Shown here one piece after another: positions 1 through 57,450 of a stretch of 57,450 bases of DNA. Position 1 is the stretch's first letter, and each line of letters begins with the position of its first letter. The position numbers and the translations under genes were made by a program. The notes under the pieces are model-generated. The model was not told the origin of the DNA. It was given only the letters and a program-made list of their open reading frames with translations, and did not search any database. The stretch covers positions 1 to 57,450 of the IMG/VR virus record IMGVR_UViG_3300035182_002025; one strand, written 5' to 3'. This DNA is from a virus. Lineage: Duplodnaviria > Caudoviricetes.

Positions 1-65
1 ACCCTAATACAAACCCCAATACAAACCCCCCCCCCCCCCCCACCACATTCTCGGAGGAGAACCCC

Positions 66-1068
66 ATGCTGTACAAAAATTTAGCCATTTGTCGGTTTAC
101 GTCCGACAAAGTACCTGATCTACACACCCTGAACACCGCGCTGTCAAAGTTACCGTTCACACCGTGCGGCGCGCATGACGCAGCGAGGGTAGGCTTCGTA
201 CCGCCGATAACCGGCGTTGACCCAGACCAAGAGCCTTTTGTGCGGCGTATTTCCGGCGGCATCATGGCGTTCACCCTGCAGAAAGAAGAAAAGGTGCTAC
301 CGGCGCAAACGGTCAACCGCCTGCTGGAGGAAAAGGTGAAAGCGCTCGAGACAGACCAAGAGCGCAAGCTGCCATCGAAAGAAAAGAAACGCGTGAAAGA
401 CGAGGTAGTGTTCGAGCTGCTGCCCCGGGCGTTGACCAAGCAAAGCAAGATTCACGGGGTACGTTGATGCCCCTCGCAAGCTGATAGTGATCGATGCGGC
501 CTCGTCCAAAAAGGCTGAGGACGTCCTGTCGCTATTACGCAAAGCGCTCGGCAGTCTCCCTGTCATGCCGCTACTCACCAACAAGATCCCAGGTAGGGAG
601 TTCACCAACTTGTTGCGTGATGGCGGCGACAATACCCCAGCCAATTTTGTGGTGCTTAGCCAAGCGGAGTTAAGCGGGCCCGAAGGTGAGAAGATCAGCC
701 TTAAGGACCAGAACCTTTTCGACGATGACGTCCAAAGTCACCTTAACAGCGGTAAGACCGTCACGAAGATTAAGCTGTACTATGACGACATGGTGAGCTT
801 CCTGGTAACGGAAGACCTCTTGTTCAAGGGCCTACAGTATTCAGGCGTTGTGACGCGCGATATTGCTGAGTATGAGCCGGACTCCGAGTACACGCAGTTT
901 AACGCGGACGGCGTCGTACTAGCGGGTATTGTCGGCTCGCTGTACGACGACGTCATAGAGTTCCTGGGAGGTATGCAGCAATCTGCGCTAGATCAAACCC
1001 CGGATACTCAGCCTGAGCCTGCTAATGTGCCCGACCGCACAGAAGATGACCCCGACGATTTGGTATAA
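66..1068 (+). pseudogene. rdgC: Recombination-associated protein RdgC, split into ORFs 66-467 and 487-1068 by one extra base (real frameshift or sequencing error)
   Basis: RdgC motifs FTPCG..D..RVGFVPP, EEKVLPA..V, ELLPRA and IDAASSKKAEDVLSLLRKALGSLPV. Removing one G from GGGG at 456-459 joins the halves (IHGYVDAPRKLIVIDAASS). Confidence 0.88.
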
Positions 1069-1146
1069 GTTAAGATAATGTTCGCGGCCTTTACAGATAA
1101 TTCGAAGAAGGCCGCAGACAAAACCCTTATGCCATAGGAGATTTCG

Positions 1147-1605
1147 ATGGAGAGTTACATAAAAGAATACGCCGAGATACACTTGTTGGGGGTGAAAAGA
1201 GACTTGATACTTTACCCAGACCGGTACGAGTTCAGGAAGGACAGGCCCCCGCACCTACTGCAGAAGGCGGCGCTCTGGGTGCTTAAAACCCTAAGGTGCT
1301 ACAGCCAAGGCGAAGGTCAAAGCCTAGTGGCAATAAAGATTCACACCCCCACGTTCTTCGATAAGTTCAAAGTGCATTACAACCAGATGATGGGGGATTG
1401 CCGCGGCGAACCCAAATCGATACTTATAGGGGTCAAGCAGTTCGATGAGATCCGGGAGGAGAACTCGCAGTTCTGTGGCATGTTCAGTTTTAGCATGACC
1501 GATGACACTAAGTTTCGTCGCGGCAGGTACGGACCTGTTGACGTGTATGTCTTACCCTGGATGGACGGGGTGCTGGTGCTCCCACATTTGCTCAGGAACC
1601 CGTAG
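1147..1605 (+). CDS. Hypothetical protein
   Basis: 152-aa ORF with AGGAG RBS; no motif recognised. Confidence 0.65.
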   Translation: MESYIKEYAEIHLLGVKRDLILYPDRYEFRKDRPPHLLQKAALWVLKTLRCYSQGEGQSLVAIKIHTPTFFDKFKVHYNQMMGDCRGEPKSILIGVKQFDEIREENSQFCGMFSFSMTDDTKFRRGRYGPVDVYVLPWMDGVLVLPHLLRNP

Positions 1606-1666
1606 CGGTTGACGTCCCCCACTCCTGTGATGTATTTATACGGCATACATTACAGGAGGAAACCTC

Positions 1667-1981
1667 ATGTCGGACGCCGTAACCACCATCCAAGCAGCAG
1701 CAAACACGCTGTCAGCCACATCATCATTGCTTGACGCTCTGGTAGATTTACTTCCTAAGATCGGCTGGACTACTGCTCTGGCCATGGCTTTTATCCCCCA
1801 GCCTTCCCCCGATTCGCCTGCGCCACTACGGTACTTGTTCAAAGTCGCAACCTGGATAGCGGGTAACTTTGGACACGCCAAAAACAATACTGCGGTAGCG
1901 GCCGAGAAGGCTGAAGCGCGATCAGACGCCGTGGCGGTCGTAGTAGCGGACGCCGTAGCCTCGCAAGAGAAAGCGTCATGA
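1667..1981 (+). CDS. Small membrane protein, possible holin
   Basis: AGGAGG RBS; hydrophobic segments; directly upstream of the spanin-like pair. Confidence 0.45.
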   Translation: MSDAVTTIQAAANTLSATSSLLDALVDLLPKIGWTTALAMAFIPQPSPDSPAPLRYLFKVATWIAGNFGHAKNNTAVAAEKAEARSDAVAVVVADAVASQEKAS

Positions 1982-2253
1982 TCACCCTTTACGCTATCCT
2001 CGGCGTCACGGTGCTGATCACGTTCCTGGTGGCGTACGCCAGGATCCAGTATACGCAACGCCAATACGCTGAAGAGAAGGCCAAGCGTGCTGAGGCGAAG
2101 GCCGCCTTGGCCGAGGCTGAGGTGGCGCAAACGAGCGCGACCGGTGCCGCAGTGCGCGAGGTGCAAGAAACGCGGAAGGCGAAGCAGATTACAGAGCAGG
2201 CGCAGATAGACGCTCACGCGCCGAGGAGCCACTTTGAAGACTCAGATTTTTAA
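1978..2253 (+). CDS. Putative inner-membrane spanin (Rz-like)
   Basis: N-terminal TM helix (ITLYAILGVTVLITFLVAYA) then Ala/Glu/Lys coiled coil; 3' end overlaps a lipoprotein gene. Confidence 0.65.
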   Translation: MITLYAILGVTVLITFLVAYARIQYTQRQYAEEKAKRAEAKAALAEAEVAQTSATGAAVREVQETRKAKQITEQAQIDAHAPRSHFEDSDF

Positions 2254-2539
2254 ACGGGAAATTGTCCTGGCGGTAACACTCACAGCGCTGATGCTGCTGT
2301 TCGCCGGATGCGCACCGACCATCGAAACGCAATACGTCACGCGCCCGCTAGACCGCCCCGTGCGGCCTGCGCTGCCGAAGGTACCGGCGCAAGAGTTAGA
2401 CTGTTTGACCGAACCCACTTACCAGAAACTTTACGACAGGCAGCGCCTGATCACAGACTACGCCGTAACCCTTGAAACCATCATCGACTCAACGAAGCCG
2501 GTCGCTAAGACCGATGAACCACATTTGGGTAAACCCTAA
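2234..2539 (+). CDS. Putative outer-membrane spanin lipoprotein (Rz1-like)
   Basis: Lipobox LLFAGC after a hydrophobic stretch; Pro-rich mature part with a second Cys. Confidence 0.7.
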   Translation: MKTQIFKREIVLAVTLTALMLLFAGCAPTIETQYVTRPLDRPVRPALPKVPAQELDCLTEPTYQKLYDRQRLITDYAVTLETIIDSTKPVAKTDEPHLGKP

Positions 2540-2570
2540 CCGTAAACGAACACTTGCCAGGAGGAAAGCA

Positions 2571-2717
2571 ATGCGCAGTATGGAGAAACTTTTAATCGCT
2601 TCAGCCCTATCTGTCGGGGTACTGGGCACTTACCTAGCGAAATACGTGGCGGGCAACATCGTGTCCGATATGCAGGACCAGTACGAGCGCCTGGGAGAAC
2701 CCACATGGCGAAAATAA
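2571..2717 (+). CDS. Small membrane protein (48 aa)
   Basis: AGGAGG RBS before ATG 2571; one hydrophobic helix. Confidence 0.55.
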   Translation: MRSMEKLLIASALSVGVLGTYLAKYVAGNIVSDMQDQYERLGEPTWRK

Positions 2718-3358
2718 AAGGCTCGGTAGTCGGCACCGAATACGACAAGGCAGCGTTAAGACAACAGCCGGTACTGTTCCCGCCACCCAGGTTGGCCAAG
2801 CACGCTAACGACTCGTGCACGTTAGGTCGCCGCGGCAACTTTATCGGGCACGGCCTGGGGGCCGGCGCCGGCTCTTTGCCGAGGTACACCACGCCCGAAC
2901 TGTTGGAGGACGCCATTGAAGGGTACTTCGAATACATTGAGCAGAACAATCGGCCGCCGACGATGGCCGGCTTGGCCCTGGCGATAGGCTTCAAGAGCGT
3001 CAACACCTTGCTGAATTACCAGACCCGCGGCGAAGAATACTCCGACGTGATCGAGGTGGCCAAGACCCGTATCGAGGATTGGAAAAACACACTGCTGATC
3101 ACCTCTGAAAAACAAGTGCACGGGATTATATTCGACCTGAAAAACCGGCACGGCTGGGCTGACAGGGTCGAGACTAAGACCACCCACGAAGCGGGAGGAT
3201 CACTGGCCGATCTTCTGCTGGCGCTGCAGGGCAACGTCTTGCGACCGGCACCGATATTGGAGGACCACTCCGACCAGATAGTGGACGCGCAGTTCACCGA
3301 GGTAAGAGGCACAGCGACCATGCCACCGCAAGAGGATGATCTATCGGACCTCGTATGA
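2705..3358 (+). CDS. terS: Terminase small subunit (P22 gp3-like packaging family)
   Basis: YTTPELLEDAIEGYF...PPTMAGLALAIGF...IFDLKNRHGWADR pattern; lies upstream of terL. Confidence 0.82.
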   Translation: MAKIKGSVVGTEYDKAALRQQPVLFPPPRLAKHANDSCTLGRRGNFIGHGLGAGAGSLPRYTTPELLEDAIEGYFEYIEQNNRPPTMAGLALAIGFKSVNTLLNYQTRGEEYSDVIEVAKTRIEDWKNTLLITSEKQVHGIIFDLKNRHGWADRVETKTTHEAGGSLADLLLALQGNVLRPAPILEDHSDQIVDAQFTEVRGTATMPPQEDDLSDLV

Positions 3359-3702
3359 GCGTAGCGAAGTTTCAGGCTATCACCGGAGACATGATCGGTG
3401 TTTTCAGGGTATTCGATAAAAGCGCGGATACAAAAAACAACAACGCCCTTTACAAATTTTTTACGCTGGGTACGGTAACAGGTACCGCTATTGAAATTAT
3501 CGGCATGCATGAGTCCAAGGTAGCCTACAAAGATGCCGTGGCTATTGCCGATGAAATAATAACCCACCCAGAGCTAAGCCGGTTCGACATCCGGGTAGCC
3601 TTTTGGGTCCACGATGGTAAGCGCCACGAATTTGACGTGGCACGTAGGAGAGAAAGACATGCCGACCGCACTCGAAGTATTAATCGATCTGGCAAAAGAT
3701 AG
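3355..3702 (+). CDS. Hypothetical protein
   Basis: ATGA overlap with the terS stop; GAGGA RBS. Confidence 0.6.
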   Translation: MSVAKFQAITGDMIGVFRVFDKSADTKNNNALYKFFTLGTVTGTAIEIIGMHESKVAYKDAVAIADEIITHPELSRFDIRVAFWVHDGKRHEFDVARRRERHADRTRSINRSGKR

Positions 3703-4099
3703 TGAAGGCTGCAAGCTGACGGCGTACAAATGCCCAGCCGGCGTGTGGACCATAGGCTGGGGCTCCACGGGTATGGGCATCATCCGTGGCACAGTGTGGT
3801 CGCAGGAGCAAGCGGACAATAGCCTGACAAGCGACTGCCGAAAAGCCTTGGAAGAGGCGCTATTGGCCAGCCCCATACTCCGAGATCAGTCCGTTTACAA
3901 GCAAGCAGCCATAGCGGACGCCATTTACAACCTGGGCAGTGGCAACTACGACAAATCTACGCTCAAAAAACGCGTCGACGCGGCAGAATGGGGCAAAGCC
4001 AAGACCGAGCTGAGGCGCTGGGTGAACGGCGGCGGCAAGGTGTTGAAGGGGCTAGTCATTCGCCGAGAAAAAGAGTGTGAATTGCTGGATAAAATTTAA
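3659..4099 (+). CDS. Endolysin, GH24 phage lysozyme
   Basis: EG.KLTAYKCPAGVWTIGWGST catalytic motif, YNLG, GLVIRREKE; start placed at ATG 3659 after AGGAG. Confidence 0.93.
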   Translation: MPTALEVLIDLAKDSEGCKLTAYKCPAGVWTIGWGSTGMGIIRGTVWSQEQADNSLTSDCRKALEEALLASPILRDQSVYKQAAIADAIYNLGSGNYDKSTLKKRVDAAEWGKAKTELRRWVNGGGKVLKGLVIRREKECELLDKI

Positions 4100-5715
4100 T
4101 GTCAGTCACCAAAGTCGATTTTAAACAGCTCAAGGAAGACCTAAAACGGTTCGAATTTACCGAGGACAACCTGCGGGAAGGCCTCGGCGACCCGATGTGG
4201 CGGTTGAACAACCTCTACAAGATCGTCGACAAGAAGAAAAACGTCGTCACGTTCAGGATGAACACGGCCCAGAAAAAGTTGATAGCCAATTTGCATACCC
4301 GCAACGTGGTGCTAAAAGCTCGGAAAATGGGGTTTTCCACGCTCATCCAGCTATTCATGTTGGACACGGCGTTGTTTTCCCCCAATGAGCGTTGCGTGGT
4401 CATCGCCCAAGACATCAACACCGCGGAAGCGATCTTCCGCGACGTCATAAAGTTCGCATACGACAGCCTTCCGGACGTTTTCAAGACCGCTGCGCCGACC
4501 GAAAACGACCCGTCCAAGTCTAAAATCATCTTTTCGAACAAATCCATCATCGAAGTTAGAACCTCTGCTCGTGGGAATACGCCTACAGTACTACACGTCA
4601 GTGAGTTTGGCAAGATAGCGGCCAAAGATCCCGGCAAAGCCCGCGAAATTATCTCCGGTGCGATCACCGCGGTGCCCGAAGACGGCCTCGTGTTTGTCGA
4701 ATCGACAGCCGAAGCCGGTGAAGAGGGCGCGTTCTTCGATATGGTGGCGACCGCCCGCCGATTGCAGGACTCAGGCAAGCGCCTTTGGAAGCTGGAATTC
4801 AAATTTCACTTTTTCGGGTGGTGGGAAGACCCCGTCTATCAGGCCCCGGCCGGATCGACGCCTATCTCGCCGCGCGAGCATGAATATTTCGACGGTATTG
4901 AGGCCATTATAGGGCGGCAGCTCACTTTAGAGCAGCGAAGCTGGTACATTTTGACCCGGGACAACACGTATTCCGGCGATCAGGACATTATGTACCAGGA
5001 ATTTCCTGGAACGCCCGAAGAAGCCTTCAAAATATCGATGGAGGGGGCCTATTTTACGGAGCAATTCCGGTCTTTGCGCAAACAGGACCGTATTACGACC
5101 GTACCCTACGACCCGGCGTACCCCGTCAGCTCGTTTTGGGATATCGGCGGCCGAGATAGCACCGCTATTTGGCTGATCCAGGCCAAACCCTCTGGGTATT
5201 CGGTTATAAATTTCGAAGAAGCCACCGGCGAGCCGTTTAATTACTTCGTGACCTGGATGCAGGGGCTCGGATACTTCTGGGGCGCGCACTATATCCCTCA
5301 CGATTCGACCCAAGTACGCCAACAGGGCTTGCGCGTGACGACAGCGGAGGAGATGTTGATGGAGCTGGCGCCAGGATGGCAGTTTTACGTGGTGCCAAAA
5401 ACCCCAGACAAAACCATCCCCATCCAGCAAGCCAGGAACATATTGGCATTGTGCGCGTTCGACGATCAAACTTGCAAAAAAGGGCTTCGACACCTGGAGG
5501 CTTACCGGAAGGAGTTCGACCCTCGAGCTGGCGTATACCGGTCGACGCCTAAACACGGCCCAGAGTCAAACGCCGCCGACGCTTTCCTCCAATTTTGTCA
5601 ATCTGTCAGCAGTGGCGCCTTCGGGTCCGTTACACACATGTTGGGAGGCGGCGGAGCCGGGGATTTTGGCAATAGCATCGGCGGATGGTACCAACCCGCT
5701 AACCTGGATTACTAG
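4099..5715 (+). CDS. terL: Terminase large subunit
   Basis: Walker A KARKMGFST, Walker B VLHVSE, coupling motif FVEST, nuclease FWDIG...NAADA. Confidence 0.95.
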   Translation: MSVTKVDFKQLKEDLKRFEFTEDNLREGLGDPMWRLNNLYKIVDKKKNVVTFRMNTAQKKLIANLHTRNVVLKARKMGFSTLIQLFMLDTALFSPNERCVVIAQDINTAEAIFRDVIKFAYDSLPDVFKTAAPTENDPSKSKIIFSNKSIIEVRTSARGNTPTVLHVSEFGKIAAKDPGKAREIISGAITAVPEDGLVFVESTAEAGEEGAFFDMVATARRLQDSGKRLWKLEFKFHFFGWWEDPVYQAPAGSTPISPREHEYFDGIEAIIGRQLTLEQRSWYILTRDNTYSGDQDIMYQEFPGTPEEAFKISMEGAYFTEQFRSLRKQDRITTVPYDPAYPVSSFWDIGGRDSTAIWLIQAKPSGYSVINFEEATGEPFNYFVTWMQGLGYFWGAHYIPHDSTQVRQQGLRVTTAEEMLMELAPGWQFYVVPKTPDKTIPIQQARNILALCAFDDQTCKKGLRHLEAYRKEFDPRAGVYRSTPKHGPESNAADAFLQFCQSVSSGAFGSVTHMLGGGGAGDFGNSIGGWYQPANLDY

Positions 5716-5732
5716 CAAAACCCTTATAGGCG

Positions 5733-5760
5733 TTGACAAAAACGCGACACCTGCTATCCT
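5733..5760 (+). promoter_or_regulatory. Sigma70-like promoter for the tandem Zn-finger nuclease genes
   Basis: TTGACA (5733-5738), 16-nt spacer, TGc-TATCCT extended -10; GGAGG RBS downstream. Confidence 0.6.
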
Positions 5761-5790
5761 AATTCAAAAATATGAAGGAGGATAGCAGCT

Positions 5791-7311
5791 ATGAAGAAGA
5801 CCAGAGCCGAACTTTGTGCGCAAATGCGTGAAGAGGGCAGGCAGCATTTCCTGGCCAAGGTGAGAGAGGTCCACGGAGACAACTTAGATACGGCTGAAGT
5901 AGTGTATTTAAATTCCCAGACTAAAGTAACGCTTCGGTGCAAGGCCCACGATGTTACCTTTTCGCAAAAACCCAATAATACCTTGGTCGGCAAAACCGGA
6001 TGCAAGCTGTGTGAATCGGAGAAGCGAAAAAATTCAAGCCCCTTCCGGTACACGACCGCCGAATATTTAGAAAAATGCCGCGCTGTCCATGGGGATAGGT
6101 ACGATTATTCAAAGACCGAATACTCCTCGGCACATACACCGGTCACTATAACGTGCGCTATACATGGCGATTTCTACCAGATAGCTAGGCTGCACCACAA
6201 AGGTTGCGGATGCCCCACTTGCGGGGACATGAGCTCAAAGTCCAAGCAGCGGGATAGCCAAGATGAGTTTGCGGCCGCCGGCAAAGCGGTTCACGGTGAG
6301 CGGTACGATTACTCCCAGGGGGATTACAAAGGCAACCTGATGCCATACAAAATAATCTGCGAAACTCACGGAGAGTTTTGGCAGACGCCCAAGGACCATA
6401 AGCAGGGTAGAGGGTGCCAAAAGTGCGGTTACGCAGGGCCATCTAAGCCAGAATTAGAGATAGCGGAGTTTGTCAGGACCCTGGGCTTCGAGGTGAGTAA
6501 CGGGGACCGCCAACTTATAGCGCCCATGGAGTTAGATATCGTGGTAGAAGCCGCCAACCTAGCCGTCGAGTACCACGGGCTGTATTACCACTCTGAAAAA
6601 TTTATAGACAGAAACTACCACCTTGATAAGTTAAAACTTTGCGAAGCGAAAGGTATAGACCTGATACAGGTATTCGAGGACGAGTGGGACGACCCTAGTA
6701 AACGTGAGATAGTTAAGTCCATAATCGCCTCCCGGCTGGGAAGCGCCCCACGTAAAATTTTTGCGCGCAAAACAAAAACCGTCAAAGTAACCGCCAAAGA
6801 AGCGCGGGACTTTCTAAATGCCAACCACATTCAAGGTTTCGCGGCTTCTGCGGCATATTATGGGTTAAGACTGCCGGACGGAGAGCTCGTCAGCTTAATG
6901 CTGTTAACCCCGCCTAGAAAAGGCATAACGGTCAGCAAAGTAGAATACGATCTGGAATTGGTACGATTTGCGTCCCTGAAAAACACCTCCGTCGTAGGAG
7001 GATTCTCCAAGCTATTGAAGGAAGCCGGCGGAAAAAAGGTAGTGACGTATTGCGATAGGCGGCTGTTCAACGCCAAAGGGTACGAAGCGGTCGGGTTTAA
7101 AAAAGTAAGGTTCAACCCACCGGAATACTACTACACCAAGTCCAGAAGCGGTAGGCTATCCAGGCTAGGCTACCAGAAAAAATATTTAGCCGATAAATTG
7201 GAAGCATTCGATCCTGAAAAAACGGAGCATCAAAATATGCTTGATAACGGGTATTACCGAGTATATGGGTGCGGTACTGTGACTTTAACCCTTAATAGCC
7301 AGCCAAAATAG
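5791..7311 (+). CDS. Hef-like endonuclease: 3 DUF723-like Zn-finger repeats + PD-(D/E)xK/Vsr-like nuclease + Mom-like GNAT domain
   Basis: Repeats HG..YDYS...C..HG.F.Q.......GC..C; ELDI..AVEYHGLYYHS..IQVFEDEW; C-terminal FLNANHIQG..ELVRFAS..GGFSKLL..TYCDRR..YEAVGF. Confidence 0.78.
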   Translation: MKKTRAELCAQMREEGRQHFLAKVREVHGDNLDTAEVVYLNSQTKVTLRCKAHDVTFSQKPNNTLVGKTGCKLCESEKRKNSSPFRYTTAEYLEKCRAVHGDRYDYSKTEYSSAHTPVTITCAIHGDFYQIARLHHKGCGCPTCGDMSSKSKQRDSQDEFAAAGKAVHGERYDYSQGDYKGNLMPYKIICETHGEFWQTPKDHKQGRGCQKCGYAGPSKPELEIAEFVRTLGFEVSNGDRQLIAPMELDIVVEAANLAVEYHGLYYHSEKFIDRNYHLDKLKLCEAKGIDLIQVFEDEWDDPSKREIVKSIIASRLGSAPRKIFARKTKTVKVTAKEARDFLNANHIQGFAASAAYYGLRLPDGELVSLMLLTPPRKGITVSKVEYDLELVRFASLKNTSVVGGFSKLLKEAGGKKVVTYCDRRLFNAKGYEAVGFKKVRFNPPEYYYTKSRSGRLSRLGYQKKYLADKLEAFDPEKTEHQNMLDNGYYRVYGCGTVTLTLNSQPK

Positions 7312-7316
7312 CCTAT

Positions 7317-8792
7317 ATGTCAAAAAAGCTTACTACTGAAGAGTTTATACTTCGCGCTAGAGCCATTCACGGCGATAGGTACGATTTCTCTAAAACGAAA
7401 TACGGCAGTGCGCATGAACAGGTAACCGTTACCTGCAAGGTTCACGGGGATATTCAAACTAGGCCTGCCAATTTTTTATCCGGGAAAGGGTGCAGACATT
7501 GCGGCCGCGTCATTGCGGCTGAATCACAGGCCAATACTACCGCCGGTTTTATTGAAGTGGCAAAATCAAAACATGGGGATAGGTACGACTACAGTAGGAC
7601 CGACTATAAAGGGGCCACACGAAAAGTCGTTATAGGGTGCGTTGCCCATGGGTACTTTTTACAGACCCCGCAGAACCATTTGCAAAACAATGGGTGTAAA
7701 CAGTGTGGGTTAGAGGCTCGGGCTTTGACTAGGATGATGACAAATGAAGAGTTTATCCGGAGGGCTAAAATTATCCACGGGGATAGGTATTCGTATTCTC
7801 GAGTTGAATACCAAGGCGTTTTTAAAAAAGTAGAGATTCTGTGCCAGGACCACGGATATTTTTCGCAAACGCCAGATAGACATCTGGCTGGGTGCGGTTG
7901 TTCTGGGTGTGCGGCTGTAGGACCATCTTTGCCAGAACTTGAACTTCTGGATTTTGTAAGAACACTGGATCCGGATGTGGAAGGCTCTAACCGCTCAGTT
8001 ATAGGAAATCTTGAGCTGGATATTTTCTCAGCCAAGCATCGAATTGCAGTAGAATTTCACGGACTATATTACCACTCTGACAAATTCAGACCGGCTAACT
8101 ACCACCTGGATAAGCTAAAATTGTGCCAAACCGAAGGCATAGACCTCATTCAGGTATTTGAAGACGAATGGGCAGATCCAATTAAGCGCAGGATAGTGGA
8201 GTCGATAATCCAGTCTCGTTTTTGGCGGTATTCCAACAGGATAGCTGCCAGAAAAACGGAAAAACGCAAGGTAAGCGCCAAAGAAGCCAGGGCTTTCCTC
8301 ACCGACAACCATATCCAGGGGTTTACCCCCGCAGACCACTACGACGGGCTATACTCCAAAGGGGAGCTGGTAAGCCTTATGCTAATGTCAAAGCCTAGAG
8401 CGGCCATAACCAAAGCCAAATCGAAGTATGATCTCGAGTTGGTAAGATTTGCTTCTAAGCTCAATACGCAAGTGCAAGGAGGATTTACCAAACTATTGAA
8501 GCCCTACCAGGATAGAAGCATAGTTACGTACTGTGATCGCCGAGTATTCAACGCAAAAGGGTACGAGAAGTGCGGCTTTGTTAAAATGCGTAATAATGCG
8601 CCAGAGTATTACTACACAAAAGGAGGCAAACGTTTTTCAAGGTATGGGTTTCAGCGTAGTAAGTTGGCAAGTAAACTTAAAGAGTTCGATCCGGCATTAA
8701 CCGAGCGAGAGAACATGCTATATAACGGGTATCACCGTATATACGGATGTGGAACGACTACCTTTGCCCTAAATGGACAAAATGCCTCTTAG
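7317..8792 (+). CDS. Hef-like endonuclease paralog 2 (3 Zn-finger repeats + nuclease + GNAT-like domain)
   Basis: Same architecture and motifs as 5791-7311. Confidence 0.78.
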   Translation: MSKKLTTEEFILRARAIHGDRYDFSKTKYGSAHEQVTVTCKVHGDIQTRPANFLSGKGCRHCGRVIAAESQANTTAGFIEVAKSKHGDRYDYSRTDYKGATRKVVIGCVAHGYFLQTPQNHLQNNGCKQCGLEARALTRMMTNEEFIRRAKIIHGDRYSYSRVEYQGVFKKVEILCQDHGYFSQTPDRHLAGCGCSGCAAVGPSLPELELLDFVRTLDPDVEGSNRSVIGNLELDIFSAKHRIAVEFHGLYYHSDKFRPANYHLDKLKLCQTEGIDLIQVFEDEWADPIKRRIVESIIQSRFWRYSNRIAARKTEKRKVSAKEARAFLTDNHIQGFTPADHYDGLYSKGELVSLMLMSKPRAAITKAKSKYDLELVRFASKLNTQVQGGFTKLLKPYQDRSIVTYCDRRVFNAKGYEKCGFVKMRNNAPEYYYTKGGKRFSRYGFQRSKLASKLKEFDPALTERENMLYNGYHRIYGCGTTTFALNGQNAS

Positions 8793-8828
8793 CGTGATAT
8801 ATGCTATGCCTTAACCGAGGTGTAGCAT

Positions 8829-9074
8829 ATGGCCGTTATTCCAAAACCCCCTAAAAATAAAGTTCAGAGTGTTACCGTCACTTACGACGCGCTACTACAG
8901 CGCGCCCGAGGCGGCCCTGAAGAAGCGTACCCAACTTACATTTTTGGAGCGGATAGAAAAACTTTTTGGAATACCTTCCAGGGAGGAGGGACATATGACA
9001 AGCCTGTGGTAGTTAACCCCGATGGAACGACTACCCATCTCCCTGATCCTGACCTTGTATCCCAGAATCCATGA
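8829..9074 (+). CDS. Hypothetical protein
   Basis: GAGG RBS; coupled to the next ORF by ATGA overlap. Confidence 0.6.
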   Translation: MAVIPKPPKNKVQSVTVTYDALLQRARGGPEEAYPTYIFGADRKTFWNTFQGGGTYDKPVVVNPDGTTTHLPDPDLVSQNP

Positions 9075-9364
9075 GAAAAACCATAACTTTTACCGCCCAC
9101 ATACATTTACCAGACGACTGCAAGTATTTCGACGACGGCACCGTAGTGCCAGCGCTTAGAGAGGCCTTCGGGGTCATGATGGCCAGAGGTCTGATGGATC
9201 AGTCGTATAACCCCGCGCCGCATCTACCTTTCGAGCCTACGTCAGACGGCAGCGTATCGAGGTACAACGACGGCAACTTTGACGTGTCTGAGTTGACAGG
9301 ATTCACAGGCACGGTCGACAACGCCATCCCTATTCGCATCGCCATAACCGCTATTGCAGGGTGA
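9071..9364 (+). CDS. Hypothetical protein
   Basis: 4-nt overlaps with both neighbours. Confidence 0.6.
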   Translation: MRKTITFTAHIHLPDDCKYFDDGTVVPALREAFGVMMARGLMDQSYNPAPHLPFEPTSDGSVSRYNDGNFDVSELTGFTGTVDNAIPIRIAITAIAG

Positions 9365-9642
9365 AGCCGTTGACCGTACTTTGGCAGATAAATCTGGAGC
9401 ACCAAGATACTTCGGAAGAAAACATACGGAATTTAGTAGCCAGGATATTCGAAGAATTCAAGAAAACCCACTATTGCCGCCCTAGGCGGATACTGCTGGC
9501 CGCCAACGGTCCAGGAGCGGTAGTCGGGGAAGCTTTGATAGCCAGGGGATTACCGGTTCGAATTGTCAGCCCGTCAGAGTGGCGACAGTTGGTGGACCCG
9601 CTTATTGACGGCCCATCGCAACACGGCGAAACCTGTTTGTAA
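9361..9642 (+). CDS. Hypothetical protein, weakly resembling part of a terminase nuclease domain
   Basis: GTGA overlap; ILLAANGPGAVVGEALIARGLPVRIV. Confidence 0.5.
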   Translation: MKPLTVLWQINLEHQDTSEENIRNLVARIFEEFKKTHYCRPRRILLAANGPGAVVGEALIARGLPVRIVSPSEWRQLVDPLIDGPSQHGETCL

Positions 9643-9663
9643 TTTAATTTTAGGAGGAGAACA

Positions 9664-10107
9664 ATGTCAGAATTTATTAACCCGAAAGACCCCGTGGTAG
9701 AAAAGACCCCGGAAGCCTGGACATCCGAGCAAGAGATGTTGGCCAAGGACGCCTTGGTGGTGCTCAAGCGGCATTACAAGGACTACAAGTGGGGGATCGA
9801 GTTTTCAGAGAACGTAGGCAACAGCCTGGGCGTAATGATCATCCGATTATTGGATGTCCCGACTGACACATGCTACGTTATCAACCCCAAAGATATCGAT
9901 CGGGATAGGTTGACGGTAGTGATGCGCGCCGGCGGCGAGATGTTGGAGGCTTTGGGTTTACGAGTGGGCCGCGCCCGCGGTGACGATGTTCGCGGATTGA
10001 AACGCACCCCTGCAGGATTAATCGTGCCAGATTTTGACGCAGTGCCCGTTAATAACCCTGGGTACGCTAAAATTAAACTCGACTTCATGAAGCTTAAAAA
10101 TGGCTAA
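9664..10107 (+). CDS. Hypothetical phage protein upstream of portal
   Basis: AGGAGG RBS; 147 aa; VMRAGGEMLE motif. Confidence 0.7.
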   Translation: MSEFINPKDPVVEKTPEAWTSEQEMLAKDALVVLKRHYKDYKWGIEFSENVGNSLGVMIIRLLDVPTDTCYVINPKDIDRDRLTVVMRAGGEMLEALGLRVGRARGDDVRGLKRTPAGLIVPDFDAVPVNNPGYAKIKLDFMKLKNG

Positions 10108-10645
10108 TAGAGTTAAACTTCCAAGCAAAGAATACTTAGACGCATGCCTATCGTACAACAAAGATACGGGGGAGCTAATATGGCGGCAGCGCCCGGTAGA
10201 ACATTTTAAAAGCTATTTTGCCAGCAGGTGTTTTAACGGGCAATACGCTGGAACTGTAGCGGGATACCCTAATTGGAAAGGGCATATAACTATTTTCTTA
10301 GGTAAAAAGGCGTACTACGCCCATCGAATTATATGGAAGATGGTTACTGGAGAAGATCCTGTGGATGAAATAGACCACATAGACGGTGTAAAAAGCGATA
10401 ATAGCCTAAAAAATCTTAGGCAGGCCACAGGGGCCCAAAACCAGCGAAACCGTACAAAATATAAGTCTAACTCTACCGGATTTAAGGGGGTTAGCTTAGA
10501 CAGGGCTAAGGATAAATACGTGGCTCAGATATCAGTAGACGGTAAAAATATGCATATAGGGTATTTCGATAGCCCAGAGAAGGCATATGCCGCGTATTGC
10601 GAAAAGGCAAGAGTACTACACGGTGCTTTTGCTAACGTGAAATAA
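10100..10645 (+). CDS. HNH homing endonuclease with C-terminal AP2-like domain
   Basis: AHRIIW..EIDHIDGVKSDN..NLR; NSTGFKGV..AQI..HIGYF..AYAAY..LHG. Confidence 0.92.
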   Translation: MANRVKLPSKEYLDACLSYNKDTGELIWRQRPVEHFKSYFASRCFNGQYAGTVAGYPNWKGHITIFLGKKAYYAHRIIWKMVTGEDPVDEIDHIDGVKSDNSLKNLRQATGAQNQRNRTKYKSNSTGFKGVSLDRAKDKYVAQISVDGKNMHIGYFDSPEKAYAAYCEKARVLHGAFANVK

Positions 10646-10672
10646 CCAAACAAGCTGAACAGGTAAAACGCT

Positions 10673-13078
10673 ATGGCGCTAAAAGACCCAATGTACCCCC
10701 AACCTTCCCTAGCTGGGGGCGAATATAAACCGTCCGGTGTCGGCGGAGCGCCTATCGTAAACTCCGTTGATACCGTCGGTCAGGGCACGCAATTAGAGGC
10801 TAAACCGGCGTCTGCGGTTGGGATAGGAGCGGCCAATACGGACTGGCTTAGTATGGCCAGGAATGCCTATGATTCCTCCGAGAATTGGCTGCAAGTTAAT
10901 CAGCGCGCTATATGGGCCAGAAACTTTGCCCACTATCGCTCTGAGCATGCGCCCGACTCACCTATCTTGGCGGACGTCAATCGCCACCGACCTAAGCACT
11001 TTTGGCCGCGTACCAGAACGCTGGTGCGCACCATTCAAGCCGCGGCGGCCTCGGCCTATTTCTCCAGCTCCGACGTCGTTGTCGTAGAGGCAGAAGATCA
11101 GGACGACAAACTGCAAAATTCTGCCGCCAAGCTGATGAAAGAGCTTTTGAACTATAGGCTAAGCAAGACTGTGCCCTGGTACAAAATTGTACTGGGCGGG
11201 GTGGCCGAGGCGGCCGTTTTAGGCACCGTGGCCTCGCACCAATCCTGGGAGTACAAAGAGGTCGAAGAAGTAGTCGGCCATGAGTACGACGAATTTACCG
11301 GCCGCACCTACGAGCTGTACAAAACGGTTGTCACGTTGGACAAGCCCAGAGTGCGGATAGTGCCAGCGGAAAACATCCGCATGTCCCCAGCGGCCGATTG
11401 GCTCGACCCGGCTAACTCTACCCCCTACTTAATCGAGCTTCTGCCGATGTACCTCGGCGAAGTTATGGACAAGATCCGCTCTGGAAAAGATTCCAAGAGC
11501 GGAGAGCCTTCTTGGCGCGATATCGGCGAATCCATGTTGATATCAGCCGGAAATCGAGACAACCTCGATACGACCCGCAGGGCCCGATCCGGCGCTAGAC
11601 GATTAGACCCCAAGTCGAACATGATGGAGTCCGTCGACGAATTTCGCGTTATATGGATCCACAGAAACATTATTAGGCACGACGGGGTCGACTGGCTGTA
11701 TTACACCGCCGGTACGTCGGTCATGTTGTCGGAGCCCGTTAGGCTGGACAACATCATCCCCTGGGCAGAGGGCAAGCGCGATTACGTACTGGGCCAGCTC
11801 GAGGTAGAAACAGATCGCCCCTATCCGTCAGGCCCGGTAGAGCTCATCTCCGGCATGCAAAAAGCCGTCAACGAGTTAAAAAACCAACGCTACGAAAACG
11901 TCAGACAAGTGCTGAACCGCCGGTACCTATACCGCGCCGGCAATCAGGTAGATGTCAGGGCGCTGTCGCGTAATGTCCCCGGCGGATTGGTAGGTATCAG
12001 CGCGCCCGGAGATTTGGGAAGCCACGTCAAGGCGCTGGACACCCCAGACGTAACAGGCTCGGCATATCAGGAGGAAGACCGCATCAATCTGGCCATGGAC
12101 GACCTTTCAGGATCGACCACGGGCGCCACGGTCCAGGCCAACCGCAAATTGAACGAAACCGTAGGCGGCATGAACCTGATGAGCGAGTCCGCCAATCAGG
12201 TACGGGAGATGGAGCTTAGGACGTTTACAGAGTCTTGGATGGAGCCCGTTCTGACGCAACTGGTGCAGTTGGAGGCGTATTACGAATCCGACGCTGTCGC
12301 ACTGACTGTCGCCTCCAAAAAAGCCGGGATCCGTAAGATTCTGAAGGATTTTTTCAACTACAGGTTCGCGGTATCGGTTAACGTCGGTATGGGCGCCGTC
12401 AGCCCTACGCAGCGCATGCAAAAATTAATCGGCGCGGTATCTACCGTGCTGCAGACCGTTCCTGGCGCTGACATAGCGGCGGAAGGCGAAGAGATCGCGC
12501 AAGAGATCATGTCCACGGCAGGATACGACAACGGATCCAGGTTTTTCAACTTTGCCAGGGCCAAACAAGTTCAAGCCAAGTTGGAGCAAGAAGGCGATCC
12601 GAAAGTGCAATTGGCCCGCGAGCAAATGCAAGCCAAAGCGCAAACGGAACAGACAAAACTGGAGATCGAAAACGGCAAACTGCAATTGTCGCAAGCAAAA
12701 TTGGAGCAAGACAACCAAAAACTCCAAGCGCAGTACCTGGAAATGCAGGCCAAAATAGCCCTTATGGAAGCGCAAACGGTGAACACCAAGGCCATGGCAG
12801 TCAACGCCAACGTCACTGCGGTGTACGAGGCCAGCCAAGCCGCGGGTGTGGCGGTGCAGAACGCACACATCGCCCCTATTACGGACGGCATCTTGCGTAG
12901 CGCAGGTTTTGAAGACAAGGACGGGGGTACAGTAGTGCCTGAAATCCCACCGGAAGCGCTGGCCGCCCCTACCGTTGAAACGGCCCCTGAAAACCCTCAC
13001 CCTAACTTTCCACCTAGACCTCAATCCGCGAATACAGGTATACTTAAAGGGATTGAGACACCACAACTAGGAGGATAG
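10673..13078 (+). CDS. Portal protein
   Basis: 801 aa between terminase and scaffold/capsid; P22-like features (NELKNQRYENV, ETVGGM, VNVGMG) and a long Q-rich C-terminal coiled coil. Confidence 0.88.
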   Translation: MALKDPMYPQPSLAGGEYKPSGVGGAPIVNSVDTVGQGTQLEAKPASAVGIGAANTDWLSMARNAYDSSENWLQVNQRAIWARNFAHYRSEHAPDSPILADVNRHRPKHFWPRTRTLVRTIQAAAASAYFSSSDVVVVEAEDQDDKLQNSAAKLMKELLNYRLSKTVPWYKIVLGGVAEAAVLGTVASHQSWEYKEVEEVVGHEYDEFTGRTYELYKTVVTLDKPRVRIVPAENIRMSPAADWLDPANSTPYLIELLPMYLGEVMDKIRSGKDSKSGEPSWRDIGESMLISAGNRDNLDTTRRARSGARRLDPKSNMMESVDEFRVIWIHRNIIRHDGVDWLYYTAGTSVMLSEPVRLDNIIPWAEGKRDYVLGQLEVETDRPYPSGPVELISGMQKAVNELKNQRYENVRQVLNRRYLYRAGNQVDVRALSRNVPGGLVGISAPGDLGSHVKALDTPDVTGSAYQEEDRINLAMDDLSGSTTGATVQANRKLNETVGGMNLMSESANQVREMELRTFTESWMEPVLTQLVQLEAYYESDAVALTVASKKAGIRKILKDFFNYRFAVSVNVGMGAVSPTQRMQKLIGAVSTVLQTVPGADIAAEGEEIAQEIMSTAGYDNGSRFFNFARAKQVQAKLEQEGDPKVQLAREQMQAKAQTEQTKLEIENGKLQLSQAKLEQDNQKLQAQYLEMQAKIALMEAQTVNTKAMAVNANVTAVYEASQAAGVAVQNAHIAPITDGILRSAGFEDKDGGTVVPEIPPEALAAPTVETAPENPHPNFPPRPQSANTGILKGIETPQLGG

Positions 13079-13079
13079 T

Positions 13080-13190
13080 GTGACTAAAGACGAAGAAAAA
13101 ACGGCCGAGGCGCTATTGGCGTCAATAGTGGCCGCCGCGCCCTGGGACGGTCCTGATGTAGAAGAGCAAGCTGAGGTGTCCGATGACTGA
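13080..13190 (+). CDS. Small acidic protein (36 aa; not in ORF track)
   Basis: GGAGG RBS, GTG start, MTKDEEKTAEALLASIVAAAPWDG...; fills the gap between portal and the next gene. Confidence 0.5.
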   Translation: MTKDEEKTAEALLASIVAAAPWDGPDVEEQAEVSDD

Positions 13191-13485
13191 TACAGCCAAC
13201 ATATACGCCGCGGATCCGCAAATGAAGGCCGTAGCGCTTGGCCTGGACGCCCAGCACTTTATCGAGCACACCTCTTTGGGCCGGCATTTAATCGACAGAG
13301 CGCACGCCTGCCGAGTCGAGGCTTTGGAGGGACTCGCCACAGTGAACCCGGCAGACCTGATGGCCATAAGAACGCTACAGAACAAAGCCCTAATACCGGA
13401 TTTGTTCTTGCAGTGGCTGGATGAGGCGATAGCCGACGGCATTGCCACAGAGGAAACGATTCGACTGTCAGAGCAGTTCGAATAA
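13183..13485 (+). CDS. Small helical protein downstream of portal
   Basis: GAGG RBS; position typical of podovirus head modules. Confidence 0.65.
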   Translation: MTDTANIYAADPQMKAVALGLDAQHFIEHTSLGRHLIDRAHACRVEALEGLATVNPADLMAIRTLQNKALIPDLFLQWLDEAIADGIATEETIRLSEQFE

Positions 13486-13505
13486 TCAAATTTTTGGGGG
13501 AGAGT

Positions 13506-13751
13506 ATGACAAAAATGCGCGCTAAAATGCGTTTGGTAGAGATATCACGCAGCCAAACAACGATAAGTGAAGGCCTTATGTTCAGGGTGGTACCCTTGGA
13601 TCAAAGCTATCCGCCAGACGGATCGGACGAAAATAACAGCTTTGCCAAGTGGACACCCTCCGCGGAGCTGAAAATGGTAATTACCAACCCAGAACTTGTC
13701 GGAACCTTCACCATTGGCGAGGAATATTACCTAGACTTCACCAAAGCTTAG
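13506..13751 (+). CDS. Conserved hypothetical phage protein
   Basis: MRAKM...ENNSFAKWTPSAELKMVITNP...GEEYYLDF; GGAG RBS. Confidence 0.75.
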   Translation: MTKMRAKMRLVEISRSQTTISEGLMFRVVPLDQSYPPDGSDENNSFAKWTPSAELKMVITNPELVGTFTIGEEYYLDFTKA

Positions 13752-13779
13752 TTTTACACAACAGAGAGGAGACATCTCA

Positions 13780-14052
13780 ATGACTAAATCGGACCTGATA
13801 ACGGCCCTATCTGATAGAACCCAAATCACCAAAAAGGATACCGAGCTTTTTCTGGGATCCTTAGCTGATATTGGCGCCAAGGAATTGAAAAGTTCAGGCG
13901 AGTTTTCCCTGCCGGGTTTTGGTAAACTCGAAGTGGTAGAGCGCGCAGCTAGAGTGGGAAGAAATCCCCGCACAGGCGAAAGTGTCAGTATCCCTGCCAC
14001 TCAAAACTTGAAATTCAAGATCACGAAGGTTCTGAAAGATAGTATTAATTGA
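13780..14052 (+). CDS. hup: HU family DNA-binding protein
   Basis: MTKSDLI...LPGFGKLEV..RAARVGRNPRTGE.V.IPA HU/IHF signature. Confidence 0.95.
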   Translation: MTKSDLITALSDRTQITKKDTELFLGSLADIGAKELKSSGEFSLPGFGKLEVVERAARVGRNPRTGESVSIPATQNLKFKITKVLKDSIN

Positions 14053-14076
14053 TTTTTTCAGCCTTGTGAAAACCGA

Positions 14077-14115
14077 AACCTCGTGCTCAAGTATTTGACA
14101 CGGGGTTTTTTATTT
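14077..14115 (+). terminator. Intrinsic terminator after the HU gene
   Basis: AACCTCGTG / CACGGGGTT stem followed by a T-rich tract. Confidence 0.65.
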
Positions 14116-14180
14116 GCTATTGAACAATAGCATCATGCTACCGCCGAGAGGCGATATAGAATCCATAGTAGGAACTCCAC

Positions 14181-15215
14181 ATGGCAAAGATTACAGATTC
14201 AATGAAAGACGGCGAGACAGCGGCACCGGCTTTCGATAAACCGAAACCCGATTACGAAAAAGACCCCAACAACCAAGCGCGCAAACGTGCTGCTAAACGG
14301 TCTGGTAATCGCAACGCCGGTAAACCCGTAGACGCGATGGAAGATGCGGCACCGGAAGTAGAAGCTGTAGCACCCGAAGCACCCGAAGCTGCACCAGAAG
14401 GCGGTATCGTAAAAGAAGCGGAAGTAGAATTGGCCGAGGCCAAAACTGAAGAAGCCTCCGAAAACGAAACCCCTGCTGAAGAAACAGCCGAAACTCCTGC
14501 TGAAGAAACAGCCGAAACCCCCGCAGAAGAAACTCCTGCTCCCGCTGAAGAAGCGCCAGCAGAAGAATCCTCCGAAGCCCCAGGCGAGTACCAAGCGCCA
14601 GAAGGCGAATCGCACGGCGATCTGGTCAATAAGTACCATGAAGCTATCGCGTACGGTGACGTGGCGCAGGCAAATGAGCTGTACAAACAGCTTCAAGAGC
14701 ACCGGTACCATGAAAACAAACACCGCGGAGTGGCAGACGCCGCCAGCGAAGCCGAAGCCAGAGAACATCTGGCCGTGGCTAAAGCCTTGGCCGCTAAGCA
14801 CCCAGAGTTGAACGAAGACGGCTTGGCGGCAGACAAAGTGCTGGCCCTGGCCGAGATTTACCGAAATAATGGTGAAAAGCCGGCTGCTGCTTTGAAACAG
14901 GCCGTTGCGGACTTGTACCCAGAAAACCCCGTTGGCAATCTTGAAGCTGAAGTTCCGCCAGCAGAGCCCGAAGCAGCGGCAGAGGTACCGTCCTCGCCTG
15001 CAGAAGAGCCTGCCGCGGAAGCCCCAGAAGCAGCGTCGGAAGAGACAGCCGCCGCCAACGAACCTATTCCAGGCATGGAAGAGCGTAACCTCAGAAAACG
15101 CGCAATCGCAGAAGTTCCTTCTGCATCTGCCCGCAATGAGCCGGCTCCACCACCTGAAAAACCAACTCGTTCCAGCGCTATCGAGAAGATGAAAGCTGCA
15201 CGGGGTCAAAAGTAG
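14181..15215 (+). CDS. Capsid scaffolding protein
   Basis: Very acidic, Ala/Glu/Pro-rich with a basic C-terminal helix (SAIEKMKAARGQK); directly upstream of the capsid gene. Confidence 0.75.
   Translation: MAKITDSMKDGETAAPAFDKPKPDYEKDPNNQARKRAAKRSGNRNAGKPVDAMEDAAPEVEAVAPEAPEAAPEGGIVKEAEVELAEAKTEEASENETPAEETAETPAEETAETPAEETPAPAEEAPAEESSEAPGEYQAPEGESHGDLVNKYHEAIAYGDVAQANELYKQLQEHRYHENKHRGVADAASEAEAREHLAVAKALAAKHPELNEDGLAADKVLALAEIYRNNGEKPAAALKQAVADLYPENPVGNLEAEVPPAEPEAAAEVPSSPAEEPAAEAPEAASEETAAANEPIPGMEERNLRKRAIAEVPSASARNEPAPPPEKPTRSSAIEKMKAARGQK
14466..14534 (+). repeat. Imperfect 24-bp tandem repeat (ETPAEETA, about 3 copies) in the scaffold gene
   Basis: GAAACCCCTGCTGAAGAAACAGCC / GAAACTCCTGCTGAAGAAACAGCC / GAAACCCCCGCAGAAGAAACT. 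Confidence 0.8.
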
Positions 15216-15252
15216 TACCCAACCAGGGTCGGCCAGTGTCGACTCATGTAGT

Positions 15253-15292
15253 TAAACCCGCCGTGAGGCGGAACTAAACTCGCCGTGAGGCG
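15253..15292 (+). repeat. Tandem TAAACY-CGCCGTGAGGCG hairpin repeat in the capsid-gene leader
   Basis: CGCC-GTGA-GGCG at 15259-15270 and 15281-15292, 22-nt period. Confidence 0.85.
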
Positions 15293-15311
15293 TTATAGAA
15301 GGTGATTAAAT

Positions 15312-16319
15312 ATGAGTGGTCAAATCTGGTCGGTAGCTGACGAGGGCGGCTACATGTGGGCTCCAAACCTGTCAGAGTACCTGCGTTTGCAAAACTTGCC
15401 CGTTGTAAAATGGCGCCAGTTATGCGACGTGCGGGAAAACGATGCGGACGGCAAACCACTGGTTGGCAAAGGTCGTGGCGAAAAATGGTATTGGAACGTG
15501 TTTACCAAATTGTCTCAAAAAGGCAGAGCCTTGGACGAGACCGAAAGAATGCCAGAAACTGGCTTCAAAGTAACACAGTACTCAGGCACTATGACTGAGT
15601 ATGGCCAAGCTGTACCTTACACCGGTAAATTGGACGATCTGTCTGAGCAACCTATCAAAGAAATTATTCGCAAGTTGCTGAAAATCGACGTAGCGGAAAC
15701 CTTTGACGTGGCGGCTTACACCCAGTTCGACCAAACTCCTTTGTGGGTTCAAGCGACAGGCGGCACCAGCACAACTGCTGTTACTACCGGTACTGACGGC
15801 ATTCCATCAGTAACCAACAACATCGCTTTTGGCAAAGGCCACGTCGAGCCTATTGCAACTTTCATGAAAGAACGCGGTATCCCTGCGTACGAAGCTGGCG
15901 ACTACTTAGCTGTAGGCCGTCCTTCTACTTTCATCCAGTTGAAATCTGACTTGGAAGGTATTCAAACCTACACCGAAACTGGCCTAGCCCAGATCAAAAA
16001 CGGTGAGATCGGTAGATACCGCGGCATTCGCTTCATCGAGCAGACTCACATCCCTGCCGGTGGCGCGCAAGACTCCACTACTTTCAACCCACAAACCGGC
16101 ACTGCCGACGTGTGGAACAACGCTAAATCCGACTGGGTTTACTTCATGGGCGCCGATACTGTTGCAGAAGGTATCGCGATTCCTGAAGAGATCCGCGGTA
16201 AGATCCCAGACGATTACGGCCGTGGCCGTGGTATCGCATGGTATGCGTTGGAAGGTTTTGGCTTGAGCCATCCAAATGCCGCTGATGCCCGTGTTGTTAA
16301 ATGGGATTCAGCCGCTTAA
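15312..16319 (+). CDS. Major capsid protein (N4-gp56-like, HK97 fold)
   Basis: 335 aa after scaffold; L.ETE.MPE, TEYG..V, GEIGRYRGIRFIE, DDYGRGRGIAWY. Confidence 0.9.
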   Translation: MSGQIWSVADEGGYMWAPNLSEYLRLQNLPVVKWRQLCDVRENDADGKPLVGKGRGEKWYWNVFTKLSQKGRALDETERMPETGFKVTQYSGTMTEYGQAVPYTGKLDDLSEQPIKEIIRKLLKIDVAETFDVAAYTQFDQTPLWVQATGGTSTTAVTTGTDGIPSVTNNIAFGKGHVEPIATFMKERGIPAYEAGDYLAVGRPSTFIQLKSDLEGIQTYTETGLAQIKNGEIGRYRGIRFIEQTHIPAGGAQDSTTFNPQTGTADVWNNAKSDWVYFMGADTVAEGIAIPEEIRGKIPDDYGRGRGIAWYALEGFGLSHPNAADARVVKWDSAA

Positions 16320-16385
16320 TAGCGGGTGTAATCGGCGGGTGTAGCAGCCCGCTTATTCCAATCAGATTTTTATAGGACGACCAAA

Positions 16386-16829
16386 ATGGCGTACACAAAT
16401 CCAAAATCGGTAACTTACACCAGAACCATCACTACCGGTTCTAACACAACTTGGGAAATTGCGCCGCCTTTAGGTGCCACCCAAGCCCGTGTATCAGGCA
16501 TTAGCGTGTCTGCTACTACCACATGGACCAACACCACCACAGGCGGTCTGGTCACTGTCGGTATCCCTAGCAATACCGCTATTATGGGCTCTTTGAACCT
16601 GGGCACTACCGCTTCCGGTAGCGCCGTCGGTTTCAACACCCAATTTAACAAAAACGTCAACCCTCTGGTACCCGTGGTAGACTTGACTGGCACATCTAAC
16701 CCATCTGCCATCTCGACTTTCACACCGGCAGTAGAGGCATTGGGCCCAGTTCAGATTACCTTCACTTCACCTACAGGCGGCTCACCAGCCGGCGCAGGTA
16801 TCGCTGAAGTAACCATCGACTGGTTCTAA
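16386..16829 (+). CDS. Putative capsid decoration protein
   Basis: Thr/Gly-rich, beta-type 147-aa ORF directly after the capsid gene. Confidence 0.55.
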   Translation: MAYTNPKSVTYTRTITTGSNTTWEIAPPLGATQARVSGISVSATTTWTNTTTGGLVTVGIPSNTAIMGSLNLGTTASGSAVGFNTQFNKNVNPLVPVVDLTGTSNPSAISTFTPAVEALGPVQITFTSPTGGSPAGAGIAEVTIDWF

Positions 16830-16887
16830 GCAACATTTATCCGCCGGGTGACCGGCGAATACTTTTACCTGATAACAGGAGATTGAA

Positions 16888-17139
16888 ATGGGTAGTTCAC
16901 CAATGAAAGGCGGCGTCCACGATTTTAACACCGACGAATCCAACAGCATGCAGGATTCACGCAGCTTTCCTAACTCTGGCCTGTCGGCTGGCGTAGAAAG
17001 CGGTTTGTCTTCTGTTGAACGAAACAAACGTGGCGCTTTGCAAGCGCAACAAGAAACTCACGGCGCTGTTTTCCGTCAAGATTCAGTAGATGAATCTGCC
17101 GGTTCAGACAACGGCAAAAGCTTCAAGTTTCGGTACTAA
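16888..17139 (+). CDS. Hypothetical protein
   Basis: AGGAG RBS; 83 aa. Confidence 0.65.
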   Translation: MGSSPMKGGVHDFNTDESNSMQDSRSFPNSGLSAGVESGLSSVERNKRGALQAQQETHGAVFRQDSVDESAGSDNGKSFKFRY

Positions 17140-17142
17140 GCA

Positions 17143-17370
17143 ATGGATATCGCGATTCTGGGTAGCGGAGTTGCGGGCGACGGGGCGGGTGAAACCGCCT
17201 CAGACCACGAATTGTCGCTAGAATCCGGCTATATCGACGGCGGAAGCGCCTCTGCCCCGGTCGGGGTTGGGTGGTATGACACGTCGAAAGAAACCGATTA
17301 CGGTCACGGAAACCGCTATAGTAACGAGGAAACTCGCTTTATGGCCCGTGTACCTTCCAAACACAAGTAG
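17143..17370 (+). CDS. Hypothetical protein
   Basis: Tightly packed 75-aa ORF in the operon. Confidence 0.55.
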   Translation: MDIAILGSGVAGDGAGETASDHELSLESGYIDGGSASAPVGVGWYDTSKETDYGHGNRYSNEETRFMARVPSKHK

Positions 17371-17378
17371 GAGGAAGC

Positions 17379-17672
17379 ATGGCTGAAGTAACTTTAGATA
17401 GATCACGGCATTTCGCCGTAATTTACGGAGCGGTAGACAATGGCGCGGTATATCACCAAGATGGTATCGACTTTCGCGGCGACGGTACGCCTATTGGCGA
17501 CTTCGATTCTGAAGATAGCGCTGAAGACGAAGCGGTGGTAGAGGCTGATAAGCCAGCTACCAGAGCTAAAGCGCCAAAAAAACCAAAGGCGGAGGACTTA
17601 CCTCCTGTCGATACGACTATCGAGCTGCCTCCAGTAGACAGCAACGCTGATTCAGCGGACGACTTGGTTTAA
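17379..17672 (+). CDS. Hypothetical protein with acidic tail
   Basis: AGGAGG RBS; LDRSRHF...YHQDGIDF. Confidence 0.7.
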   Translation: MAEVTLDRSRHFAVIYGAVDNGAVYHQDGIDFRGDGTPIGDFDSEDSAEDEAVVEADKPATRAKAPKKPKAEDLPPVDTTIELPPVDSNADSADDLV

Positions 17673-17748
17673 AACATTTTCAAAACGCCGTAAAATGCCA
17701 GCTTAATTAGCCCGGTGTGAGCCGGGATCAAACCCATAGGACCCCACC

Positions 17749-18444
17749 GTGCTAACGCTTGCAGACATAATTCGCAGAACCCGATCAAGATTAGACGACG
17801 TCAAGAAGCCTTATCTGTGGTCGGAGCAAGAGTTGCTTGATTATATTAACGACACGTTAAAAGACGCCAGCATACGCGCAAACCTCGTCATCCAAGACGA
17901 TATCCAGATCCCCTTTAAGCAAAACACCGATCTTACCTGGAAATCCAAATACAATTTGGCCAGTGGCGTCCTAGACGTGCAGTCCATACGCTTAGCATCC
18001 CAGCCCACCTATACGTTGCTGCGCACCAGTATGCGCAGGCAAGAGCAGTACTATGGCGGTCGACCTATCCAAGAAGGTACCCCTTGGGCCTACGCCCTTG
18101 ACAAGACTCAAGCAGGAACAGGCTTCGATGCCGGCATATTTGTCAGAGCGGTAACTTTTATAGGCACCCCGTTGGAGGCCGACGCAGCCCTGATTGACAT
18201 TGTCAGACTTCCAGAGGATCTGGAAGCTTTGGAGGATGTACCTGAAATAGACGAGATATGGCACCCCGATTTAATTTACGGCGTAACCTCTTTGGCGTAC
18301 CTGAAAAGGGACGCAGATACTTTTGACCCGAAACGGTCGGCCAGAGATGACGCGCTGTTCGAAGCTAGATTCGGCCCCCGATTGCCTGCCGTCGTGTTTC
18401 GCGAAAGACAAATGGAAGTTCCTTTTGAAATGATAGTAGGGTGA
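17749..18444 (+). CDS. Head-tail adaptor protein
   Basis: TLADII...LDD....WSEQELLDYIN N-terminus and PEIDEIWHPDLI..AYLKRDAD C-terminus, typical of podovirus adaptors. Confidence 0.75.
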   Translation: MLTLADIIRRTRSRLDDVKKPYLWSEQELLDYINDTLKDASIRANLVIQDDIQIPFKQNTDLTWKSKYNLASGVLDVQSIRLASQPTYTLLRTSMRRQEQYYGGRPIQEGTPWAYALDKTQAGTGFDAGIFVRAVTFIGTPLEADAALIDIVRLPEDLEALEDVPEIDEIWHPDLIYGVTSLAYLKRDADTFDPKRSARDDALFEARFGPRLPAVVFRERQMEVPFEMIVG

Positions 18445-18448
18445 AAAA

Positions 18449-18661
18449 GTGATGGAAACCTCTGAAGAGCGCCGAAAAAATGACGTCAGGATAGCGGTTT
18501 TAGAAGAACAGGTTAGGCAGCTCCGCGCGGGCTGCGATACTAAAGAACGCAAGCTTGAGACTTTACAGGCTTTTCAAAACAAAGCTATAGGGTACGCCTT
18601 AGCGGCCAGCGCCGCCGTATCCATAGCCGCCCAAATGTTGGAATCGGGAGGCATAAAATGA
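18449..18661 (+). CDS. Small coiled-coil protein with C-terminal hydrophobic helix (holin/XhlA-like topology)
   Basis: RIAVLEEQV...AIGYALAASAAVSIAA. Confidence 0.55.
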   Translation: MMETSEERRKNDVRIAVLEEQVRQLRAGCDTKERKLETLQAFQNKAIGYALAASAAVSIAAQMLESGGIK

Positions 18662-18813
18662 TAACAGCGATCATATACCTTGTAGTAGGGGTACTTTTCA
18701 TGACCGTATCGAAAGTCCATTTTAACGCAGTATTGCGAAGCTTTAAATGCAGCCACCCAGAGGATCCTAAAAACGCTGCAGAATACAGACGTAAAAAGCC
18801 TTATACGCTATAA
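18658..18813 (+). CDS. Small membrane protein (51 aa; not in ORF track)
   Basis: GGAGG RBS, ATGA overlap, MITAIIYLVVGVLFMTVSK. Confidence 0.5.
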   Translation: MITAIIYLVVGVLFMTVSKVHFNAVLRSFKCSHPEDPKNAAEYRRKKPYTL

Positions 18814-18858
18814 TCCTTCTGGTAAAAGGCTAAACACCCCACATTAAAGGCCGTTAGA

Positions 18859-19338
18859 ATGACGTCAGAGCAGCAGGCAGTATTAGAAGCGTTTATAGGG
18901 CGTGCGATTACGCAGGACGATGTCCTGGCGGTAGACACGTACTTAATAGACCCAGATAACCGAAACGATGTGGCGGTACTTAACTTCGTAAACAGTGCCC
19001 TACCCTCACAGGTCGGGACGCTATCGGTAGACGATGTTTTCGACCAACTGTATACCACTGGCGACTACGTTACGCTGAAACAGGCGCACCTCCAAGGGAA
19101 TCCTGTGGCGGCTCTGGCCTTTTCCGCACTCTACGACGCGAAGCAGATTGGCAAGAACCAAGTAAATTTCGCGATGCCGCTGACGCAAGCACTGATGACC
19201 CAGCTCGTAACGGCGGGGCTAATGACCGCAGAAGGCAGGCAAGCGCTGGAAACACGGGCTACGCAGAAGGTAGAAGAAGTCACGCTCGACGCGCTGTCCC
19301 GAGCACTTAACATCGCTGAAGGAAGGATGGTGCTCTAA
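18859..19338 (+). CDS. Hypothetical virion-module protein
   Basis: 159 aa; TAATG coupling to the next gene. Confidence 0.65.
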   Translation: MTSEQQAVLEAFIGRAITQDDVLAVDTYLIDPDNRNDVAVLNFVNSALPSQVGTLSVDDVFDQLYTTGDYVTLKQAHLQGNPVAALAFSALYDAKQIGKNQVNFAMPLTQALMTQLVTAGLMTAEGRQALETRATQKVEEVTLDALSRALNIAEGRMVL

Positions 19339-19778
19339 TGGCCAACGAAACCATTGTAAAACTCGGCACAGAGAAGACATTAGAGGCCAGCGGTGCGTCT
19401 ATCACTAATAACAGTGTGGCGCAAGCCAACGACGCCACGTACTCCATCTCTGCAGACGGCGCGTACTACCCTGACGCGAGGTTTGTTATCAGCGCTACCT
19501 TTGGCACTGCGCCGACGGAAAACACGCTGTTGTCGCTCTACGCCCGCCCACTTGATGTGGATGGCACGAACGACACTGAGGTGCCAGATGCTACAAGGCC
19601 TACCGTGTACATTGGCGCCTTCACCGTCAACAACGTGACGACTGCGCAGTACATAACACTGACGGCCTACGATGTACCGTGGTTGGCGGAGTACTATATC
19701 CACAACAACGGCACGGGCCAAACCGTGTCTGCCGGATGGACCCTTAAAGTCACCCCATTCACTTTGGCGCCTGCGTAA
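19338..19778 (+). CDS. Putative structural protein (beta-rich)
   Basis: Thr/Ala-rich 146 aa; TAATG coupling on both sides. Confidence 0.65.
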   Translation: MANETIVKLGTEKTLEASGASITNNSVAQANDATYSISADGAYYPDARFVISATFGTAPTENTLLSLYARPLDVDGTNDTEVPDATRPTVYIGAFTVNNVTTAQYITLTAYDVPWLAEYYIHNNGTGQTVSAGWTLKVTPFTLAPA

Positions 19779-20944
19779 TGCCGCTGGTAGTTCGACGAGG
19801 GCACAGAGCCGTACAGCCCAAAGCACCGGTCCAGCTACTTCCTATGTGGCAAGAGGTCATTACGTCGGCCTCACTTTGCACAGTCCCGCCTACGGTCGTA
19901 TTCGACGAAGAGGGCAACGGGCCGTGGACTGCCGGCGGCGTTGCACCTACGCAGGTGCAGACACCTGGGGGGTACGCAGTAAAAAGTAACGGCACCACTG
20001 GGTATTTTATGCGCAACATAAACATAGACTATACCGTGGCAAAATTTCAGTGGTTAGCGGCGTCGTTTGTGGCGGACGTAGTTAGCACTACGCCGTCCGT
20101 TGTCTATAGTATTGCATCCAATGGCGCCAACTCAAACGCAGGCAACAACATCGCTATAGGGACAGGCACTGTCGCCGCTATAATAGGGCAGTTCAGACGG
20201 TTCGACGGCACAGGCGGTATTCTTAACATTGTCGGACCCACCGCAGAAGTAGGGAAAGTGTACAACGTGGTGTGGGTGGCCCCCACAACCAACCCGGTTG
20301 ACGCGTTTATGTACGTCAACGGCACTAGGTATATTGGCGCCACTACTTCCGCGAACGGCACAGGGTCCGTTATTACATATGAAAGCGTTTGCGGATCTCG
20401 CCGCGCCCCCAGCACCTTCACAAACCCCTCCGCCAATCCAGTAATGATGTTGTGCAGAGGATACGGAAAGCTACCAGAACAACTCGCAAGACGACTATCT
20501 GAAAACCCTTGGCAGATATTCGGGGCCAAGCGGAAATTAGTAGGCCTTATCGTACCGTCCGTACAACTGCTTGTGCCTGCGTCCGACATAACCACTGGCA
20601 CCTGGGCGCCTTCTACCGGCGCGACTTTGTTTGGGGTGTTGGACGAGACTACCGCCGATAGCGCGGACTACATCTTCACCACGGCCAACAGCGATTACGC
20701 AGAAGTTAAGCTTAATTCTGCTACGGACCCTTTAGTAAGTACCGGACATATATTAAACTACTGGATAGAACCTGGATCTGGCAGCATCACAGTGGCCCTT
20801 AAACAGGGGGCAACAACAATCGCCAGTTGGACGCACACCCTAACTGGCAGCGTACAAAATATTTCCCAGACGCTAACCGGTACTCAGGCCGACTCGATAA
20901 CAGACTATACGGACATACGCGTCAGCGTGCTGTCTGGAACGTAG
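19778..20944 (+). CDS. Putative fibre/receptor-binding protein with a divergent LamG-like domain
   Basis: VYNVVW..MYVNG and LSENPWQIF motifs; Thr-rich C-terminal domain. Confidence 0.55.
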   Translation: MPLVVRRGHRAVQPKAPVQLLPMWQEVITSASLCTVPPTVVFDEEGNGPWTAGGVAPTQVQTPGGYAVKSNGTTGYFMRNINIDYTVAKFQWLAASFVADVVSTTPSVVYSIASNGANSNAGNNIAIGTGTVAAIIGQFRRFDGTGGILNIVGPTAEVGKVYNVVWVAPTTNPVDAFMYVNGTRYIGATTSANGTGSVITYESVCGSRRAPSTFTNPSANPVMMLCRGYGKLPEQLARRLSENPWQIFGAKRKLVGLIVPSVQLLVPASDITTGTWAPSTGATLFGVLDETTADSADYIFTTANSDYAEVKLNSATDPLVSTGHILNYWIEPGSGSITVALKQGATTIASWTHTLTGSVQNISQTLTGTQADSITDYTDIRVSVLSGT

Positions 20945-20952
20945 GAGCTAAC

Positions 20953-22200
20953 ATGCCAGTTCAACACGTATTCTCGAACACCGTAGCGGACGGCACGAAC
21001 TCAAGCATCGTACGCCCCTCCGACTGGAATTCGTTCCATAACCAGCTAATGACGATCTCCGGCAACACCGCTGGACAGTCGTCTATAAGCGGGACCAACA
21101 TTGTTTTTGCAGGCGGCGACGGCGTCACGCTGTCCGCGTCGACCGCGGCCGGCGCGGCGACCATAAGCGTCAATGTAAATACCGCACCAGATTTAATAGC
21201 TATTGTAGGGAATACATCTGGAACAGCTTCTACTTTTACCGGAGATACTTTTTATCTATCTGGTGGAAATAATATAACACTATCCAATAATGCCGGAACA
21301 ATTGCTATACATGGAAATGATGGGGGAGGATTGCCACAAATTGCACAATCTTACGGTACTCAAGGAGCTACTGCTACAAGTTCAATAGGACATAGATCAT
21401 TGTATATAGCTTATTGCCCTATCCAAGATAATATTAGTGTAAACAGATTAGATCAATATGGAAGTATTGGTCATGCTGCGACTACATCTTTTACAACTTC
21501 TACAGCAGGAAATACATCAGTATCAGCCGCCGCAGTTAACTCTTGGACTTTTGGTAAAACATTAGGCTTGTATGTTTTAGGTTCCGGAACAAATTCTACT
21601 AGATTAGAGTCTATTAGCGGTTCTACTTCTATGTCTATTGGTGCTACAAAAGGATATTCTTATTCTTTTAGCATAAGTTCAAATTCTGCTACTCACGGAG
21701 CTACTAATGGGCTTTCTATTGCTGTAGTTAGATCAATTGATTTATCAGGAAATGCTACTTATTCTACAATACCTTTTACATCTACAGCTAGTAATACAGC
21801 TTCTTCTGCTGCGGTTATAACTACCACTACTGGTACTACTTCAGTACAATTAACTATATCTGGTGGATTACAAGGTCAGAAACTTATAGTACATCCTTGG
21901 GCTACTACTTTAACACCTGGAGGATATTGGGTTGCGCAGATACATCAATCTAGTTCTACTAGTGTAGGAACTAACTCTACAGTAATGTCTGTAAATCAAA
22001 TATTAATGTCAACAGGATCAAGAGGAGGTGTAGGTCATCTATTTTCACAAGCTGATCTTTCCAATAGCCATATATTTCCTAATGGTGTTTATAGTGCAAC
22101 TACTTTATCTTTACCTTCTACAATAAATTTTACACAAATATCTGCATTTGGCTCCCAATACACTATTCCAGGTATTTTTATGCGTGCTTCTTTATCTTAA
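20953..22200 (+). CDS. Ser/Thr-rich fibre-like protein with an AT-rich C-terminal coding segment
   Basis: AGGAG RBS before ATG 20953; VRPSDWNS.H N-terminus; two GNT.G....GG..(V/I)TLS repeats. Confidence 0.7.
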   Translation: MPVQHVFSNTVADGTNSSIVRPSDWNSFHNQLMTISGNTAGQSSISGTNIVFAGGDGVTLSASTAAGAATISVNVNTAPDLIAIVGNTSGTASTFTGDTFYLSGGNNITLSNNAGTIAIHGNDGGGLPQIAQSYGTQGATATSSIGHRSLYIAYCPIQDNISVNRLDQYGSIGHAATTSFTTSTAGNTSVSAAAVNSWTFGKTLGLYVLGSGTNSTRLESISGSTSMSIGATKGYSYSFSISSNSATHGATNGLSIAVVRSIDLSGNATYSTIPFTSTASNTASSAAVITTTTGTTSVQLTISGGLQGQKLIVHPWATTLTPGGYWVAQIHQSSSTSVGTNSTVMSVNQILMSTGSRGGVGHLFSQADLSNSHIFPNGVYSATTLSLPSTINFTQISAFGSQYTIPGIFMRASLS

Positions 22201-22208
22201 TATAACTT

Positions 22209-22943
22209 ATGCAACCACAAATAATCAGCAGTTATGACGGAGGGGCTCATAACGCAGATTTGGATAAAACCATATCGCGTTTGACCGCTGACAAATCTTA
22301 CAAAGACCTATCGTGCATCCAGATCGTGCCGTGCTTTGGGCAAATACCCACAAAAGCCGTCGCCTCATGGATGAACATGTACGCGCCCCCCAACGCCAAG
22401 TTTACTCGGCTGTGGGCGGTAGGCATGGAGGTAGGCAAAGCTTTCAGCTCGGCTATCGAGAGTATCTTGGCCCACCCAGACTTGTCTAAGTGGAAGTACA
22501 TCATAACGCTTGAGCATGACAATACCCCGCCGGCTGACGGGATAGTCAAATTATTGACGCGGATGGAGGAGCACCCGGAGTACGCCTGCATCGGCGGTCT
22601 GTATTACACGCAAGGTCCAGGGGGGTGCGCACAGATTTGGGGTGACCCCAAAGACCCTGTGATAAATTTTCGCCCGCAGCGCCCGGATCCTAACGGAGGG
22701 CTGGTAGAGTGCGTAGGTACCGGCATGGGTTTCAACGCGTGGCGGTTGGACATGTTCAAAGATGAGCGCCTTAGAAAGCCGTGGTTTGTAACCCAGACCG
22801 AAAATGGGTGTGCCACGCAAGATTTGTACTTCTGGAACGACGCCAGAAAGTACGGCTATCGCTGCGCTATCGATTGCTCAGTGAAAGTAGGGCACTATGA
22901 TTTAACGGGGGCCCGCGGAGGGATCCCTGATTATACGTGGTGA
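22209..22943 (+). CDS. GT-A fold (GT2-like) glycosyltransferase
   Basis: YIITLEHD (DxD-like), IGGLY, GTGMGF, TQDLYF, DCSVKVGH. Confidence 0.8.
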   Translation: MQPQIISSYDGGAHNADLDKTISRLTADKSYKDLSCIQIVPCFGQIPTKAVASWMNMYAPPNAKFTRLWAVGMEVGKAFSSAIESILAHPDLSKWKYIITLEHDNTPPADGIVKLLTRMEEHPEYACIGGLYYTQGPGGCAQIWGDPKDPVINFRPQRPDPNGGLVECVGTGMGFNAWRLDMFKDERLRKPWFVTQTENGCATQDLYFWNDARKYGYRCAIDCSVKVGHYDLTGARGGIPDYTW

Positions 22944-23479
22944 CCTACACGCTTGAGAGTTACGTATATTAGGCTGATAGAAACCTTAAACATTTCGGCT
23001 AGGCTTCTAACGTCGTGAGCATTTTTATATAAAGCGTATATTTCTAGTTCTTGGGTTAGAGTTAGTTTTTTGTTGGTGGAAATTACAGAAGATAAAGGTC
23101 CGAATTTTCCAAATGGATTCCTGGCTGGAGTATGATGCAGGATAGTATGGCGGCCGTTACTGGGGCACAATTCTAGGTTGGATATGGAGTTGTTTAATTT
23201 GTTTGAATCTTTGTGGTGAACGCATTCTTGCTTAGACAATAGCCGGCCTAAATGGGCCTCCATAACTAATCTGTGTTCGCACACATAACCTAATTTCGTA
23301 GCATTAGGGTGGGATGGGCTATATACATACACGTACCCGTCAACTATTACGGATCCGCCGCGCCATTTAGGGTTTAGATTACCTGTTCTAACGTAGCATT
23401 TAGCAGAACAGTAGTATAGTTTTTGAGAAGGGGGAGCCGTATAGGTACACCCACATGTTTTACATACTTTTAACGCCAT
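22931..23479 (-). CDS. HNH homing endonuclease with N-terminal Zn finger and C-terminal HTH
   Basis: CKTC..YCSAKC; EHRLVME.HLGR.L...ECVHHKDSNKLNN..SNL. Confidence 0.9.
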   Translation of the reverse strand: MALKVCKTCGCTYTAPPSQKLYYCSAKCYVRTGNLNPKWRGGSVIVDGYVYVYSPSHPNATKLGYVCEHRLVMEAHLGRLLSKQECVHHKDSNKLNNSISNLELCPSNGRHTILHHTPARNPFGKFGPLSSVISTNKKLTLTQELEIYALYKNAHDVRSLAEMFKVSISLIYVTLKRVGHHV

Positions 23480-23493
23480 AAGAGAGGAAATGG

Positions 23494-24090
23494 ATGAGTG
23501 ATATAATTGAAAGACCTAAGTCTATCACAAGATTGGACATCGGATGTGGACCTAACAAACGCGAAGGCTTTGTAGGCGTAGACCAGTATGATATGCCGAA
23601 CGTCGACGTTGTACTCAACGTCGTAGAGAAGGGAGAAAACGGGACTTTTAAAAGATGGCCGTGGGAGGACAACTCTGTAGACGAGATACATACATCGCAC
23701 TTCATAGAGCACCTGACAGCACTCGAGCGCATACACTTCGTTAACGAGGCATACCGAGTGTTGAAGCCCGGGGGCTCTGTCACGATTATCACCCCGCATT
23801 GGGCCAGCAATAGGGCCTATGGCGATCTTACCCACCAATGGCCCCCTGTTGCCGAGATGTGGTACTACTACTTGAAGCAAGAGTGGCGGGACACTAACGC
23901 CCCCCACAACGACATCAAGTGGAATCCGCTCGGGTATTCTTGCGATTTCGACGCGACCTGGGGATATTCATATTCTCCAGATTTAGCCGTTAGGCACCCT
24001 GATCATGTACAATTCGCGTTAGCAAATTATAAAGAAGCCGCGCAGGATCTCCATGCCACGCTGACTAAACCTAAACCTCCTGAGGATTAA
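23494..24090 (+). CDS. Class I SAM-dependent methyltransferase
   Basis: RLDIGCG, GVD, WPWEDNSVDEI..SHFIEHL, EAYRVLKPGG, TPH. Confidence 0.92.
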   Translation: MSDIIERPKSITRLDIGCGPNKREGFVGVDQYDMPNVDVVLNVVEKGENGTFKRWPWEDNSVDEIHTSHFIEHLTALERIHFVNEAYRVLKPGGSVTIITPHWASNRAYGDLTHQWPPVAEMWYYYLKQEWRDTNAPHNDIKWNPLGYSCDFDATWGYSYSPDLAVRHPDHVQFALANYKEAAQDLHATLTKPKPPED

Positions 24091-24093
24091 TAC

Positions 24094-25680
24094 ATGGCCG
24101 CTGGATTTCAGTCAGATGCGTTTCAGACGGATGCGTTTCAGACTGACGCCGCGGGCACAACAACACTCACAGGAATAGCAATTACGGCCTCGCCCGGGGC
24201 CGTTACTGCAGGTAGCTCTACCACGCTTACCGGCGCCGCTGCAGCTACTTCAACAGGTGCTACCACCGCAACACTGTCGATAGGCCTTACCGGGCTGGCG
24301 GTGACGTCTTCTACCGGGGCGTTAACGGCGACAAACGCCTCCGCGCTTTCCGGTATAACGACAGCCGCCCTTCTAGGGGCATTAGTACCGGTAGAGGCAT
24401 TAGCCTTATCAGGTAACGCCTCTGCGCTATCTTCAGGAACAGTTACCACCCTTAGCGCGCCTAGTTTAATCGGACAGGCAAGTGCGGTAACAACAGGCGC
24501 AACCGCGCCGACTTTAGACAGTTCCTTGACAGGATCTGCGGCTAGTGCCGCCACGGGCGCCCTCAGCGCTGACAGGACTGTACCCCTTACCGGCGCTAGC
24601 ATTACTTCAGCGTCCGGTACCGTATCGCTGATAGCGATTGACGCCAAGGTTAGCTGGGTACAATTTCAAATACCTTACGCCGCACCCTCCGGAACCGTAG
24701 CGCTAACCGGCATAGCTTTAAACGCCTCGCAAGGCGCGTTATCGCCCTCCAATCAGGTGGCGACGACAGGAGCTACTGCCACTTTAAGTATAGGTACGGC
24801 TACCGCGGCTGAAAGCATAGCGGTTACAGGACAGTCTTCTGCGGCGGCAACAGGCACCGTCACCCCTACAGAATCGGTATCGCTAAACGGCGCCGCTATA
24901 ACGGCCTCAGGGGGTGCAATATCAGGTACAGCCGCCGTTGGTGCGACAGGACAAGCGTCGGCGGCATCCGCCGGGACTGTTACGCCAGCGGACGCCGTTG
25001 CACTGACAGGCGCGCAAATAGCGACAGCCATAGGCTCTTTGACGCCGTCCACGGCCTTTACAGTAGCGCTGACTGGCATCGCCATAACGCCGGTAACCGG
25101 TACCGCCATACCTAACAACTCAACCGCTTTAACGGGACAGAGCGCCGCAACCTCTCAGGGCGTAGTATCGCCTCCCGGCAATACGGTCATTGCGCTTACA
25201 GGCTTGAGTTCTGCGGTATTGCAGGGCGCAGTAACCGGTACGTTCAGCTTTGCGCTTACGGGTCGATCGGCCACGTTCACTGCGGGTACGGTAGCTTACT
25301 TTGCAACGCCTACCGTAACCGGCGCGCAGATTTCTGTACTCCGGAAGGATCTATTCGCAACAGCCTCGAAAGCCATAGCGGGGCAGCTCTCTACGTCCGC
25401 CATAGGGTCGGTATTAGCAGCACTGGCAGGATTGCCGATAGGGCAATCGCTAGTGGTCGGCCAAGGCCAGAACGCCGTAGTTATCACCCGGACGCTTACA
25501 GGCGCCGCGGTAAGTACTAGCCAAGGCACCGTAGAGTTTACGCGGAACGATCTGGCCCTACCTCTGGTGGGGCAAGCCATAAACACCCAGCTTGGAAGAG
25601 TGGGGATAGGAGGCGGTACATGGGGGTATTCAACTCGGGTATACTTGGGCGATTCTCCCATAACCGTACTTCAGGTATAA
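24094..25680 (+). CDS. Ala/Thr/Ser/Gly-rich repetitive fibre-like protein
   Basis: N-terminal FQSDAFQTDAFQTD repeat; many ~20-aa (A)LTG.......G repeats. Confidence 0.7.
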   Translation: MAAGFQSDAFQTDAFQTDAAGTTTLTGIAITASPGAVTAGSSTTLTGAAAATSTGATTATLSIGLTGLAVTSSTGALTATNASALSGITTAALLGALVPVEALALSGNASALSSGTVTTLSAPSLIGQASAVTTGATAPTLDSSLTGSAASAATGALSADRTVPLTGASITSASGTVSLIAIDAKVSWVQFQIPYAAPSGTVALTGIALNASQGALSPSNQVATTGATATLSIGTATAAESIAVTGQSSAAATGTVTPTESVSLNGAAITASGGAISGTAAVGATGQASAASAGTVTPADAVALTGAQIATAIGSLTPSTAFTVALTGIAITPVTGTAIPNNSTALTGQSAATSQGVVSPPGNTVIALTGLSSAVLQGAVTGTFSFALTGRSATFTAGTVAYFATPTVTGAQISVLRKDLFATASKAIAGQLSTSAIGSVLAALAGLPIGQSLVVGQGQNAVVITRTLTGAAVSTSQGTVEFTRNDLALPLVGQAINTQLGRVGIGGGTWGYSTRVYLGDSPITVLQV

Positions 25681-25683
25681 CAC

Positions 25684-28600
25684 ATGGCCGGCGATCCGTT
25701 TTACTCAAGCGTCAGTTTACTCCTACACTGCGACGGCACTAACGGCAGCACTACCTTCACTGACAACTCGCCTTCACCGAAAACGGTAACAGCGAACGGT
25801 AATGCGCAGATAAGTACAGCGCAGAGTCAATTTGGAGGGGCCAGCGCGCTTTTTGACGGTACGGGGGATTACCTTAGTACACCGTTCGATTCCGGGCTAT
25901 CGATAGGAACGTCTGATTTCACAATAGAGTTTTTCGTATACCTAGCGGGGAATTCCGCGATAGATGGCGGCGGTGCTATGCGGGCATGCGTATGGTCCTC
26001 GTATAACTCTGGGGTAGCCGCGAATGGGTACGCCGTAATAATACACGGAACAAGCACCACCACCGGAGCCATCGGGGTATACCTAGACGTATATAACTCC
26101 TCTGTGGAAACTGTTATACAGACCGCAGCCGCACTGTCGCAAGGAGTGTGGCATCACATAGCCATATGCCGTTCTGGCTCAAACAACTACATATTTTACG
26201 ACGGGGTGTCACAAACACTTTCTTCAAACACAGTAACCTCTTCTACGACCATAAACGTCCCTGCAACCCAAACAAGTTATGTAGGGCACACCCCGCTAAC
26301 TAGCCTACCGTGGGATATTAACGGGTACATAGACGATTTCCGCATAACGAAAGGCGTTGCCAGATACACGGCCAATTTCACCCCTCCAACAGAAGCTTTC
26401 GGGAATTCACTAGGGGTTTACGGGCTGCCGGTGTCGGTGCTGCCCAGCGCCCAGCTCGATCCGTACTACGCCAACACCGTACTCTCGCTCCATTGCGACG
26501 GCGCTAACGGCAGCACTACCTTTACGGATACATCTCCTTCTCCGAAAACTGTGTCGGCGGTGGGCAACGCGCAGATAAGTACAGCACAAAGTCAATTCGG
26601 GGGCGCCAGCGCCCTATTTGATGGGACAGGGGACTACCTCACAATACCGTCAAACGCTGGGTGGCAATTTGGCGGTGGAGACTGGACTATAGAGGCGTGG
26701 ATTTACAGGACGGTAGACACAGCTACGGGAGACATAATGGCCTGCCGAAACGCCGCCAGTACGCAACCGTTTTGGCTGTTGCGGCGTAATGCCGGAGGGG
26801 CTATAAGGTTCGACCATGTGAACACCGGGTCAGTAACGGTTACTGACGTAACAACTACGCAGACTACGGCCATAAACACCTGGAACCACGTAGCGGTGTG
26901 CAGAATTTCTGGCGTGGTAAGCATATACATCAACGGGGCGCTAGCCACGTTGACGGGTACGAACTCTACCACGGCATACGGGGCCTCGGCGGCGGCCCTG
27001 CTAATAGGGTCCGGGGACACCTCGGATTCTTGGGCCGGCAATATAGACGACGTCCGCATAACGAAAGGCGTTGCCAGATACACGGCCAATTTTACGCCGC
27101 CTACTGGCCCTAATCCAGATTCAACCTATCCTCTGACGGCAACCCCCACGCTCCCTCAGATCGGGCAAAGCATTACGGTTACGCCGACCACGCCGTATCT
27201 GCAGTTTGACCCTTACTACAGCAGTGTCAGCTTGCTGCTACACTGCAACGGGGCTAACGCTAGCACGACTTTTGTCGACCACTCTATCTCTCCTAAAACG
27301 GTAACAGGGGTAGGCAACGCGCAAATAAGTACTGCGCAAAGCAAGTTCGATGGGGCGAGCGCACTTTTTGACGGGTCGGGGGATTACATAGACGTCACAG
27401 ATAACGCCGCACTAGAGCTTGGATCTGGAAATTTTACGTTAGAGGCGTGGATATACCCCACAGCTTTCGCCGCTAATAACGGGGGGACATTTAGCTCCAC
27501 TATAATGTGTAAGTACACAGCGTCTAATCGGGCTTTCAACGTCTTCATATCGGGGACGTCTACCAGCTTTACCAGTTTAAACTTTGTGATATCCACCGAC
27601 GGCGCTTTAGAGCAATCAACCATCACGGCGTCGACCACATTTTCGCTAAATACTTGGTATCACATAGCCGTAACAAGAGCCTCTGGAACATTGTACCTGT
27701 TCAGTAACGGGGTGCTTCTGAACACCGGCGGGACAGCGTATGCGCATACCGTGTTTAACGGCACCGCACCGGTACGGATAGGCGCCCTAGATTTCGACGC
27801 CACGTATAAAAGGTACTTCACGGGTAATATAGACGACGTCCGCATAACGAACGGAGTTGCTAGATACACGGCCAATTTTACGCCGCCAGCAGCCCCACTC
27901 CCCGATATGGGCGGGGTAGTGTTGGCAGGCATAATGGCGGTTTTCAGCGGAGGCGCAAGCCTCCCAAACAGCGCCGTACCTCAGGTAGGCCAAAGCTCAA
28001 CCGCCTCGCAAGGGACTGTTGCGCAGCTAATATCGCAGGCCTTGGCAGGGTCAGCCGCCACCACTACCATAGGGTCTGCACTGTCGAATTCCGCCATCCC
28101 TCAGACTGGACAAGCGATTACCCTATCGAAAGGCACTTTTGCCGAAGTGCTTAACGGCTTGTTTTTTGCGCTTACCGGGCAGCAAACTACGCTTACGCCA
28201 GGGTCGACCAAAGCTGCGGTATCTGCGGCGCTTTCCGGAATATTCGCGACAGCGCAAAGCGGAGGGCTTACAGTATTCTCTGCTTCCGTGGCGGCGTTAA
28301 CGGGGCTTTCCGTTTCGGCGGTACGAGGCGCCTTACAGGAGCTTACCGCAGCGTATTTAAACGGAATGGCCGCAGCTACTAATAGCGGCGGCGTCGGGTT
28401 CGTAAAGTTTGCACCGCTTTCTGGCGTAAGCACGTCCCTTGTAGAGGGCCATCCTGTAGCCACGCATACCTTTGGCGCTACGGGATACACGATTACCCTC
28501 AGCAAAAACGGCGTGGGTGTGGGTATACCGCTGACGAAGGCCGCTACGTTGACCGCTTCTTCCGGATTGATAAAGGCTATCCGTGACAAGGCTATTACCG

Positions 28601-28935
28601 GATCGGCGCTAAGCCTTTCCGCCGGAGCAGTGGTGAAAGCAGCGTCCCGGCTGTTGACTGGTCAAACCGTCACCTTCTCGCAAGGCCACAACGTCGTTAC
28701 GCTATCGAAAAGCGCCACCGGGCAAACGGTGTTTAGCGGGAAAGGCCAGATAGTATTCAACACCTCTGACGTAAAAGTATCGATACAAGGCAACGAAATC
28801 GTTACATCGCAAGGGAATATCTATATCGGCGCCGATCAGTGGTACAATTTCACTCGCGTATTAAGCTGCGGAACTGAAGTGGTCGTTGTCCAGTTTGAAA
28901 ACCACCGCGACATTACCGTCGTACAAATTTCATAA
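25684..28935 (+). CDS. Receptor-binding/fibre protein with three LamG (concanavalin A-like) domains and ALTG repeats
   Basis: Three units DP.Y..V.L.LHC.G...FDG.GDY...(F/W)T(I/L)E...W.H(I/V)A...IDD.RIT.GVARYTANFTPP. Confidence 0.9.
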   Translation: MAGDPFYSSVSLLLHCDGTNGSTTFTDNSPSPKTVTANGNAQISTAQSQFGGASALFDGTGDYLSTPFDSGLSIGTSDFTIEFFVYLAGNSAIDGGGAMRACVWSSYNSGVAANGYAVIIHGTSTTTGAIGVYLDVYNSSVETVIQTAAALSQGVWHHIAICRSGSNNYIFYDGVSQTLSSNTVTSSTTINVPATQTSYVGHTPLTSLPWDINGYIDDFRITKGVARYTANFTPPTEAFGNSLGVYGLPVSVLPSAQLDPYYANTVLSLHCDGANGSTTFTDTSPSPKTVSAVGNAQISTAQSQFGGASALFDGTGDYLTIPSNAGWQFGGGDWTIEAWIYRTVDTATGDIMACRNAASTQPFWLLRRNAGGAIRFDHVNTGSVTVTDVTTTQTTAINTWNHVAVCRISGVVSIYINGALATLTGTNSTTAYGASAAALLIGSGDTSDSWAGNIDDVRITKGVARYTANFTPPTGPNPDSTYPLTATPTLPQIGQSITVTPTTPYLQFDPYYSSVSLLLHCNGANASTTFVDHSISPKTVTGVGNAQISTAQSKFDGASALFDGSGDYIDVTDNAALELGSGNFTLEAWIYPTAFAANNGGTFSSTIMCKYTASNRAFNVFISGTSTSFTSLNFVISTDGALEQSTITASTTFSLNTWYHIAVTRASGTLYLFSNGVLLNTGGTAYAHTVFNGTAPVRIGALDFDATYKRYFTGNIDDVRITNGVARYTANFTPPAAPLPDMGGVVLAGIMAVFSGGASLPNSAVPQVGQSSTASQGTVAQLISQALAGSAATTTIGSALSNSAIPQTGQAITLSKGTFAEVLNGLFFALTGQQTTLTPGSTKAAVSAALSGIFATAQSGGLTVFSASVAALTGLSVSAVRGALQELTAAYLNGMAAATNSGGVGFVKFAPLSGVSTSLVEGHPVATHTFGATGYTITLSKNGVGVGIPLTKAATLTASSGLIKAIRDKAITGSALSLSAGAVVKAASRLLTGQTVTFSQGHNVVTLSKSATGQTVFSGKGQIVFNTSDVKVSIQGNEIVTSQGNIYIGADQWYNFTRVLSCGTEVVVVQFENHRDITVVQIS

Positions 28936-28953
28936 TCATTTTTGGAGGAAAAC

Positions 28954-29142
28954 ATGGCTTTAGTATTCACCACCTTGGGCTTAGTCGACAGCAGCGATCT
29001 GAAAGTTCAGGACATCGTAACGATGGACGACAACGCGCGCTGTTATGCTACCGAATGGTATTTCGGCGAAGAAATGGTGCGCAGAGATGTATGGGTTAGC
29101 GCGCTGCGCCCAGCCGATATGATCGGTGAGCAAGGCGGCTAA
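28954..29142 (+). CDS. Small hypothetical protein
   Basis: GGAGG RBS before ATG 28954. Confidence 0.65.
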   Translation: MALVFTTLGLVDSSDLKVQDIVTMDDNARCYATEWYFGEEMVRRDVWVSALRPADMIGEQGG

Positions 29143-29242
29143 AACACTAATGGAAAAATGCACAGGGATGTGGTATTTAACACTTTGAATTTTCTTTTTA
29201 TGCGCGCCGAGAAGGCGCTAAATCCCCGCGGAGGGAAGTAAA

Positions 29243-29698
29243 ATGGCAAACACAGCAGCTATAGCCACCAGTTTTAAGGTTGAACTGTTAAACGGTCACC
29301 ACGCATTTGGTACTTCCGTAGTCCGGGCGGGTACAGGCGCCGATACCTTTAAAGCCGCGTTATATTTGGCCACGGCCACTATCACAGCAGCTACTACCGC
29401 GTATTCTGCCACCAACGAAGTGTCTGGAACAGGCTACACCGCAGGCGGTGTGACCGTTACCAACGCTACCGCGCCTAGCTCTTCAGGCACTACAGCGTTC
29501 TGGACCCCGTCGGCGTCGTTCTCCTGGACAACTGTCACCTTGGCGACCGCTTTTGACTGCGTCCTGTTGTATAACAGCACCCAATCAAATAAAGCCGTAG
29601 CGGCGTTCACTTTCGGCTCACAAACAGTGTCCGCGGGTAACTTCAGTTTGACAATGCCTACCAACGACAGCACCAACGCGCTGATCCGTTTGGCGTAA
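29243..29698 (+). CDS. Conserved phage structural protein
   Basis: SFKVELL.G.H.F...DTFKAALY...TTAYSATNEVSGTGYTAGG pattern, common in tail modules. Confidence 0.75.
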   Translation: MANTAAIATSFKVELLNGHHAFGTSVVRAGTGADTFKAALYLATATITAATTAYSATNEVSGTGYTAGGVTVTNATAPSSSGTTAFWTPSASFSWTTVTLATAFDCVLLYNSTQSNKAVAAFTFGSQTVSAGNFSLTMPTNDSTNALIRLA

Positions 29699-29715
29699 TC
29701 GGTTACGGCGCTTAG

Positions 29716-30231
29716 ATGATCATCTACGCCAAAGGACGTGGGCCCATTAAGTGGCCCGCTTCGGACTCTCACGACCCGAATAGCAAACGCTATTACCGGA
29801 TGGATTACACGCCTCCGTTATGGACGGCAAATACGCCCGTCATAGACAATGTAGCCGTTGTAGTTCCTACGCTAGAAAATGGGTGCATGTACGAGTGCGT
29901 GTCCGGTGGAAGAACCGATCTTACTGAGCCAACTTGGGGCACAGTAGAAGACGAAATCACCAAAGATGGTGGCGCGGCATGGAAATGCTTGCCGAGGAAT
30001 AGTGTACTAAAAACCGGTGATACCCTGACCGCATCTACGTGGACGGCTGATACCGGTTGCACCTTGGATAACGCCGCTATCATAGATGGTGCCGCCACCA
30101 AAGTTCGGGTAACAGCCGTTCCAGCCGACGCCGATGCGTTTACGCTGGTAAACCATGTCACTATCGTTCGGCTTAACGGCGACACTGAAGAGTTCGACAG
30201 ATCGATGTATATCCGGATCACGCAGACATGA
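29716..30231 (+). CDS. Putative tail/fibre adaptor with carbohydrate-binding-like insert
   Basis: DPNSKRYY.MDY; WTANT..YECVSGG.T..TEPTW....DGG..W (similar motif in 32491-33648). Confidence 0.55.
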   Translation: MIIYAKGRGPIKWPASDSHDPNSKRYYRMDYTPPLWTANTPVIDNVAVVVPTLENGCMYECVSGGRTDLTEPTWGTVEDEITKDGGAAWKCLPRNSVLKTGDTLTASTWTADTGCTLDNAAIIDGAATKVRVTAVPADADAFTLVNHVTIVRLNGDTEEFDRSMYIRITQT

Positions 30232-30560
30232 GCGCTAAGATAATAGGGCTTATCCTGCTGCTTTTCACGATTATGCTGTCCTGCTCTGAAGCCAAAGCCA
30301 AAGCCTCATGCCGCAGCCCAACTGTTAAGCACCGGTTCGATAAGCTCCAGGGGTACCCACACGGCCGAAAAGGCTACATAGTGGACCATGTATGCGCGCT
30401 AGAGTGCGGCGGCAAGGACAGTGAGGAGAACATGCAGTACCAGACTTCTTCGGCTAGTAAGGCCAAAGACAGATGGGAACGGACAGCAGCCGGGTGTAAA
30501 TCTACCTGCACCCCGAACAATTCCACATACCCAGATAGAAAGGTATTCAATTGTAAGTAG
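30228..30560 (+). CDS. Small HNH-like nuclease with N-terminal signal peptide
   Basis: MSAKIIGLILLLFTIMLSCSEAKA leader; GYIVDHVCALECGGKD..NMQYQT..K.KDRWE. Confidence 0.72.
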   Translation: MSAKIIGLILLLFTIMLSCSEAKAKASCRSPTVKHRFDKLQGYPHGRKGYIVDHVCALECGGKDSEENMQYQTSSASKAKDRWERTAAGCKSTCTPNNSTYPDRKVFNCK

Positions 30561-30568
30561 TTAGCGTT

Positions 30569-30757
30569 TTGGAGGATGGTGTGGCCGATATCAGTGAATT
30601 ATGCGGTACAAACGGATGTCCTAAAGCGCGGGAATGCGCCAAGAAGTTAGATCCTGATAGCTTGAACGTCAGGATGACTAAGTTTGAATACTCCTCAATA
30701 TACAAAAGGTTCCACTGTATCAGGTTTGAAAAACATTACAGACGGAACACATCATGA
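30569..30757 (+). CDS. Small Cys-containing protein (start may be GTG after GGAGG)
   Basis: ADISELCGTNGCPKAREC; ATGA overlap with the next gene. Confidence 0.5.
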   Translation: MEDGVADISELCGTNGCPKARECAKKLDPDSLNVRMTKFEYSSIYKRFHCIRFEKHYRRNTS

Positions 30758-31866
30758 AGTTAAACTCTTTTAAAGGTATCCACAACACGGCCACCCGCCA
30801 AGACCTCCCTAGGGGAGCTTGCGCTGACGCTGTTGATGTTGATATTACCGGAAAAGGCGAAGCGTACGAGCGCAGCGCCGTACTGGTACGCAACGGGTAC
30901 GCCCTATCTAAATCCGCGCCGATAGCAGCGTCATATACCTCGAAAGATGGCGTTGCGTATTGCGTATCTGGTGGATGGCTTAATCGCATAGCCGAGGATC
31001 TCAGCTTTATTCCGATAGCGCAGAGCACAGCCAAAGAGTTCTGCGACGACAAGGGGGTGCTGTTTACCGACGACAAGCTTATGGCTATCGGTGATACCGC
31101 CGTAAACTTGCAAGTTCCGCAACCTAAATACGCACCTCAGGTCGTGTTGTCATCAGGGTCAAGAGCGCCAGGGTTTTATACTTGCGCGTATACCTATACC
31201 AATTCAGACGGCTTGGAAGGGGGCATGTCCCCTATTATCCAGGTAGAGTTGAAATCGGAAGGCGAAGTACTAGTTACGCCCGTGGATCTACCAGGGTATG
31301 TGTCGACGATATACCTAGCCCCGGAAGACGGCTCTGTATTCTTGGACAATCGTAACGTCCCCATACCACCCGCCTGTATAGGCACCGCAGAAATCCCAGA
31401 AAATGTGGCCGCGGTAGAGGTTTTAGACGGTAAGCTTTTTACGGTAGAGCTGTACGAGGAATACTCCGTCATAAGGTTTAGCCAGCCTTTCCACTTCCAC
31501 TTGTTCAATTACGAGAAAGATTTCGTCGTTATACCCGATCAGGTATACGCCATCAGAGCATCCGGAGGCAAACTGGTAATCGGCGCTGCAAAAGGTATTT
31601 ATGCTTACAGCGATGAAGGTCTGCTAAAATTGGCCAACTACGGAGTTGTGCCGGGGCGCAGTATGGCTAGAAAAGCCGACGATACTTTACTTATCCACAC
31701 GGTAAGAGGTATTTGCGCGGCGTTCCCTTTCACGGAACTTACAGAATCGATGGTATCGTTACCCATGGGCCAAAAATGTAGCGCCAATATCGTGTACCAG
31801 AACGGCATCACGAAATTTGTAGGGCTTCACGATGGCGGCGGGGTTGCGTTTAACGCCGAGTTTTAA
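30754..31866 (+). CDS. Putative tail (nozzle/stabilisation-like) protein
   Basis: FKGIHN...DAVDVDIT..G N-terminus; beta-rich; position in tail module. Confidence 0.55.
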   Translation: MKLNSFKGIHNTATRQDLPRGACADAVDVDITGKGEAYERSAVLVRNGYALSKSAPIAASYTSKDGVAYCVSGGWLNRIAEDLSFIPIAQSTAKEFCDDKGVLFTDDKLMAIGDTAVNLQVPQPKYAPQVVLSSGSRAPGFYTCAYTYTNSDGLEGGMSPIIQVELKSEGEVLVTPVDLPGYVSTIYLAPEDGSVFLDNRNVPIPPACIGTAEIPENVAAVEVLDGKLFTVELYEEYSVIRFSQPFHFHLFNYEKDFVVIPDQVYAIRASGGKLVIGAAKGIYAYSDEGLLKLANYGVVPGRSMARKADDTLLIHTVRGICAAFPFTELTESMVSLPMGQKCSANIVYQNGITKFVGLHDGGGVAFNAEF

Positions 31867-31908
31867 ATTTTTCGCGCTGGTAAGCGCAGCATTCTCTAGG
31901 AGAGAACC

Positions 31909-32373
31909 ATGGCATTCAGGTATTCAACCAAGCTTTTCAACGACATTCTGTCCACTGTTAAGTCTGATCTAACAAACGGCTCTATTGAGCTTTACACCGG
32001 CAGTCAACCTTCTAGCCCAGACTCTGCCGTTACTGGCACTCTAATTGGTAGGGTTACTGTTAACGGCGGAGCGTGGACGGAAGGCTCTGGCGCAAACGGC
32101 CTAAATTTCGGCACGGTAGCCGCGGGCGCTGTCGATAAATCAACTTCTGAAACATGGCAGTTTACCGCTATTGCGGCAGGCACCATTGGCTGGGGTAGAT
32201 TCCGTGCTAATGCTACCGACGCCGGAGCTGCCGATGGGACTTTTGTTAATGCCCGTATCGATTTTTCAGTCGGCATCACCACCGGCGATATGAAAATGTC
32301 GAAAGTGACCTATGCGGTTGGTGAGACTGGCGTTATCCAAGAGTTCTTGATTCCGCTGTCAAACATCTCTTAA
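31909..32373 (+). CDS. Conserved phage structural protein
   Basis: IELYTGSQP..PD.A.TGTL...AAGTIGWGRF...RIDFSVG. Confidence 0.7.
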   Translation: MAFRYSTKLFNDILSTVKSDLTNGSIELYTGSQPSSPDSAVTGTLIGRVTVNGGAWTEGSGANGLNFGTVAAGAVDKSTSETWQFTAIAAGTIGWGRFRANATDAGAADGTFVNARIDFSVGITTGDMKMSKVTYAVGETGVIQEFLIPLSNIS

Positions 32374-32432
32374 TAGGGGATAGCGGAGGCCTGCAGTAGT
32401 ATTTGCTGTCCATGTCAAAGCCGCTGACTACG

Positions 32433-32461
32433 ACGGTGCGACCGATAGATTGCGCCGTTTT
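32433..32461 (+). terminator. Possible intrinsic terminator
   Basis: ACGGTGCGA / TTGCGCCGT stem followed by a short T run. Confidence 0.4.
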
Positions 32462-32490
32462 AAACATTAACAAGGCATACAGGCTTAAAA

Positions 32491-33648
32491 ATGCTCCGTA
32501 AATACGTAAATAACTTTAAAAAGGCCTTAAATACCTCTATAAATAACCTAGATACTACCGTGACTGTGGTGCAGGGCTCAACCCCCGCCATACCCGCCAT
32601 CAGTCCTCCCGAGTACGTCATGCTAACGCTGACTGATACCGTTTCAAACGCGTCGGAGATAGTAAAAGCCGTCGCGCTGAATATAACCGGAGGGGGAGTA
32701 TCGCAGTTTACGGTGTCTAGGGGGCAGGAGGGCACTACCGCCCAGGCATTTAGCGCCAGCACATGCATGGTCAGCGTTTGTGCTACTGCGCAGGCCTTTT
32801 CCGATAACCAATATTTTGAAAACTTGAGCCTGTGGCAACCGCAACCATGGGGCTCCGCTTTGGGATACAGCATAGGCGATATCGTCCTATCGTCAACGGC
32901 CGACAAGATAGCATATGCGCTAGTAGAGGGCGGGCTATCCGGAGGGACAGAACCTACCTGGGGGCATACACCTGGAAGTGCCATAGTGACCGATAACCTC
33001 CAGCAATGGCTTGTAACGGACTATAGCGGGACAGGACTGGCGGGGGATACCTGGAGGGACAACGGCCTGGGCGTTTTGGGCTACCCCAGAAATTCCCAAG
33101 CGATAGCCATAGGGTCAGTCGCATCAGCTTTTGGGAGAGGGCCTTGCATCGCTATAGGAGACTCCAACGTCAACATAATAGACAAGAGCCACTCCATTCT
33201 CGGCCTCCCTGTAATGCATGCCGGAGCTTGGGTAAGCAAGTTTTCATCCGTTCCTGGATACCAAGCGGCTTACGGATCCTCTTCAGAAGCGGTATTCGGC
33301 TCCCAGCTTTTAGATTTTAAATCTACCGGCACGGCCATAGTAAGCGTGGCGATGCCGGCGAAGACTGTGTTTTTCGTAGACGAAATATGTGCGGTCGTGT
33401 CGACGACTTCCGACACAATATCCGCGGCGCCGTTCCTATCCTTCGGCATTGTTGGGAGTAACGCAGCACTGTTGGCGGCTACCCAGATGACTACTACTGC
33501 GGCTAATGGTAGGAACCGATACACGACGCTGTTAACAGCCAACGGCCAGACATCGCTGACGGCCAGTATAACAACTGCGGCTACTGGTACAGGTACCCTA
33601 AAAGGACGCGTATACTTCAAAGGCGTATTCGTAGAGACAGACCTCTAA
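32491..33648 (+). CDS. Tail fibre-like protein
   Basis: EIVKA...FTVSRGQEGTTAQAF N-terminal module; GGTEPTW motif; Thr-rich C-terminus. Confidence 0.65.
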   Translation: MLRKYVNNFKKALNTSINNLDTTVTVVQGSTPAIPAISPPEYVMLTLTDTVSNASEIVKAVALNITGGGVSQFTVSRGQEGTTAQAFSASTCMVSVCATAQAFSDNQYFENLSLWQPQPWGSALGYSIGDIVLSSTADKIAYALVEGGLSGGTEPTWGHTPGSAIVTDNLQQWLVTDYSGTGLAGDTWRDNGLGVLGYPRNSQAIAIGSVASAFGRGPCIAIGDSNVNIIDKSHSILGLPVMHAGAWVSKFSSVPGYQAAYGSSSEAVFGSQLLDFKSTGTAIVSVAMPAKTVFFVDEICAVVSTTSDTISAAPFLSFGIVGSNAALLAATQMTTTAANGRNRYTTLLTANGQTSLTASITTAATGTGTLKGRVYFKGVFVETDL

Positions 33649-34721
33649 TGCTTAACGTATCCCCTTTAAATGTAACCACCCTAGACGCGCTCCCAGCGAC
33701 TGATACCCTCGTAGCGTTGACGGGGTTGGGTATTACTGTTGACCAGGGGTTCTTTAATAGGGGCGTAGGCCTTCTTGCGGGCTATGGGTTCGACACACTC
33801 CCTATCCTCACAGGTAAGCCGATAGAGTCAGGCCTAGTCGGGGCTATGTTCGGTACAGCCCCGCAGATTTATCAGGCCGGCATGCTCGAGGGCTACGGTT
33901 TCGGAACTACCCCCACCATCACGTTAAATCCTCGAAACGAAGCTTTCCTTGAAGGGTACGGCTTTGGGACAAATTTTACGGGCGTCTGGATATCCGGAAC
34001 TAACGGAACCGCCGCAGGCCGAGGGTTCGATACCCAAGCGGTACTGCTTGGCGGTGGAATCCTTACAGGCAGAAGCTTCTCTACGGCGGCGGATCTCAAC
34101 GCCTCTGCGCCCATAACAGCATCCCTGGTCGGTAGAAGTTTCTCGACGACTTTCGCAGGCCGCGCCACGGCGTTCGAAACGGGGAGATTGATCGGTAGAG
34201 GGTTCAACTCTGATTTAGGGTTTTCCGCCAGCGTAATCGGCCGAGGGTTCGAAACGCTCAGCACGATCACGGCCACCTTCGGAACGGATTTTAAAGTAGC
34301 GTTCGTCATGAATGTGGCGAATTACCAAGTTTCCAGGTACACCAATTACCCCTTCAACAACATAGTGTCTGTTTACGGGAAGCATTACGGCGTAACCGAA
34401 GACGGCCTACACTTGTTGGAGGGCGAAACCGACATCGATACCCCAGTTGTAGGATCCATAACGTCAAAAGACGACGATTTCGGGGATATGTTCTCGAAGA
34501 ATGTTCCCTTTGCGTACCTTGGGTGCGATGATGTTGACATCTCCATAACGCCAACGGTAGACGACGTCGAGTACCCGACATATGTGGAGAGCTTCGACGG
34601 TAGAAAAGTTAAAATGGCGCGGGGTATTAAGGGTCGATATTGGCGGTTACGTATCGACAACATCAAAAAATTACAGTCTATGGAAACCATCCAAGAGACT
34701 TTGGACAGAAGGGTTAAATAA
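33648..34721 (+). CDS. Virion structural protein with G(R/Y)(G/S)F repeats
   Basis: Repeated GYGF/GRGF/GRSF; VSRYTNYPFN..GIKGRYW C-terminus; TAATG coupling. Confidence 0.65.
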   Translation: MLNVSPLNVTTLDALPATDTLVALTGLGITVDQGFFNRGVGLLAGYGFDTLPILTGKPIESGLVGAMFGTAPQIYQAGMLEGYGFGTTPTITLNPRNEAFLEGYGFGTNFTGVWISGTNGTAAGRGFDTQAVLLGGGILTGRSFSTAADLNASAPITASLVGRSFSTTFAGRATAFETGRLIGRGFNSDLGFSASVIGRGFETLSTITATFGTDFKVAFVMNVANYQVSRYTNYPFNNIVSVYGKHYGVTEDGLHLLEGETDIDTPVVGSITSKDDDFGDMFSKNVPFAYLGCDDVDISITPTVDDVEYPTYVESFDGRKVKMARGIKGRYWRLRIDNIKKLQSMETIQETLDRRVK

Positions 34722-36616
34722 TGGCCACAGTAGATGCCTTAGTGAATGCGGCTGTAGACAGGGCAGATAGCTTCGCCTTGGCCGCGGCAGACGCCATAGC
34801 CTCAATAGACGCTCGTAAGGGCTCTATCGGCTACGCGCATATAGATATCTCTAACGACGAGATTTCTGCCAAATTTACGGCAGTCCCGGCCGATACAACG
34901 CCGATGCCTGTGTACGAGGACACTACAGTAGCCATGCCGTCCGCGCCTGCGCTGGCCGATCTGCACGGCATTACTCCTCCGGTACTGCCAGACGCACCCT
35001 CCATAAATACCTCCGGGCTATTTACGGCGGTCATGCCTAGCGCGGTCATGCCCGATTGGAATGAGGCCAACCCTGCGCTGCATGTCGACGACATTTACAA
35101 CGATCTAAAAAATCTTGCGGCACCGATACTGCAGGAGTTTGATTTCCCGACTATTACGCCGTTGAGCATACGACAAGCGCCAGAATTGGTATTGCCGGAA
35201 TATATCGCCGCAGACATACCGGATCAAATGCCAGACCCGTCAAATTATGCGGAGTACATGGAGAATAAGTACCGCAATGCGCTGCCGGAGATGAAGGCGT
35301 TTATCGACGACGTGGTCGAAGGCTGGGTGTCGAAATTTGCGCCCGAGTATTATGAACAGCGCGACACCATCCACGCCAAGATAATGTCCGGCGTGGAGGG
35401 CGGCGTTCTCCCAGACCAATTCGAAGAGGCCATGTACTCCAGGGCCAGAGACAAGGTCGAGAACGAGTATTCAGCCGCCGAGCTGACGATCCTTGAGCAG
35501 CAGGCCAAACGAGGTTTCGTGGTGCCGCCAGGGGCAGTGTTTGCCGGTTTGAACAGAGCGCGGTTGCAAGCGGCCGACTCCTTGTCCAACCAAGCCACAG
35601 ACATCTATATCGAGCGCAGGAAAACAGAGGTGCAGCACCTCCAGTTCGTGCTCAATATGGCGTCCACACAGATACAAGGCGTGCGAAGCTTGGCGATTCA
35701 GTATGCCAGTACCGGCCTGCAATTGATCGGCCAGTCCGTCAACTACGCCAAAGATTTGGCCGGTATGCTGGCCCAGACATTTGAGCACGTAAAATCCAAA
35801 CATGAGTTCTCGCTAGCGTTGATGAAAGCGCTTAACGAGCAGTACGAAACCCGATTGAAGGTGGCGATGGCCGGCCTGGAAGGGTACAAACTCGAGCTGG
35901 AAGCCGCCAAGCTTGTTAAGGACGTGGAGTTCAAGCAGGTCGAAGTGATCAAGGCCCAGATAGAAACCCAGACTGTCATGGTCAATCGGTACAGCGCCAT
36001 GGTCGACGCCATAGCCAAGCGCGCGGTAGTTGATGAGCTTAAAATTAAAGAGTACAGTGTGCGCGCCCAGGTATTCGAGACTCAAATTCGCGCCAAAGTG
36101 GCGGCGTTCGAGGCCTACAAAGCGGCCATAGACGGGGATAAAGCCAAGCTTCAAGGCGAGCTGGCTAAGTTGGAGATATTCAACTCCCAGTTGAAGGCTG
36201 CCGATCTAAGCGTCGAAGTGCAGTCGGAAATTTTGAAAGCCGATATCGAAACTAATCGCGCCAGAATTACCCAGTACTCGACCCAATTGGACGCCTACAA
36301 GATCGGATCGCAGATCGCCCTGCAAAAATTTACTGCTGGCGCTGAGATCAAAAAGCTTGGGCTGGAAATCTACAAGACCAACGTGGACGCCAACATTGAG
36401 ATTTACAAAGGGCAGCTACAGGCTGACCTTGCTTTGATAGAGGCCCGCATCAGCGCGTTCAAGGGCAACATCCAGTCCTTGGCGAACTTCTACGAGCTGC
36501 AACAGAAGTACACGCAGTTGGATCTTACAAAAACGGAAGCAATAGCAACCGGATTCTCTTCAATGGCGAGCTCGGCTCTCCAAAGCTTGGGCACTATGGT
36601 GTCGCAAGCGGCATAA
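34721..36616 (+). CDS. Long coiled-coil virion protein
   Basis: Pro-rich N-terminus then extended heptad-like helices; AKRGFVVPPGA motif. Confidence 0.7.
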   Translation: MATVDALVNAAVDRADSFALAAADAIASIDARKGSIGYAHIDISNDEISAKFTAVPADTTPMPVYEDTTVAMPSAPALADLHGITPPVLPDAPSINTSGLFTAVMPSAVMPDWNEANPALHVDDIYNDLKNLAAPILQEFDFPTITPLSIRQAPELVLPEYIAADIPDQMPDPSNYAEYMENKYRNALPEMKAFIDDVVEGWVSKFAPEYYEQRDTIHAKIMSGVEGGVLPDQFEEAMYSRARDKVENEYSAAELTILEQQAKRGFVVPPGAVFAGLNRARLQAADSLSNQATDIYIERRKTEVQHLQFVLNMASTQIQGVRSLAIQYASTGLQLIGQSVNYAKDLAGMLAQTFEHVKSKHEFSLALMKALNEQYETRLKVAMAGLEGYKLELEAAKLVKDVEFKQVEVIKAQIETQTVMVNRYSAMVDAIAKRAVVDELKIKEYSVRAQVFETQIRAKVAAFEAYKAAIDGDKAKLQGELAKLEIFNSQLKAADLSVEVQSEILKADIETNRARITQYSTQLDAYKIGSQIALQKFTAGAEIKKLGLEIYKTNVDANIEIYKGQLQADLALIEARISAFKGNIQSLANFYELQQKYTQLDLTKTEAIATGFSSMASSALQSLGTMVSQAA

Positions 36617-38276
36617 CGTATATGGCGTGCCCACAGTCATATATCCTCCGGTAGCCATTGGCGGTCATATTTTTACTTTCAGATAATTCAGGATCGAAAT
36701 TTTCCAATTTATCTGAAAGTTTATGTTTCTGGAACGCATACCTAGAGTACCTACGTTTATTTTTAACGTAGTGGTACGCGGGTCTGGAAAAACCTTTGAG
36801 CTTGAAACCTACGGCTTCGTAACCGGAGCCATCGAACAACCTCCTATCGCAAAAAGTTTTTACCCCAGCAGGAGAATATTTGCGGATAAAGTATTTAAGC
36901 AATTTTGAAAGTCCCCCTAAAACCTGAGTATTCAATTCGGTACAAAGTCTAACGAGCTCAAACCAACCTTTATCTAAGCCACCCACTGCGCGCCTTTGCG
37001 GTGAAAATGTCGCCACCATAATTAGTCTTTCTTCAAACAGCAGCCCTATCGATATGGGGGCATCGGCCCATCCCTGAATATGGTTTGCGTTCAAAAATTC
37101 TGCAGAGGAGGATTTATCCAATTCGGATATTTTAGTTTTTCTAGCAAACACCTTAGCTTTCGAAGTACCCAAGCGGTTCGATATTATGCTTTTTACTATA
37201 GGCTGTTTCGTATACCACTCGTCCTCGAATATCTGCACCAAGCCTAAACTTGCGGAAATGGCCCTATTTAATTTATCTAAATGGTATCTTGGGGGTCTAA
37301 AAGCGTCGGAGTGGAAATACAGCCCGCAAAATTCAAATCCTACTCGGGCATCTATCGCCAGACAGTCAATTTCGAAAGGGGATATCGCGGCTCTATCTGA
37401 GGTAACGGTATTAGCTATCGACGCTATGTATTCCGCCATTTCAATCTCCGGCCTAGAAGGCCCAGAAACAGAGCATAAAGGACACCCCTGCCCTTGAAGG
37501 TGCATGGCGGGCCTCTGAAAGAATTCACCGTGGGTGTTGCAGATAACCTTTACGTGCGTAACAGAGTCTACGTATTCGAGCTGGGAGTAGTCGTAAACCC
37601 CTCCATGTATAGCTTTGGCTTTACTTATAAAATCTGAAAATGTGTATCTAGTGGAATTTCCAGCGGCAGCCATGCCGCACTTAGCGCACCCTTTTCCTTG
37701 CAAATGGCTATTGGCTTCTTGCTCAAAAACTCCGTGGTCTTTACAAATAATTTTTACTTTAGATGTTGATTTTGAGTATTCAACGGCGGAGTAATCGTAG
37801 GTTCCGCCGTGTATTTCTTTGGCTTTCGCAATAAATGTTTCGGCAGATGATCTTTTAGCTTTTGCCCTAGCGGCTATACCGCATCTAGGGCAGCCTCCGT
37901 TTAAATGGTCAAAGGGGAGGGCGGATATTTGACCGTGGACAGCGCATCTGAAAGAAATCTTTGTGCTAGAGTTTACGTACGCCGTATCGGCGTAATCGAA
38001 TCTATCACCGTGGACGGTCTTAGCTTTAGCTATGAAGGATTCTGTTGTGAGGGTGTGCGATTTAGCGGACTTCTCTACCCCGCACTTAAAGCATTCACAA
38101 CCTCTAAGGTGATAATTTACCTGCTGTAGAAATTCACCGTGCTTAGGACAAACTATTCGCACTTTACCCGAAAGAGTCGCCACTTCAGTTAAGGAGTAAT
38201 CGTATTTAGTTCCGTGCTTTTCCCGAGATAGGGCGATGAATTCTTCAGTCGTAGGACATGTGCGCTTTACGCCCAT
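36594..38276 (-). CDS. Hef-like endonuclease paralog 3 (4 Zn-finger repeats + nuclease + GNAT-like domain)
   Basis: Four HG..(Y/F)DY..C..HG..C..C repeats; EIDC..GFEFCGLYFHS..FEDEW; ELVRLC..GGLSKLL..TFCDRR..YEAVGF. Confidence 0.8.
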   Translation of the reverse strand: MGVKRTCPTTEEFIALSREKHGTKYDYSLTEVATLSGKVRIVCPKHGEFLQQVNYHLRGCECFKCGVEKSAKSHTLTTESFIAKAKTVHGDRFDYADTAYVNSSTKISFRCAVHGQISALPFDHLNGGCPRCGIAARAKAKRSSAETFIAKAKEIHGGTYDYSAVEYSKSTSKVKIICKDHGVFEQEANSHLQGKGCAKCGMAAAGNSTRYTFSDFISKAKAIHGGVYDYSQLEYVDSVTHVKVICNTHGEFFQRPAMHLQGQGCPLCSVSGPSRPEIEMAEYIASIANTVTSDRAAISPFEIDCLAIDARVGFEFCGLYFHSDAFRPPRYHLDKLNRAISASLGLVQIFEDEWYTKQPIVKSIISNRLGTSKAKVFARKTKISELDKSSSAEFLNANHIQGWADAPISIGLLFEERLIMVATFSPQRRAVGGLDKGWFELVRLCTELNTQVLGGLSKLLKYFIRKYSPAGVKTFCDRRLFDGSGYEAVGFKLKGFSRPAYHYVKNKRRYSRYAFQKHKLSDKLENFDPELSESKNMTANGYRRIYDCGHAIYVMPLATP

Positions 38277-38310
38277 AGTAAACTCCAGTACAGTTAGCAG
38301 TATAATTGAA

Positions 38311-38360
38311 AGCGGAAATAGGTTACTGAAGCCTACTATCGCCCCGTCGGGCTATCCGCT
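38311..38360 (-). ncRNA. C4-antisense-like three-way-junction RNA
   Basis: Minus strand AGCGGA-TA-GCCC(GACG)GGGC-GATAG-TAGG(CTTCAGTAA)CCTA-TT-TCCGCT: closing stem plus two hairpins, as in phage C4 RNAs. Confidence 0.65.
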
Positions 38361-38367
38361 ACCGATA

Positions 38368-38396
38368 ATAGTCCTGCATACGAAAAGGATTGTCAA
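38368..38396 (-). promoter_or_regulatory. Sigma70-like promoter for the C4-like RNA and endonuclease paralog 3
   Basis: TTGACA (38396-38391), 17 nt, GACTAT (38373-38368). Confidence 0.65.
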
Positions 38397-38399
38397 TAC

Positions 38400-40289
38400 G
38401 TGAAGAACCGGTTTTTCGCATCGTCTAGCGCCTACGGCCTAATATTACAGGGCGACACTGCGGCCTGTAGCCAGTGGATAGGCTTTGCGCAAGGCCAATT
38501 GCAAGGTATTTTAGCCCGCCAGACAGGCCCAACCACGATACTGCTGGAGCCTAAACCCGGCGTACAAATACGGATAGACACAAGGCCGAATAAAATCAGC
38601 ATCACAGTAGCCGGGGGCTTGCTCATAACGGTTATGGACAAGGACAGTACTGTGGATTCAGCAGGCGGAACGGTGTCAACCGCACCTTTTCAGCCAAAAG
38701 ATATGCGCTGGATGTACTCTAAAAGTACAGTGTCCTCTAGAAAATCAAATTTTTATTCTGGGGGATTTAGCAAGTTTGGCAGCGGCAGCAGCTTTTCCCC
38801 TCCGTATTTTAGCCGGGGAGGATATTGGGTGGACGACGAAGGTGGAAAAGCCTTAAGTTGGGTCAGCAGAAAACCAAACGGCGCGGCCAATAATATGGTC
38901 AACACCTTATTCATAGGCGGCAAATACGGCTCCGTACCGTCTTCCGGCGGTAGGTACGTCACCTACGGGTGCATTGTAGATAAAACCACCCTGGGAGTGG
39001 CGCTTGCGGTAGACCTATCGATATACAGATATGTAGTAGCGCTGATATTTACTAACTACACCACTTCTGCCACCACGCTGGAAGTTTACGGGTGCAGTCC
39101 GACTGTAACCTCGGAATTTATACCGACTCAGATATCTACCACCGCTATAACTCTGCCAAGCGCTAATTTAACGGGGTTCAACGCTACAGCCAGGGAGATG
39201 GCGGCGTTAAGTTATGCAGGCGCAACACAGAGCGTGGACATACTGACTTTTAACTCTACGTATACGGGTTTTTCCAGCACCACGGAGTATTCCGCCACGT
39301 ATACTAGGGTAGAACAGACCTTCGAAATATCTGTAACACCTACTACCCCATTTTTTGACGCCTTCATGGAGCACGACCGTAGTACGGCCGTTATTTCAGG
39401 GGATCCGCTGGCCGTTCTAATAGCCGCTGATGGGAAAGGATTTTCAGTGTTAAGGGAGCAGGTGACTACCTATTCCGACAATTACCATGCGGACGAAAAA
39501 AACGTAGGGGATGGCGCGCTGTTCTCTGGGTATAGGCACGCCACAGACTCAAAAAATACCGCTGGGTACCTGGATATGATGTACCTCCAGACTGGAGAAG
39601 CCCCCGCATTCACGGCGACTTTTGGAGCGTATACGACGTCTGCATCTGGATTTGAGAACCTTGAATACGAGGCCTCTGCCGTAGACCCCTACATAACTTA
39701 TGAAAGGTCTACTACTGCCGTGAATAAATTCTACGCGATCCAGCACTTTTCAGCGAGAACAGGTAGCGCCATATTTGTTGAAATTACCAACACCGAAACC
39801 TCAACTGATACTAGCGTAGTGAGATTAGGTTCAAACGATACGGAATACTCTATTACGACAGATAACGCCAAGGAGACAAAAGTGCGAGTACTTGATGGCG
39901 GGGTTTTTAGGACTATAAAAACTACTACCGACACGTTCTCCTCTTCGGATACCGGGGTGCTTTTCGGCACACAATCTACGGCCATAAACGATGTGCTAGC
40001 CGATATATCCTCTGATCATTCGCCATCCATCACTGTCTCTGACGCAGGATCTCTAGTATCCAGCAGGGATAATTTAGCGGGAACGGCGGCTACAGCCACG
40101 CTGGTTATGTCGAATATTACAGTGCCGTATAACGCTAGCGGGAACACGTTCGCTGAGTATGGCGTAACGGTAATAGCGGATATCCCTAGCGCTACGCAGG
40201 TGTTATTAGAGTACAGGTTAGATTTAGACCCGGCGTATTCTAGCGGGGGAATAACGTCCCCTATTAGCGTAACGCAAAAATCTTTTTAA
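38400..40289 (+). CDS. Ser/Thr-rich putative virion protein
   Basis: 629-aa ORF in the tail module; no catalytic motif seen; start uncertain. Confidence 0.65.
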   Translation: MKNRFFASSSAYGLILQGDTAACSQWIGFAQGQLQGILARQTGPTTILLEPKPGVQIRIDTRPNKISITVAGGLLITVMDKDSTVDSAGGTVSTAPFQPKDMRWMYSKSTVSSRKSNFYSGGFSKFGSGSSFSPPYFSRGGYWVDDEGGKALSWVSRKPNGAANNMVNTLFIGGKYGSVPSSGGRYVTYGCIVDKTTLGVALAVDLSIYRYVVALIFTNYTTSATTLEVYGCSPTVTSEFIPTQISTTAITLPSANLTGFNATAREMAALSYAGATQSVDILTFNSTYTGFSSTTEYSATYTRVEQTFEISVTPTTPFFDAFMEHDRSTAVISGDPLAVLIAADGKGFSVLREQVTTYSDNYHADEKNVGDGALFSGYRHATDSKNTAGYLDMMYLQTGEAPAFTATFGAYTTSASGFENLEYEASAVDPYITYERSTTAVNKFYAIQHFSARTGSAIFVEITNTETSTDTSVVRLGSNDTEYSITTDNAKETKVRVLDGGVFRTIKTTTDTFSSSDTGVLFGTQSTAINDVLADISSDHSPSITVSDAGSLVSSRDNLAGTAATATLVMSNITVPYNASGNTFAEYGVTVIADIPSATQVLLEYRLDLDPAYSSGGITSPISVTQKSF

Positions 40290-40356
40290 GGAGCCCGCTA
40301 ACCGGAAACAGGGAGGAGTCTGTTGATGGACCGATTAGCAGGCTAAACTTTAAGCT

Positions 40357-43242
40357 GTGAGCCGTCGCGACTTTATCGTAAAATGCGGCGAACCGCAACC
40401 CGAACGTGATGTTCGCACGTACCCATTTGAGGATAGCTCGATGCCAAGACCAGCCCCTGAAGACACTGTACCCGCCATGCTTGCCCCCGGGGAAGCAGTT
40501 CTCAATAAAGAGGCCTCCGACTTGGTGGGGCGAGGTGTAATCGCTGCCGCCAATAAGGCAGGGCTGGAGGTGCGCAGAAAAGGTATTGTGCCACAAGCGG
40601 ATTGCACTGGCCCTGTTCCAGTCCATGTGCCGGCGCAAGGCTATGTTGACGGGACAGAATCGGTCCACCCAGATTACTCAGCGACAACCTTGTTGTCAGG
40701 TCAGGCTACTCCAGAAGCTATTGCCGGTCATGAAGTTAAGGACAAGCTCGCTTCAAAAGGCCAGAATTTTTACGGTAACACGGCTGCGCCTGCTACCCCT
40801 GTGCAGGGCTACTCCGAAGGCGTTTCTGACGTGCCGGACCCAAACAGCAATAACTTCGTCAATCAGTCTACCGGTGTAACGACATTAGGCGGCGGGGCAA
40901 ACGGGCAGTCTACCGCCAACAAATACGCCAACATCGCGCAGCCTATGTACGGTACCCCAGGCGTATCAACAGGCCCGGCCAATAATGATCTTGCCAAGCA
41001 AAATTTCGGCGCCCGTGCGCAAATGGACCAAGCCATCAGCTATGGTAAAGCAGGCGGTATGGACGCCGCATCAGGCATCATGAAAGATATCGGTAAGAGT
41101 AAGCCAAAAGGGCTGGCGCCGACCTTTGCGCCTATGCCAAGTCTAGGTACCTCTGCGCGAGTTGATCTGGGCGGATTCACCGACATCCAGGGGTTTAATG
41201 ACGGCACCGCAAAAGTCGGCGATCTGCCCGACATGCAAAAAGTAGCCAACCAAATCAAATACCCAGAGGCCAACCAGCCCGGAACGCCAAACCAGACTCA
41301 CGGTTTTACCGGCGATCCGCACGCCCCTGAGCCGCAGCCTATGCGCCCCGGCCCAGCCGGAGCACCTGAAGGCGCTTACACGTCAAAATTTACGCTCAAC
41401 GGCCAGAACATGTCTGGTCCTGGTACCGATTTAGTTCCGGCAAAAAGCGCCGGTATCGTACCGTCCAGGCCAGTAAAAAGACCAGTACCTTTGGCGCAGC
41501 CAGTCACCGGGCCTTACCGCAACGTAACTTTTGACCATCCTGTAGCGGCGGGCAAACAGCTTGCTCCTGCGGGGAAAGGCCAGATGGCACCACAAGGGGA
41601 GGCGTACGTTAACTACGAAGAGTCCGCTACCATGAAGCCTCAGCAGTTTCGCCCAGGCCCTGGAGGAGCCCCCGTTGGGGATTACGAAGTAAACTTCGCC
41701 AATGACGGCCGCGTAGCAGGGCAAAAAGCTTTGCCGGCCCCAGAAGCGCCTCCAGCCGCTGCGGCGCAAGGGTATTCGGCGGAGGAATTGGCGGCCCTGG
41801 ATAAAGTAAAAGCGGCCGGGAGAGCTCGTGTTGACGCTATTAAAAACGGTACCGCTCAGCCGTCTGCAGGGCCGGCGCCTGCCGCCGCTGAAGCCGCTCC
41901 GGCCGCTCCGGCCGAATCATCCCCCGCACAGTCTCCTAAAGCTTCGAAGATCCCAGGAATTGTTGGCGCTGCGGCGGCATTGACTGCAGGGTATAACAAG
42001 CTAAAAGAGAACGTCCAAAAACCGGACGCCTTTTCTCTTACTAAACCGTTACCCTCCAAAGAGCAGTTGCGCGCTAATATCCGTAGTAGCCTAGACGAGC
42101 AAAAAGCAAACCTGGAAAAGCCATCCGAGTTTTCTAACGTGAAGGCCTCTATGCAGGACATGGGCTACGGCCCAGTACCCGCGGCACTCGGTGCGGGAGC
42201 GGTACGTTTAGCGGATCAGGTTGCGCCTATGGTAGAAGGGGGTAAACAGATGGCCCAAGACGTAGCGGGGCTTTTCAAAACGCCAGACGCTACGCCAGCA
42301 CCAAAAGGCACTGTCACTAAATTGGTAGAGCCGGCGGTACAGCAGCCTGCCCCTGAAGCGCAGGATCAAACTCCGGCCGGCACAACATTCGCGCCTGCTA
42401 GATATACGCCTGAAGACATTAATGGCCAATCTCGCGTTAACATCGATGAGAAAAATTACGTCCAGTCTGCCGACAAGGCTGGTATGTCCAGGGTCGCTGC
42501 GGGGCTGCAGGATCGGGAGAAGCGCGGAATAAACTTCCTACCGCCAAAACAATCTGACGCGGCGACCAAAGCGGGTACCACTGACTTTTGGATGAACCGC
42601 GGATTACCCGGCGGCGCAGCCCAAGACGCGCAGCAAAAACAGCTTGCGCAGATTCAGGACATAGCCTTGAACGGTGGCGGCAGGGGCGACATGACCGTGT
42701 CCCAATACCGTAACGCCAACGCGCGCCAGAAGGTCGCCCAAGGCATTTTGGCCGACCTAACTCGTGCCGGCACAGAGCGAGATAAAATGGCGGTCGACAA
42801 AGAAACGAACGCCAATGTCCGTGAGCAAAATGCGCTGGAGAAAAAAGCGTCCCGAGACTTGAAGGAGCGCGAGCTTAAGCAGAGCGCCACGCAACACGCC
42901 GATACCATTGCGCAGAAGAAAGAATCCGACGAGAATAAACTGATCACCGCGCAGTTCGGTGATGAGAAGCGGACGATTCGCCAGGGCGATTACCCTGCTG
43001 AGCAGGCTAAGTTCGAAAAAGCTCAGCTTTCTCAAAATATTGCGGCCAGGACAAAAGCGCTGGACACTACGTTTACCTCGCAAGATTCTGCGTATGATCA
43101 AGCCCTGGCAGAAGCGTTGCCGGAGTATGCCAAAGCGAAAGCGTTCCTTAGTGATTCCAGGCTCACTCCCGAAGAACGGGCCAGTGTACAATCTCGCATA
43201 GACGCAATTAAAACAGAGCATGCCGGAGCACTTAATGGCTGA
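40357..43242 (+). CDS. Putative internal virion/ejection protein (start may be ATG 40441)
   Basis: DTVPAMLAPGEAVLN motif; repeated QG(Y/F).(D/E)G...V; low-complexity P/A/Q/G; coiled-coil end. Confidence 0.7.
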   Translation: MSRRDFIVKCGEPQPERDVRTYPFEDSSMPRPAPEDTVPAMLAPGEAVLNKEASDLVGRGVIAAANKAGLEVRRKGIVPQADCTGPVPVHVPAQGYVDGTESVHPDYSATTLLSGQATPEAIAGHEVKDKLASKGQNFYGNTAAPATPVQGYSEGVSDVPDPNSNNFVNQSTGVTTLGGGANGQSTANKYANIAQPMYGTPGVSTGPANNDLAKQNFGARAQMDQAISYGKAGGMDAASGIMKDIGKSKPKGLAPTFAPMPSLGTSARVDLGGFTDIQGFNDGTAKVGDLPDMQKVANQIKYPEANQPGTPNQTHGFTGDPHAPEPQPMRPGPAGAPEGAYTSKFTLNGQNMSGPGTDLVPAKSAGIVPSRPVKRPVPLAQPVTGPYRNVTFDHPVAAGKQLAPAGKGQMAPQGEAYVNYEESATMKPQQFRPGPGGAPVGDYEVNFANDGRVAGQKALPAPEAPPAAAAQGYSAEELAALDKVKAAGRARVDAIKNGTAQPSAGPAPAAAEAAPAAPAESSPAQSPKASKIPGIVGAAAALTAGYNKLKENVQKPDAFSLTKPLPSKEQLRANIRSSLDEQKANLEKPSEFSNVKASMQDMGYGPVPAALGAGAVRLADQVAPMVEGGKQMAQDVAGLFKTPDATPAPKGTVTKLVEPAVQQPAPEAQDQTPAGTTFAPARYTPEDINGQSRVNIDEKNYVQSADKAGMSRVAAGLQDREKRGINFLPPKQSDAATKAGTTDFWMNRGLPGGAAQDAQQKQLAQIQDIALNGGGRGDMTVSQYRNANARQKVAQGILADLTRAGTERDKMAVDKETNANVREQNALEKKASRDLKERELKQSATQHADTIAQKKESDENKLITAQFGDEKRTIRQGDYPAEQAKFEKAQLSQNIAARTKALDTTFTSQDSAYDQALAEALPEYAKAKAFLSDSRLTPEERASVQSRIDAIKTEHAGALNG

Positions 43243-46200
43243 TTCAGATAGCATTATCGATACGCTTTCCGCTAAGTATGGGGCGCAATCCCCCGAAAGT
43301 GAAACGCCATCCTCTCCTATTGATACGCTCGAGCAGAAGTATGGGGCGGCAGATACTTCACCCGTTCGAGGCACCCTGGCCGAGGTAGGAAGACAGGTAG
43401 GTGCAGGCGCCGTCGTAGACCTTCCGGAAATGACCGGTAAAGCTATTCAGGCGTTATCGCCTACGGACAGCGGCGTCAATCGGTTTGGTAAGGAAATGCG
43501 CGAAAACGCAGAGGCTAGGGCGCCTGGATGGGAGCCTGATCTGCGTGACAAAGGTGAGGTGGCCCAGGCCGCCATACGCGCCGGTAGAGCCATCCCAGCC
43601 AGCGTGGCGCCCATAGCTTTGAGTGCAGTGCCCGTTGTAGGGCCAGAGTTATCCCTGGCTGCGACCGGCGCGCTGTTCGGCGGTAGCCAATACCAAGACA
43701 CCTACGAAAAATTAATTAGCGAAGGCGCATCGCCGGAAGAGGCAAAGGAGGCCGCTTTAGGTACTGCGGCTACCCAGGGTGGCGGCGAGATGATCGCCAA
43801 CAAACTTACCGCCGGGGTATTAGGCGCTGGCAAAAACGTAGCGGCCAATACGATAGGTGGCCTTACCGGCCAGTTAACTGAAAAGGCCGCGTTGAAAACC
43901 GCGGCTAAAGATTTCGGAAAGGCTTATGCGGCTGATCTGGTCGGCGAGCCCGCCACAGAGATTGCGCAAGACACCGCCACAGAGGCCATAGAGCGCGCAT
44001 ACGGCGCTAACCCTTCTACTGGGTACGGTGACATCGCGTACCAATCAGGTACGACTGCGCTGGCCATGGCGGCCTTGTTAGGCCTTCCTGGCGCCGGTGG
44101 ACACTACGCCAACCACAAACGCGCCGAATTAATAGACCAGACCTTAAACGATCCGGCCTCGCCAGAAAGCGCCAGACTGGCGGCTGTCAACGGCATTTAT
44201 AACCGCGCGCAATCGCAAGGTATCCAAGACGCCGACGAATGGCGAGCTGGCGCACTTGAAGATATTGCGGCCGGCAGACCGATTCGCCGTGATACCGCCT
44301 CTATTCCGGCAGCCGCTGTCGCCCAACAGCAGGCGGAACAAAGCGCAGCCCCTGTGGTACCGGAACCAAATGCCCCTCAATCCGTTCCGGAAACTATCGC
44401 CCCGGCTCCCGTACCGGAGCAAGCTGCAGCACCTATAGTTCCGGAGCAAGCCGTTACACCCGAAGCTCCAGCCCCGGCAGAACCCGATCTGAATGCTGTT
44501 AAAAATTTCGTGTCTGCGCAGGAGGCACGCTGGGCTAACACGCCTGATAGGCCAAGGGGCACTAACCCAGCCATGCGCAACGTGGCGACAGACTTAGGCC
44601 TGGATCCGAAAGCGTTTACCAGTGCAGAAGATTTGATGGGCGCTATAAAACAGCGCGTCAGCGATATCGAAACGCCTGCGCCAAAAACTCCAGGCCAACA
44701 AGTGGCTGAGGATATAGCGGGCAAAGGCACTATCAGTGACATGCTGGCAGGGCATCCAGAAATTCTGGATACCGATATGAGTATGCAACAGGCAGCGGCT
44801 CAGGCTGAAGAGCAAGCTGCCGCGGCTGGAGCGCATCCAGAACAAGTTGAACGGGCCGCAGGCGAAGAGCAAGCGCCGGTATACGTCGACGCTACTACAG
44901 GCGAGATCCTTGACGGGGCTATCTCGGAAGAAAATGCCTACTCGCCAGAAAAAATAGCCGCTTTAGACGATGCAACGCTGTCGGCGCTTTCCAAAAACTT
45001 ATCCGGCCAAAGGCTGGCCGCGGTCCAGCAAGAGTTGTTACGCCGTAAAGCGGCAGGAGGCGAGAATGCCGAGCAAATCCCAGGCGCAGGCCAAAATGAT
45101 GTCGGCGGTGGCGCACAATCCGAAGTTCGCGGAGAAGGTGGGGATACCCCAGTCGGTGGGCCTGGAGTTCCACCAAGCAGACAAGAAAGCGGGAATATTC
45201 AACAAGAGCAATCCGAAACACCCATACCACAGGAGGTAACTGAAAATGGCAAAAGCGAGAACCCAACCACGCAAGAAACAGCCGCCCAAGAAGAAATAGC
45301 GGCGGGCGACTACGCTCCGGCAGCAACTTTGTCCGAAGCGGCGAACGCTACTGAGGCGGCCAAAGCGGATACCCCCGAGCAGGATATTCAGAACGGCGAC
45401 TACACTAAGGGAGTTTCCGCAGAATACGCCGGATTGCCTATCGCCATAGAGAACGCCGCCGGATCACAACGTACCGGTACTAGCCCTGACGGTAGGCAAT
45501 GGTCGCAAACAATGCGCGATCACTACGGCGAGATTGTCGGTGCGGAAGGTGCAGACGGCGATCACGTAGACGTATTCGTTAATCCGAATGGCGCGGTTAC
45601 CAAAACAGCATTTGTCATCGATCAGGTAGACCCTAATACTGGCCTATTTGACGAGCACAAAGTGGTGCTCGGGTACCCAAATAAAACCGCAGCCGCGCAG
45701 GCGTATTTAAGCAATTACGAAGAGGGGTGGAAGGGTCTGGGAAGTATTACCGGGATGACCTTGCCAAACTTCAAAAAATGGTTGGCTACGCAGGATACTA
45801 CCAAACCTGTGACATCTACGGCGAAAGTAAAAACGGAGAATCATGTCGCCGCCGCAGCAGAGCCTAAAGAGTCCGGTGAAGGTCAAAGGCTGGAATCTGC
45901 CAGACAAGCGCTAATATCCGCCGTACCAGACGGAAATTTGGAGATGCTTTTTGGCGCAAAGCTGGGTAAAACTCGCCAGCAGCTAATGCGGATACTTACT
46001 GGCGACCCTAAATGGCCCGCCAATAAATCCGGCATGTCCTGGTTACGAGACACGTTTTATAAAATGGCGGGTATACCTGACGGTTACGCAGCGGCAGTTC
46101 GGCAGGACGCTTTTAAATCTTGGGCGAAAGGTCAATCCGATTCTACAGAGCCCCCGACGCCTCTTCCTGAAAGCGCACCACGGGCGGCCACTTCTGTAGC

Positions 46201-46402
46201 CGACAATAGCAGAGCGCTGGAAACTATCTTCGCCAAAATAGACACCACTCACCCTAACCCGGCTGAATTGCGCGAGATGTTGAAAGACAACCCGTTCAAA
46301 GAGCAGATCACGTACGTAGTCGACCACGGCTTCGAAATTTTCCAAGACTTGTTGAAGTCTGATAAAAACCCGAATGGGAAGGTAGAAAGAGTATGCCCGT
46401 AA
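43235..46402 (+). CDS. Large ejection-type polyvalent protein with InPase (inorganic pyrophosphatase-like) domain
   Basis: Gly/Ala-rich helical N-half; IAIENAAGSQRTG...WSQTM.DHYG.I....GADGDHVDVF...DQ....FDEHKVVLG; GGAG RBS before ATG 43235. Confidence 0.85.
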   Translation: MADSDSIIDTLSAKYGAQSPESETPSSPIDTLEQKYGAADTSPVRGTLAEVGRQVGAGAVVDLPEMTGKAIQALSPTDSGVNRFGKEMRENAEARAPGWEPDLRDKGEVAQAAIRAGRAIPASVAPIALSAVPVVGPELSLAATGALFGGSQYQDTYEKLISEGASPEEAKEAALGTAATQGGGEMIANKLTAGVLGAGKNVAANTIGGLTGQLTEKAALKTAAKDFGKAYAADLVGEPATEIAQDTATEAIERAYGANPSTGYGDIAYQSGTTALAMAALLGLPGAGGHYANHKRAELIDQTLNDPASPESARLAAVNGIYNRAQSQGIQDADEWRAGALEDIAAGRPIRRDTASIPAAAVAQQQAEQSAAPVVPEPNAPQSVPETIAPAPVPEQAAAPIVPEQAVTPEAPAPAEPDLNAVKNFVSAQEARWANTPDRPRGTNPAMRNVATDLGLDPKAFTSAEDLMGAIKQRVSDIETPAPKTPGQQVAEDIAGKGTISDMLAGHPEILDTDMSMQQAAAQAEEQAAAAGAHPEQVERAAGEEQAPVYVDATTGEILDGAISEENAYSPEKIAALDDATLSALSKNLSGQRLAAVQQELLRRKAAGGENAEQIPGAGQNDVGGGAQSEVRGEGGDTPVGGPGVPPSRQESGNIQQEQSETPIPQEVTENGKSENPTTQETAAQEEIAAGDYAPAATLSEAANATEAAKADTPEQDIQNGDYTKGVSAEYAGLPIAIENAAGSQRTGTSPDGRQWSQTMRDHYGEIVGAEGADGDHVDVFVNPNGAVTKTAFVIDQVDPNTGLFDEHKVVLGYPNKTAAAQAYLSNYEEGWKGLGSITGMTLPNFKKWLATQDTTKPVTSTAKVKTENHVAAAAEPKESGEGQRLESARQALISAVPDGNLEMLFGAKLGKTRQQLMRILTGDPKWPANKSGMSWLRDTFYKMAGIPDGYAAAVRQDAFKSWAKGQSDSTEPPTPLPESAPRAATSVADNSRALETIFAKIDTTHPNPAELREMLKDNPFKEQITYVVDHGFEIFQDLLKSDKNPNGKVERVCP
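45066..45239 (+). CDS. Nested (+1 frame) small basic protein, 57 aa, MPSKSQAQAKMMSAVAHNPKFAEKVGIPQSVGLEF...
   Basis: AGGAGG at 45055-45060; resembles a small phage protein family I recognise as MPSKS.AQ..MAAVAHNP.FAKKVGIPQSV..EF. Confidence 0.72.
   Translation: MPSKSQAQAKMMSAVAHNPKFAEKVGIPQSVGLEFHQADKKAGIFNKSNPKHPYHRR
45246..45299 (+). CDS. Nested (+1 frame) Lys/Arg-rich peptide MAKARTQPRKKQPPKKK
   Basis: AGGAGG at 45231-45236; same frame as, and 6 nt after, the first nested ORF. Confidence 0.5.
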   Translation: MAKARTQPRKKQPPKKK

Positions 46403-46887
46403 AATCACTGTTAGACCCATCGACCGAGATCCTGTTGGAAGAGGCCATTTCTCAGGAGATCCATGCGTCCCACCTTTACAAACATCTGGCTAACCAATGC
46501 CAGCGCTTAGGCCTATTAGGCGCGGCCAAGTACTTCCTGGCAGAGAGTGCGGAAGAGCTTACGCACTACCAGAAAATAGCGGATTACGTTAATGACAGAG
46601 GTTCGGTAGCGTTCATCCCTGACATACCGGCAGTGACATTACCGATAAAATCCCTGAACGATGCGCTGCTGGCGGCCTACAACGCCGAAGTGGCGCTAGG
46701 CCAAAAATATGAGCAGTGGTACGGGATGCTGTGCAGTTCCGACGTTACCACCGCGCAATTCTTGCTACAATACCTGGAAATACAACGGATAAGCATTGGC
46801 GACTACGGTGATCTGCTGGCCAGGATAGATATGGTCGGTGCTGACCGCGCCGCTATCCTGATCATAGATTCAGAACTCGGAGATTAA
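46393..46887 (+). CDS. ftnA: Non-heme ferritin (FtnA-like)
   Basis: QEIHASHLY, GAAKYF..ESAEELTH..KIADYVNDRG, AYNAE, D.TTAQFL.QYLEIQ, IDSELG. Confidence 0.88.
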   Translation: MPVKSLLDPSTEILLEEAISQEIHASHLYKHLANQCQRLGLLGAAKYFLAESAEELTHYQKIADYVNDRGSVAFIPDIPAVTLPIKSLNDALLAAYNAEVALGQKYEQWYGMLCSSDVTTAQFLLQYLEIQRISIGDYGDLLARIDMVGADRAAILIIDSELGD

Positions 46888-46893
46888 GTCCCT

Positions 46894-49800
46894 ATGGCCG
46901 GCCCCTGCAAATACCGCTTTACAGATAAAAATGGAAACGAGGTAGAGTTGGGGCTTTCAGCCTTCAAGGCGTACCTAGCCGATGGGGGTCTTGAACAGTT
47001 TTATCCGGCAAAAGATTTTCCGTGGCAGGCTCAATTCTCTAGGCCTGCAGCGCTCCCTGAAAAGATCAACATTGATGGCAAAGAGCGCTGGACGGTCAAC
47101 AGTTCTGGCCGTCCCATCGCCAGCACCGAAGAAGCCGTTCGCAACTTTTGGAACTGGTTTACAGACAGCCAAGTTGTAGACGATCAAGGCAGACCGATTG
47201 TGGTCTACCACGGCACAACCCACGATTTCTCAAAATTCGACATAGGTCAGGCCGGCCAAAAAGATTCAGGCTGGTACGGCACCGGCATTTACGTAACGCC
47301 AGACGCCAACACGGCCAGCGCTTACGCAGACTACGATCAAGAGGCTACCGGTCAAAACGTCATCCCGATGTACGCCAAGATCGAGAACCCGTTCATCTGG
47401 TCGCGAGATATTAAGCCGTCCGGGTCAAAACCCATCAGCGATGACTTCACTCGACTGTTCAAGAACGCGGGCCACGATGGGGTTTTTGCAGAAAATAAGT
47501 ACGCAGCGCCAGAGCACCAGAAATGGTACGAGATGGTCGTATTCCATCCAGAAAACCTAAAAGCTGCATACGGAAACAACGGTAACTTCAGCGCGGAAGA
47601 TACCGATATTCGGTATTCGCGAAACGCGAATACTTCTGGCGAACGTATATCGGAGGCCGATGCCGCACAACACCTGAAAGACAATTTCGGTGTTGGCATT
47701 GATAATCTGATCCGCCAAAAAGTTTTAAACTTCACGCACGGTAAAGCTACGTGGCCTGAGAACGCCAGGAACGCCGCCAGAGGCGATGAAGAAGCGGTCT
47801 ATACGAACGGTAAGGCATACATCGATTTGGACGCCACCGGCAAAGGTCGGCTGAATGCTGTGGTATTACACGAACTCGGCGAGCACTACGGCCTGCAGCG
47901 CATGTTGGGCGAGCAAGCCTACAAGTCTTTGCAGCAACAAGTGATCGCCAGGGCAAAAATACCAGGGTCAAAAGCCGCTGCGGTTTGGGCATCCGTAAAA
48001 GCGGATTACGGCCATTTAGAAGAAGGCAGCCCAAAATTCGTGGCCGAAGTGATCGCCAAGTTAGGTGAAAACGATCCTAAAGCGCCATGGTTCCGCCGCC
48101 TACTTTCCCAGATCAAAGCGTTCTTGATGCGTATGGGTTTGGCTAGGGGGCTGACGGCTGGCACCGTCACAGAATCTGATCTACACGACTTATTACGGGC
48201 CAGCTTGCAGCGCGCTGCCAGGGGTTACGTAAAAGACGACGTCCAGGTATTTGGCGGAAATCCGCAACCCGCGTTCAGTGCTTTAAAATCTTCTGCTTCA
48301 TGGACCGCCGAAAGAATAGACTCATTATTTGGGAACTTTGCCTATACGATGGACGACGATAAGACAAAAGCTTTCGCAGGATTTGTATCCCCTGAAGAGT
48401 TCCTGGACGCTACTACCACCCCCACGCTATTAGCGCAAATAGAGTCGGAATCGAGGCCACTATCCGTAGAAGATATGCGGGATGAGCGCCAGCCTATAAT
48501 ACTGTTCGGTGACTACGACGGAACCACCTTTACCACGGACGGGCATGAGGGGCGGCATAGGATGGTAGCTCTGCGAGATAGCGGCGTAAAAAAAGTCCCA
48601 GTCGTATTTCACATAGGGCAAGGGAAGAAGCTATTTGCAGTTTCGAACGTAAATGTTACGGGCCAATATATTTCAGGTTCTGCTAAATCCGGAGGTGAGG
48701 TATACGGTAGGGGCTTCAAATTGCCTGAAGCTATCCCGATAAATTACGCCAATAAAGCGCGGGTAGAAGCATTTTTCGGCGTAGATTCGGACGCACAGTT
48801 TTCTCGCCCTAGTTTGGAGGCCGTCAAGCAGCGCATACTGCGCAATGACCAAGGCGACCCTACGCTCACCGCCCAGGCCATCAGAAAGCTTGAGGAAAAG
48901 TGGGGCGCTGTTACCAAGCAGCGTTTCGCCGCGCTTAGCGTCAGGCAGATGGTCGAGTACGCCAAACGGATCATGCCTGGGTTGGAGTCGTATCAGATCC
49001 ACATGCAACAGCGGGAAGCCACCGTTAACTCGATATTGCGGGTAGCGGATCGGTTAGTATCCGAGGTGTGGAAAAAGTTACCTTTGCGCGTTCAGAAAGA
49101 TTTGGCCGCCGTCATGCACGGATCAACTATCGCCGACATAGACGCCTCCAAAGCTTGGACTGGCACTTTTAAAAACGCGGCCGATACCGGTCAGGTTATG
49201 GGCTTCAACGCCTATACCCAGGAGGCCTTTACCCCTGGTAGAAAAGCCGCGCTGTTAAAGCTGGCTATCGATAACGGGGCGCTGAAACAGCATGACGACA
49301 AGGAAGGCACTGACGATCCTACGCTGTACCTTGATCGGAACGGGTACCTGTTCAAAACAGAGGCCCAGGCAAAAGCTTTCGTGCTGCGCATCCAGGAAAT
49401 GATAGACGCGCAGCGCAAAGATAGATCCCGTATCGGCGCGCCAGACGAGAATATTAACCGCCAGAACGAGCACGCCAGAATAGTGCCACTGTACGAGGCT
49501 CTGGATCCAAAAGCCCAGTACGTGTACGCCGAATCCAACCGCCTGCACAACGACATCTCTTCGCGCAGGCTGGAGGTCCTGTTGGAGCGCATCGGCAGTG
49601 CAATCGCCAACGGGCAAAAGCGTAAGCAATTGATCGCGCAAATGCGCGCGCAGTTCGAATCGAACTCACTCAACTGGTATTACGCCCCGCTGTCGCGTTT
49701 CGGTGAGTTCTGGTTCTACGGCAAGGACAAAGACGGCCAAAAACGCTTCAGCACCTACGAGTCTGATAAAGCGCGCAATGAAGCCGTTAAGAATTACGTG

Positions 49801-52164
49801 GCCGCCGGCAATGAGCTCGTGGGCCAAGGTAAATCGATGTCAGGTTTGAGCCTACTTGAAGGTAAAGCCCCTTCAGACGATTTCGTGCTTAAGATTCAGG
49901 AGATGATCAGCGGCATCAGCGATATGCCTCAGGAATCCAAGGTTAAAATACAGGACCAAATTTACCAGATGTATCTGGAAACCCTGCCAGATGTATCGGT
50001 AAGGCATAACCGCATGCACCGTAATGACACCCTTGGCTTCGAGGAAGACGCCATGCGGTCATTCTCTAACTCTCAGCACCATGGCGCCACCCAGTTGGCG
50101 AACATGCTCCACGGCGGCGATATGAAGGCCGTGTTGGAAAAACACATTGAGGCCAAGAAATTGGCTGAGCGCCCAGACACTCAACAGTACCTGGACACAG
50201 AGAACGAGGCTGCCGAACTGCTTAAAGATCGGTGGGACGAGTTAACACCCGAGGCTTTGCGCGACATGCTGGCCGGATTCGAAGAGCCCGCTGCCGACGA
50301 TAAAGTATTACGTAAAGCCCAAGAGCTCAGGAGCAAGCTGTACGGCATGAACGCCGATGAAGCCGGCGATGCCCTTGACCGTATAGTAATAGCCAACGAA
50401 GAGCTGACCACCGCGGCTAAACTCATCAAAAAAGAGGACATCAACCGCGCCAGCGATGTGCTGGACGAGCTGCTGAAAACCTACGATTTCATGGTGAATT
50501 ACAACAGCACCGAAATGGATAAGGTGGCCTCCTCCATCAACCAGATGAACTTCATCGGGATGCTGGGCTTCAGCTTGTCGTCTGGCCTAGTCAACTTGAT
50601 CCAAACGCCGGGTGTCGCTATGCCGGTGGCATCTGGGCGCTACGGTGTCGGCGCAACCCTGCGGGAGTTCGGAAAAGCCTATCGGGAATTCATGAAAGCG
50701 TTCTCGCAGAAAAAATACGACGTGGACGGTAACGCCTCCATCTCTGCGCTGCTCCAGGAGCAGTTAGACGCCCTAAAAGCGCGACCAAATTCTAGCGCTA
50801 ACGAGGCTGAAATTCAGAGAATCGACGAAGAAATTTGGGCTATGGAAAAGTTCAAAGAGTTCGGAGACATCTCGCGCACCAGAACCTCTGACATCATGGG
50901 GGTTGCGCAAGAGGGCGCCACCTACGGCGGTAAGTTCCACGATTTTGCGCTAAAAGCCGGCTGGATGTTCCACCACGGCGAAAGGTTCAACCGCGAGGTT
51001 ACCTTGATGGCGAGTTTTAGAATGGCCCTGCAAGGTAATGCCGAATTAGGCGTTCCTCCGCTGGGGAAAGAAGCCGCGCTAGATTACGCGCGTAACGTCA
51101 ACAATCGTTCGCACTTGGACTACACGTCAGAGAACGCTGCGCGCATATTCCGAGGCCCTTTGGCCAAGATCGCCTTGCAGTTCAAAAAGTACCAGCAGGG
51201 CATGCTGTACTTGTGGACTCGTACAGCTATCGACGCATGGTCTACGGTAAAAGAAGAAAACTTCGATACCAAAGCGGCTTACGAATTCGCTGTTGCGGAA
51301 ATGCGTGAGTCTCGCAGAACCTTCTTTGCGCTGTTGGCTATGCAGGCGTCCACCGCCGGCATGTTCGGGCTGCCTATGATGGGCATGGTCGGCGTAGCGT
51401 ATAAGATGATCGCGCAAGCTTTCGGCGACGATGACGATCCGCACGAACTGGAAAAGGACTTGCGCCTGGGCCTGGGTAAGCTATTCGGTCAAACCGCCGC
51501 AGAGGCCATGTCTAAAGGCGTGGTGAATACCTTTACCCCTATCAACTTGGCGTCCAGGCTTGATCAGAAAGACGTGTTCTTCCACGAGCCTATGAAAGAG
51601 CTGGAGGGTCGTGATGCCGGTCAGAATTACGTGGCGGCACTGTTCGGCCCAACCGGTGGCACCGTCGAAAAGGTGTTCCAAGGTATGTCTTACCTGTCAG
51701 ATGGGTACTACGGCCGGTTCCTAGAGTCCATAATGCCCAAAGCGGTGGGCGATATAGCCAAGGCCGCACGGTTCTCAGCCGAAGGCGCCAAAACGCTAGA
51801 CAACATGCCTTTGAAGGACATGTCGGCGTTCGAAAGCTTCGCCCAGGCGATGGGTTTTGGAAGTTCAGGGCTGGAGCGTAAATACGCCGAACGTGGCTTC
51901 GCCAAAGGCGAGGAAGCGGCGATAAAAGATACCCGCACCAAAGTTATGCGGGAGGCTGCGTGGGCCAAGGTGAAGGGCGAGCAGCCTGATATGCAGGCTA
52001 TACGCGATTGGAACATGAAACACCCTGAAAAGAAAATCCTGCCGGAGCATTTATCCGCTTCGGTCAAGGGCATCAAAGAGAGTGTCAAGAAACGCCAAGA
52101 GCGCGGATACGTTGTCGATCCTAAGTTGGAATACTTGTACGAAGAGAACGATCTGCCGGAATAA
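46894..52164 (+). CDS. Giant polyvalent protein: ART-PolyVal ADP-ribosyltransferase, zincin-like metallopeptidase, ParB-like and PLxRFG domains
   Basis: FWNWF.DSQVVD..GRP.VVYHGT...GIYVT..ASAYA; VVLHELGEHYGL; HEGRHRMVAL; YAPLSRFG; helical C-terminus. Confidence 0.85.
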   Translation: MAGPCKYRFTDKNGNEVELGLSAFKAYLADGGLEQFYPAKDFPWQAQFSRPAALPEKINIDGKERWTVNSSGRPIASTEEAVRNFWNWFTDSQVVDDQGRPIVVYHGTTHDFSKFDIGQAGQKDSGWYGTGIYVTPDANTASAYADYDQEATGQNVIPMYAKIENPFIWSRDIKPSGSKPISDDFTRLFKNAGHDGVFAENKYAAPEHQKWYEMVVFHPENLKAAYGNNGNFSAEDTDIRYSRNANTSGERISEADAAQHLKDNFGVGIDNLIRQKVLNFTHGKATWPENARNAARGDEEAVYTNGKAYIDLDATGKGRLNAVVLHELGEHYGLQRMLGEQAYKSLQQQVIARAKIPGSKAAAVWASVKADYGHLEEGSPKFVAEVIAKLGENDPKAPWFRRLLSQIKAFLMRMGLARGLTAGTVTESDLHDLLRASLQRAARGYVKDDVQVFGGNPQPAFSALKSSASWTAERIDSLFGNFAYTMDDDKTKAFAGFVSPEEFLDATTTPTLLAQIESESRPLSVEDMRDERQPIILFGDYDGTTFTTDGHEGRHRMVALRDSGVKKVPVVFHIGQGKKLFAVSNVNVTGQYISGSAKSGGEVYGRGFKLPEAIPINYANKARVEAFFGVDSDAQFSRPSLEAVKQRILRNDQGDPTLTAQAIRKLEEKWGAVTKQRFAALSVRQMVEYAKRIMPGLESYQIHMQQREATVNSILRVADRLVSEVWKKLPLRVQKDLAAVMHGSTIADIDASKAWTGTFKNAADTGQVMGFNAYTQEAFTPGRKAALLKLAIDNGALKQHDDKEGTDDPTLYLDRNGYLFKTEAQAKAFVLRIQEMIDAQRKDRSRIGAPDENINRQNEHARIVPLYEALDPKAQYVYAESNRLHNDISSRRLEVLLERIGSAIANGQKRKQLIAQMRAQFESNSLNWYYAPLSRFGEFWFYGKDKDGQKRFSTYESDKARNEAVKNYVAAGNELVGQGKSMSGLSLLEGKAPSDDFVLKIQEMISGISDMPQESKVKIQDQIYQMYLETLPDVSVRHNRMHRNDTLGFEEDAMRSFSNSQHHGATQLANMLHGGDMKAVLEKHIEAKKLAERPDTQQYLDTENEAAELLKDRWDELTPEALRDMLAGFEEPAADDKVLRKAQELRSKLYGMNADEAGDALDRIVIANEELTTAAKLIKKEDINRASDVLDELLKTYDFMVNYNSTEMDKVASSINQMNFIGMLGFSLSSGLVNLIQTPGVAMPVASGRYGVGATLREFGKAYREFMKAFSQKKYDVDGNASISALLQEQLDALKARPNSSANEAEIQRIDEEIWAMEKFKEFGDISRTRTSDIMGVAQEGATYGGKFHDFALKAGWMFHHGERFNREVTLMASFRMALQGNAELGVPPLGKEAALDYARNVNNRSHLDYTSENAARIFRGPLAKIALQFKKYQQGMLYLWTRTAIDAWSTVKEENFDTKAAYEFAVAEMRESRRTFFALLAMQASTAGMFGLPMMGMVGVAYKMIAQAFGDDDDPHELEKDLRLGLGKLFGQTAAEAMSKGVVNTFTPINLASRLDQKDVFFHEPMKELEGRDAGQNYVAALFGPTGGTVEKVFQGMSYLSDGYYGRFLESIMPKAVGDIAKAARFSAEGAKTLDNMPLKDMSAFESFAQAMGFGSSGLERKYAERGFAKGEEAAIKDTRTKVMREAAWAKVKGEQPDMQAIRDWNMKHPEKKILPEHLSASVKGIKESVKKRQERGYVVDPKLEYLYEENDLPE

Positions 52165-52165
52165 T

Positions 52166-52191
52166 AAAAAGGCCCTTAACGGGCCTTTTTT
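52166..52191. terminator. Bidirectional intrinsic terminator between the convergent arms
   Basis: AAAAAGGCCC-TTAAC-GGGCCTTTTTT. Confidence 0.9.
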
Positions 52192-52477
52192 AATCCGCTT
52201 TCTTATCGGACTCCTCAAAGAACCAGTCCCAGTTGCACATGAGCTTGGCTCGCATCGACTTAAGCTTTCCGAGGATAAACTCCTGCCTATTGGAAAAGCG
52301 TTTTTCTACGGCGACTAGGGCTATTATTTCCATCTGGCTGCGCATTTCACGCTCTTGCAGGATGGCTTCATGCAACCCTTCGCTGGTAGCTTGGACTATG
52401 AAGGGTGCGACCTCCGGGAATTTCTTTGAGTATTCTCGAACACGCTCGAGAAAAGATACGTGGTCCATAAGGTTCAT
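52190..52477 (-). CDS. Hypothetical protein
   Basis: 95-aa helical ORF; GAGG RBS. Confidence 0.65.
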   Translation of the reverse strand: MNLMDHVSFLERVREYSKKFPEVAPFIVQATSEGLHEAILQEREMRSQMEIIALVAVEKRFSNRQEFILGKLKSMRAKLMCNWDWFFEESDKKAD

Positions 52478-52496
52478 TTTTTACCTCTCTTCGCCG

Positions 52497-52793
52497 CTAT
52501 GCGGCCTGATACAGCGAGTAAAACGTCGCCCTATGCACTAATATAGCGCCAGACTTCCTGGCACGTATCAGCGATTTTGGCCCACAGAAAGAAACTCCGT
52601 TGAACCTTACTCGTACCGCTTTAACAGTTTCTGCCCCTGTGAAACTAACATCCCGCCAGGAATGGTAAAAGTTCGGGTCTTGCTCCGGGCGCTCGTAAGG
52701 GGTGCGGCTTCTACCGCCGTGCCGGTACCCCTCATCGAAAGCCCTATCATAGGACTCCCAAGCGGCTAATTCATGATCGAAAGTGTCAGACAT
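52497..52793 (-). CDS. Hypothetical protein
   Basis: MSDTFDHE... start after AGGTG; ETVKAVRV motif. Confidence 0.6.
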   Translation of the reverse strand: MSDTFDHELAAWESYDRAFDEGYRHGGRSRTPYERPEQDPNFYHSWRDVSFTGAETVKAVRVRFNGVSFCGPKSLIRARKSGAILVHRATFYSLYQAA

Positions 52794-52818
52794 CGTGTCA
52801 CCTGCTATTCTATAAATC

Positions 52819-52842
52819 AAAAAAGAGCCCTCCTAAGAGGGC
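52819..52842 (-). terminator. Intrinsic terminator after rlpA
   Basis: Minus strand GCCCTC-TTAG-GAGGGC-TCTTTTTT. Confidence 0.75.
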
Positions 52843-52861
52843 GAGTGCTGCCTGCTGACGA

Positions 52862-53233
52862 TCAGTTACGGCGAGATTTTACGCTAAAACTATTGTGCGT
52901 CAAGGCTTTTCTTACATTTAACACTTCGACCGGCCCGACACCGTCAATCTTCAGGTGTCGGGCTGCGGCTCTCGAAAGATCAAGGTGCCTGCCTTTTACG
53001 AACGGCCCCCGGTCAGTCACTGTTACTTTTACCGTTCGGTCGCCCTTCTTCAAATGCAGGACTGTACCAAACGGGAGCGTTTTGTGGGCGGCTGTCATTT
53101 TGCGCGGGTTATACCGCTCTCCTGAAGCCGTGATACCGGGCTGATCGTACCAAGATGCTACCATCGTTTGCCCAGTCGTCTTCGGCGATACTGTCGCCAT
53201 TATCGCCATAAGATAAAACTTTGCCATCAGCAT
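52862..53233 (-). CDS. rlpA: RlpA-like (DPBB) lytic transglycosylase
   Basis: ASWY....TASGERYN...TAAHKTLPFGT.....VTDRGPFVKGR.LDLSRAAA. Confidence 0.93.
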   Translation of the reverse strand: MLMAKFYLMAIMATVSPKTTGQTMVASWYDQPGITASGERYNPRKMTAAHKTLPFGTVLHLKKGDRTVKVTVTDRGPFVKGRHLDLSRAAARHLKIDGVGPVEVLNVRKALTHNSFSVKSRRN

Positions 53234-53452
53234 AACCCTCTGATTTAGGAGCCATCATTGTTCGGAGTGGCTACGTTAAAATTACGGTTGTAAGCCGCCT
53301 GAGCTCCCTATAAAAAGGAGTTGCCTGCCTCTTGCCGGCTACTGGCAGGCGAGTAGCTTAAACATCAATGCCTATAACCATCAGGAGTTAATTGAAAGTT
53401 AAAGTTTTGCCGGTAGCTTTCCCGGCTGTCGTCACGGATTTGTGAGAACCTT
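53234..53452 (-). other. Long structured leader or candidate small RNA upstream of rlpA
   Basis: About 220 nt without a long ORF; hairpins GCCGG/CCGGC, GCCTGCC/GGCAGGC, CTCCT/GGGAG, AGCCA/TGGCT. Confidence 0.45.
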
Positions 53453-53457
53453 TGTAA

Positions 53458-53486
53458 ATAGTACAGTAACCAGATTAGCGTGTCAA
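53458..53486 (-). promoter_or_regulatory. Near-consensus sigma70 promoter
   Basis: TTGACA (53486-53481), 17 nt, TACTAT (53463-53458). Confidence 0.8.
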
Positions 53487-53493
53487 GTGCTAT

Positions 53494-54129
53494 CTAGTTG
53501 CATTTTGAATCTCCGCATTCGAGACAGGTCTGGCACCCATCCAACAGCACGACGGCCTTAGCGTTGCACTTAGGGCATACTGTAGCCGATTCCGGGTATT
53601 CGGTCTCGCCAGCGCCCAGCACTTCCTCGCGCTTTTTGGCTATGAAAGCCTCCATGTGCGTGTCGACCTCTTCAGCAATATAGCCGGAGGCTTTTAAGTG
53701 CCGCTCGATAACGTACCCTATCTCGGCCACCAGTGAAGGAACGAACACGCCTTTATTCCAGTAACCTCCTTTCGGATCGAAAACTTCCTTAAGCTCGTCA
53801 ACAAGGAACGTCACATCGCCACCTTTGCGGAACACTGCGGAAATGACCCGGGTCAAAGACGTCGCCCACTGGAAGTGGTCCATTTCCTTCGAGTTAAAGA
53901 AAATCTCGTAGGGGTGTTCGACGCCATCCAGCTCGTAGTTGTTGATCGTCACGTACAAGGCCTTGTCCATAGCTGGCGGCTTGATCTTGTAGGTACTGCC
54001 AAACAGTATGTCTGGGCGCTTAATGCCCTCGTGCATTGAGGCAGCTTCAACTGGTGTGGGCGTTTCCTCCGGTGCCGTATCGGTTTTAACTTTGTACCCG
54101 ACTATCTTTTGATCGATTTTATTTGTCAT
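53494..54129 (-). CDS. nrdJb: NrdJb-like (TSCPD domain) class II ribonucleotide reductase C-terminal subunit
   Basis: RP..L.GSTYKIK...ALYVTIN...SAVFRKGGDVTFLV.ELK.VFDPKGGY...CPKC...DGCQTCLECGDSKC. Confidence 0.9.
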   Translation of the reverse strand: MTNKIDQKIVGYKVKTDTAPEETPTPVEAASMHEGIKRPDILFGSTYKIKPPAMDKALYVTINNYELDGVEHPYEIFFNSKEMDHFQWATSLTRVISAVFRKGGDVTFLVDELKEVFDPKGGYWNKGVFVPSLVAEIGYVIERHLKASGYIAEEVDTHMEAFIAKKREEVLGAGETEYPESATVCPKCNAKAVVLLDGCQTCLECGDSKCN

Positions 54130-54683
54130 AGCGGCCTCCTGGAGCCGTGATTCTTATGGAACCCAAAGCGCTTTTCGGCCTCTTTTCTGGCGAATTCGGC
54201 CTCACATATATCGTCAAACTGCCCTAAATAGTGATTAGTCCCGCTTACTGTTATTTGCGCCTGCCACTTGCCGTTCCTTACATGCCTAGTAACCCCCATT
54301 ATTCCGCTGGAGTTTGTAATGGGCAATCGGGTGTTTAAGTTATTTTCCTGATGGGTAACTACTCTCAGGTTAGCGTAAGCGTTACACAGCCCGTTCCCGT
54401 CTATGTGATCTACCTCTACCGGAAGCATTCCGTCTTCGTAAAGTATAGCCAACCTATGCGCGTAAAATTTAGAGTAGAGAATCCCTATAGTTATGTAACT
54501 TTTTCCGGATTGATTGGTGAATACGGTTCCCGCTGTTTTTCCTGCATAGTTAGAGTTAAATGTTTTAATAACCCTATCAGACGTATGCCACCTCCTATCT
54601 CTGATCCGCCATATGAATACCCCGCTATCGCGGTCGTATTCCACAAAGCTGCGAAGTTCCTCTTGAGTTATGTTCCGAGGCAT
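54126..54683 (-). CDS. HNH homing endonuclease with AP2-like domain
   Basis: AHRLA..EVDHIDGNGLCN..NLR; NSSG..GV..WQAQI..YLGQF. Confidence 0.92.
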   Translation of the reverse strand: MPRNITQEELRSFVEYDRDSGVFIWRIRDRRWHTSDRVIKTFNSNYAGKTAGTVFTNQSGKSYITIGILYSKFYAHRLAILYEDGMLPVEVDHIDGNGLCNAYANLRVVTHQENNLNTRLPITNSSGIMGVTRHVRNGKWQAQITVSGTNHYLGQFDDICEAEFARKEAEKRFGFHKNHGSRRPL

Positions 54684-54684
54684 T

Positions 54685-55299
54685 TCACGACTCCAGAGTG
54701 TCGTCTACAAGTTTAGAGTAGCCGACAATGTCATGCCAGGAATCTTTATATTCCGGATCGCCGTTTAGGATCCTTCCTATCTTGTGGGCTAACATGTCCA
54801 GGCACTCTTTCTTATCGTCGGTAAGTTTTTCCCACCCCGGTTCAGAGTGCATTACCCGCTTTATTCCCTGAGTTATCCGCGCGTGACCTTTGAAAACCCC
54901 ATACCTAGATCCCCGCTCAGCCAATGTTGAAGCTATGTCAGCGCCCAGTGCTAGTCCGTCTTCCTGAACTTCTTCAGGATTGGCGGGTACCGGCCCCTTA
55001 GCCGCTCTAAAAAAGCAGTCTTTATTATCCCAGCTAGGGGTAGATTGGCACCGCACCCAGCGGTCTTCGCCGTACTCGTCTTCCTTTATAAATACTTCTA
55101 TTGGCAAAGTAAAATCGCTGTCTACCCAAGCTTTTCGCAACTCCCAGTGCATATCGCCGGCCAGCCTATAATCACAATCTTGCTGCCAAATAGGCGCTCT
55201 ACATTTCCCAAACTCTTGGGCACCTACGTGCTTACTCTCAAGGCTGGGCGCCCCCAAGCTTACCCAGTAATCTCTAAACTTATCGTTTCTGTTTGACAT
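54685..55299 (-). CDS. DUF6378/DUF3310-like phage protein
   Basis: TLAERGSRYG...HKIGRILNGDP.Y.DSWHDI.GY. Confidence 0.75.
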   Translation of the reverse strand: MSNRNDKFRDYWVSLGAPSLESKHVGAQEFGKCRAPIWQQDCDYRLAGDMHWELRKAWVDSDFTLPIEVFIKEDEYGEDRWVRCQSTPSWDNKDCFFRAAKGPVPANPEEVQEDGLALGADIASTLAERGSRYGVFKGHARITQGIKRVMHSEPGWEKLTDDKKECLDMLAHKIGRILNGDPEYKDSWHDIVGYSKLVDDTLES

Positions 55300-55310
55300 A
55301 ACTCCTCCAA

Positions 55311-56735
55311 TTATTTCAACCCGCGTTTTGCGAGCCCTCGTTTTATGGCAGCTTCGACGGTTATTTTCTCTTCCAAGCGGACAAGAATGTCTTCGTCTAT
55401 GGTGTCGCGGGCTACTAGCTGATGGATAATTGCGGGTAGCCCGGTGTTTGCCTGGAATTGACGCACTTTGCCAATCCTGGCTATTACTTGCTGGCGCTTC
55501 TCGCCGTCCCAGTCCAGGGAGTAGAGAATCATCACGTTGGTGGCGCGCTGCAGATCGTCCACCCCATGCCCAGCAGAATCTGGGTGGATGAACAGAACTT
55601 GGAACTTGCCGTCTATGAAATCGCTTTTAGTAGAAGGCTTTTTATCAAATTTACGCCCTTTTGGGAACGCTTTTTTTAGCCTTTCCAAATCCGATTTGAA
55701 CTTGTAAACGATAATAACCTGCTTCCCGTTCAGCTCGTCGACTATGCTTTGCGCGGCCTCTAACTTGGCGGAATGCAACTCCTCGTAGCGACCTTCTTTG
55801 TCGTAATATATGCTCCCATTTGCGATCTGGTGCAGCTTGGCCGACTTAGATGCCGCCGAGAACACTTCAACTTCGCCAGCTTCAATCTCGGTGAACAGCT
55901 CCTGGGCCATCTCTTCGTAATGCTGTCTGGCTTTGGCTGGCAGCTCTACGAACACCGTGTTCTCGATCTCTTCGGGCAGATCCAAATAGTCTTCTGAGCG
56001 CAGGGTGAACACCAAGCCTTTGATCTTGTCCATGATCTCACTCTCAGCATGTGGCAAAGCGGTAAGACCAAAGCCGTTCCAACCTGTTTTAAACCAGCGG
56101 TTCTCAAACGCCGTGTAGCTATTACCTAGCTGCTTTCCCCCATCTATAAACCATATCAGCGGCCATATCTGGTGAAGCCCGTTACTGCACGGCGTACCTG
56201 TCAGGCCGTAATACCGAACGCCTTTTTTCCAGGCCATTTTGGCCAGGGCTATGGAACGCGTCCCGCTTGAGCATTCCAACGCATAGCCCCCGCCAGCCTT
56301 TTTCCTAAAATACCCTTTGAAACCTTTTAACTTAGAGGCTTCGTCGACTATGAAGGTGCCAAACGGGGAATTATCCCCGACTTGCTCATAAAGCCATGGC
56401 AGGTTCTCAAAGTTGATGGTGTAGATGTCCGCCTTGGTGTGCAGCGCGCGCAGTCTTTCAGATTTGTCTCCGACAATCGCCGATATCTTTAAATGCTTGA
56501 GATGGTCCCATTTTTTCGCCTCGTCACTCCAAGTATTGGTGGCCACGGGTAAAGGTGCCACTACAAGGGTGGGTCGGGTTTCCCCGGCCATTATCAACGT
56601 ATCTATGGCGTCCAACGTGATGACCGTCTTCCCCAATCCAGGGTCTACGTGGAGGTTTCCACGGGCCCTGGATAGTAGGAAGTCTGTGGCAGCTTTACCA
56701 TAAGCGCGGGGTACGTATGGCTTACTCACTGGCAA
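55311..56735 (-). CDS. SNF2-family helicase
   Basis: DPGLGKT, VDEAS, LTGTP, HPDSAGHG, QVIARI..RQ. Confidence 0.93.
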   Translation of the reverse strand: MPVSKPYVPRAYGKAATDFLLSRARGNLHVDPGLGKTVITLDAIDTLIMAGETRPTLVVAPLPVATNTWSDEAKKWDHLKHLKISAIVGDKSERLRALHTKADIYTINFENLPWLYEQVGDNSPFGTFIVDEASKLKGFKGYFRKKAGGGYALECSSGTRSIALAKMAWKKGVRYYGLTGTPCSNGLHQIWPLIWFIDGGKQLGNSYTAFENRWFKTGWNGFGLTALPHAESEIMDKIKGLVFTLRSEDYLDLPEEIENTVFVELPAKARQHYEEMAQELFTEIEAGEVEVFSAASKSAKLHQIANGSIYYDKEGRYEELHSAKLEAAQSIVDELNGKQVIIVYKFKSDLERLKKAFPKGRKFDKKPSTKSDFIDGKFQVLFIHPDSAGHGVDDLQRATNVMILYSLDWDGEKRQQVIARIGKVRQFQANTGLPAIIHQLVARDTIDEDILVRLEEKITVEAAIKRGLAKRGLK

Positions 56736-56958
56736 ACGGGTTCTCTAGGAACTTAATACGGTACAAAGGTACTGATGTTAGTTCCAGAGTATCCAACAAT
56801 ACTACCGCTTCTACAGAGCCCCATTCATCCGCTGTCCCAGATACCATTATTGTTTCTACGAATGTCGCGTCAAAAGCAGGGAGAGTTACACTAGGGCTCC
56901 CGCATTCGATCTCTGTAACGTGGCATTTTTTTCCTGCAAAAACATGCTTACCTGACAT
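56722..56958 (-). CDS. Hypothetical protein (78 aa)
   Basis: Start placed at ATG 56958 after GAGG. Confidence 0.55.
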   Translation of the reverse strand: MSGKHVFAGKKCHVTEIECGSPSVTLPAFDATFVETIMVSGTADEWGSVEAVVLLDTLELTSVPLYRIKFLENPFASE

Positions 56959-56968
56959 ATAAATATCC

Positions 56969-57127
56969 TCACCTTTGGTGTTGAATGAGGGGCTTTTGCC
57001 CCTCGGAAAGCTCCCATGAAAACTCGCGCCGGCAATCGACACAGGCTTTCATACGGAGCGAATAAAACAGCAGCATTCCCGTCCTGCAGTAGGGGCACAG
57101 GTTACGTTCTGGAATCTCAAAAAACAT
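56969..57127 (-). CDS. Small zinc-ribbon protein (52 aa; not in ORF track)
   Basis: MFFEIPERNLCPYCRTG...KACVDCRREFSW...; overlaps the VRR-NUC stop and fills the gap. Confidence 0.65.
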   Translation of the reverse strand: MFFEIPERNLCPYCRTGMLLFYSLRMKACVDCRREFSWELSEGQKPLIQHQR

Positions 57128-57413
57128 GGCTGACGGCCTTTATGAAATTTACAACTTCTTCTTTGGCGTCTATGACGAACACCAAAAAACCCAATTTGCG
57201 CAGCCTTTCGTGCGCTCGAAGTTGCCCTGGCCTGGGAACTTCGCCAGGACGTTTCAACTCGACGAAGATAACTTTCCCCCCTGGGAACAGGCATATTCTG
57301 TCCGGATCGTGCATTTTTGATGTGAACTTGCGGCACTCTACGCCCGGAAAAGCAGCTTCTACTTGCGTGACGAAAAACTTTTCAATCGCGGATTCTCTAG
57401 GTCTTCGCTGCAT
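57117..57413 (-). CDS. VRR-NUC domain nuclease
   Basis: RESAIE...KF.S....PDRICL.PGG...FVELKRPG..PRPGQ. Confidence 0.92.
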   Translation of the reverse strand: MQRRPRESAIEKFFVTQVEAAFPGVECRKFTSKMHDPDRICLFPGGKVIFVELKRPGEVPRPGQLRAHERLRKLGFLVFVIDAKEEVVNFIKAVSHVF

Positions 57414-57450
57414 CTTTGTCCTCTATGAAATATTCGCAATCCTTGTCCCC

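Follow-up and report, generated by a model that had tools for sequence, protein, structure and literature searches.

A putative int-alpA-type translational switch in the leader of a phage homing-endonuclease gene

Within a 57,450-nucleotide stretch of Caudoviricetes DNA (IMG/VR record IMGVR_UViG_3300035182_002025; hereafter the window), one gene runs against its surroundings. It is the only long non-overlapped minus-strand open reading frame in a plus-strand block at positions 3614-52164, it resembles free-standing homing endonucleases, and inside this virion-gene block it is headed by a leader that can fold into a branched RNA. What kind of RNA is this, and what might it do for the gene that follows? 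A sequence-only reading had proposed a C4-like RNA serving as a safety catch on a toxic nuclease. Our comparisons place the leader in a different catalogued family, int-alpA, and we favor, at a probability of roughly 0.6, its interpretation as a putative cis-acting, two-state translational switch of the homing-endonuclease gene.

The gene (36594..38276, minus strand; ATG at 38276-38274) encodes 560 amino acids, with four zinc-finger-like repeats and a nuclease-type C-terminal half. Its product matches phrog_559 with an E value of 3.7e-145 and phrog_3339, annotated as homing endonuclease, with an E value of 1.1e-89. Pfam returned only DUF4379 and DUF723, both below threshold, with no significant domain in the C-terminal half or in the corresponding protein of a related locus (L133), and a PDB sequence search with the nuclease gave no match. 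The earlier label of endonuclease is based on the PHROG family name; the Pfam and PDB sequence searches gave no catalytic class.

The minus-strand coordinates of every leader element were checked against the sequence, and the proposed order of a TTGACA-17-GACTAT promoter, a 50-nucleotide three-way junction and the ATG was confirmed. The -35-like hexamer TTGACA (38396-38391) lies 3 nucleotides from the GTG (38400) of a divergent plus-strand gene. Its candidate partner GACTAT (38373-38368), after a 17-nucleotide spacer, agrees with the consensus at three of six positions, and this pair is absent from the list produced by a promoter scan because the paired -10 element is weak. An overlapping candidate, TATTAT (38370-38365), agrees at five of six positions with a 20-nucleotide spacer, and lines up with TATACT and TATAAT boxes when the window is aligned with two relatives, L131 and L133.

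The junction (38360-38311, minus strand) folds at -18.4 kcal/mol. P1 pairs AGCGGA (38360-38355) with UCCGCU (38316-38311) in 6 base pairs, P2 pairs GCCC (38352-38349) with GGGC (38344-38341) around the loop GACG, and P3 pairs 38337-38332 with 38322-38317 beneath the loop CUUCAGUAA (38331-38323). The junction UA, the P2 hairpin and a following GA constitute a core, TAGCCCGACGGGGCGA (38354-38339), which occurs once in the window and is invariant in the family described below. Judged as a single sequence, the junction is modestly above chance (z -2.05; 10 of 200 shuffles fold equally well), and the whole 97-nucleotide leader folds no better than shuffles (z -0.99). Such modest values are what would be expected if the fold had arisen by chance between divergent promoters and were devoid of a function of its own, and the weight of the argument consequently rests on comparison, namely on compensatory changes in two relatives and on family-wide covariation.

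The leader occupies one and the same genomic site in the window and in the related phages L131 and L133. Among the three relatives, 5 of the 16 stem pairs are changed on both sides while the P3 loop is identical; P3 itself changes from GG/CC to CC/GG in L131 and L133 with its loop kept, and even the 16-nucleotide core is altered there by a compensatory pair. The exact core was found in at least 120 viral contigs, and at least five contiguous, correctly placed P1 pairs accompany it in 105 of 122 instances. A covariance model of our own, built from 72 non-redundant loci with the window left out, scores the window junction at 46.3 bits against 9.2 for the next best match, a score that owes much to the 16-mer used in collecting the training set. 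In an alignment of 75 leaders, itself fitted to the structure of the model, 92.4% of the cells are paired, compared to 59.8% in shuffled controls and 37-49% in controls with slid partners; cells changed on both sides number 425 versus 147 after shuffling, a count reached by none of 500 shuffles. Set against these compensatory changes, the model match and the covariation, a chance structure is scarcely credible.

Assignment to a family was examined with Rfam models. While a gathering-threshold scan of the window gave no match, a permissive scan of positions 38150-38750 (601 nucleotides) returned a single one, to int-alpA (RF02996), at 26.8 bits with an E value of 0.0021 (4.7e-5 for the whole record), which is below the gathering cut-off of 35.8 bits. 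Control genomes yielded sub-threshold int-alpA matches at E<=10 in 7 of 14 cases and none above the cut-off. All 71 positions of the model align to the window junction with all three helices formed, and the conserved core of the model, UAGCCCGACG(u)GGGCGA, is present as the exact 16-mer. Moreover, 19 of 20 sampled core-bearing loci reach the int-alpA cut-off. The consensus also implies a pseudoknot between the P3 loop and the 3′ tail (CCuUua ... uaAgGG), the counterpart of which in the window is CAGUA/UACUG, a match of 5 base pairs that is weak alone and is conserved in L131 and L133. The position between integrase and alpA genes that gave the motif its name is not the one found in the window, and alpA was not identified among 81 genes downstream of core-bearing loci, whose contexts are diverse.

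For C4 (RF01695), in contrast, the covariance model gave no match at E<=10 anywhere in the record (six candidates scored), and neither the gathering scan nor the permissive scan of 38150-38750 listed C4. The proposed C4 identity is thus not borne out, and the leader RNA is, judged by these sequence comparisons, a new and divergent member of the catalogued int-alpA family. The UA dinucleotide and the 4-base-pair P2 resemble U8-A9 and the D arm of tRNAs. A tRNA reading was rejected, as an ARAGORN search of the window was negative, and among the 75 aligned leaders the program called no tRNA in standard mode and two in mitochondrial mode. The int-alpA motif reportedly stems from the 2017 survey by Weinberg et al. 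The main text of this survey (PMC5737381) does not mention alpA. Our literature search for the name int-alpA found only a listing among Rfam hits and a use as gene-order wording, and found no description of Shine-Dalgarno complementarity of its loop.

The feature most suggestive of function is the P3 loop, which is unchanged in L131 and L133 despite the altered stem beneath it. Its role as a pairing loop, and more specifically a candidate anti-Shine-Dalgarno function, is proposed from two complementary sites downstream. Site 1, the proximal UACUG (38302-38298, minus strand), begins 9 nucleotides after P1 and can form 5 base pairs with CAGUA of the loop (-4.4 kcal/mol). Site 2, UACUGGAG (38290-38283), includes the Shine-Dalgarno sequence GGAG (38286-38283) and can form 8 base pairs, one of them G-U, with CUUCAGUA of the loop (-9.4 kcal/mol). 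Both the complementarity to the ribosome-binding site and the second UACUG upstream of it had been noted by the sequence-only reading and are corroborated here. Taken alone, site 1 of the window does not exceed chance, since 32% of shuffled tails contain a proximal loop match of at least 5 base pairs. A match as good as the 8 base pairs at the ribosome-binding site is found in 0.4% of shuffled tails, or in 5% when GGAG is held fixed. TACTG forms an invariant island in the alignment with L131 and L133, ACTGGAGTTTAC is equally invariant, and so is ACUGGAGUUUAC of site 2 among the relatives. Pairing with site 2 is predicted to be the stronger in all three loci (-9.4, -8.3 and -8.3 kcal/mol in the window, L131 and L133, versus -4.4, -6.8 and -4.9 kcal/mol for site 1).

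Other structures in this region were considered and discarded. The tail on its own folds weakly, at -1.3 to -3.6 kcal/mol, and no better than shuffles; a P4 hairpin in the lineage of the window is likewise weak and matched by shuffles. An extended alternative pairing of 16 base pairs is present in minimum-energy folds, but is broken in L131 and L133 by the change of GG to CC in P3.

Double complementarity is common in the family. When the loops of 67 non-redundant leaders were compared with the sequence downstream, 76% matched the proximal region by at least 5 base pairs, compared to 21% with permuted loops, and 82% matched a 15-nucleotide Shine-Dalgarno window, placed by heuristic start-codon calls, compared to 38%; this latter background is high because many loops of the family are pyrimidine-rich. 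Both sites are matched in 67% of the leaders versus 14% with permuted loops (maximum 28% in 1000 permutations). Site 1 typically lies 8 nucleotides (median) after P1, site 2 follows 14 nucleotides further on and ends 7 nucleotides before the start codon. A group of leaders with the loop AUCACUCAA has a clear site 1 and no match of at least 5 base pairs at the Shine-Dalgarno sequence. The two pairings differ by no more than 1 kcal/mol in 34 of the 67 leaders. In a permuted-loop control on energies, the mean for site 1 was distorted by cases forming no duplex, and the run-length permutations given above were relied on instead.

These matches suggest how the leader may work. The nuclease mRNA would begin with the junction, whose P3 loop could pair either with the nearby decoy UACUG or with the Shine-Dalgarno region of the same transcript, so that the leader would act in cis as a two-state switch. 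Because the loop is predicted to pair more strongly with the ribosome-binding site than with the decoy in the window, the resting state should hold translation of the nuclease down. The decoy would be transcribed first, which could open a brief window for translation on the nascent RNA. We infer cis action and the direction of control from this arrangement, along with some influence that would set the balance between the pairings. Net repression, the effect of a safety catch, is plausible from the computed duplex energies. Of the functional idea first put forward for this locus, the complementarity of loop and ribosome-binding site stands, being conserved in two relatives and covarying family-wide, whereas its C4 identity fails.

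The same complementary sites could also be used in trans. C4 RNA, about 77 nucleotides long, is released by processing as a stable RNA that acts in trans, and its two loops, a′ and b′, pair with two downstream target boxes; in P1 and P7, the structured c4 RNA is encoded ahead of its target within one operon and makes short loop-target pairings, one of them at the ribosome-binding site. The junction described here might likewise be excised as a stable small RNA that represses the nuclease, and possibly other genes, through its loop. The layout is analogous, in that the structured RNA precedes its own target in a single transcript and finds two complements there; int-alpA is classed by Rfam as 'Gene; sRNA'; and a precedent exists in c4 RNA, which according to PMC8546580 acts in trans and represses Ant synthesis. 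However, beyond the lack of a C4 model match, downstream complements exist for the P3 loop only, that of P2 (the invariant GACG) having none, so that one pairing loop stands against two for C4. No terminator-like feature is listed after P1, where four of the next eight bases are U, and the motif TACTGRAG has six matches in the window, two of which are the element itself, versus 2.5 expected, which gives no excess of trans targets. Furthermore, one locus (L031) has two leaders with different loops, each matching its own downstream site, as fits cis-type specificity. We consider antisense action in trans highly improbable.

A second alternative reverses the sign of control. The pseudoknot with site 1 might lock the junction into a 5′ stabilizer or translation-promoting scaffold that blocks decay and leaves the Shine-Dalgarno sequence exposed; under this reading, the likeness of site 1 to the Shine-Dalgarno region would be of secondary importance. 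The motif indeed begins at or beside the predicted transcription start: in 71 leaders, 34 -10-like hexamers fall within the 8 positions 10-17 nucleotides before the junction UA, compared to 16 over the 37 positions that precede these. Complementarity between loop and site 1 is built into the Rfam consensus itself, and although a small hairpin encloses the Shine-Dalgarno zone in 61 of 67 tails, this zone is only 41% paired on average. It is difficult to see from a scaffold, however, why nucleotides 5′ of the Shine-Dalgarno core, which ribosome binding does not need, match the loop (UACUG-GAG) and covary family-wide, or why, in the lineage of the window, the loop pairs more stably with the ribosome-binding site than with site 1. 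A positive effect of this kind seems unlikely.

The balance between decoy and ribosome-binding site might instead be set by a signal. The core, comprising UA, the P2 hairpin and the purine-rich junction, could bind a universal cellular factor or small molecule that chooses between the two pairings. The 16-nucleotide core is exact in contigs where the GC content of the motif ranges from 0.41 to 0.75 and P1 and P3 vary freely, and the near-equal energies in about half of the leaders would suit such a choice. This invariance is partly by construction because the loci were collected with the exact 16-mer, the core does change by a compensatory pair in L131 and L133, tertiary folding alone could account for its conservation, and none of our results points to a ligand or protein; we regard sensing by the core as doubtful. 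Comparably tentative is the broader idea that int-alpA-type leaders might be a portable, programmable two-state translational switch that moves with phage add-on genes, with a loop free to evolve that alternates between decoy and ribosome-binding site and a core that senses a universal cellular signal, be it a ligand, the ribosome or a protein, and thus a new riboswitch-like class. Such a reading of int-alpA contrasts with its cataloguing as a small RNA.

Together with its leader, the nuclease gene appears to be mobile. In three of four related loci (L129, L130 and L132) the two flanking genes are adjacent, and in the fourth (L131) the same genes are separated by a homologous nuclease and leader, which supports, by sequence comparison, the earlier suggestion of a self-contained mobile cassette. 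Comparison of L129-L132 with the window places the inserted cassette of nuclease gene, leader and promoter at approximately 36617..38399 (minus strand), between two structural genes, and its GC content is 0.43-0.48 compared to 0.51-0.57 upstream. Searches for further relatives were negative: megablast of 36000-40500 found no match among cultured phages, sensitive blastn of the leader gave at best a 26-nucleotide match in an Arthrobacter phage (E 10), taken as chance, and a metagenome scan with the lineage pattern found none.

The leader is not, on the other hand, a companion of this nuclease family, a possibility that was rejected on finding it at none of seven distant homologue loci and not at a paralogous nuclease gene in the same window (5791-7311). 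Across the family, an endonuclease PHROG is the best match for 18 of the 81 downstream genes, and two of these 18 fall, like the nuclease gene of the window, in phrog_559. Such leaders also head genes for replication, terminase and ParB-like proteins as well as unknown genes. This diversity argues against a nuclease-specific safety device. The paralogue is instead preceded by a simple hairpin (5751-5788; -20.3 kcal/mol, z -6.73) that sequesters its ribosome-binding site and carries a -10 element (5755-5760) inside its 5′ arm. A stable Shine-Dalgarno hairpin with a promoter in the 5′ arm, as in T4-type control, is therefore found at the paralogue and not at the leader.

The locus offers a compact, testable case for the widespread int-alpA RNAs, with a 6-base-pair P1, one loop, a 5-base-pair decoy and an 8-base-pair target at the ribosome-binding site. 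L131 and L133 serve as natural variants with altered stems but a constant loop and constant targets, and the same genome holds a second nuclease gene with the classical hairpin device. If the switch is real, selfish nucleases and other add-on genes would carry their own translational throttle, which would also provide a compact programmable element for controlling genes.

Compared to known systems, the leader shares with P1/P7 c4 only the outline of an upstream structured RNA with short loop-target pairings, and differs in lacking a model match, in its single pairing loop and in its downstream gene. With int-alpA it shares the order P1-UA-P2(GCCC GACG GGGC)-purine junction-P3, the exact core, complementarity between the P3 loop and the 3′ tail, and occurrence in phage and mobile-element DNA; it has a shorter P1 (6 base pairs), a junction UAG where int-alpA has AAAAG, and a place ahead of a homing endonuclease in a virion-gene block rather than between int and alpA. 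Sequestration of the ribosome-binding site is a control of T4-type homing-endonuclease genes documented in PMC2988022, and the hairpins described there for I-TevI, I-TevII, I-TevIII, segB and Aeh1 mobE likewise lower translation of selfish nucleases by pairing of the Shine-Dalgarno sequence. Those devices are simple hairpins bypassed by an internal late promoter, whereas the leader described here combines a branched junction with a decoy site and a loop distant from its target, and is located at the transcript's own predicted 5′ end.

The 123-nt gap between the ATG (38276) of the 560-aa nuclease gene and the GTG of a divergent plus-strand gene (38400) holds an entire leader on the minus strand. 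Every element named in the sequence-only reading was located there where that reading had placed it: a -35-like TTGACA (38396-38391), the -10 candidate GACTAT after a 17-nt spacer (38373-38368), and a three-way junction (38360-38311) composed of P1 (AGCGGA/UCCGCU), P2 (GCCC-GACG-GGGC) and a 6-bp P3 closed by the loop CUUCAGUAA. The 34-nt tail 3′ of the junction carries UACUG (site 1, 38302-38298) and UACUGGAG (site 2, 38290-38283), the latter including the GGAG that lies 6 nt before the ATG.

Taken by itself, the sequence of this leader is modest evidence. The junction folds with -18.4 kcal/mol (z -2.05) and the whole leader no better than its shuffles (z -0.99), while GACTAT agrees with three of six -10 positions and is not among the sites listed by a promoter scan. 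A 5-bp loop match like that of site 1 arises in 32% of shuffled tails. An 8-bp match like that of site 2 arises in 0.4% of shuffles, a share that rises to 5% when GGAG is not shuffled. Complements of the loop number six across the window against 2.5 expected, which is within chance, and two of these are the element itself; one perfect complement, TACTGAAG at 7334-7341 (+), lies 17 nt inside an ORF starting at 7317, just past a second nuclease gene.

At curated thresholds, no Rfam family matches anywhere in the window. A permissive scan of 38150-38750 returned int-alpA (RF02996) as its sole match, spanning the full model with E 0.0021 (4.7e-5 per record); its score of 26.8 bits lies below the cut-off of 35.8. 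The element had been proposed to be a C4-like RNA, but the C4 model (RF01695) finds nothing at E≤10 and the element groups with int-alpA; what survives of the C4 analogy is its working principle, which is reasonable. Scanning IMG/VR for UAGCCCGACGGGGCGA, an exact 16-mer run in the window's int-alpA alignment, recovered at least 120 loci. At least five contiguous P1 pairs flank this core at the expected distance in 105 of 122 instances among the matches listed, the window's own included, and a few instances, L011/L117 and L057/L078 among them, are probably chance occurrences. Because 19 of 20 core loci submitted to Rfam exceed the int-alpA cut-off (35.9-66.1 bits; for the exception, L014, the family is not listed), the 16-mer serves as a marker of the catalogued family, of which the window copy is a divergent member. 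A covariance model trained on 72 non-redundant loci, excluding the window, scores the leader at 46.3 bits (E 9e-13) and everything else in the window at 9.2 bits or less, although this score is partly by construction since the training set was gathered with the 16-mer. A literature search found no functional description of int-alpA, and the family is not mentioned in the main text of a 2017 survey (PMC5737381). The locus offers a clean, small test case for this orphan RNA family.

Family-wide comparison argues for the predicted architecture. When 75 leaders are aligned to the model, a fit that biases the result in favour of structure, standard pairs fill 92.4% of cells, compared to 59.8% after shuffling and 37-49% with partners slid. 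Changes on both sides occur at all nine P1 pairs and all five P3 pairs, and none of 500 shuffles reaches the observed covariation. Tertiary folding, or a partner, could explain why the core is so strictly conserved. The listed leaders share a near-universal order of -10 box, P1, core, P3, P1′, a short A/U-rich linker, a complement of the P3 loop, and a small hairpin that presents the Shine-Dalgarno sequence, itself often loop-complementary. In the 60 nt upstream of the motif in the collected loci (L002-L121), the 8 positions lying 10-17 nt ahead of the junction UA contain 34 -10-like hexamers, versus 16 in the 37 positions farther upstream (71 leaders), a clustering that places the motif normally at or next to a transcription start. 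Judged from these sequences, transcription from the motif's own promoter usually begins with the motif itself. One locus, L031, carries two int-alpA leaders 364 nt apart (349-425 and 714-789, minus strand), one before a 49-aa ORF and the other before an HNH_3 endonuclease; the two P3 loops are not the same, and each is matched by a site downstream of it.

Pairing between the P3 loop and its two targets was assessed in the 67 non-redundant leaders for which a start codon had been assigned, counting gapless matches of at least 5 bp and permuting loops among leaders as a control. Such matches are present in the proximal region for 76% of own loops (21% permuted), in the 15 nt before the start codon for 82% (38% permuted), and at both targets for 67% (14% permuted, with a maximum of 28% in 1000 permutations). 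At either target the mean run length lies above all 1000 permutations. The geometry is fixed as well: site 1 begins a median of 8 nt past P1, there are 14 nt from site 1 to the beginning of site 2, and 7 nt separate the end of site 2 from the start codon. The duplexes at the two sites differ by no more than 1 kcal/mol in 34 of the 67 leaders; the Shine-Dalgarno duplex is the stronger one in 23, and that at site 1 in 10. Leaders of the AUCACUCAA loop group have a clear site 1 but lack a Shine-Dalgarno match of at least 5 bp, so the second pairing is common and not universal.

The genes that follow the leader elsewhere are diverse. Among the core-bearing loci listed we took 81 distinct downstream N-terminal fragments, of which 32 match a PHROG family at E≤1e-5 and 49 match none. 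The best match is an HNH, GIY-YIG or other endonuclease family in 18 (seven phrog_374, two phrog_559), and endonuclease VII appears as a lower match in two more. Others include primosomal/DUF1376, replication initiator, ParB-like, terminase, Rha-like and membrane proteins. This diversity indicates that the leader is modular and not bound to one protein, consistent with its absence from all seven distant homologues of the 560-aa nuclease.

That protein matches phrog_559, annotated as 'HNH endonuclease' (E 3.7e-145), and phrog_3339, annotated as 'homing endonuclease' (E 1.1e-89). Since Pfam gives exclusively sub-threshold, zinc-finger-type matches, and none in the C-terminal half, 'endonuclease' is treated here as a family label; an E-F-x-G-x-x-x-H-type motif may resemble those of Vsr/DUF559-type nucleases. 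No other long minus-strand ORF free of overlap lies within the surrounding plus-strand block (3614-52164), which contains terminase, portal and baseplate-like genes besides other virion genes. Two proteins of this block, of 1060 aa (43220-46402, +) and 1756 aa (46894-52164, +), match DarB-like antirestriction PHROGs, the former also endolysin-type families, and could be virion proteins that are internal or ejected.

Relatives of the gene upstream of the nuclease cassette (53-66% identity) occur in four viral contigs (L129-L132). In L129, L130 and L132 the relative is directly followed by a homologue of the window's 38400 gene, and in L132 one gene's stop runs into the other's start as TAGTG (6898-6906), a sign that the flanking genes may be translationally coupled. 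In the window these structural genes (36616 and 38400) are 1.78 kb apart; the GTG at 38400 is 3 nt from the -35 of the nuclease promoter, with a plus-strand AAGGA ∼10 nt before it. L131 instead has a nuclease of 617 aa, sharing 47% identity with that of the window, between the flanking genes on the opposite strand; a leader scoring 40.9 bits precedes it. These empty and filled sites, together with a GC content of 0.43-0.48 at 36600-38400 versus 0.51-0.57 upstream, support the suggested self-contained mobile element, a free-standing nuclease cassette of ∼1.8 kb with its own promoter and leader. A fifth contig from a pattern scan, L133, has a junction sequence identical to that of L131 at the same genomic site, where the upstream-gene homologue adjoins and the divergent gene start is conserved. 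Here (583-1208, +) the leader heads a 179-aa protein; BLASTP reveals no similarity between it and the 560-aa nuclease, and it weakly matches the central part alone of phrog_559 (E 1.8e-5). In L133 the leader seems to have kept its place as the coding part next to it was exchanged or decayed.

Aligning the leaders of the window, L131 and L133 reveals changes on both sides at 5 of 16 pairs: C-G to U-A and A-U to U-G in P1, C-G to U-A in P2 within the otherwise invariant core, and two G-C to C-G in P3. Paired cells amount to 93.8%, equalled by 1 of 500 shuffles. All three share the same P3 loop, and TACTG and ACTGGAGTTTAC stand out as unchanged islands in tails that otherwise vary. The start codons are ATG, TTG and GTG in the window, L131 and L133, respectively. 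Ignoring pseudoknot loop penalties, the loop pairs more strongly with site 2, at -9.4, -8.3 and -8.3 kcal/mol in the same order, versus -4.4, -6.8 and -4.9 kcal/mol with site 1.

Covarying double complementarity, fixed geometry and a position at the 5′ end of the transcript make a cis-acting switch the best-supported reading. The P3 loop would serve as an anti-Shine-Dalgarno element, leaving the ribosome-binding site free when held by the decoy (site 1) and blocking it when paired with site 2. Net repression would be expected for the window copy because the blocking pairing is the stronger one, and the decoy, being transcribed first, could open a kinetic window for translation.

The window provides its own internal comparison. 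A paralogue at 5791-7311 (+), directly after the terminase large subunit, encodes 506 aa that are 43% identical to the 560-aa nuclease and belong to the same PHROG family, yet the junction leader is absent. Instead, within 5733-5791, a 10-bp hairpin (5751-5760/5779-5788; -20.3 kcal/mol, z -6.73) covers its AAGGAGG, and a TTGACA-16-TATCCT promoter precedes the gene with its -10 inside the 5′ arm of the hairpin. For T4-type homing endonuclease genes, translational repression through ribosome-binding-site pairing is the rule documented in PMC2988022. The hairpin and promoter arrangement described for T4 I-TevI, segB and Aeh1 mobE is the same as that of the paralogue, which follows this classical design.

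Follow-up and report, generated by a model that had tools for sequence, protein, structure and literature searches.

Within the 57,450-nucleotide stretch of tailed-phage DNA analysed here (the window; Duplodnaviria, Caudoviricetes, record IMGVR_UViG_3300035182_002025), a 57-codon open reading frame (ORF) of a widespread phage family lies wholly inside a 1,060-codon gene for a virion-type protein, on the same strand and in the +1 frame. The two are probably a genuine nested gene pair, with selection acting on both frames. Of these, the inner is the older; its family, a large one among phages, usually occurs as a free-standing gene beside portal or terminase genes or as an N-terminal module of virion proteins, whereas the outer reading of the overlap is the younger.

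Layout of the two reading frames

The outer ORF occupies positions 43220–46402 of the + strand and runs through 1,060 codons without stops; position 43235, taken as its start in the initial annotation, is the second in-frame ATG. Direct reading of the sequence places the inner ORF between ATG 45066–45068 and TAA 45237–45239, so that 45066–45239 falls entirely within 43220–46402, on the same strand with an offset of +1. The layout originally proposed, with AGGAGG at 45055–45060 preceding ATG 45066 and a 57-codon ORF within the stop-free long ORF, is thereby borne out. The program-made ORF list opens the same frame further upstream, at ATG 44970. A frame scan finds the inner frame open from 44967 to 45237 only, and the outer frame contains no stop across 44400–45700.

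The window comes from a metagenome as a contig of 63% estimated completeness, and such a layout might be an artefact, either of an assembly or sequencing indel that joined separate genes or of a chance open frame taken for the inner ORF. This explanation is extremely improbable. Positions 43000–46600 are reproduced in Logan contigs from four separately assembled runs, at depths of 82–380×, with no other letters and no gaps over 3,601 bases; the four runs possibly include the window's own source samples and count as independent assemblies, not as independent samples. Assembly error is unlikely because the contigs of all four runs match the region without a difference. A diverged orthologue of the outer protein (P0167, described below) shows the same continuous architecture, and the homology of the inner peptide is far above chance (phrog_16759; 1,332 clusters).

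The inner ORF encodes a widespread phage module

The nested ORF (45066–45239, 57 codons plus TAA) encodes a predicted three-helix module with a basic tail. In a PHROG profile search its product matches phrog_16759 (E = 2.9e-20), with residues 1–52 falling on profile positions 1–52 of 58; 148 phage records match the peptide by tblastn, and its family extends to 1,332 representative clusters at E ≤ 1e-3. The closest named relatives are a 52-residue gene product of Stenotrophomonas phage BUCT555 (70.7% identity over 41 residues) and gp51 of Escherichia phage 121Q (55% over 49 residues). The peptide retains all 12 conserved residues of the family, 3 of them invariant and 9 near-invariant in a 37-row alignment. 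ATG 45066 aligns with family residue 1, and the start codon of the module is ATG or GTG in all 83 other loci.

Among the 150 best representatives the module is N-terminal in 115, 43 of which are no longer than 80 residues. It is N-terminal in proteins of more than 200 residues in 14 of the 150 and internal in 13. The initial annotation had likened the peptide to the product of a small, usually free-standing phage gene and had called for a homologue search; that search succeeded, and the family is indeed mostly free-standing or N-terminal. The module was nested in another frame of a long ORF in none of the 83 other loci examined, and a homologue of the outer protein was found within 4 kb of the module in none of the 83 family loci.

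An AlphaFold2 model of the inner peptide (mean pLDDT 87.2) contains helices at residues 6–17, 19–25 and 29–42 and resembles the BFVD models for family proteins of phages 201phi2-1, EL and Phabio (TMq 0.70–0.79). Searches of the peptide against Pfam (E ≤ 0.1) and against PDB sequences (E ≤ 1) returned no match, nor did a search of its fold against the PDB at E ≤ 0.001, the best hit (E = 2.4) being a weak likeness to helix-turn-helix domains. Our guess is that the small protein is a virion-associated, possibly DNA-binding, head protein.

Membership of DUF3008 (PF11450) was considered for this family and is unsupported, as none of 37 family members matches it at E ≤ 1 and the peptide has no Pfam match at E ≤ 0.1. 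The link to DUF3008 is limited to a single ESM Atlas cluster, 23% of whose members carry that domain, and a literature search for DUF3008 did not find the term.

The outer gene and its linker over the overlap

The outer gene (43220–46402) encodes a multidomain protein of the virion ('polyvalent') type, in which a conserved N-terminal domain and a helical middle part are followed by a disordered linker, an InPase domain and finally a C-terminal part. Its upstream half (43220–45064, residues 1–615) ends in helices predicted at residues 576–611 (pLDDT 77–82), which stop just before the nested gene; within this half, residues 48–358 are common to other viral contigs at 41–48% identity. The InPase domain (45380–45784, residues 721–855) lies downstream of the overlap and matches Pfam PF18823 with E = 1.8e-47, placing a domain of the polyvalent repertoire in a multidomain polypeptide. 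PHROG matches of the whole protein are to giant virion and DarB-like proteins, and it falls inside profiles of 2,000–4,600 positions. Neighbouring genes match head-closure, tail-fibre, baseplate-wedge and virion-protein families, and the outer gene adjoins a gene for a 1,756-residue protein with a DarB-like C-terminal part. A search of the region for RNA families, promoters or terminators gave nothing above chance.

Between 44900 and 45500 the outer frame contains neither ATG nor GTG, which leaves the InPase domain three TTG codons (45035, 45329 and 45434) as possible starts, all of them lacking a Shine–Dalgarno sequence. Because the domain lacks a convincing start of its own, it must be reached by reading through the overlap.

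Outer codons 616–673 (45065–45238) cover the nested gene and form the G/E/Q/P-rich start of the linker, in which F, W, Y, C, L, M, K and H are all absent over the overlap. Structure prediction assigns residues 617–649 and 654–697 pLDDT values below 50 and no secondary structure, and no homology to the outer linker was found in related loci (best E = 3.2). Predicted disorder and the lack of detected homologues agree with the initial description of this stretch as a featureless G/E/Q/P linker.

When the inner peptide was held fixed and its codons were resampled synonymously at this phage's codon usage, the outer frame was free of stops in 0.8% of resamplings. Only 2 of the 57 inner codons end in T, against 11.2 expected, the lowest value among 84 family copies, and it is through this scarcity that the outer frame stays free of stops. 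In the loci of the closest homologues, with a GC content of 60–66%, 4–9% of codons end in T, and the shortage could be partly inherited from a GC-rich donor. Of the 83 other loci, only L060, a GC-rich free-standing copy that is not nested, has the frame equivalent to the outer one open.

The overlap also marks an annotation blind spot. In a collection of 15 billion proteins the outer protein is called on 10 contigs (4 + 6) and the inner on none, its exact sequence being absent, just as had been expected of gene callers.

Apparent constraint on the inner frame in a diverged orthologue

The outer protein has a full-length orthologue of 1,067 residues, P0167, with the same layout and 47% identity overall, rising to 53% against outer residues 1–615 over 99% of their length. 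P0167, encoded on a 5,265-base contig, is the sole full orthologue found and is known as a protein only, so that the start codon of its inner frame is not visible. The 58 outer residues of the overlap align with it without any gap and differ at 30 positions, and in the same comparison a neighbouring linker aligns at only 50 of 64 positions. The outer frame is open in both phages.

Judged from these protein-only data, the linker of P0167 can, when read in the +1 frame, still give the family peptide with a score of 135.6 bits, compared with 16.6 bits at the next-best site of the same protein and a maximum of 28.1 bits over 14,586 null windows. In simulations that imposed the 24 outer changes in 47 residues of P0167 and placed no constraint on the inner frame, none of the runs (three models, 2,000 runs each) reached 135.6 bits, the top run scoring 104. 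The inner copies of the two phages necessarily differ at 14 or more of 57 residues, and none of these differences falls at a conserved family position. A stop in the +1 frame of P0167 would be possible at five positions. Counted at first versus second codon positions, definite differences are 22:14 for the overlap and 180:134 for the gene's first half, a comparison with no discriminating power.

Both frames thus seem to be under selection, the basis for conservation being one relative known as a protein. The earlier view that both frames are used is accordingly supported at the level of evolution, in that the InPase domain needs the outer frame and P0167 keeps the inner signature despite 24 outer changes in 47 residues.

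Searches for further relatives gave little beyond P0167. Phage DNA in GenBank yielded a single 105-base match, to BUCT555; IMG/VR, JGI metagenomes and GTDB genomes yielded relatives at the level of domains only, with at most 51% identity and with the inner peptide nearby in none; and degenerate DNA patterns for the junction had no matches in viral contigs or in genome contigs.

Putative initiation and decoding of the inner frame

The putative Shine–Dalgarno sequence AGGAGG (45055–45060) lies 5 nt upstream of ATG 45066, within outer codons 612–614, and the outer residues over it fall in a stretch of 13 residues without a difference from P0167. A perfect AGGAGG occurs at only 2 of the 28 presumed + strand gene starts of the window. 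The pattern AGGAGG-N4-10-ATG occurs at 11 sites in the window, and since about half of these fall inside ORFs, the motif taken alone is weak evidence of a start. The folding energy around ATG 45066 is −16.6 kcal/mol, versus −15.0 ± 4.8 in gene interiors and −7.5 ± 3.8 at the 28 presumed real starts; the region is thus folded like a gene interior and does not show the open start typical of this phage's genes. We infer initiation at 45066. The sequencing runs listed as containing the sequence are DNA runs, with no RNA run found among them. Replacing ATG 45066 by ACG would leave the outer protein unchanged (AAT to AAC, Asn in either case).

The folding of the 45066 region and the internal AGGAGG–ATG sites elsewhere in the window are both compatible with the inner ORF being a silent relic, engulfed when its neighbours fused and still intact, but untranslated or with an unimportant product, in which case the 1,060-residue protein alone would be functional. 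A GC-rich donor could, moreover, account for the open outer frame without selection. Against this stands the persistence of the family signature through 24 of 47 outer changes in P0167, matched by 0 of 2,000 neutral runs in each of the three models. All 12 conserved residues are intact, the obligatory inner differences from P0167 avoid the conserved positions, and the 58 overlapping codons contain no indel, as opposed to the neighbouring linker with its 50 aligned positions of 64. On this evidence we regard a relic as unlikely, and a nested pair in which both products are made as the preferred reading.

A second AGGAGG (45231–45236) is followed, after a 9-nt spacer, by ATG 45246, which opens a 17-codon ORF in the inner frame ending at a stop at 45297–45299 (+ strand; 45231–45299 in all). 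This ORF is one base out of frame with the body of the InPase domain. The folding energy at 45246 is −6.9, compared with means of −7.5 for real starts and −15.0 for gene interiors, and the N termini of stand-alone InPase proteins (241–418 residues) align at this site. The site may thus be a remnant, the start of what was formerly an independent InPase gene.

The same site enters into a different account, in which programmed frameshifting would make the module part of a trans-frame fusion and not a separate protein. A +1 shift near 45062 would join the first half of the outer protein to the module; alternatively, ribosomes starting at 45066 or 45246 would shift by −1 into the InPase frame. In-frame fusions of the module do exist in other phages (N-terminal in proteins of more than 200 residues in 14 of the 150 representatives, internal in 13), the context of ATG 45246 resembles that of a real start, and a run of four A residues follows that ATG, at which a Lys-tRNA could slip by −1 into the InPase frame. 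This run is the only candidate slippery site, and a weak one: the sequence of the inner ORF contains no X XXY YYZ heptamer, a reading of 45040–45260 reveals no slippery or rare-codon site at the frame junction, and no Rfam element is detected at E ≤ 1 in 44700–45600. The inner ORF, furthermore, has its own Shine–Dalgarno sequence and an ATG at family residue 1, like the free-standing copies. We consider frameshifting improbable, more so than a relic.

Proposed origin and implications

In the nested pair favoured here, ribosomes starting at the head of the 1,060-codon gene would read through the overlap and produce the multidomain virion-type protein, in which the 58 outer codons of the overlap would serve only as a disordered linker from the helical middle part to the InPase domain. 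Other ribosomes would bind AGGAGG at 45055, initiate at ATG 45066 in a frame displaced by one base, and produce the 57-residue three-helix protein with its basic tail. The outer reading of the overlap probably arose through fusion of the flanking genes across the small gene, which stayed intact. The original suggestion that a pre-existing gene was absorbed into the linker of the large one holds as far as sequence analysis tests it; the fusion history itself we infer.

Two lineages with a divergence of about 50% appear to have retained the nested pair. The case, read in this way, shows one route to multidomain injected phage proteins without loss of the gene in between, and it suggests that the other frames of low-complexity linkers in giant phage proteins may hold known families of small proteins. 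A more speculative and rather doubtful extension is that polyvalent virion proteins can grow by fusing across a small gene that stays translated in the linker, the arrangement being kept in this phage because it couples the supply of a small head-associated protein to that of the injected effector. The small protein might then be, for example, the packaging adaptor of the effector or its co-injected partner, and if this extension holds, the disordered linkers of giant phage proteins would systematically hide conserved small genes from annotation.

Comparison with known systems

Nested genes are textbook features of tiny phages, where the usual interpretation is that a new ORF was written over an old gene; the polarity here is reversed. 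The Rz and Rz1 genes of phage lambda form a nested pair, with Rz1 inside Rz. Gene E of phiX174, inside gene D, is treated in the passages of PMC8227390 on phage overlaps as an internal overlapping gene. The present pair resembles both in that the smaller gene is fully contained in the larger, on the same strand and in another frame, with its own start and a product unrelated to that of the outer gene. It differs in that the inner gene of phiX174 E/D and lambda Rz/Rz1 is taken as the newcomer, whereas here the inner gene is old and widespread (1,332 clusters) and it is the outer frame over it, no more than a disordered linker, that is new.

Copies of phrog_16759 and of the module at the N terminus of 'virion structural proteins' (phrog_25121 and phrog_22033) have the conserved 40-residue core, the start and the basic tail in common with the nested copy. 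They stand alone or are part of in-frame fusions, unlike the one described here.

In the relevant passages of Iyer et al. 2017 (PMC5512222), InPase versions of this kind are found mainly in phage polyvalent proteins, which are likely packaged. The polyvalent repertoire of that paper includes an InPase that lacks the beta-hairpin insert. The outer protein carries the InPase domain defined there, and its gene lies among virion genes. A nested gene inside the gene for a polyvalent protein is a feature of the present case, of which the main-text passages on InPase in PMC5512222 contain no mention that we found.

For viral overlaps, the passages of PMC8227390 on overprinting distinguish a widely from a narrowly distributed frame, describe the younger frame as +2 and disordered, and note that a T-poor overlap avoids stops. 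These three features, as given in that part of the source, are all seen here: the contrast in distribution, the disordered younger frame in the +2 relation and the T-poor overlap. Unlike in the overprinting model, the younger frame is a connector that joins two pre-existing domains and not a new protein, so that the event looks like a gene fusion across an intervening gene rather than the birth of a new ORF.

Layout of the nested genes

The outer gene is a long open reading frame on the + strand (43220–46402, 1,060 amino acids), in which the start given in the initial annotation, 43235, is the second ATG. The inner gene can be read in the sequence as first described: AGGAGG at 45055–45060, a five-base gap, ATG at 45066 and 57 open codons ending in TAA (45237–45239), in the +1 frame relative to the outer gene. 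In the stop map, the outer frame is stop-free across 44400–45700 and the inner frame is bounded by stops at 44964 and 45237. A 57,450-base IMG/VR virus record, the window has an estimated completeness of 63%. The stretch with the nested genes is present in four public runs. An assembly indel is argued against by the contigs of these separately assembled runs (depth 82–380×), which are identical over 43000–46600, with zero differences and zero gaps; as the runs possibly include the source samples, this agreement is evidence against an indel and not for independent occurrence.

The inner protein family

The 57-residue inner peptide has no match in Pfam. Among PHROGs, it matches phrog_16759 (58-position profile, E = 2.9e-20) and, over about their initial 50 positions, two families of ‘virion structural protein’. 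It was matched by tblastn in 148 phage records, including Pseudomonas, Escherichia, Klebsiella and Serratia jumbo phages and the 39-kb Stenotrophomonas phage BUCT555, and an exhaustive HMMER search of 1.84 billion representatives gave 1,332 clusters at E ≤ 1e-3, bearing out the earlier impression of a small phage protein. In the best-scoring 150 representatives, the module is N-terminal in 115 (43 proteins of up to 80 residues, 58 of 81–200 and 14 longer), begins 4–60 residues in for 22, and is internal and in frame in 13. The copy in BUCT555 is a 52-residue gene directly 3′ of the portal gene, that in Serratia phage Yubaba a 46-residue gene, and that in 121Q the N-terminus of the 263-residue gp51.

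All invariant and near-invariant residues of a 37-row family alignment are retained in the inner peptide, which AlphaFold2, supplied with this alignment, predicted to be a three-helix module (mean pLDDT 87.2; 93–97 over the first 40 residues) matching BFVD models of family members; sequence and fold searches of the PDB returned nothing significant. On these comparisons, the inner frame encodes a member of a real, old protein family. In one group of giant proteins of uncultured phages (P0141, P0050, P0072, P0100, P0091 and P0044), the module is internal, in frame and without the initial Met-Pro, surrounded by a mosaic of short repeated domains, and several of the giants finish with the same Cys-containing motif; evidently, the module is a unit that is shuffled between large virion proteins.

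Ten genes neighbouring free-standing copies were scanned, and the five that match annotated families are all of the head or packaging type (portal twice, small terminase once, virion structural protein twice). Proteins annotated as virion structural carry the module at their head in jumbo phages. Because the three-helix fold is weakly, not significantly, like helix-turn-helix domains and the tail is basic, our tentative best guess is a small virion-associated, possibly DNA-binding protein.

The outer protein and its neighbours

A conserved N-terminal domain (41–48% identity with other viral contigs) is followed in the outer protein by helices extending to residue 611 and, at residues 721–855, an InPase domain (E = 1.8e-47). 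In a structure model of residues 540–830, helices 576–611 and the InPase fold are confident, and residues 617–649 and 654–697 lack secondary structure, with pLDDT below 50. Residues 590–730 found no homologue in related loci (best E = 3.2); this and the low pLDDT agree with the initial view of the stretch over the inner gene (the overlap, residues 616–673) as a featureless linker. Between 44900 and 45500, the outer frame contains no ATG or GTG, the sole candidate starts being three TTG codons without a Shine–Dalgarno sequence; the well-conserved InPase part can therefore be produced only by outer-frame translation through the overlap.

Such InPase domains are described in ‘polyvalent proteins’ of phages, which are considered likely to be packaged and injected (PMC5512222), and the surrounding genes, for head-closure, tail-fibre and baseplate-like proteins and a 1,756-residue protein with a DarB-like C-terminal part, are consistent with a protein of that kind. 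The C-terminal ~560 residues of the 1,756-residue protein (46894–52164) match the ends of 2,400–4,600-position profiles, including ‘DarB-like antirestriction’ (E = 5.9e-80); the protein is likely another injected polyvalent one. Between these two giant virion-type genes, and sharing 10 bases with the 3′ end of the outer gene, lies an unusual passenger, a 164-residue ferritin-like/rubrerythrin-like gene (46393–46887; Pfam Ferritin, E = 5e-17). Directly upstream of the outer gene is a 961-residue protein rich in A/P/G/Q low-complexity sequence (40357–43242) with no Pfam or PHROG match, preceded by a 629-residue protein (38400–40289) with no PHROG match. A 560-residue HNH/homing-endonuclease-like gene (36594–38276, − strand; phrog_559, E = 3.7e-145) amid this + strand virion block looks like a mobile insertion. 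Further upstream, a 1,083-residue protein (25684–28935) matches each of several baseplate-wedge and virion-protein profiles in three distinct segments, suggesting an internally repeated domain.

Codon-level signals in the overlap

When the inner peptide was resampled synonymously 20,000 times with the codon usage of the same phage, the outer frame was stop-free in 0.8% of cases. Only 2 of the 57 inner codons end in T, against 11.2 expected, and this third-position T share (T3) is the lowest among 84 family copies, 3.2 SD below the prediction from genome G+C. The matching frame is open across the module in one of the 83 other loci, a GC-rich free-standing copy (L060). In the overlap, the codon-usage score of the inner frame rises from about −0.4 to +0.147 and that of the outer frame is at its minimum, +0.132. 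Part of the T-poor bias could be inherited from a donor, since the loci of the nearest homologues are themselves GC-rich and low in T3 (60–66% G+C, 4–9% T3). The double reading is no mere coincidence.

Points against translation of the inner frame come from its start. The 61 bases around ATG 45066 fold at −16.6 kcal/mol, close to the gene interior (−15.0 ± 4.8), versus an average of −7.5 ± 3.8 kcal/mol for 28 presumed real starts, and AGGAGG–ATG pairs are present inside other open reading frames too. The public runs listed as containing the region included none of RNA. Ribosomes passing through in the outer frame might be expected to open up the structure around ATG 45066.

Conservation of the nested frame in a second lineage

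A search with outer residues 1–615 found one true orthologue, P0167 (1,067 residues, known as a protein sequence), which is 53% identical over the first 615 residues and 47% overall and also has the InPase domain; it was the sole match of a linker-only search (E = 1.2e-17). Over the overlap, the two proteins align gap-free for 58 residues with 30 differences, whereas a comparison linker, residues 361–424, is alignable at only 50 of 64 positions.

Outer residues fix bases 1 and 3 of nearly every inner codon and restrict base 2. For each P0167 position we therefore took the best family score over all synonymous codon choices in the +1 frame, using a matrix from 36 alignment rows with the window’s row left out. 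The P0167 linker attains 135.6 bits at residue 590, compared with 137.9 bits for the window’s outer protein and 126.0 for the actual inner peptide; elsewhere in P0167 the best position reaches 16.6 bits, the +2 frame up to 26.3, and 14,586 control windows a maximum of 28.1 (mean −39.5, SD 24.9). Divergence was simulated without regard for the inner frame, each time with the observed 24 changes in 47 residues, as BLOSUM-weighted replacements, replacements drawn from the linkers’ own composition, or random base changes constrained only to keep the outer frame open. Means were 35–58 bits and the maximum 104, so that 135.6 was reached in none of 2,000 runs per model. At least 14 of the 57 inner residues must differ between the phages, and of these 14 forced differences nine fall in the 41-residue core and none at any of the 12 conserved positions.

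These two results, the unmatched score and the sparing of conserved positions, argue that selection kept the inner protein while it was nested. As far as one relative and a protein-level proxy for the proposed dN/dS comparison can tell, substitutions between the two phages have been filtered to preserve it, the inner-frame signature being kept. The outer frame is open in both; in P0167, known from its protein sequence, a stop is possible at five +1 codons and the +1 start codon is putative.

Origin of the nesting

By the phylogenetic criterion for overlapping genes, the widely distributed frame is the ancestral one, and +2 de novo frames are described as more disordered and overlaps as T-poor (PMC8227390). 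Because of its wide distribution, the inner frame is ancestral and the outer stretch the younger frame, shifted +2.

A second perfect AGGAGG-N9-ATG lies at 45231–45248, its ATG (45246) six bases past the inner stop, in a weakly folded, start-like context (−6.9). The frame of this ATG is offset by one base from that of the InPase body, and a four-A run follows the ATG immediately. In free-standing relatives, the next gene mostly begins within a few bases of the module-gene stop, and stand-alone InPase proteins of 241–418 residues have N-termini that align at the second start site. The start-like site and this alignment suggest that the outer gene is a fusion of three once-separate genes; equally well, the small gene could have entered as a cassette into a linker that was already there. 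In distant relatives with the N-terminal domain alone in common, the peptide is absent from the DNA stretches examined, and the nesting would therefore have arisen in the common ancestor of the window’s phage and the P0167 phage.

The reading frame opened by ATG 45246 is strongly basic and only 17 codons long. The six outer residues over this site (NGKSEN) are identical in P0167 despite the diverged linker around them, in which the two proteins differ by a ~77-residue insertion at the same site; candidate readings of 45231–45299 are a relic start, a slippage site and a cleavage motif.

Comparison with known nested genes

In a 15-billion-protein collection, the outer protein is recorded from 4 + 6 contigs and the exact inner protein is absent, as expected from the initial annotation that gene callers would miss it. 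The proposal made there, of an older gene within the linker with both frames used, is supported by the spread of the family and by the P0167 test. From these sequence comparisons, the two genes form a real nested and dual-coding pair, and both products are likely to be made. No description of a phrog_16759-type family or of such a nested arrangement was found in the open-access full-text literature.

Rz1 within Rz of lambda is a classical nested phage gene. E within D of phiX174 is another (PMC8227390). In the present pair the polarity is different, the enclosed gene being the old one and the overlying frame the young one. Its young frame also acts as a linker joining polyvalent-protein domains, and about 50% divergence has not broken up the arrangement.

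Follow-up and report, generated by a model that had tools for sequence, protein, structure and literature searches.

A conserved, probably translated micro-gene for a polycationic peptide nested in the linker of a phage polyvalent protein gene

Two short reading frames that lie in tandem behind AGGAGG sequences, both in the +1 frame of one giant phage gene, raise the question of whether they are genes in their own right or accidents of a long ORF. The locus is found in a 57,450 nt stretch of a virus of the Caudoviricetes (IMG/VR record IMGVR_UViG_3300035182_002025, positions 1 to 57,450; this whole stretch is referred to here as the window), in which a plus-strand ORF at 43220..46402 reads as a polyvalent protein of the virion-internal type, 1060 aa in length (the host gene). 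The first nested gene, S, occupies 45066..45239 of the same strand and encodes 57 aa followed by TAA in the host +1 frame; its start signal is a Shine–Dalgarno AGGAGG at 45055..45060 (+), 5 nt upstream of the ATG at 45066, with an anti-SD energy of -10.3 kcal/mol, and no promoter-like site was found upstream of S. A preliminary description of the DNA had proposed that a second nested gene, ORF2, follows S with its own ribosome-binding site, encodes a protamine-like peptide and completes a hidden two-gene operon. The letters are as that description gave them: a second AGGAGG, formed by the last two Arg codons of S, lies at 45231..45236 (+), the TAA at 45237-45239 is the S stop, and a spacer of 9 nt separates this strong Shine–Dalgarno sequence from the ATG at 45246. 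Translation of 45246..45299 (+) gives MAKARTQPRKKQPPKKK, 17 codons ended by TAG, in the frame of S and thus +1 with respect to the host ORF. The nested pair is followed by the segment for the InPase domain of the host protein (45380..45784, +), and no Rfam family matched anywhere over 44800-45600.

The first member of the pair, already treated as a gene in the preliminary description, is a genuine family member, with a match to phrog_16759 (E 2.9e-20) over profile positions 1-52 of 58. Homologues are present, by tblastn, in 148 phage records and at 62 IMG/VR loci, and S is a full-length counterpart of phrog_16759 and of the N-terminal module of jumbo-phage 'virion structural proteins' (phrog_22033, phrog_25121; e.g. 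Escherichia phage 121Q gp51). Its terminus coincides with the end of a 58-aa homologue (in L025), and its N-terminus, MPSKS.AQ, is invariant at columns M1, P2, S3, K4, S5, A7 and Q8 of 30 aligned sequences. The predicted structure has three helices and a tail (pLDDT 75.8); S has no match in Pfam, NCBIfam or the PDB sequences, and a Foldseek search of the model against the PDB returned nothing at E <= 0.001, the top rows being weak three-helix DNA-binding domains. Unlike the free-standing members of phrog_16759, the nested S sits out of frame inside a giant ORF and is followed by ORF2. Among 66 S loci this arrangement was seen only in the window, and it was later also recognized in contigs L116, L117 and L121, all of which retain a GGAG-type site before S; the L121 copy has ACG at the start position.

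The suggestion that tandem RBS–ATG pairs of this kind look non-random holds over the window as a whole, in which AGGAGG-N4-11-ATG occurs 11 times as against 2.6 +/- 1.8 in shuffled sequence, with none of 100 shuffles reaching 11. The anti-SD duplex ahead of the ORF2 ATG has an energy of -11.6 kcal/mol, and only 2% of sampled host-gene positions lie at -9 kcal/mol or lower. Some of this could nevertheless have come without any function for ORF2. It would then be a frame left open by chance where an acidic linker looks basic in +1, or else the remnant, in decay, of the start of the gene that followed S in a donor operon. In short free-standing S genes the next gene starts -20 to +6 nt from the S stop in 24 of 27 distinct contexts, and because of this tight coupling the SD-stop-ATG junction would be expected to come with S. 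We estimate that about 12% of AGGAGG sequences should have an ATG within 4-11 nt, if ATG occurs at a frequency of about 1/64. The codon usage of ORF2 is also not coding-like, its frame scoring -0.11 bit/codon and the host frame +0.59, albeit over 17 codons only. No counterpart of ORF2 was found after the free-standing S genes, and no informative family was found for the genes with basic N-termini that follow S in L072 and L078.

What separates a gene from such a by-product is its fate in relatives. Homologues of ORF2 are present in eight further contigs (L112-L117, L121 and L126), whose carriers, like that of the window, are uncultured, and at all nine loci the product follows the pattern M[ATS]KARTQPRK[KN], continues for 5-8 mostly basic residues and then stops, giving peptides of 16-19 aa. 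As in the window, ORF2 lies wholly inside a longer same-strand ORF and in its +1 frame at 8/8 homologous loci, these ORFs having 811 to at least 1344 open codons. The protein domains around it differ: ORF2, or a site compatible with it, precedes InPase in the window, L117 and the protein-only relatives P0003 and P0004, follows InPase in L113 and L114, and precedes a GGDEF-like domain in L116. P0003 and P0004 each have a single S-start-compatible and a single ORF2-core-compatible site, 60-62 codons apart. A 67-aa +1-frame ORF that abuts ORF2 in L126 has no PHROG match, and no free-standing ORF2 was found.

The family is small, with nine DNA sequences, and the independence of these is limited by three contigs that share the sample prefix 3300020045. 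The flanks (mean identity 0.28 over the 60 nt after the stop) show that the related contigs are not near-identical recent copies. Most members were recovered without regard to the ORF2 start, since eight of the nine loci came by routes that do not require ATG: the window itself, L111/L117 by protein similarity (L111 through the host protein and not through any ORF2 pattern), and six through a host-frame pattern that specifies AAY. This pattern, in which every host wobble position is free, returned six IMG/VR loci, each with an intact ORF2. In GTDB genomes it returned four loci, one of them a true homologue with ORF2; the other three are chance matches in short ORFs, with other wobble states and without ORF2. 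Diverged or decayed copies would be missed, because both retrieval patterns need either the core or the host motif to be kept.

Comparison of the 33 nt core in the nine sequences (eight of them distinct) separates the two frames clearly. Variable columns fall 6/2/0 on host codon positions 1/2/3 and 2/0/7 on those of ORF2; none of the 11 host wobble columns varies, and seven of the nine variable columns are ORF2 third positions. When codons are compared pairwise, the ORF2 frame has 103 synonymous and 28 non-synonymous differences, the host frame 0 and 123, and an AGA>CGA change within the core is Arg>Arg in ORF2 and part of an E>T change in the host. Among the columns that the host-frame pattern leaves free, six of seven non-wobble columns vary and 0/11 wobble columns do (Fisher p = 3.8e-4), while L116 and L117 differ over the whole of ORF2 by 7 nt, all ORF2-synonymous and none host-synonymous. 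Host-wobble identity between the window and L111 is 0.29 in InPase, which sets the baseline for ordinary single-frame coding, 0.35 before S, 0.75 in S, 0.88 in ORF2 and 0.20 just after it; ORF2 core identity across the family averages 0.88, against 0.28 in the 60 nt that follow the stop. The host frame is at the same time open across the cassette at 9/9 loci, whereas of 78-codon segments taken from the -1 frame of genes of this phage, only 3.5% are free of stops. As judged from the substitution pattern and wobble identity in these nine sequences, it is therefore the ORF2 frame that is under purifying selection, and the host frame over ORF2 changes freely and yet is kept open. The preliminary description had named a lack of conservation of the ORF in relatives among the grounds for refuting it, and conservation is what we found, in eight contigs. 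Because of it, ORF2 is very likely to be a real, selected coding ORF.

These data bear directly on the idea of a non-functional ORF2. Twelve or more third-position changes would not leave the amino acids of a relic or chance ORF intact, nor would such an ORF outlive the loss of S, as ORF2 does at five loci, or stand at 0.88 wobble identity amid flanking linker DNA at 0.20-0.35. The peptide, with eight K+R among 17 residues and no acidic residue, is moreover extreme and not typical for the +1 frame of the host gene, lying in the top 2.4% of its 1043 17-codon segments (mean 3.65 K+R). We therefore consider a by-product to be extremely unlikely. The particular form of this idea in which ORF2 is the leftover start of the gene next to S in the donor, carried along with the junction, was rejected on the amino-acid-level conservation.

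A second alternative keeps the conservation but assigns it elsewhere, to a short linear motif in the linker (N-[DG]-[QK]-S-Q-N-x-T-x-Q-E) that might serve the host protein as, for example, a processing or docking site, or to an element acting as nucleic acid, for instance an RNA structure or a recombination 'boundary' used in domain shuffling, ORF2 being incidental. The conserved stretch does occur in linkers beside different domains, as expected of a shuffling junction or a linker motif, residues N, S, N and E of the host do not vary, and about 20 nt upstream of the ORF2 ATG are conserved too at loci without S. A host motif should nevertheless leave host wobble positions free, and these are the 11 that do not vary, while host positions 1 and 2 vary in eight columns, with changes of charge (K/Q/E, E/Q/T) among them; the invariant host residues are those forced by the ORF2 codons. 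Variation of period three on ORF2 third positions and the synonymous AGA>CGA change would likewise not be expected of a nucleic-acid element, for which the Rfam search also gave no support, and beyond the core the peptides vary both in sequence and in length and yet are basic there and reach a stop after 16-19 codons at 9/9 loci. We regard this alternative as improbable.

How ribosomes would enter the frame is a separate matter, and here the preliminary description stands in part. The S–ORF2 tandem, which it called a hidden operon, recurs in L116, L117/L111 and L121, but at five of nine loci ORF2 occurs without S, and from this it follows that ORF2 is an independent unit and not merely the second half of an operon. 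Likewise, 'its own RBS' is apt for the window (AGGAGG, 9 nt, -11.6 kcal/mol) but not for the relatives, in which the Shine–Dalgarno sequence is not conserved: anti-SD pairing before ORF2 is at background (-2.1 to -4.3 kcal/mol, the background mean being -3.2) in six of eight and moderate, about -6 kcal/mol, in L114 and L126. The perfect site is thus peculiar to the window, and the relatives have either stop–start adjacency or weak sites. From S stop to ORF2 ATG there are 6 nt in the window, 3 nt in L117 and 0 nt in L116 and L121, so that at all four S-bearing loci the upstream stop lies within the few nucleotides of the start that are typical of termination–reinitiation.

The +1 frame might also be translated without an ATG of its own, either by a programmed +1 frameshift from the host frame, so that a shortened host protein would end in a basic tail, or by read-through at the end of S, which would give S such a tail. 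Selection on peptide sequence alone is blind to the route of entry, and free-standing S proteins do have strongly basic tails (…LPKRVSGRGR, …TVKKKR) where the nested S proteins have His/Pro-rich tails followed by ORF2. Against these routes, the ATG is present at 9/9 loci, ORF2 persists at the five loci without S, and an in-frame stop lies 0-6 nt before the ATG at six of nine loci (two of the five without S among them), which leaves at most two codons for a frameshift. There is no slippery site common to the sequences just upstream of the ATG, and neither a homopolymer nor an X XXY YYZ motif is conserved across the tails. Entry without the ATG is accordingly rated as very unlikely. Two related proposals were rejected: ORF2 as a severed basic tail of S, given that S ends together with its 58-aa homologue and ORF2 persists without it, and a frameshift from ORF2 back to the host frame for a shorter InPase isoform, given that no slippery site is conserved and that the domains downstream vary from locus to locus.

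The reading that we favour is that ORF2 is probably a genuine translated micro-gene, encoding a polycationic peptide of 16-19 residues in the +1 frame of the region that specifies the disordered linker of a giant polyvalent virion protein. Its template would be the late mRNA that also yields the host protein. In the window, initiation may use the consensus Shine–Dalgarno sequence made of the last two Arg codons of S, while in relatives entry could be by termination–reinitiation from the S stop, 0-6 nt away, or at weak A/C-rich, SD-poor regions. The longer gene seems to have grown over pre-existing small genes, because at least S has many free-standing homologues. S would thus be older than the overlap, and what is now inter-domain linker may be the -1 reading of small genes across which the polyvalent ORF grew; the overprinted frame would be the linker and not the small genes. 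This direction of overprinting is supported for S only, because no ORF2 stands free.

The host protein consists of an N-terminal domain common to giant phage ORFs, a long disordered linker and the InPase domain (PF18823, host aa 721-855, E 1.8e-47 in a Pfam search), and in a PHROG search the DarB-like polyvalent family phrog_10089 matches aa 160-867. An orthologue, P0003, is 47% identical over the full length, and the relatives found in IMG/VR, metagenomes and GTDB genomes reach at most 51% identity; the host gene had no megablast match among phages, an exact scan of IMG/VR with the 23 nt junction gave none, and blastn of 45200-45310 against phages gave seven weak, unrelated matches and nothing else. 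Portal, capsid and tail-fibre genes precede the host gene in a late structural operon, and a neighbouring gene carries ART-PolyVal and LPD39. The domains InPase, ART-PolyVal and LPD39 are among those described (Iyer et al., 2017; PMC5512222) as defining phage-type polyvalent proteins, for which packaging and injection are proposed, and the host gene shows each mark of that type: a multidomain giant, polyvalent-specific domains, and a virion or late context. The 'ejection protein' of the preliminary description may be a fitting label for what is seen here as an InPase-bearing polyvalent protein in a late structural operon. The words 'overlapping', 'frameshift' and 'alternative frame' each occur 0 times in the main text of PMC5512222, the FTP supplements of which could hold linker alignments. 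S is absent from all 43 other host-protein relatives examined in IMG/VR, metagenomes and GTDB genomes, and the S–ORF2 cassette is therefore dispensable for InPase polyvalent proteins.

All nine ORF2 peptides are basic, and apart from one Val in L126 they have no aromatic or large aliphatic residue; the peptide, of roughly 2 kDa, also has two P-[KR]-[KR]-[KR]-like turns. Part of the basicity arises because the host frame is rich in E, Q, A, P and T, host GAA and CAA being read as AAR in the +1 frame. As a full account, a pure by-product of the acidic host frame was rejected as only partly true, since no other +1 stretch of the gene is as basic and it is the host frame that drifts. With no hydrophobic residue and two basic turns, the product is likely to be a soluble polycation, with DNA, RNA or the acidic linkers of co-expressed internal proteins as possible partners. 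If ORF2 is indeed a coding ORF, it is possible, though we hold the idea tentatively, that the peptide binds a polyanion in or around the virion. The preliminary description had suggested that such basic peptides might neutralise or condense packaged DNA or chaperone the acidic ejection protein.

In tailed phages a motor packages naked DNA, and we know of no part that a free peptide plays in this. The closest phage parallel is protein J of the Microviridae, a small basic DNA-binding packaging peptide with a hydrophobic C-terminal capsid anchor. The ORF2 product resembles J in being a very short, K/R/P-rich, virus-encoded polycation that would be made late, but it has no hydrophobic capsid-binding segment. 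Adenovirus VII and baculovirus P6.9, described as protamine-like proteins of eukaryotic viruses (PMC12159748, PMC5899202, PMC10548178), can by the same description be set beside ORF2 as late, very short K/R/P-rich viral polycations.

Genes nested in genes are long familiar in phages, as in the lambda spanin Rz1, embedded in the +1 frame of Rz, and in phiX174 E within D and B within A. With these ORF2 shares the form of a complete gene, with its own start, lying out of frame wholly inside a longer phage gene with both frames open. It differs in being one of two tandem cistrons, in lying where a giant polyvalent protein has a disordered linker between domains, in its length of only 16-19 codons, and in that the longer gene seems to have overgrown the older small gene or genes, at least S; it is also known here from its sequence alone. 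Initiation-site ribosome profiling has revealed nested out-of-frame small proteins in E. coli, described as mostly poorly conserved (bioRxiv 10.1101/511675). These too are small ORFs inside annotated genes missed by gene callers, but their evidence is experimental, whereas ORF2 was recognized in the sequence and is strongly marked by conservation. Neither nested gene is visible to gene callers, and the conserved phage micropeptide family has therefore gone unrecorded: the protein database searched holds the host ORF as a single protein (P0002, P0003-P0005), and a literature search on the KARTQPRK motif, the S N-terminus (MPSKSQAQ, MPSKSPAQ) and phrog_16759 found no paper.

With S as the older partner, having more than 60 free-standing homologues, and the linker of the long ORF as the newcomer, the locus would reverse the usual overprinting of new on old. 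We speculate that the disordered linkers of giant injected phage proteins are harbours for hidden genes, here a dedicated, nested-only polycationic micropeptide beside S whose charge complements that of the acidic linker read from the same nucleotides and which might ride into the capsid on internal proteins or DNA, as a counter-ion or a co-injected effector. Polyvalent proteins are thought to be packaged counter-defence arsenals, and a selected, co-expressed polycation could lead to an understanding of how such acidic giants are packed or delivered, or to a new small effector. The two frames are readily separated, as a single synonymous base change in a host Asn codon (AAT>AAC) removes the ORF2 start and leaves the host protein unchanged.

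The sequence given in the preliminary description, with a Shine-Dalgarno hexamer AGGAGG (45231-45236, + strand), the TAA stop of a first nested gene, S (45237-45239, +), and a second nested gene, ORF2, running from ATG 45246 to 45299 (+) and encoding MAKARTQPRKKQPPKKK*, matches exactly when sequence and translation are re-read. A nine-base spacer separates the hexamer from the ATG, and both genes are read in the +1 frame relative to a host ORF of 1060 codons (43220-46402). The suspicion that such RBS-ATG pairs are non-random is borne out, in that the window has 11 occurrences of AGGAGG-N4-11-ATG where 2.6 would be expected, and 0 of 100 shuffles gave as many. Few sites in the window pair with the anti-SD as strongly as the one ahead of ATG 45246 (-11.6 kcal/mol). 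The ribosome-binding site claimed for ORF2 holds here but not elsewhere: pairing is moderate in the related loci L114 and L126 (about -6 kcal/mol) and at background in the other six. It is the ORF that is intact in related loci; the perfect Shine-Dalgarno is confined to this window. Codon usage in the ORF2 frame scores slightly below zero.

Searching with the host-frame sequence of the linker recovered three database relatives of the host protein, P0003, P0004 and P0005. The DNA of P0005 (L111, the same locus as L117) reads in the +1 frame MPSKSPAQ…NNQR*, then L, then MTKARTQPRKKNHQKKGKK*, while P0003 and P0004, represented by protein sequences only, each contain a single site that could encode an S start and a single site that could encode the ORF2 core, at a distance of 60-62 codons. 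A degenerate ORF2-core pattern matched 6 IMG/VR loci and, in GTDB genomes, one true homologue (L126) among 6 matches. Since patterns of this kind retrieve intact cores only, we rescanned with a host-frame pattern in which all 11 host wobble positions were left free. This returned 6 IMG/VR loci, all six with an intact ORF2 and one (L121) newly found, and 4 GTDB loci, of which one is the L126 contig and three are chance matches inside short ORFs, where the wobble states differ and ORF2 is missing. The peptides are MAKARTQPRKKQPPKKK in the window, MTKARTQPRKKNHQKKGKK in L117 and L116, MTKARTQPRKNNHRKKGKK in L121, MTKARTQPRKKPTRKR in L112, MAKARTQPRKKPTRKR in L115, MTKARTQPRKKPKRRNK in L113, MSKARTQPRKKPTRKNK in L114 and MTKARTQPRKKVPPKKR in L126; all nine copies occupy the +1 frame of host ORFs with 811 to at least 1344 open codons.

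The pattern of variation indicates which frame is selected. The 33-nt core was aligned for nine sequences, eight of them distinct. Its variable columns number 6, 2 and 0 at the first, second and third host codon positions and 2, 0 and 7 at those of ORF2, and codon differences summed over pairs are 103 synonymous and 28 non-synonymous in the ORF2 frame, as against 0 and 123 in the host frame. Among columns left free in the host-frame pattern, 6 of 7 non-wobble positions vary versus none of 11 wobble positions (Fisher p = 3.8e-4), and the seven nucleotide differences between L116 and L117 over 20 codons are all synonymous in ORF2 and none is so in the host frame. When the window and L111 are aligned by codons, host-wobble identity is 0.29 in the InPase domain, 0.35 before S, 0.75 over S, 0.88 over ORF2 and 0.20 just after it; mean identity is 0.88 in the core versus 0.28 in the 60 nt past the ORF2 stop. 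A linear motif of the host protein, or a DNA or RNA element, as the conserved unit is contradicted by this three-base periodicity and by the frozen host wobble positions, and a relic or chance ORF by conservation at the amino-acid level. The host frame across the nested pair is likewise kept free of stops, a state seen in only 3.5% of 78-codon windows in the -1 frame of this phage's genes. These comparisons show selection on ORF2 as coding sequence in its own frame, inside a giant ORF that is itself maintained, and support its reading as a second nested gene.

S (45066-45239, +, 57 aa) is a full-length match to phrog_16759 (E 2.9e-20) and has further PHROG matches at the N-terminal ends of two families named 'virion structural protein'; the same module opens virion proteins of jumbo phages. 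Homologues occur in 62 IMG/VR loci and in 148 phage records (tblastn), among them 121Q, GAP32, CBB, phiKZ-like phages and Stenotrophomonas phage BUCT555 (39 kb), in which a 52-aa S gene follows the portal gene. S opens a gene in every case, with an invariant MPSKS.AQ: some copies stand alone as genes of 46-71 aa ending in a basic tail, and all others lead a longer protein (94-263 aa) as its first module. By homology S is a real gene. Short free-standing S genes occur in 27 distinct contexts; in 24 of them the next gene starts -20 to +6 nt from the S stop, and where spacing is close the last S codons double as its initiation region. The predicted structure has three helices and a disordered tail (pLDDT 75.8), and neither structure nor sequence searches of the PDB gave a significant match. 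ORF2 as a severed tail of S is ruled out, because S in the window ends where its closest homologue (58 aa) ends.

ORF2 follows S in the window and in L116, L117 and L121; S was not found in L112-L115 or L126 (tblastn, E <= 1). The invariant ATG, the persistence of ORF2 in loci without S and the in-frame stops upstream all contradict a frameshift or read-through as the way into the ORF2 frame. L112 and L115 retain, some 30 nt upstream of the ORF2 ATG, about 20 nt of homology to the 3' end of S (tcacaacccaca…), possibly a conserved initiation region of ORF2. In L121 (reverse strand) the codon at the start of S, some 180 nt ahead of the ORF2 ATG, is ACG rather than ATG; the S frame is still open and conserved, with ORF2 intact behind it, and this S may be decaying or use a non-canonical start. 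In L126 the place of S is occupied by a 67-68-codon +1-frame ORF (718-921, -; MPTITAEAAAKLIQQQ…SSIEEH) without a PHROG match, whose TAA abuts the ORF2 ATG and which could be either a further nested gene or a stretch left open by chance. ORF2 lies before the InPase domain in the window, L117, P0003 and P0004, after it in L113 and L114, and before a GGDEF-like domain in L116.

The host protein carries InPase (PF18823, aa 721-855, E 1.8e-47), a domain of phage polyvalent proteins, and its 1756-aa neighbour carries ART-PolyVal and LPD39 (Pfam). Polyvalent proteins are regarded as packaged and injected (Iyer et al., 2017; PMC5512222), and overlapping or alternative frames go unmentioned in the main text of that paper. 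The IMG/VR virus record (57 kb, estimated completeness 63%) has four large ORFs at 38400-52164, downstream of terminase, portal (10673), major capsid (15312), tail-fibre and virion protein genes (PHROG matches). Four abutting or overlapping ORFs (961, 1060, 164 and 1756 aa) fill 40357-52164, the 164-aa product being ferritin-like (PF00210) and lying between two of the others, where relatives have one giant ORF (at least 1953 codons in L007, at least 1346 in L005). L007 has the matching N-terminal domain and InPase within its single ORF and no nested gene at all, and the 43 further host-protein relatives that were examined all lack S. Nesting of S appears derived, the long ORF having grown over it. 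Given the many free-standing homologues of S and the low complexity of the host frame that covers it, the polyvalent ORF was most likely extended or fused across older small genes, the linker being the overprinted frame (compare the review PMC8227390).

ORF2 would be translated from the late host mRNA, as our search found no internal promoter-like site. In the window its start would use the Shine-Dalgarno made by the final Arg-Arg codons of S, and at other loci either coupling of stop and start (0-6 nt) or leaders that are poor in SD and rich in A/C, of a kind that may support initiation, would serve. The peptides (16-19 residues) have 8-9 K/R, no acidic and almost no hydrophobic residues, and P-[KR]-[KR]-[KR]-like turns; from this composition they would be expected to bind polyanions, whether DNA, RNA or acidic linkers of co-expressed internal proteins, a putative role near to the one suggested in the preliminary description. 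Nested out-of-frame phage genes are already known, and ORF2 resembles Rz1 in Rz in this respect; it is an unrecorded micropeptide family in a new setting.

The window also contains five HNH or homing-endonuclease genes (5791-7311, 7317-8792, 10100-10645, 36594-38276 (-) and 54126-54683 (-)), three of them large paralogues of phrog_559, two in tandem directly after the terminase large-subunit ORF (4099-5715). A small HNH gene between a ribonucleotide-reductase-like ORF (53494-54129) and ORF 54685-55299 (phrog_16943/phrog_474-like) suggests endonuclease insertion into genes. The adjacent ORFs 66-467 and 487-1068 match the two halves of exonuclease family phrog_724 (positions 4-126 and 138-302 of 312), a split or frameshifted gene. 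A further AGGAGG-N6-ATG (ATG 25620) opens an out-of-frame 40-codon ORF (25608-25742) across the junction of genes 24094-25680 and 25684-28935, taking in the end of the one and the start of the other.
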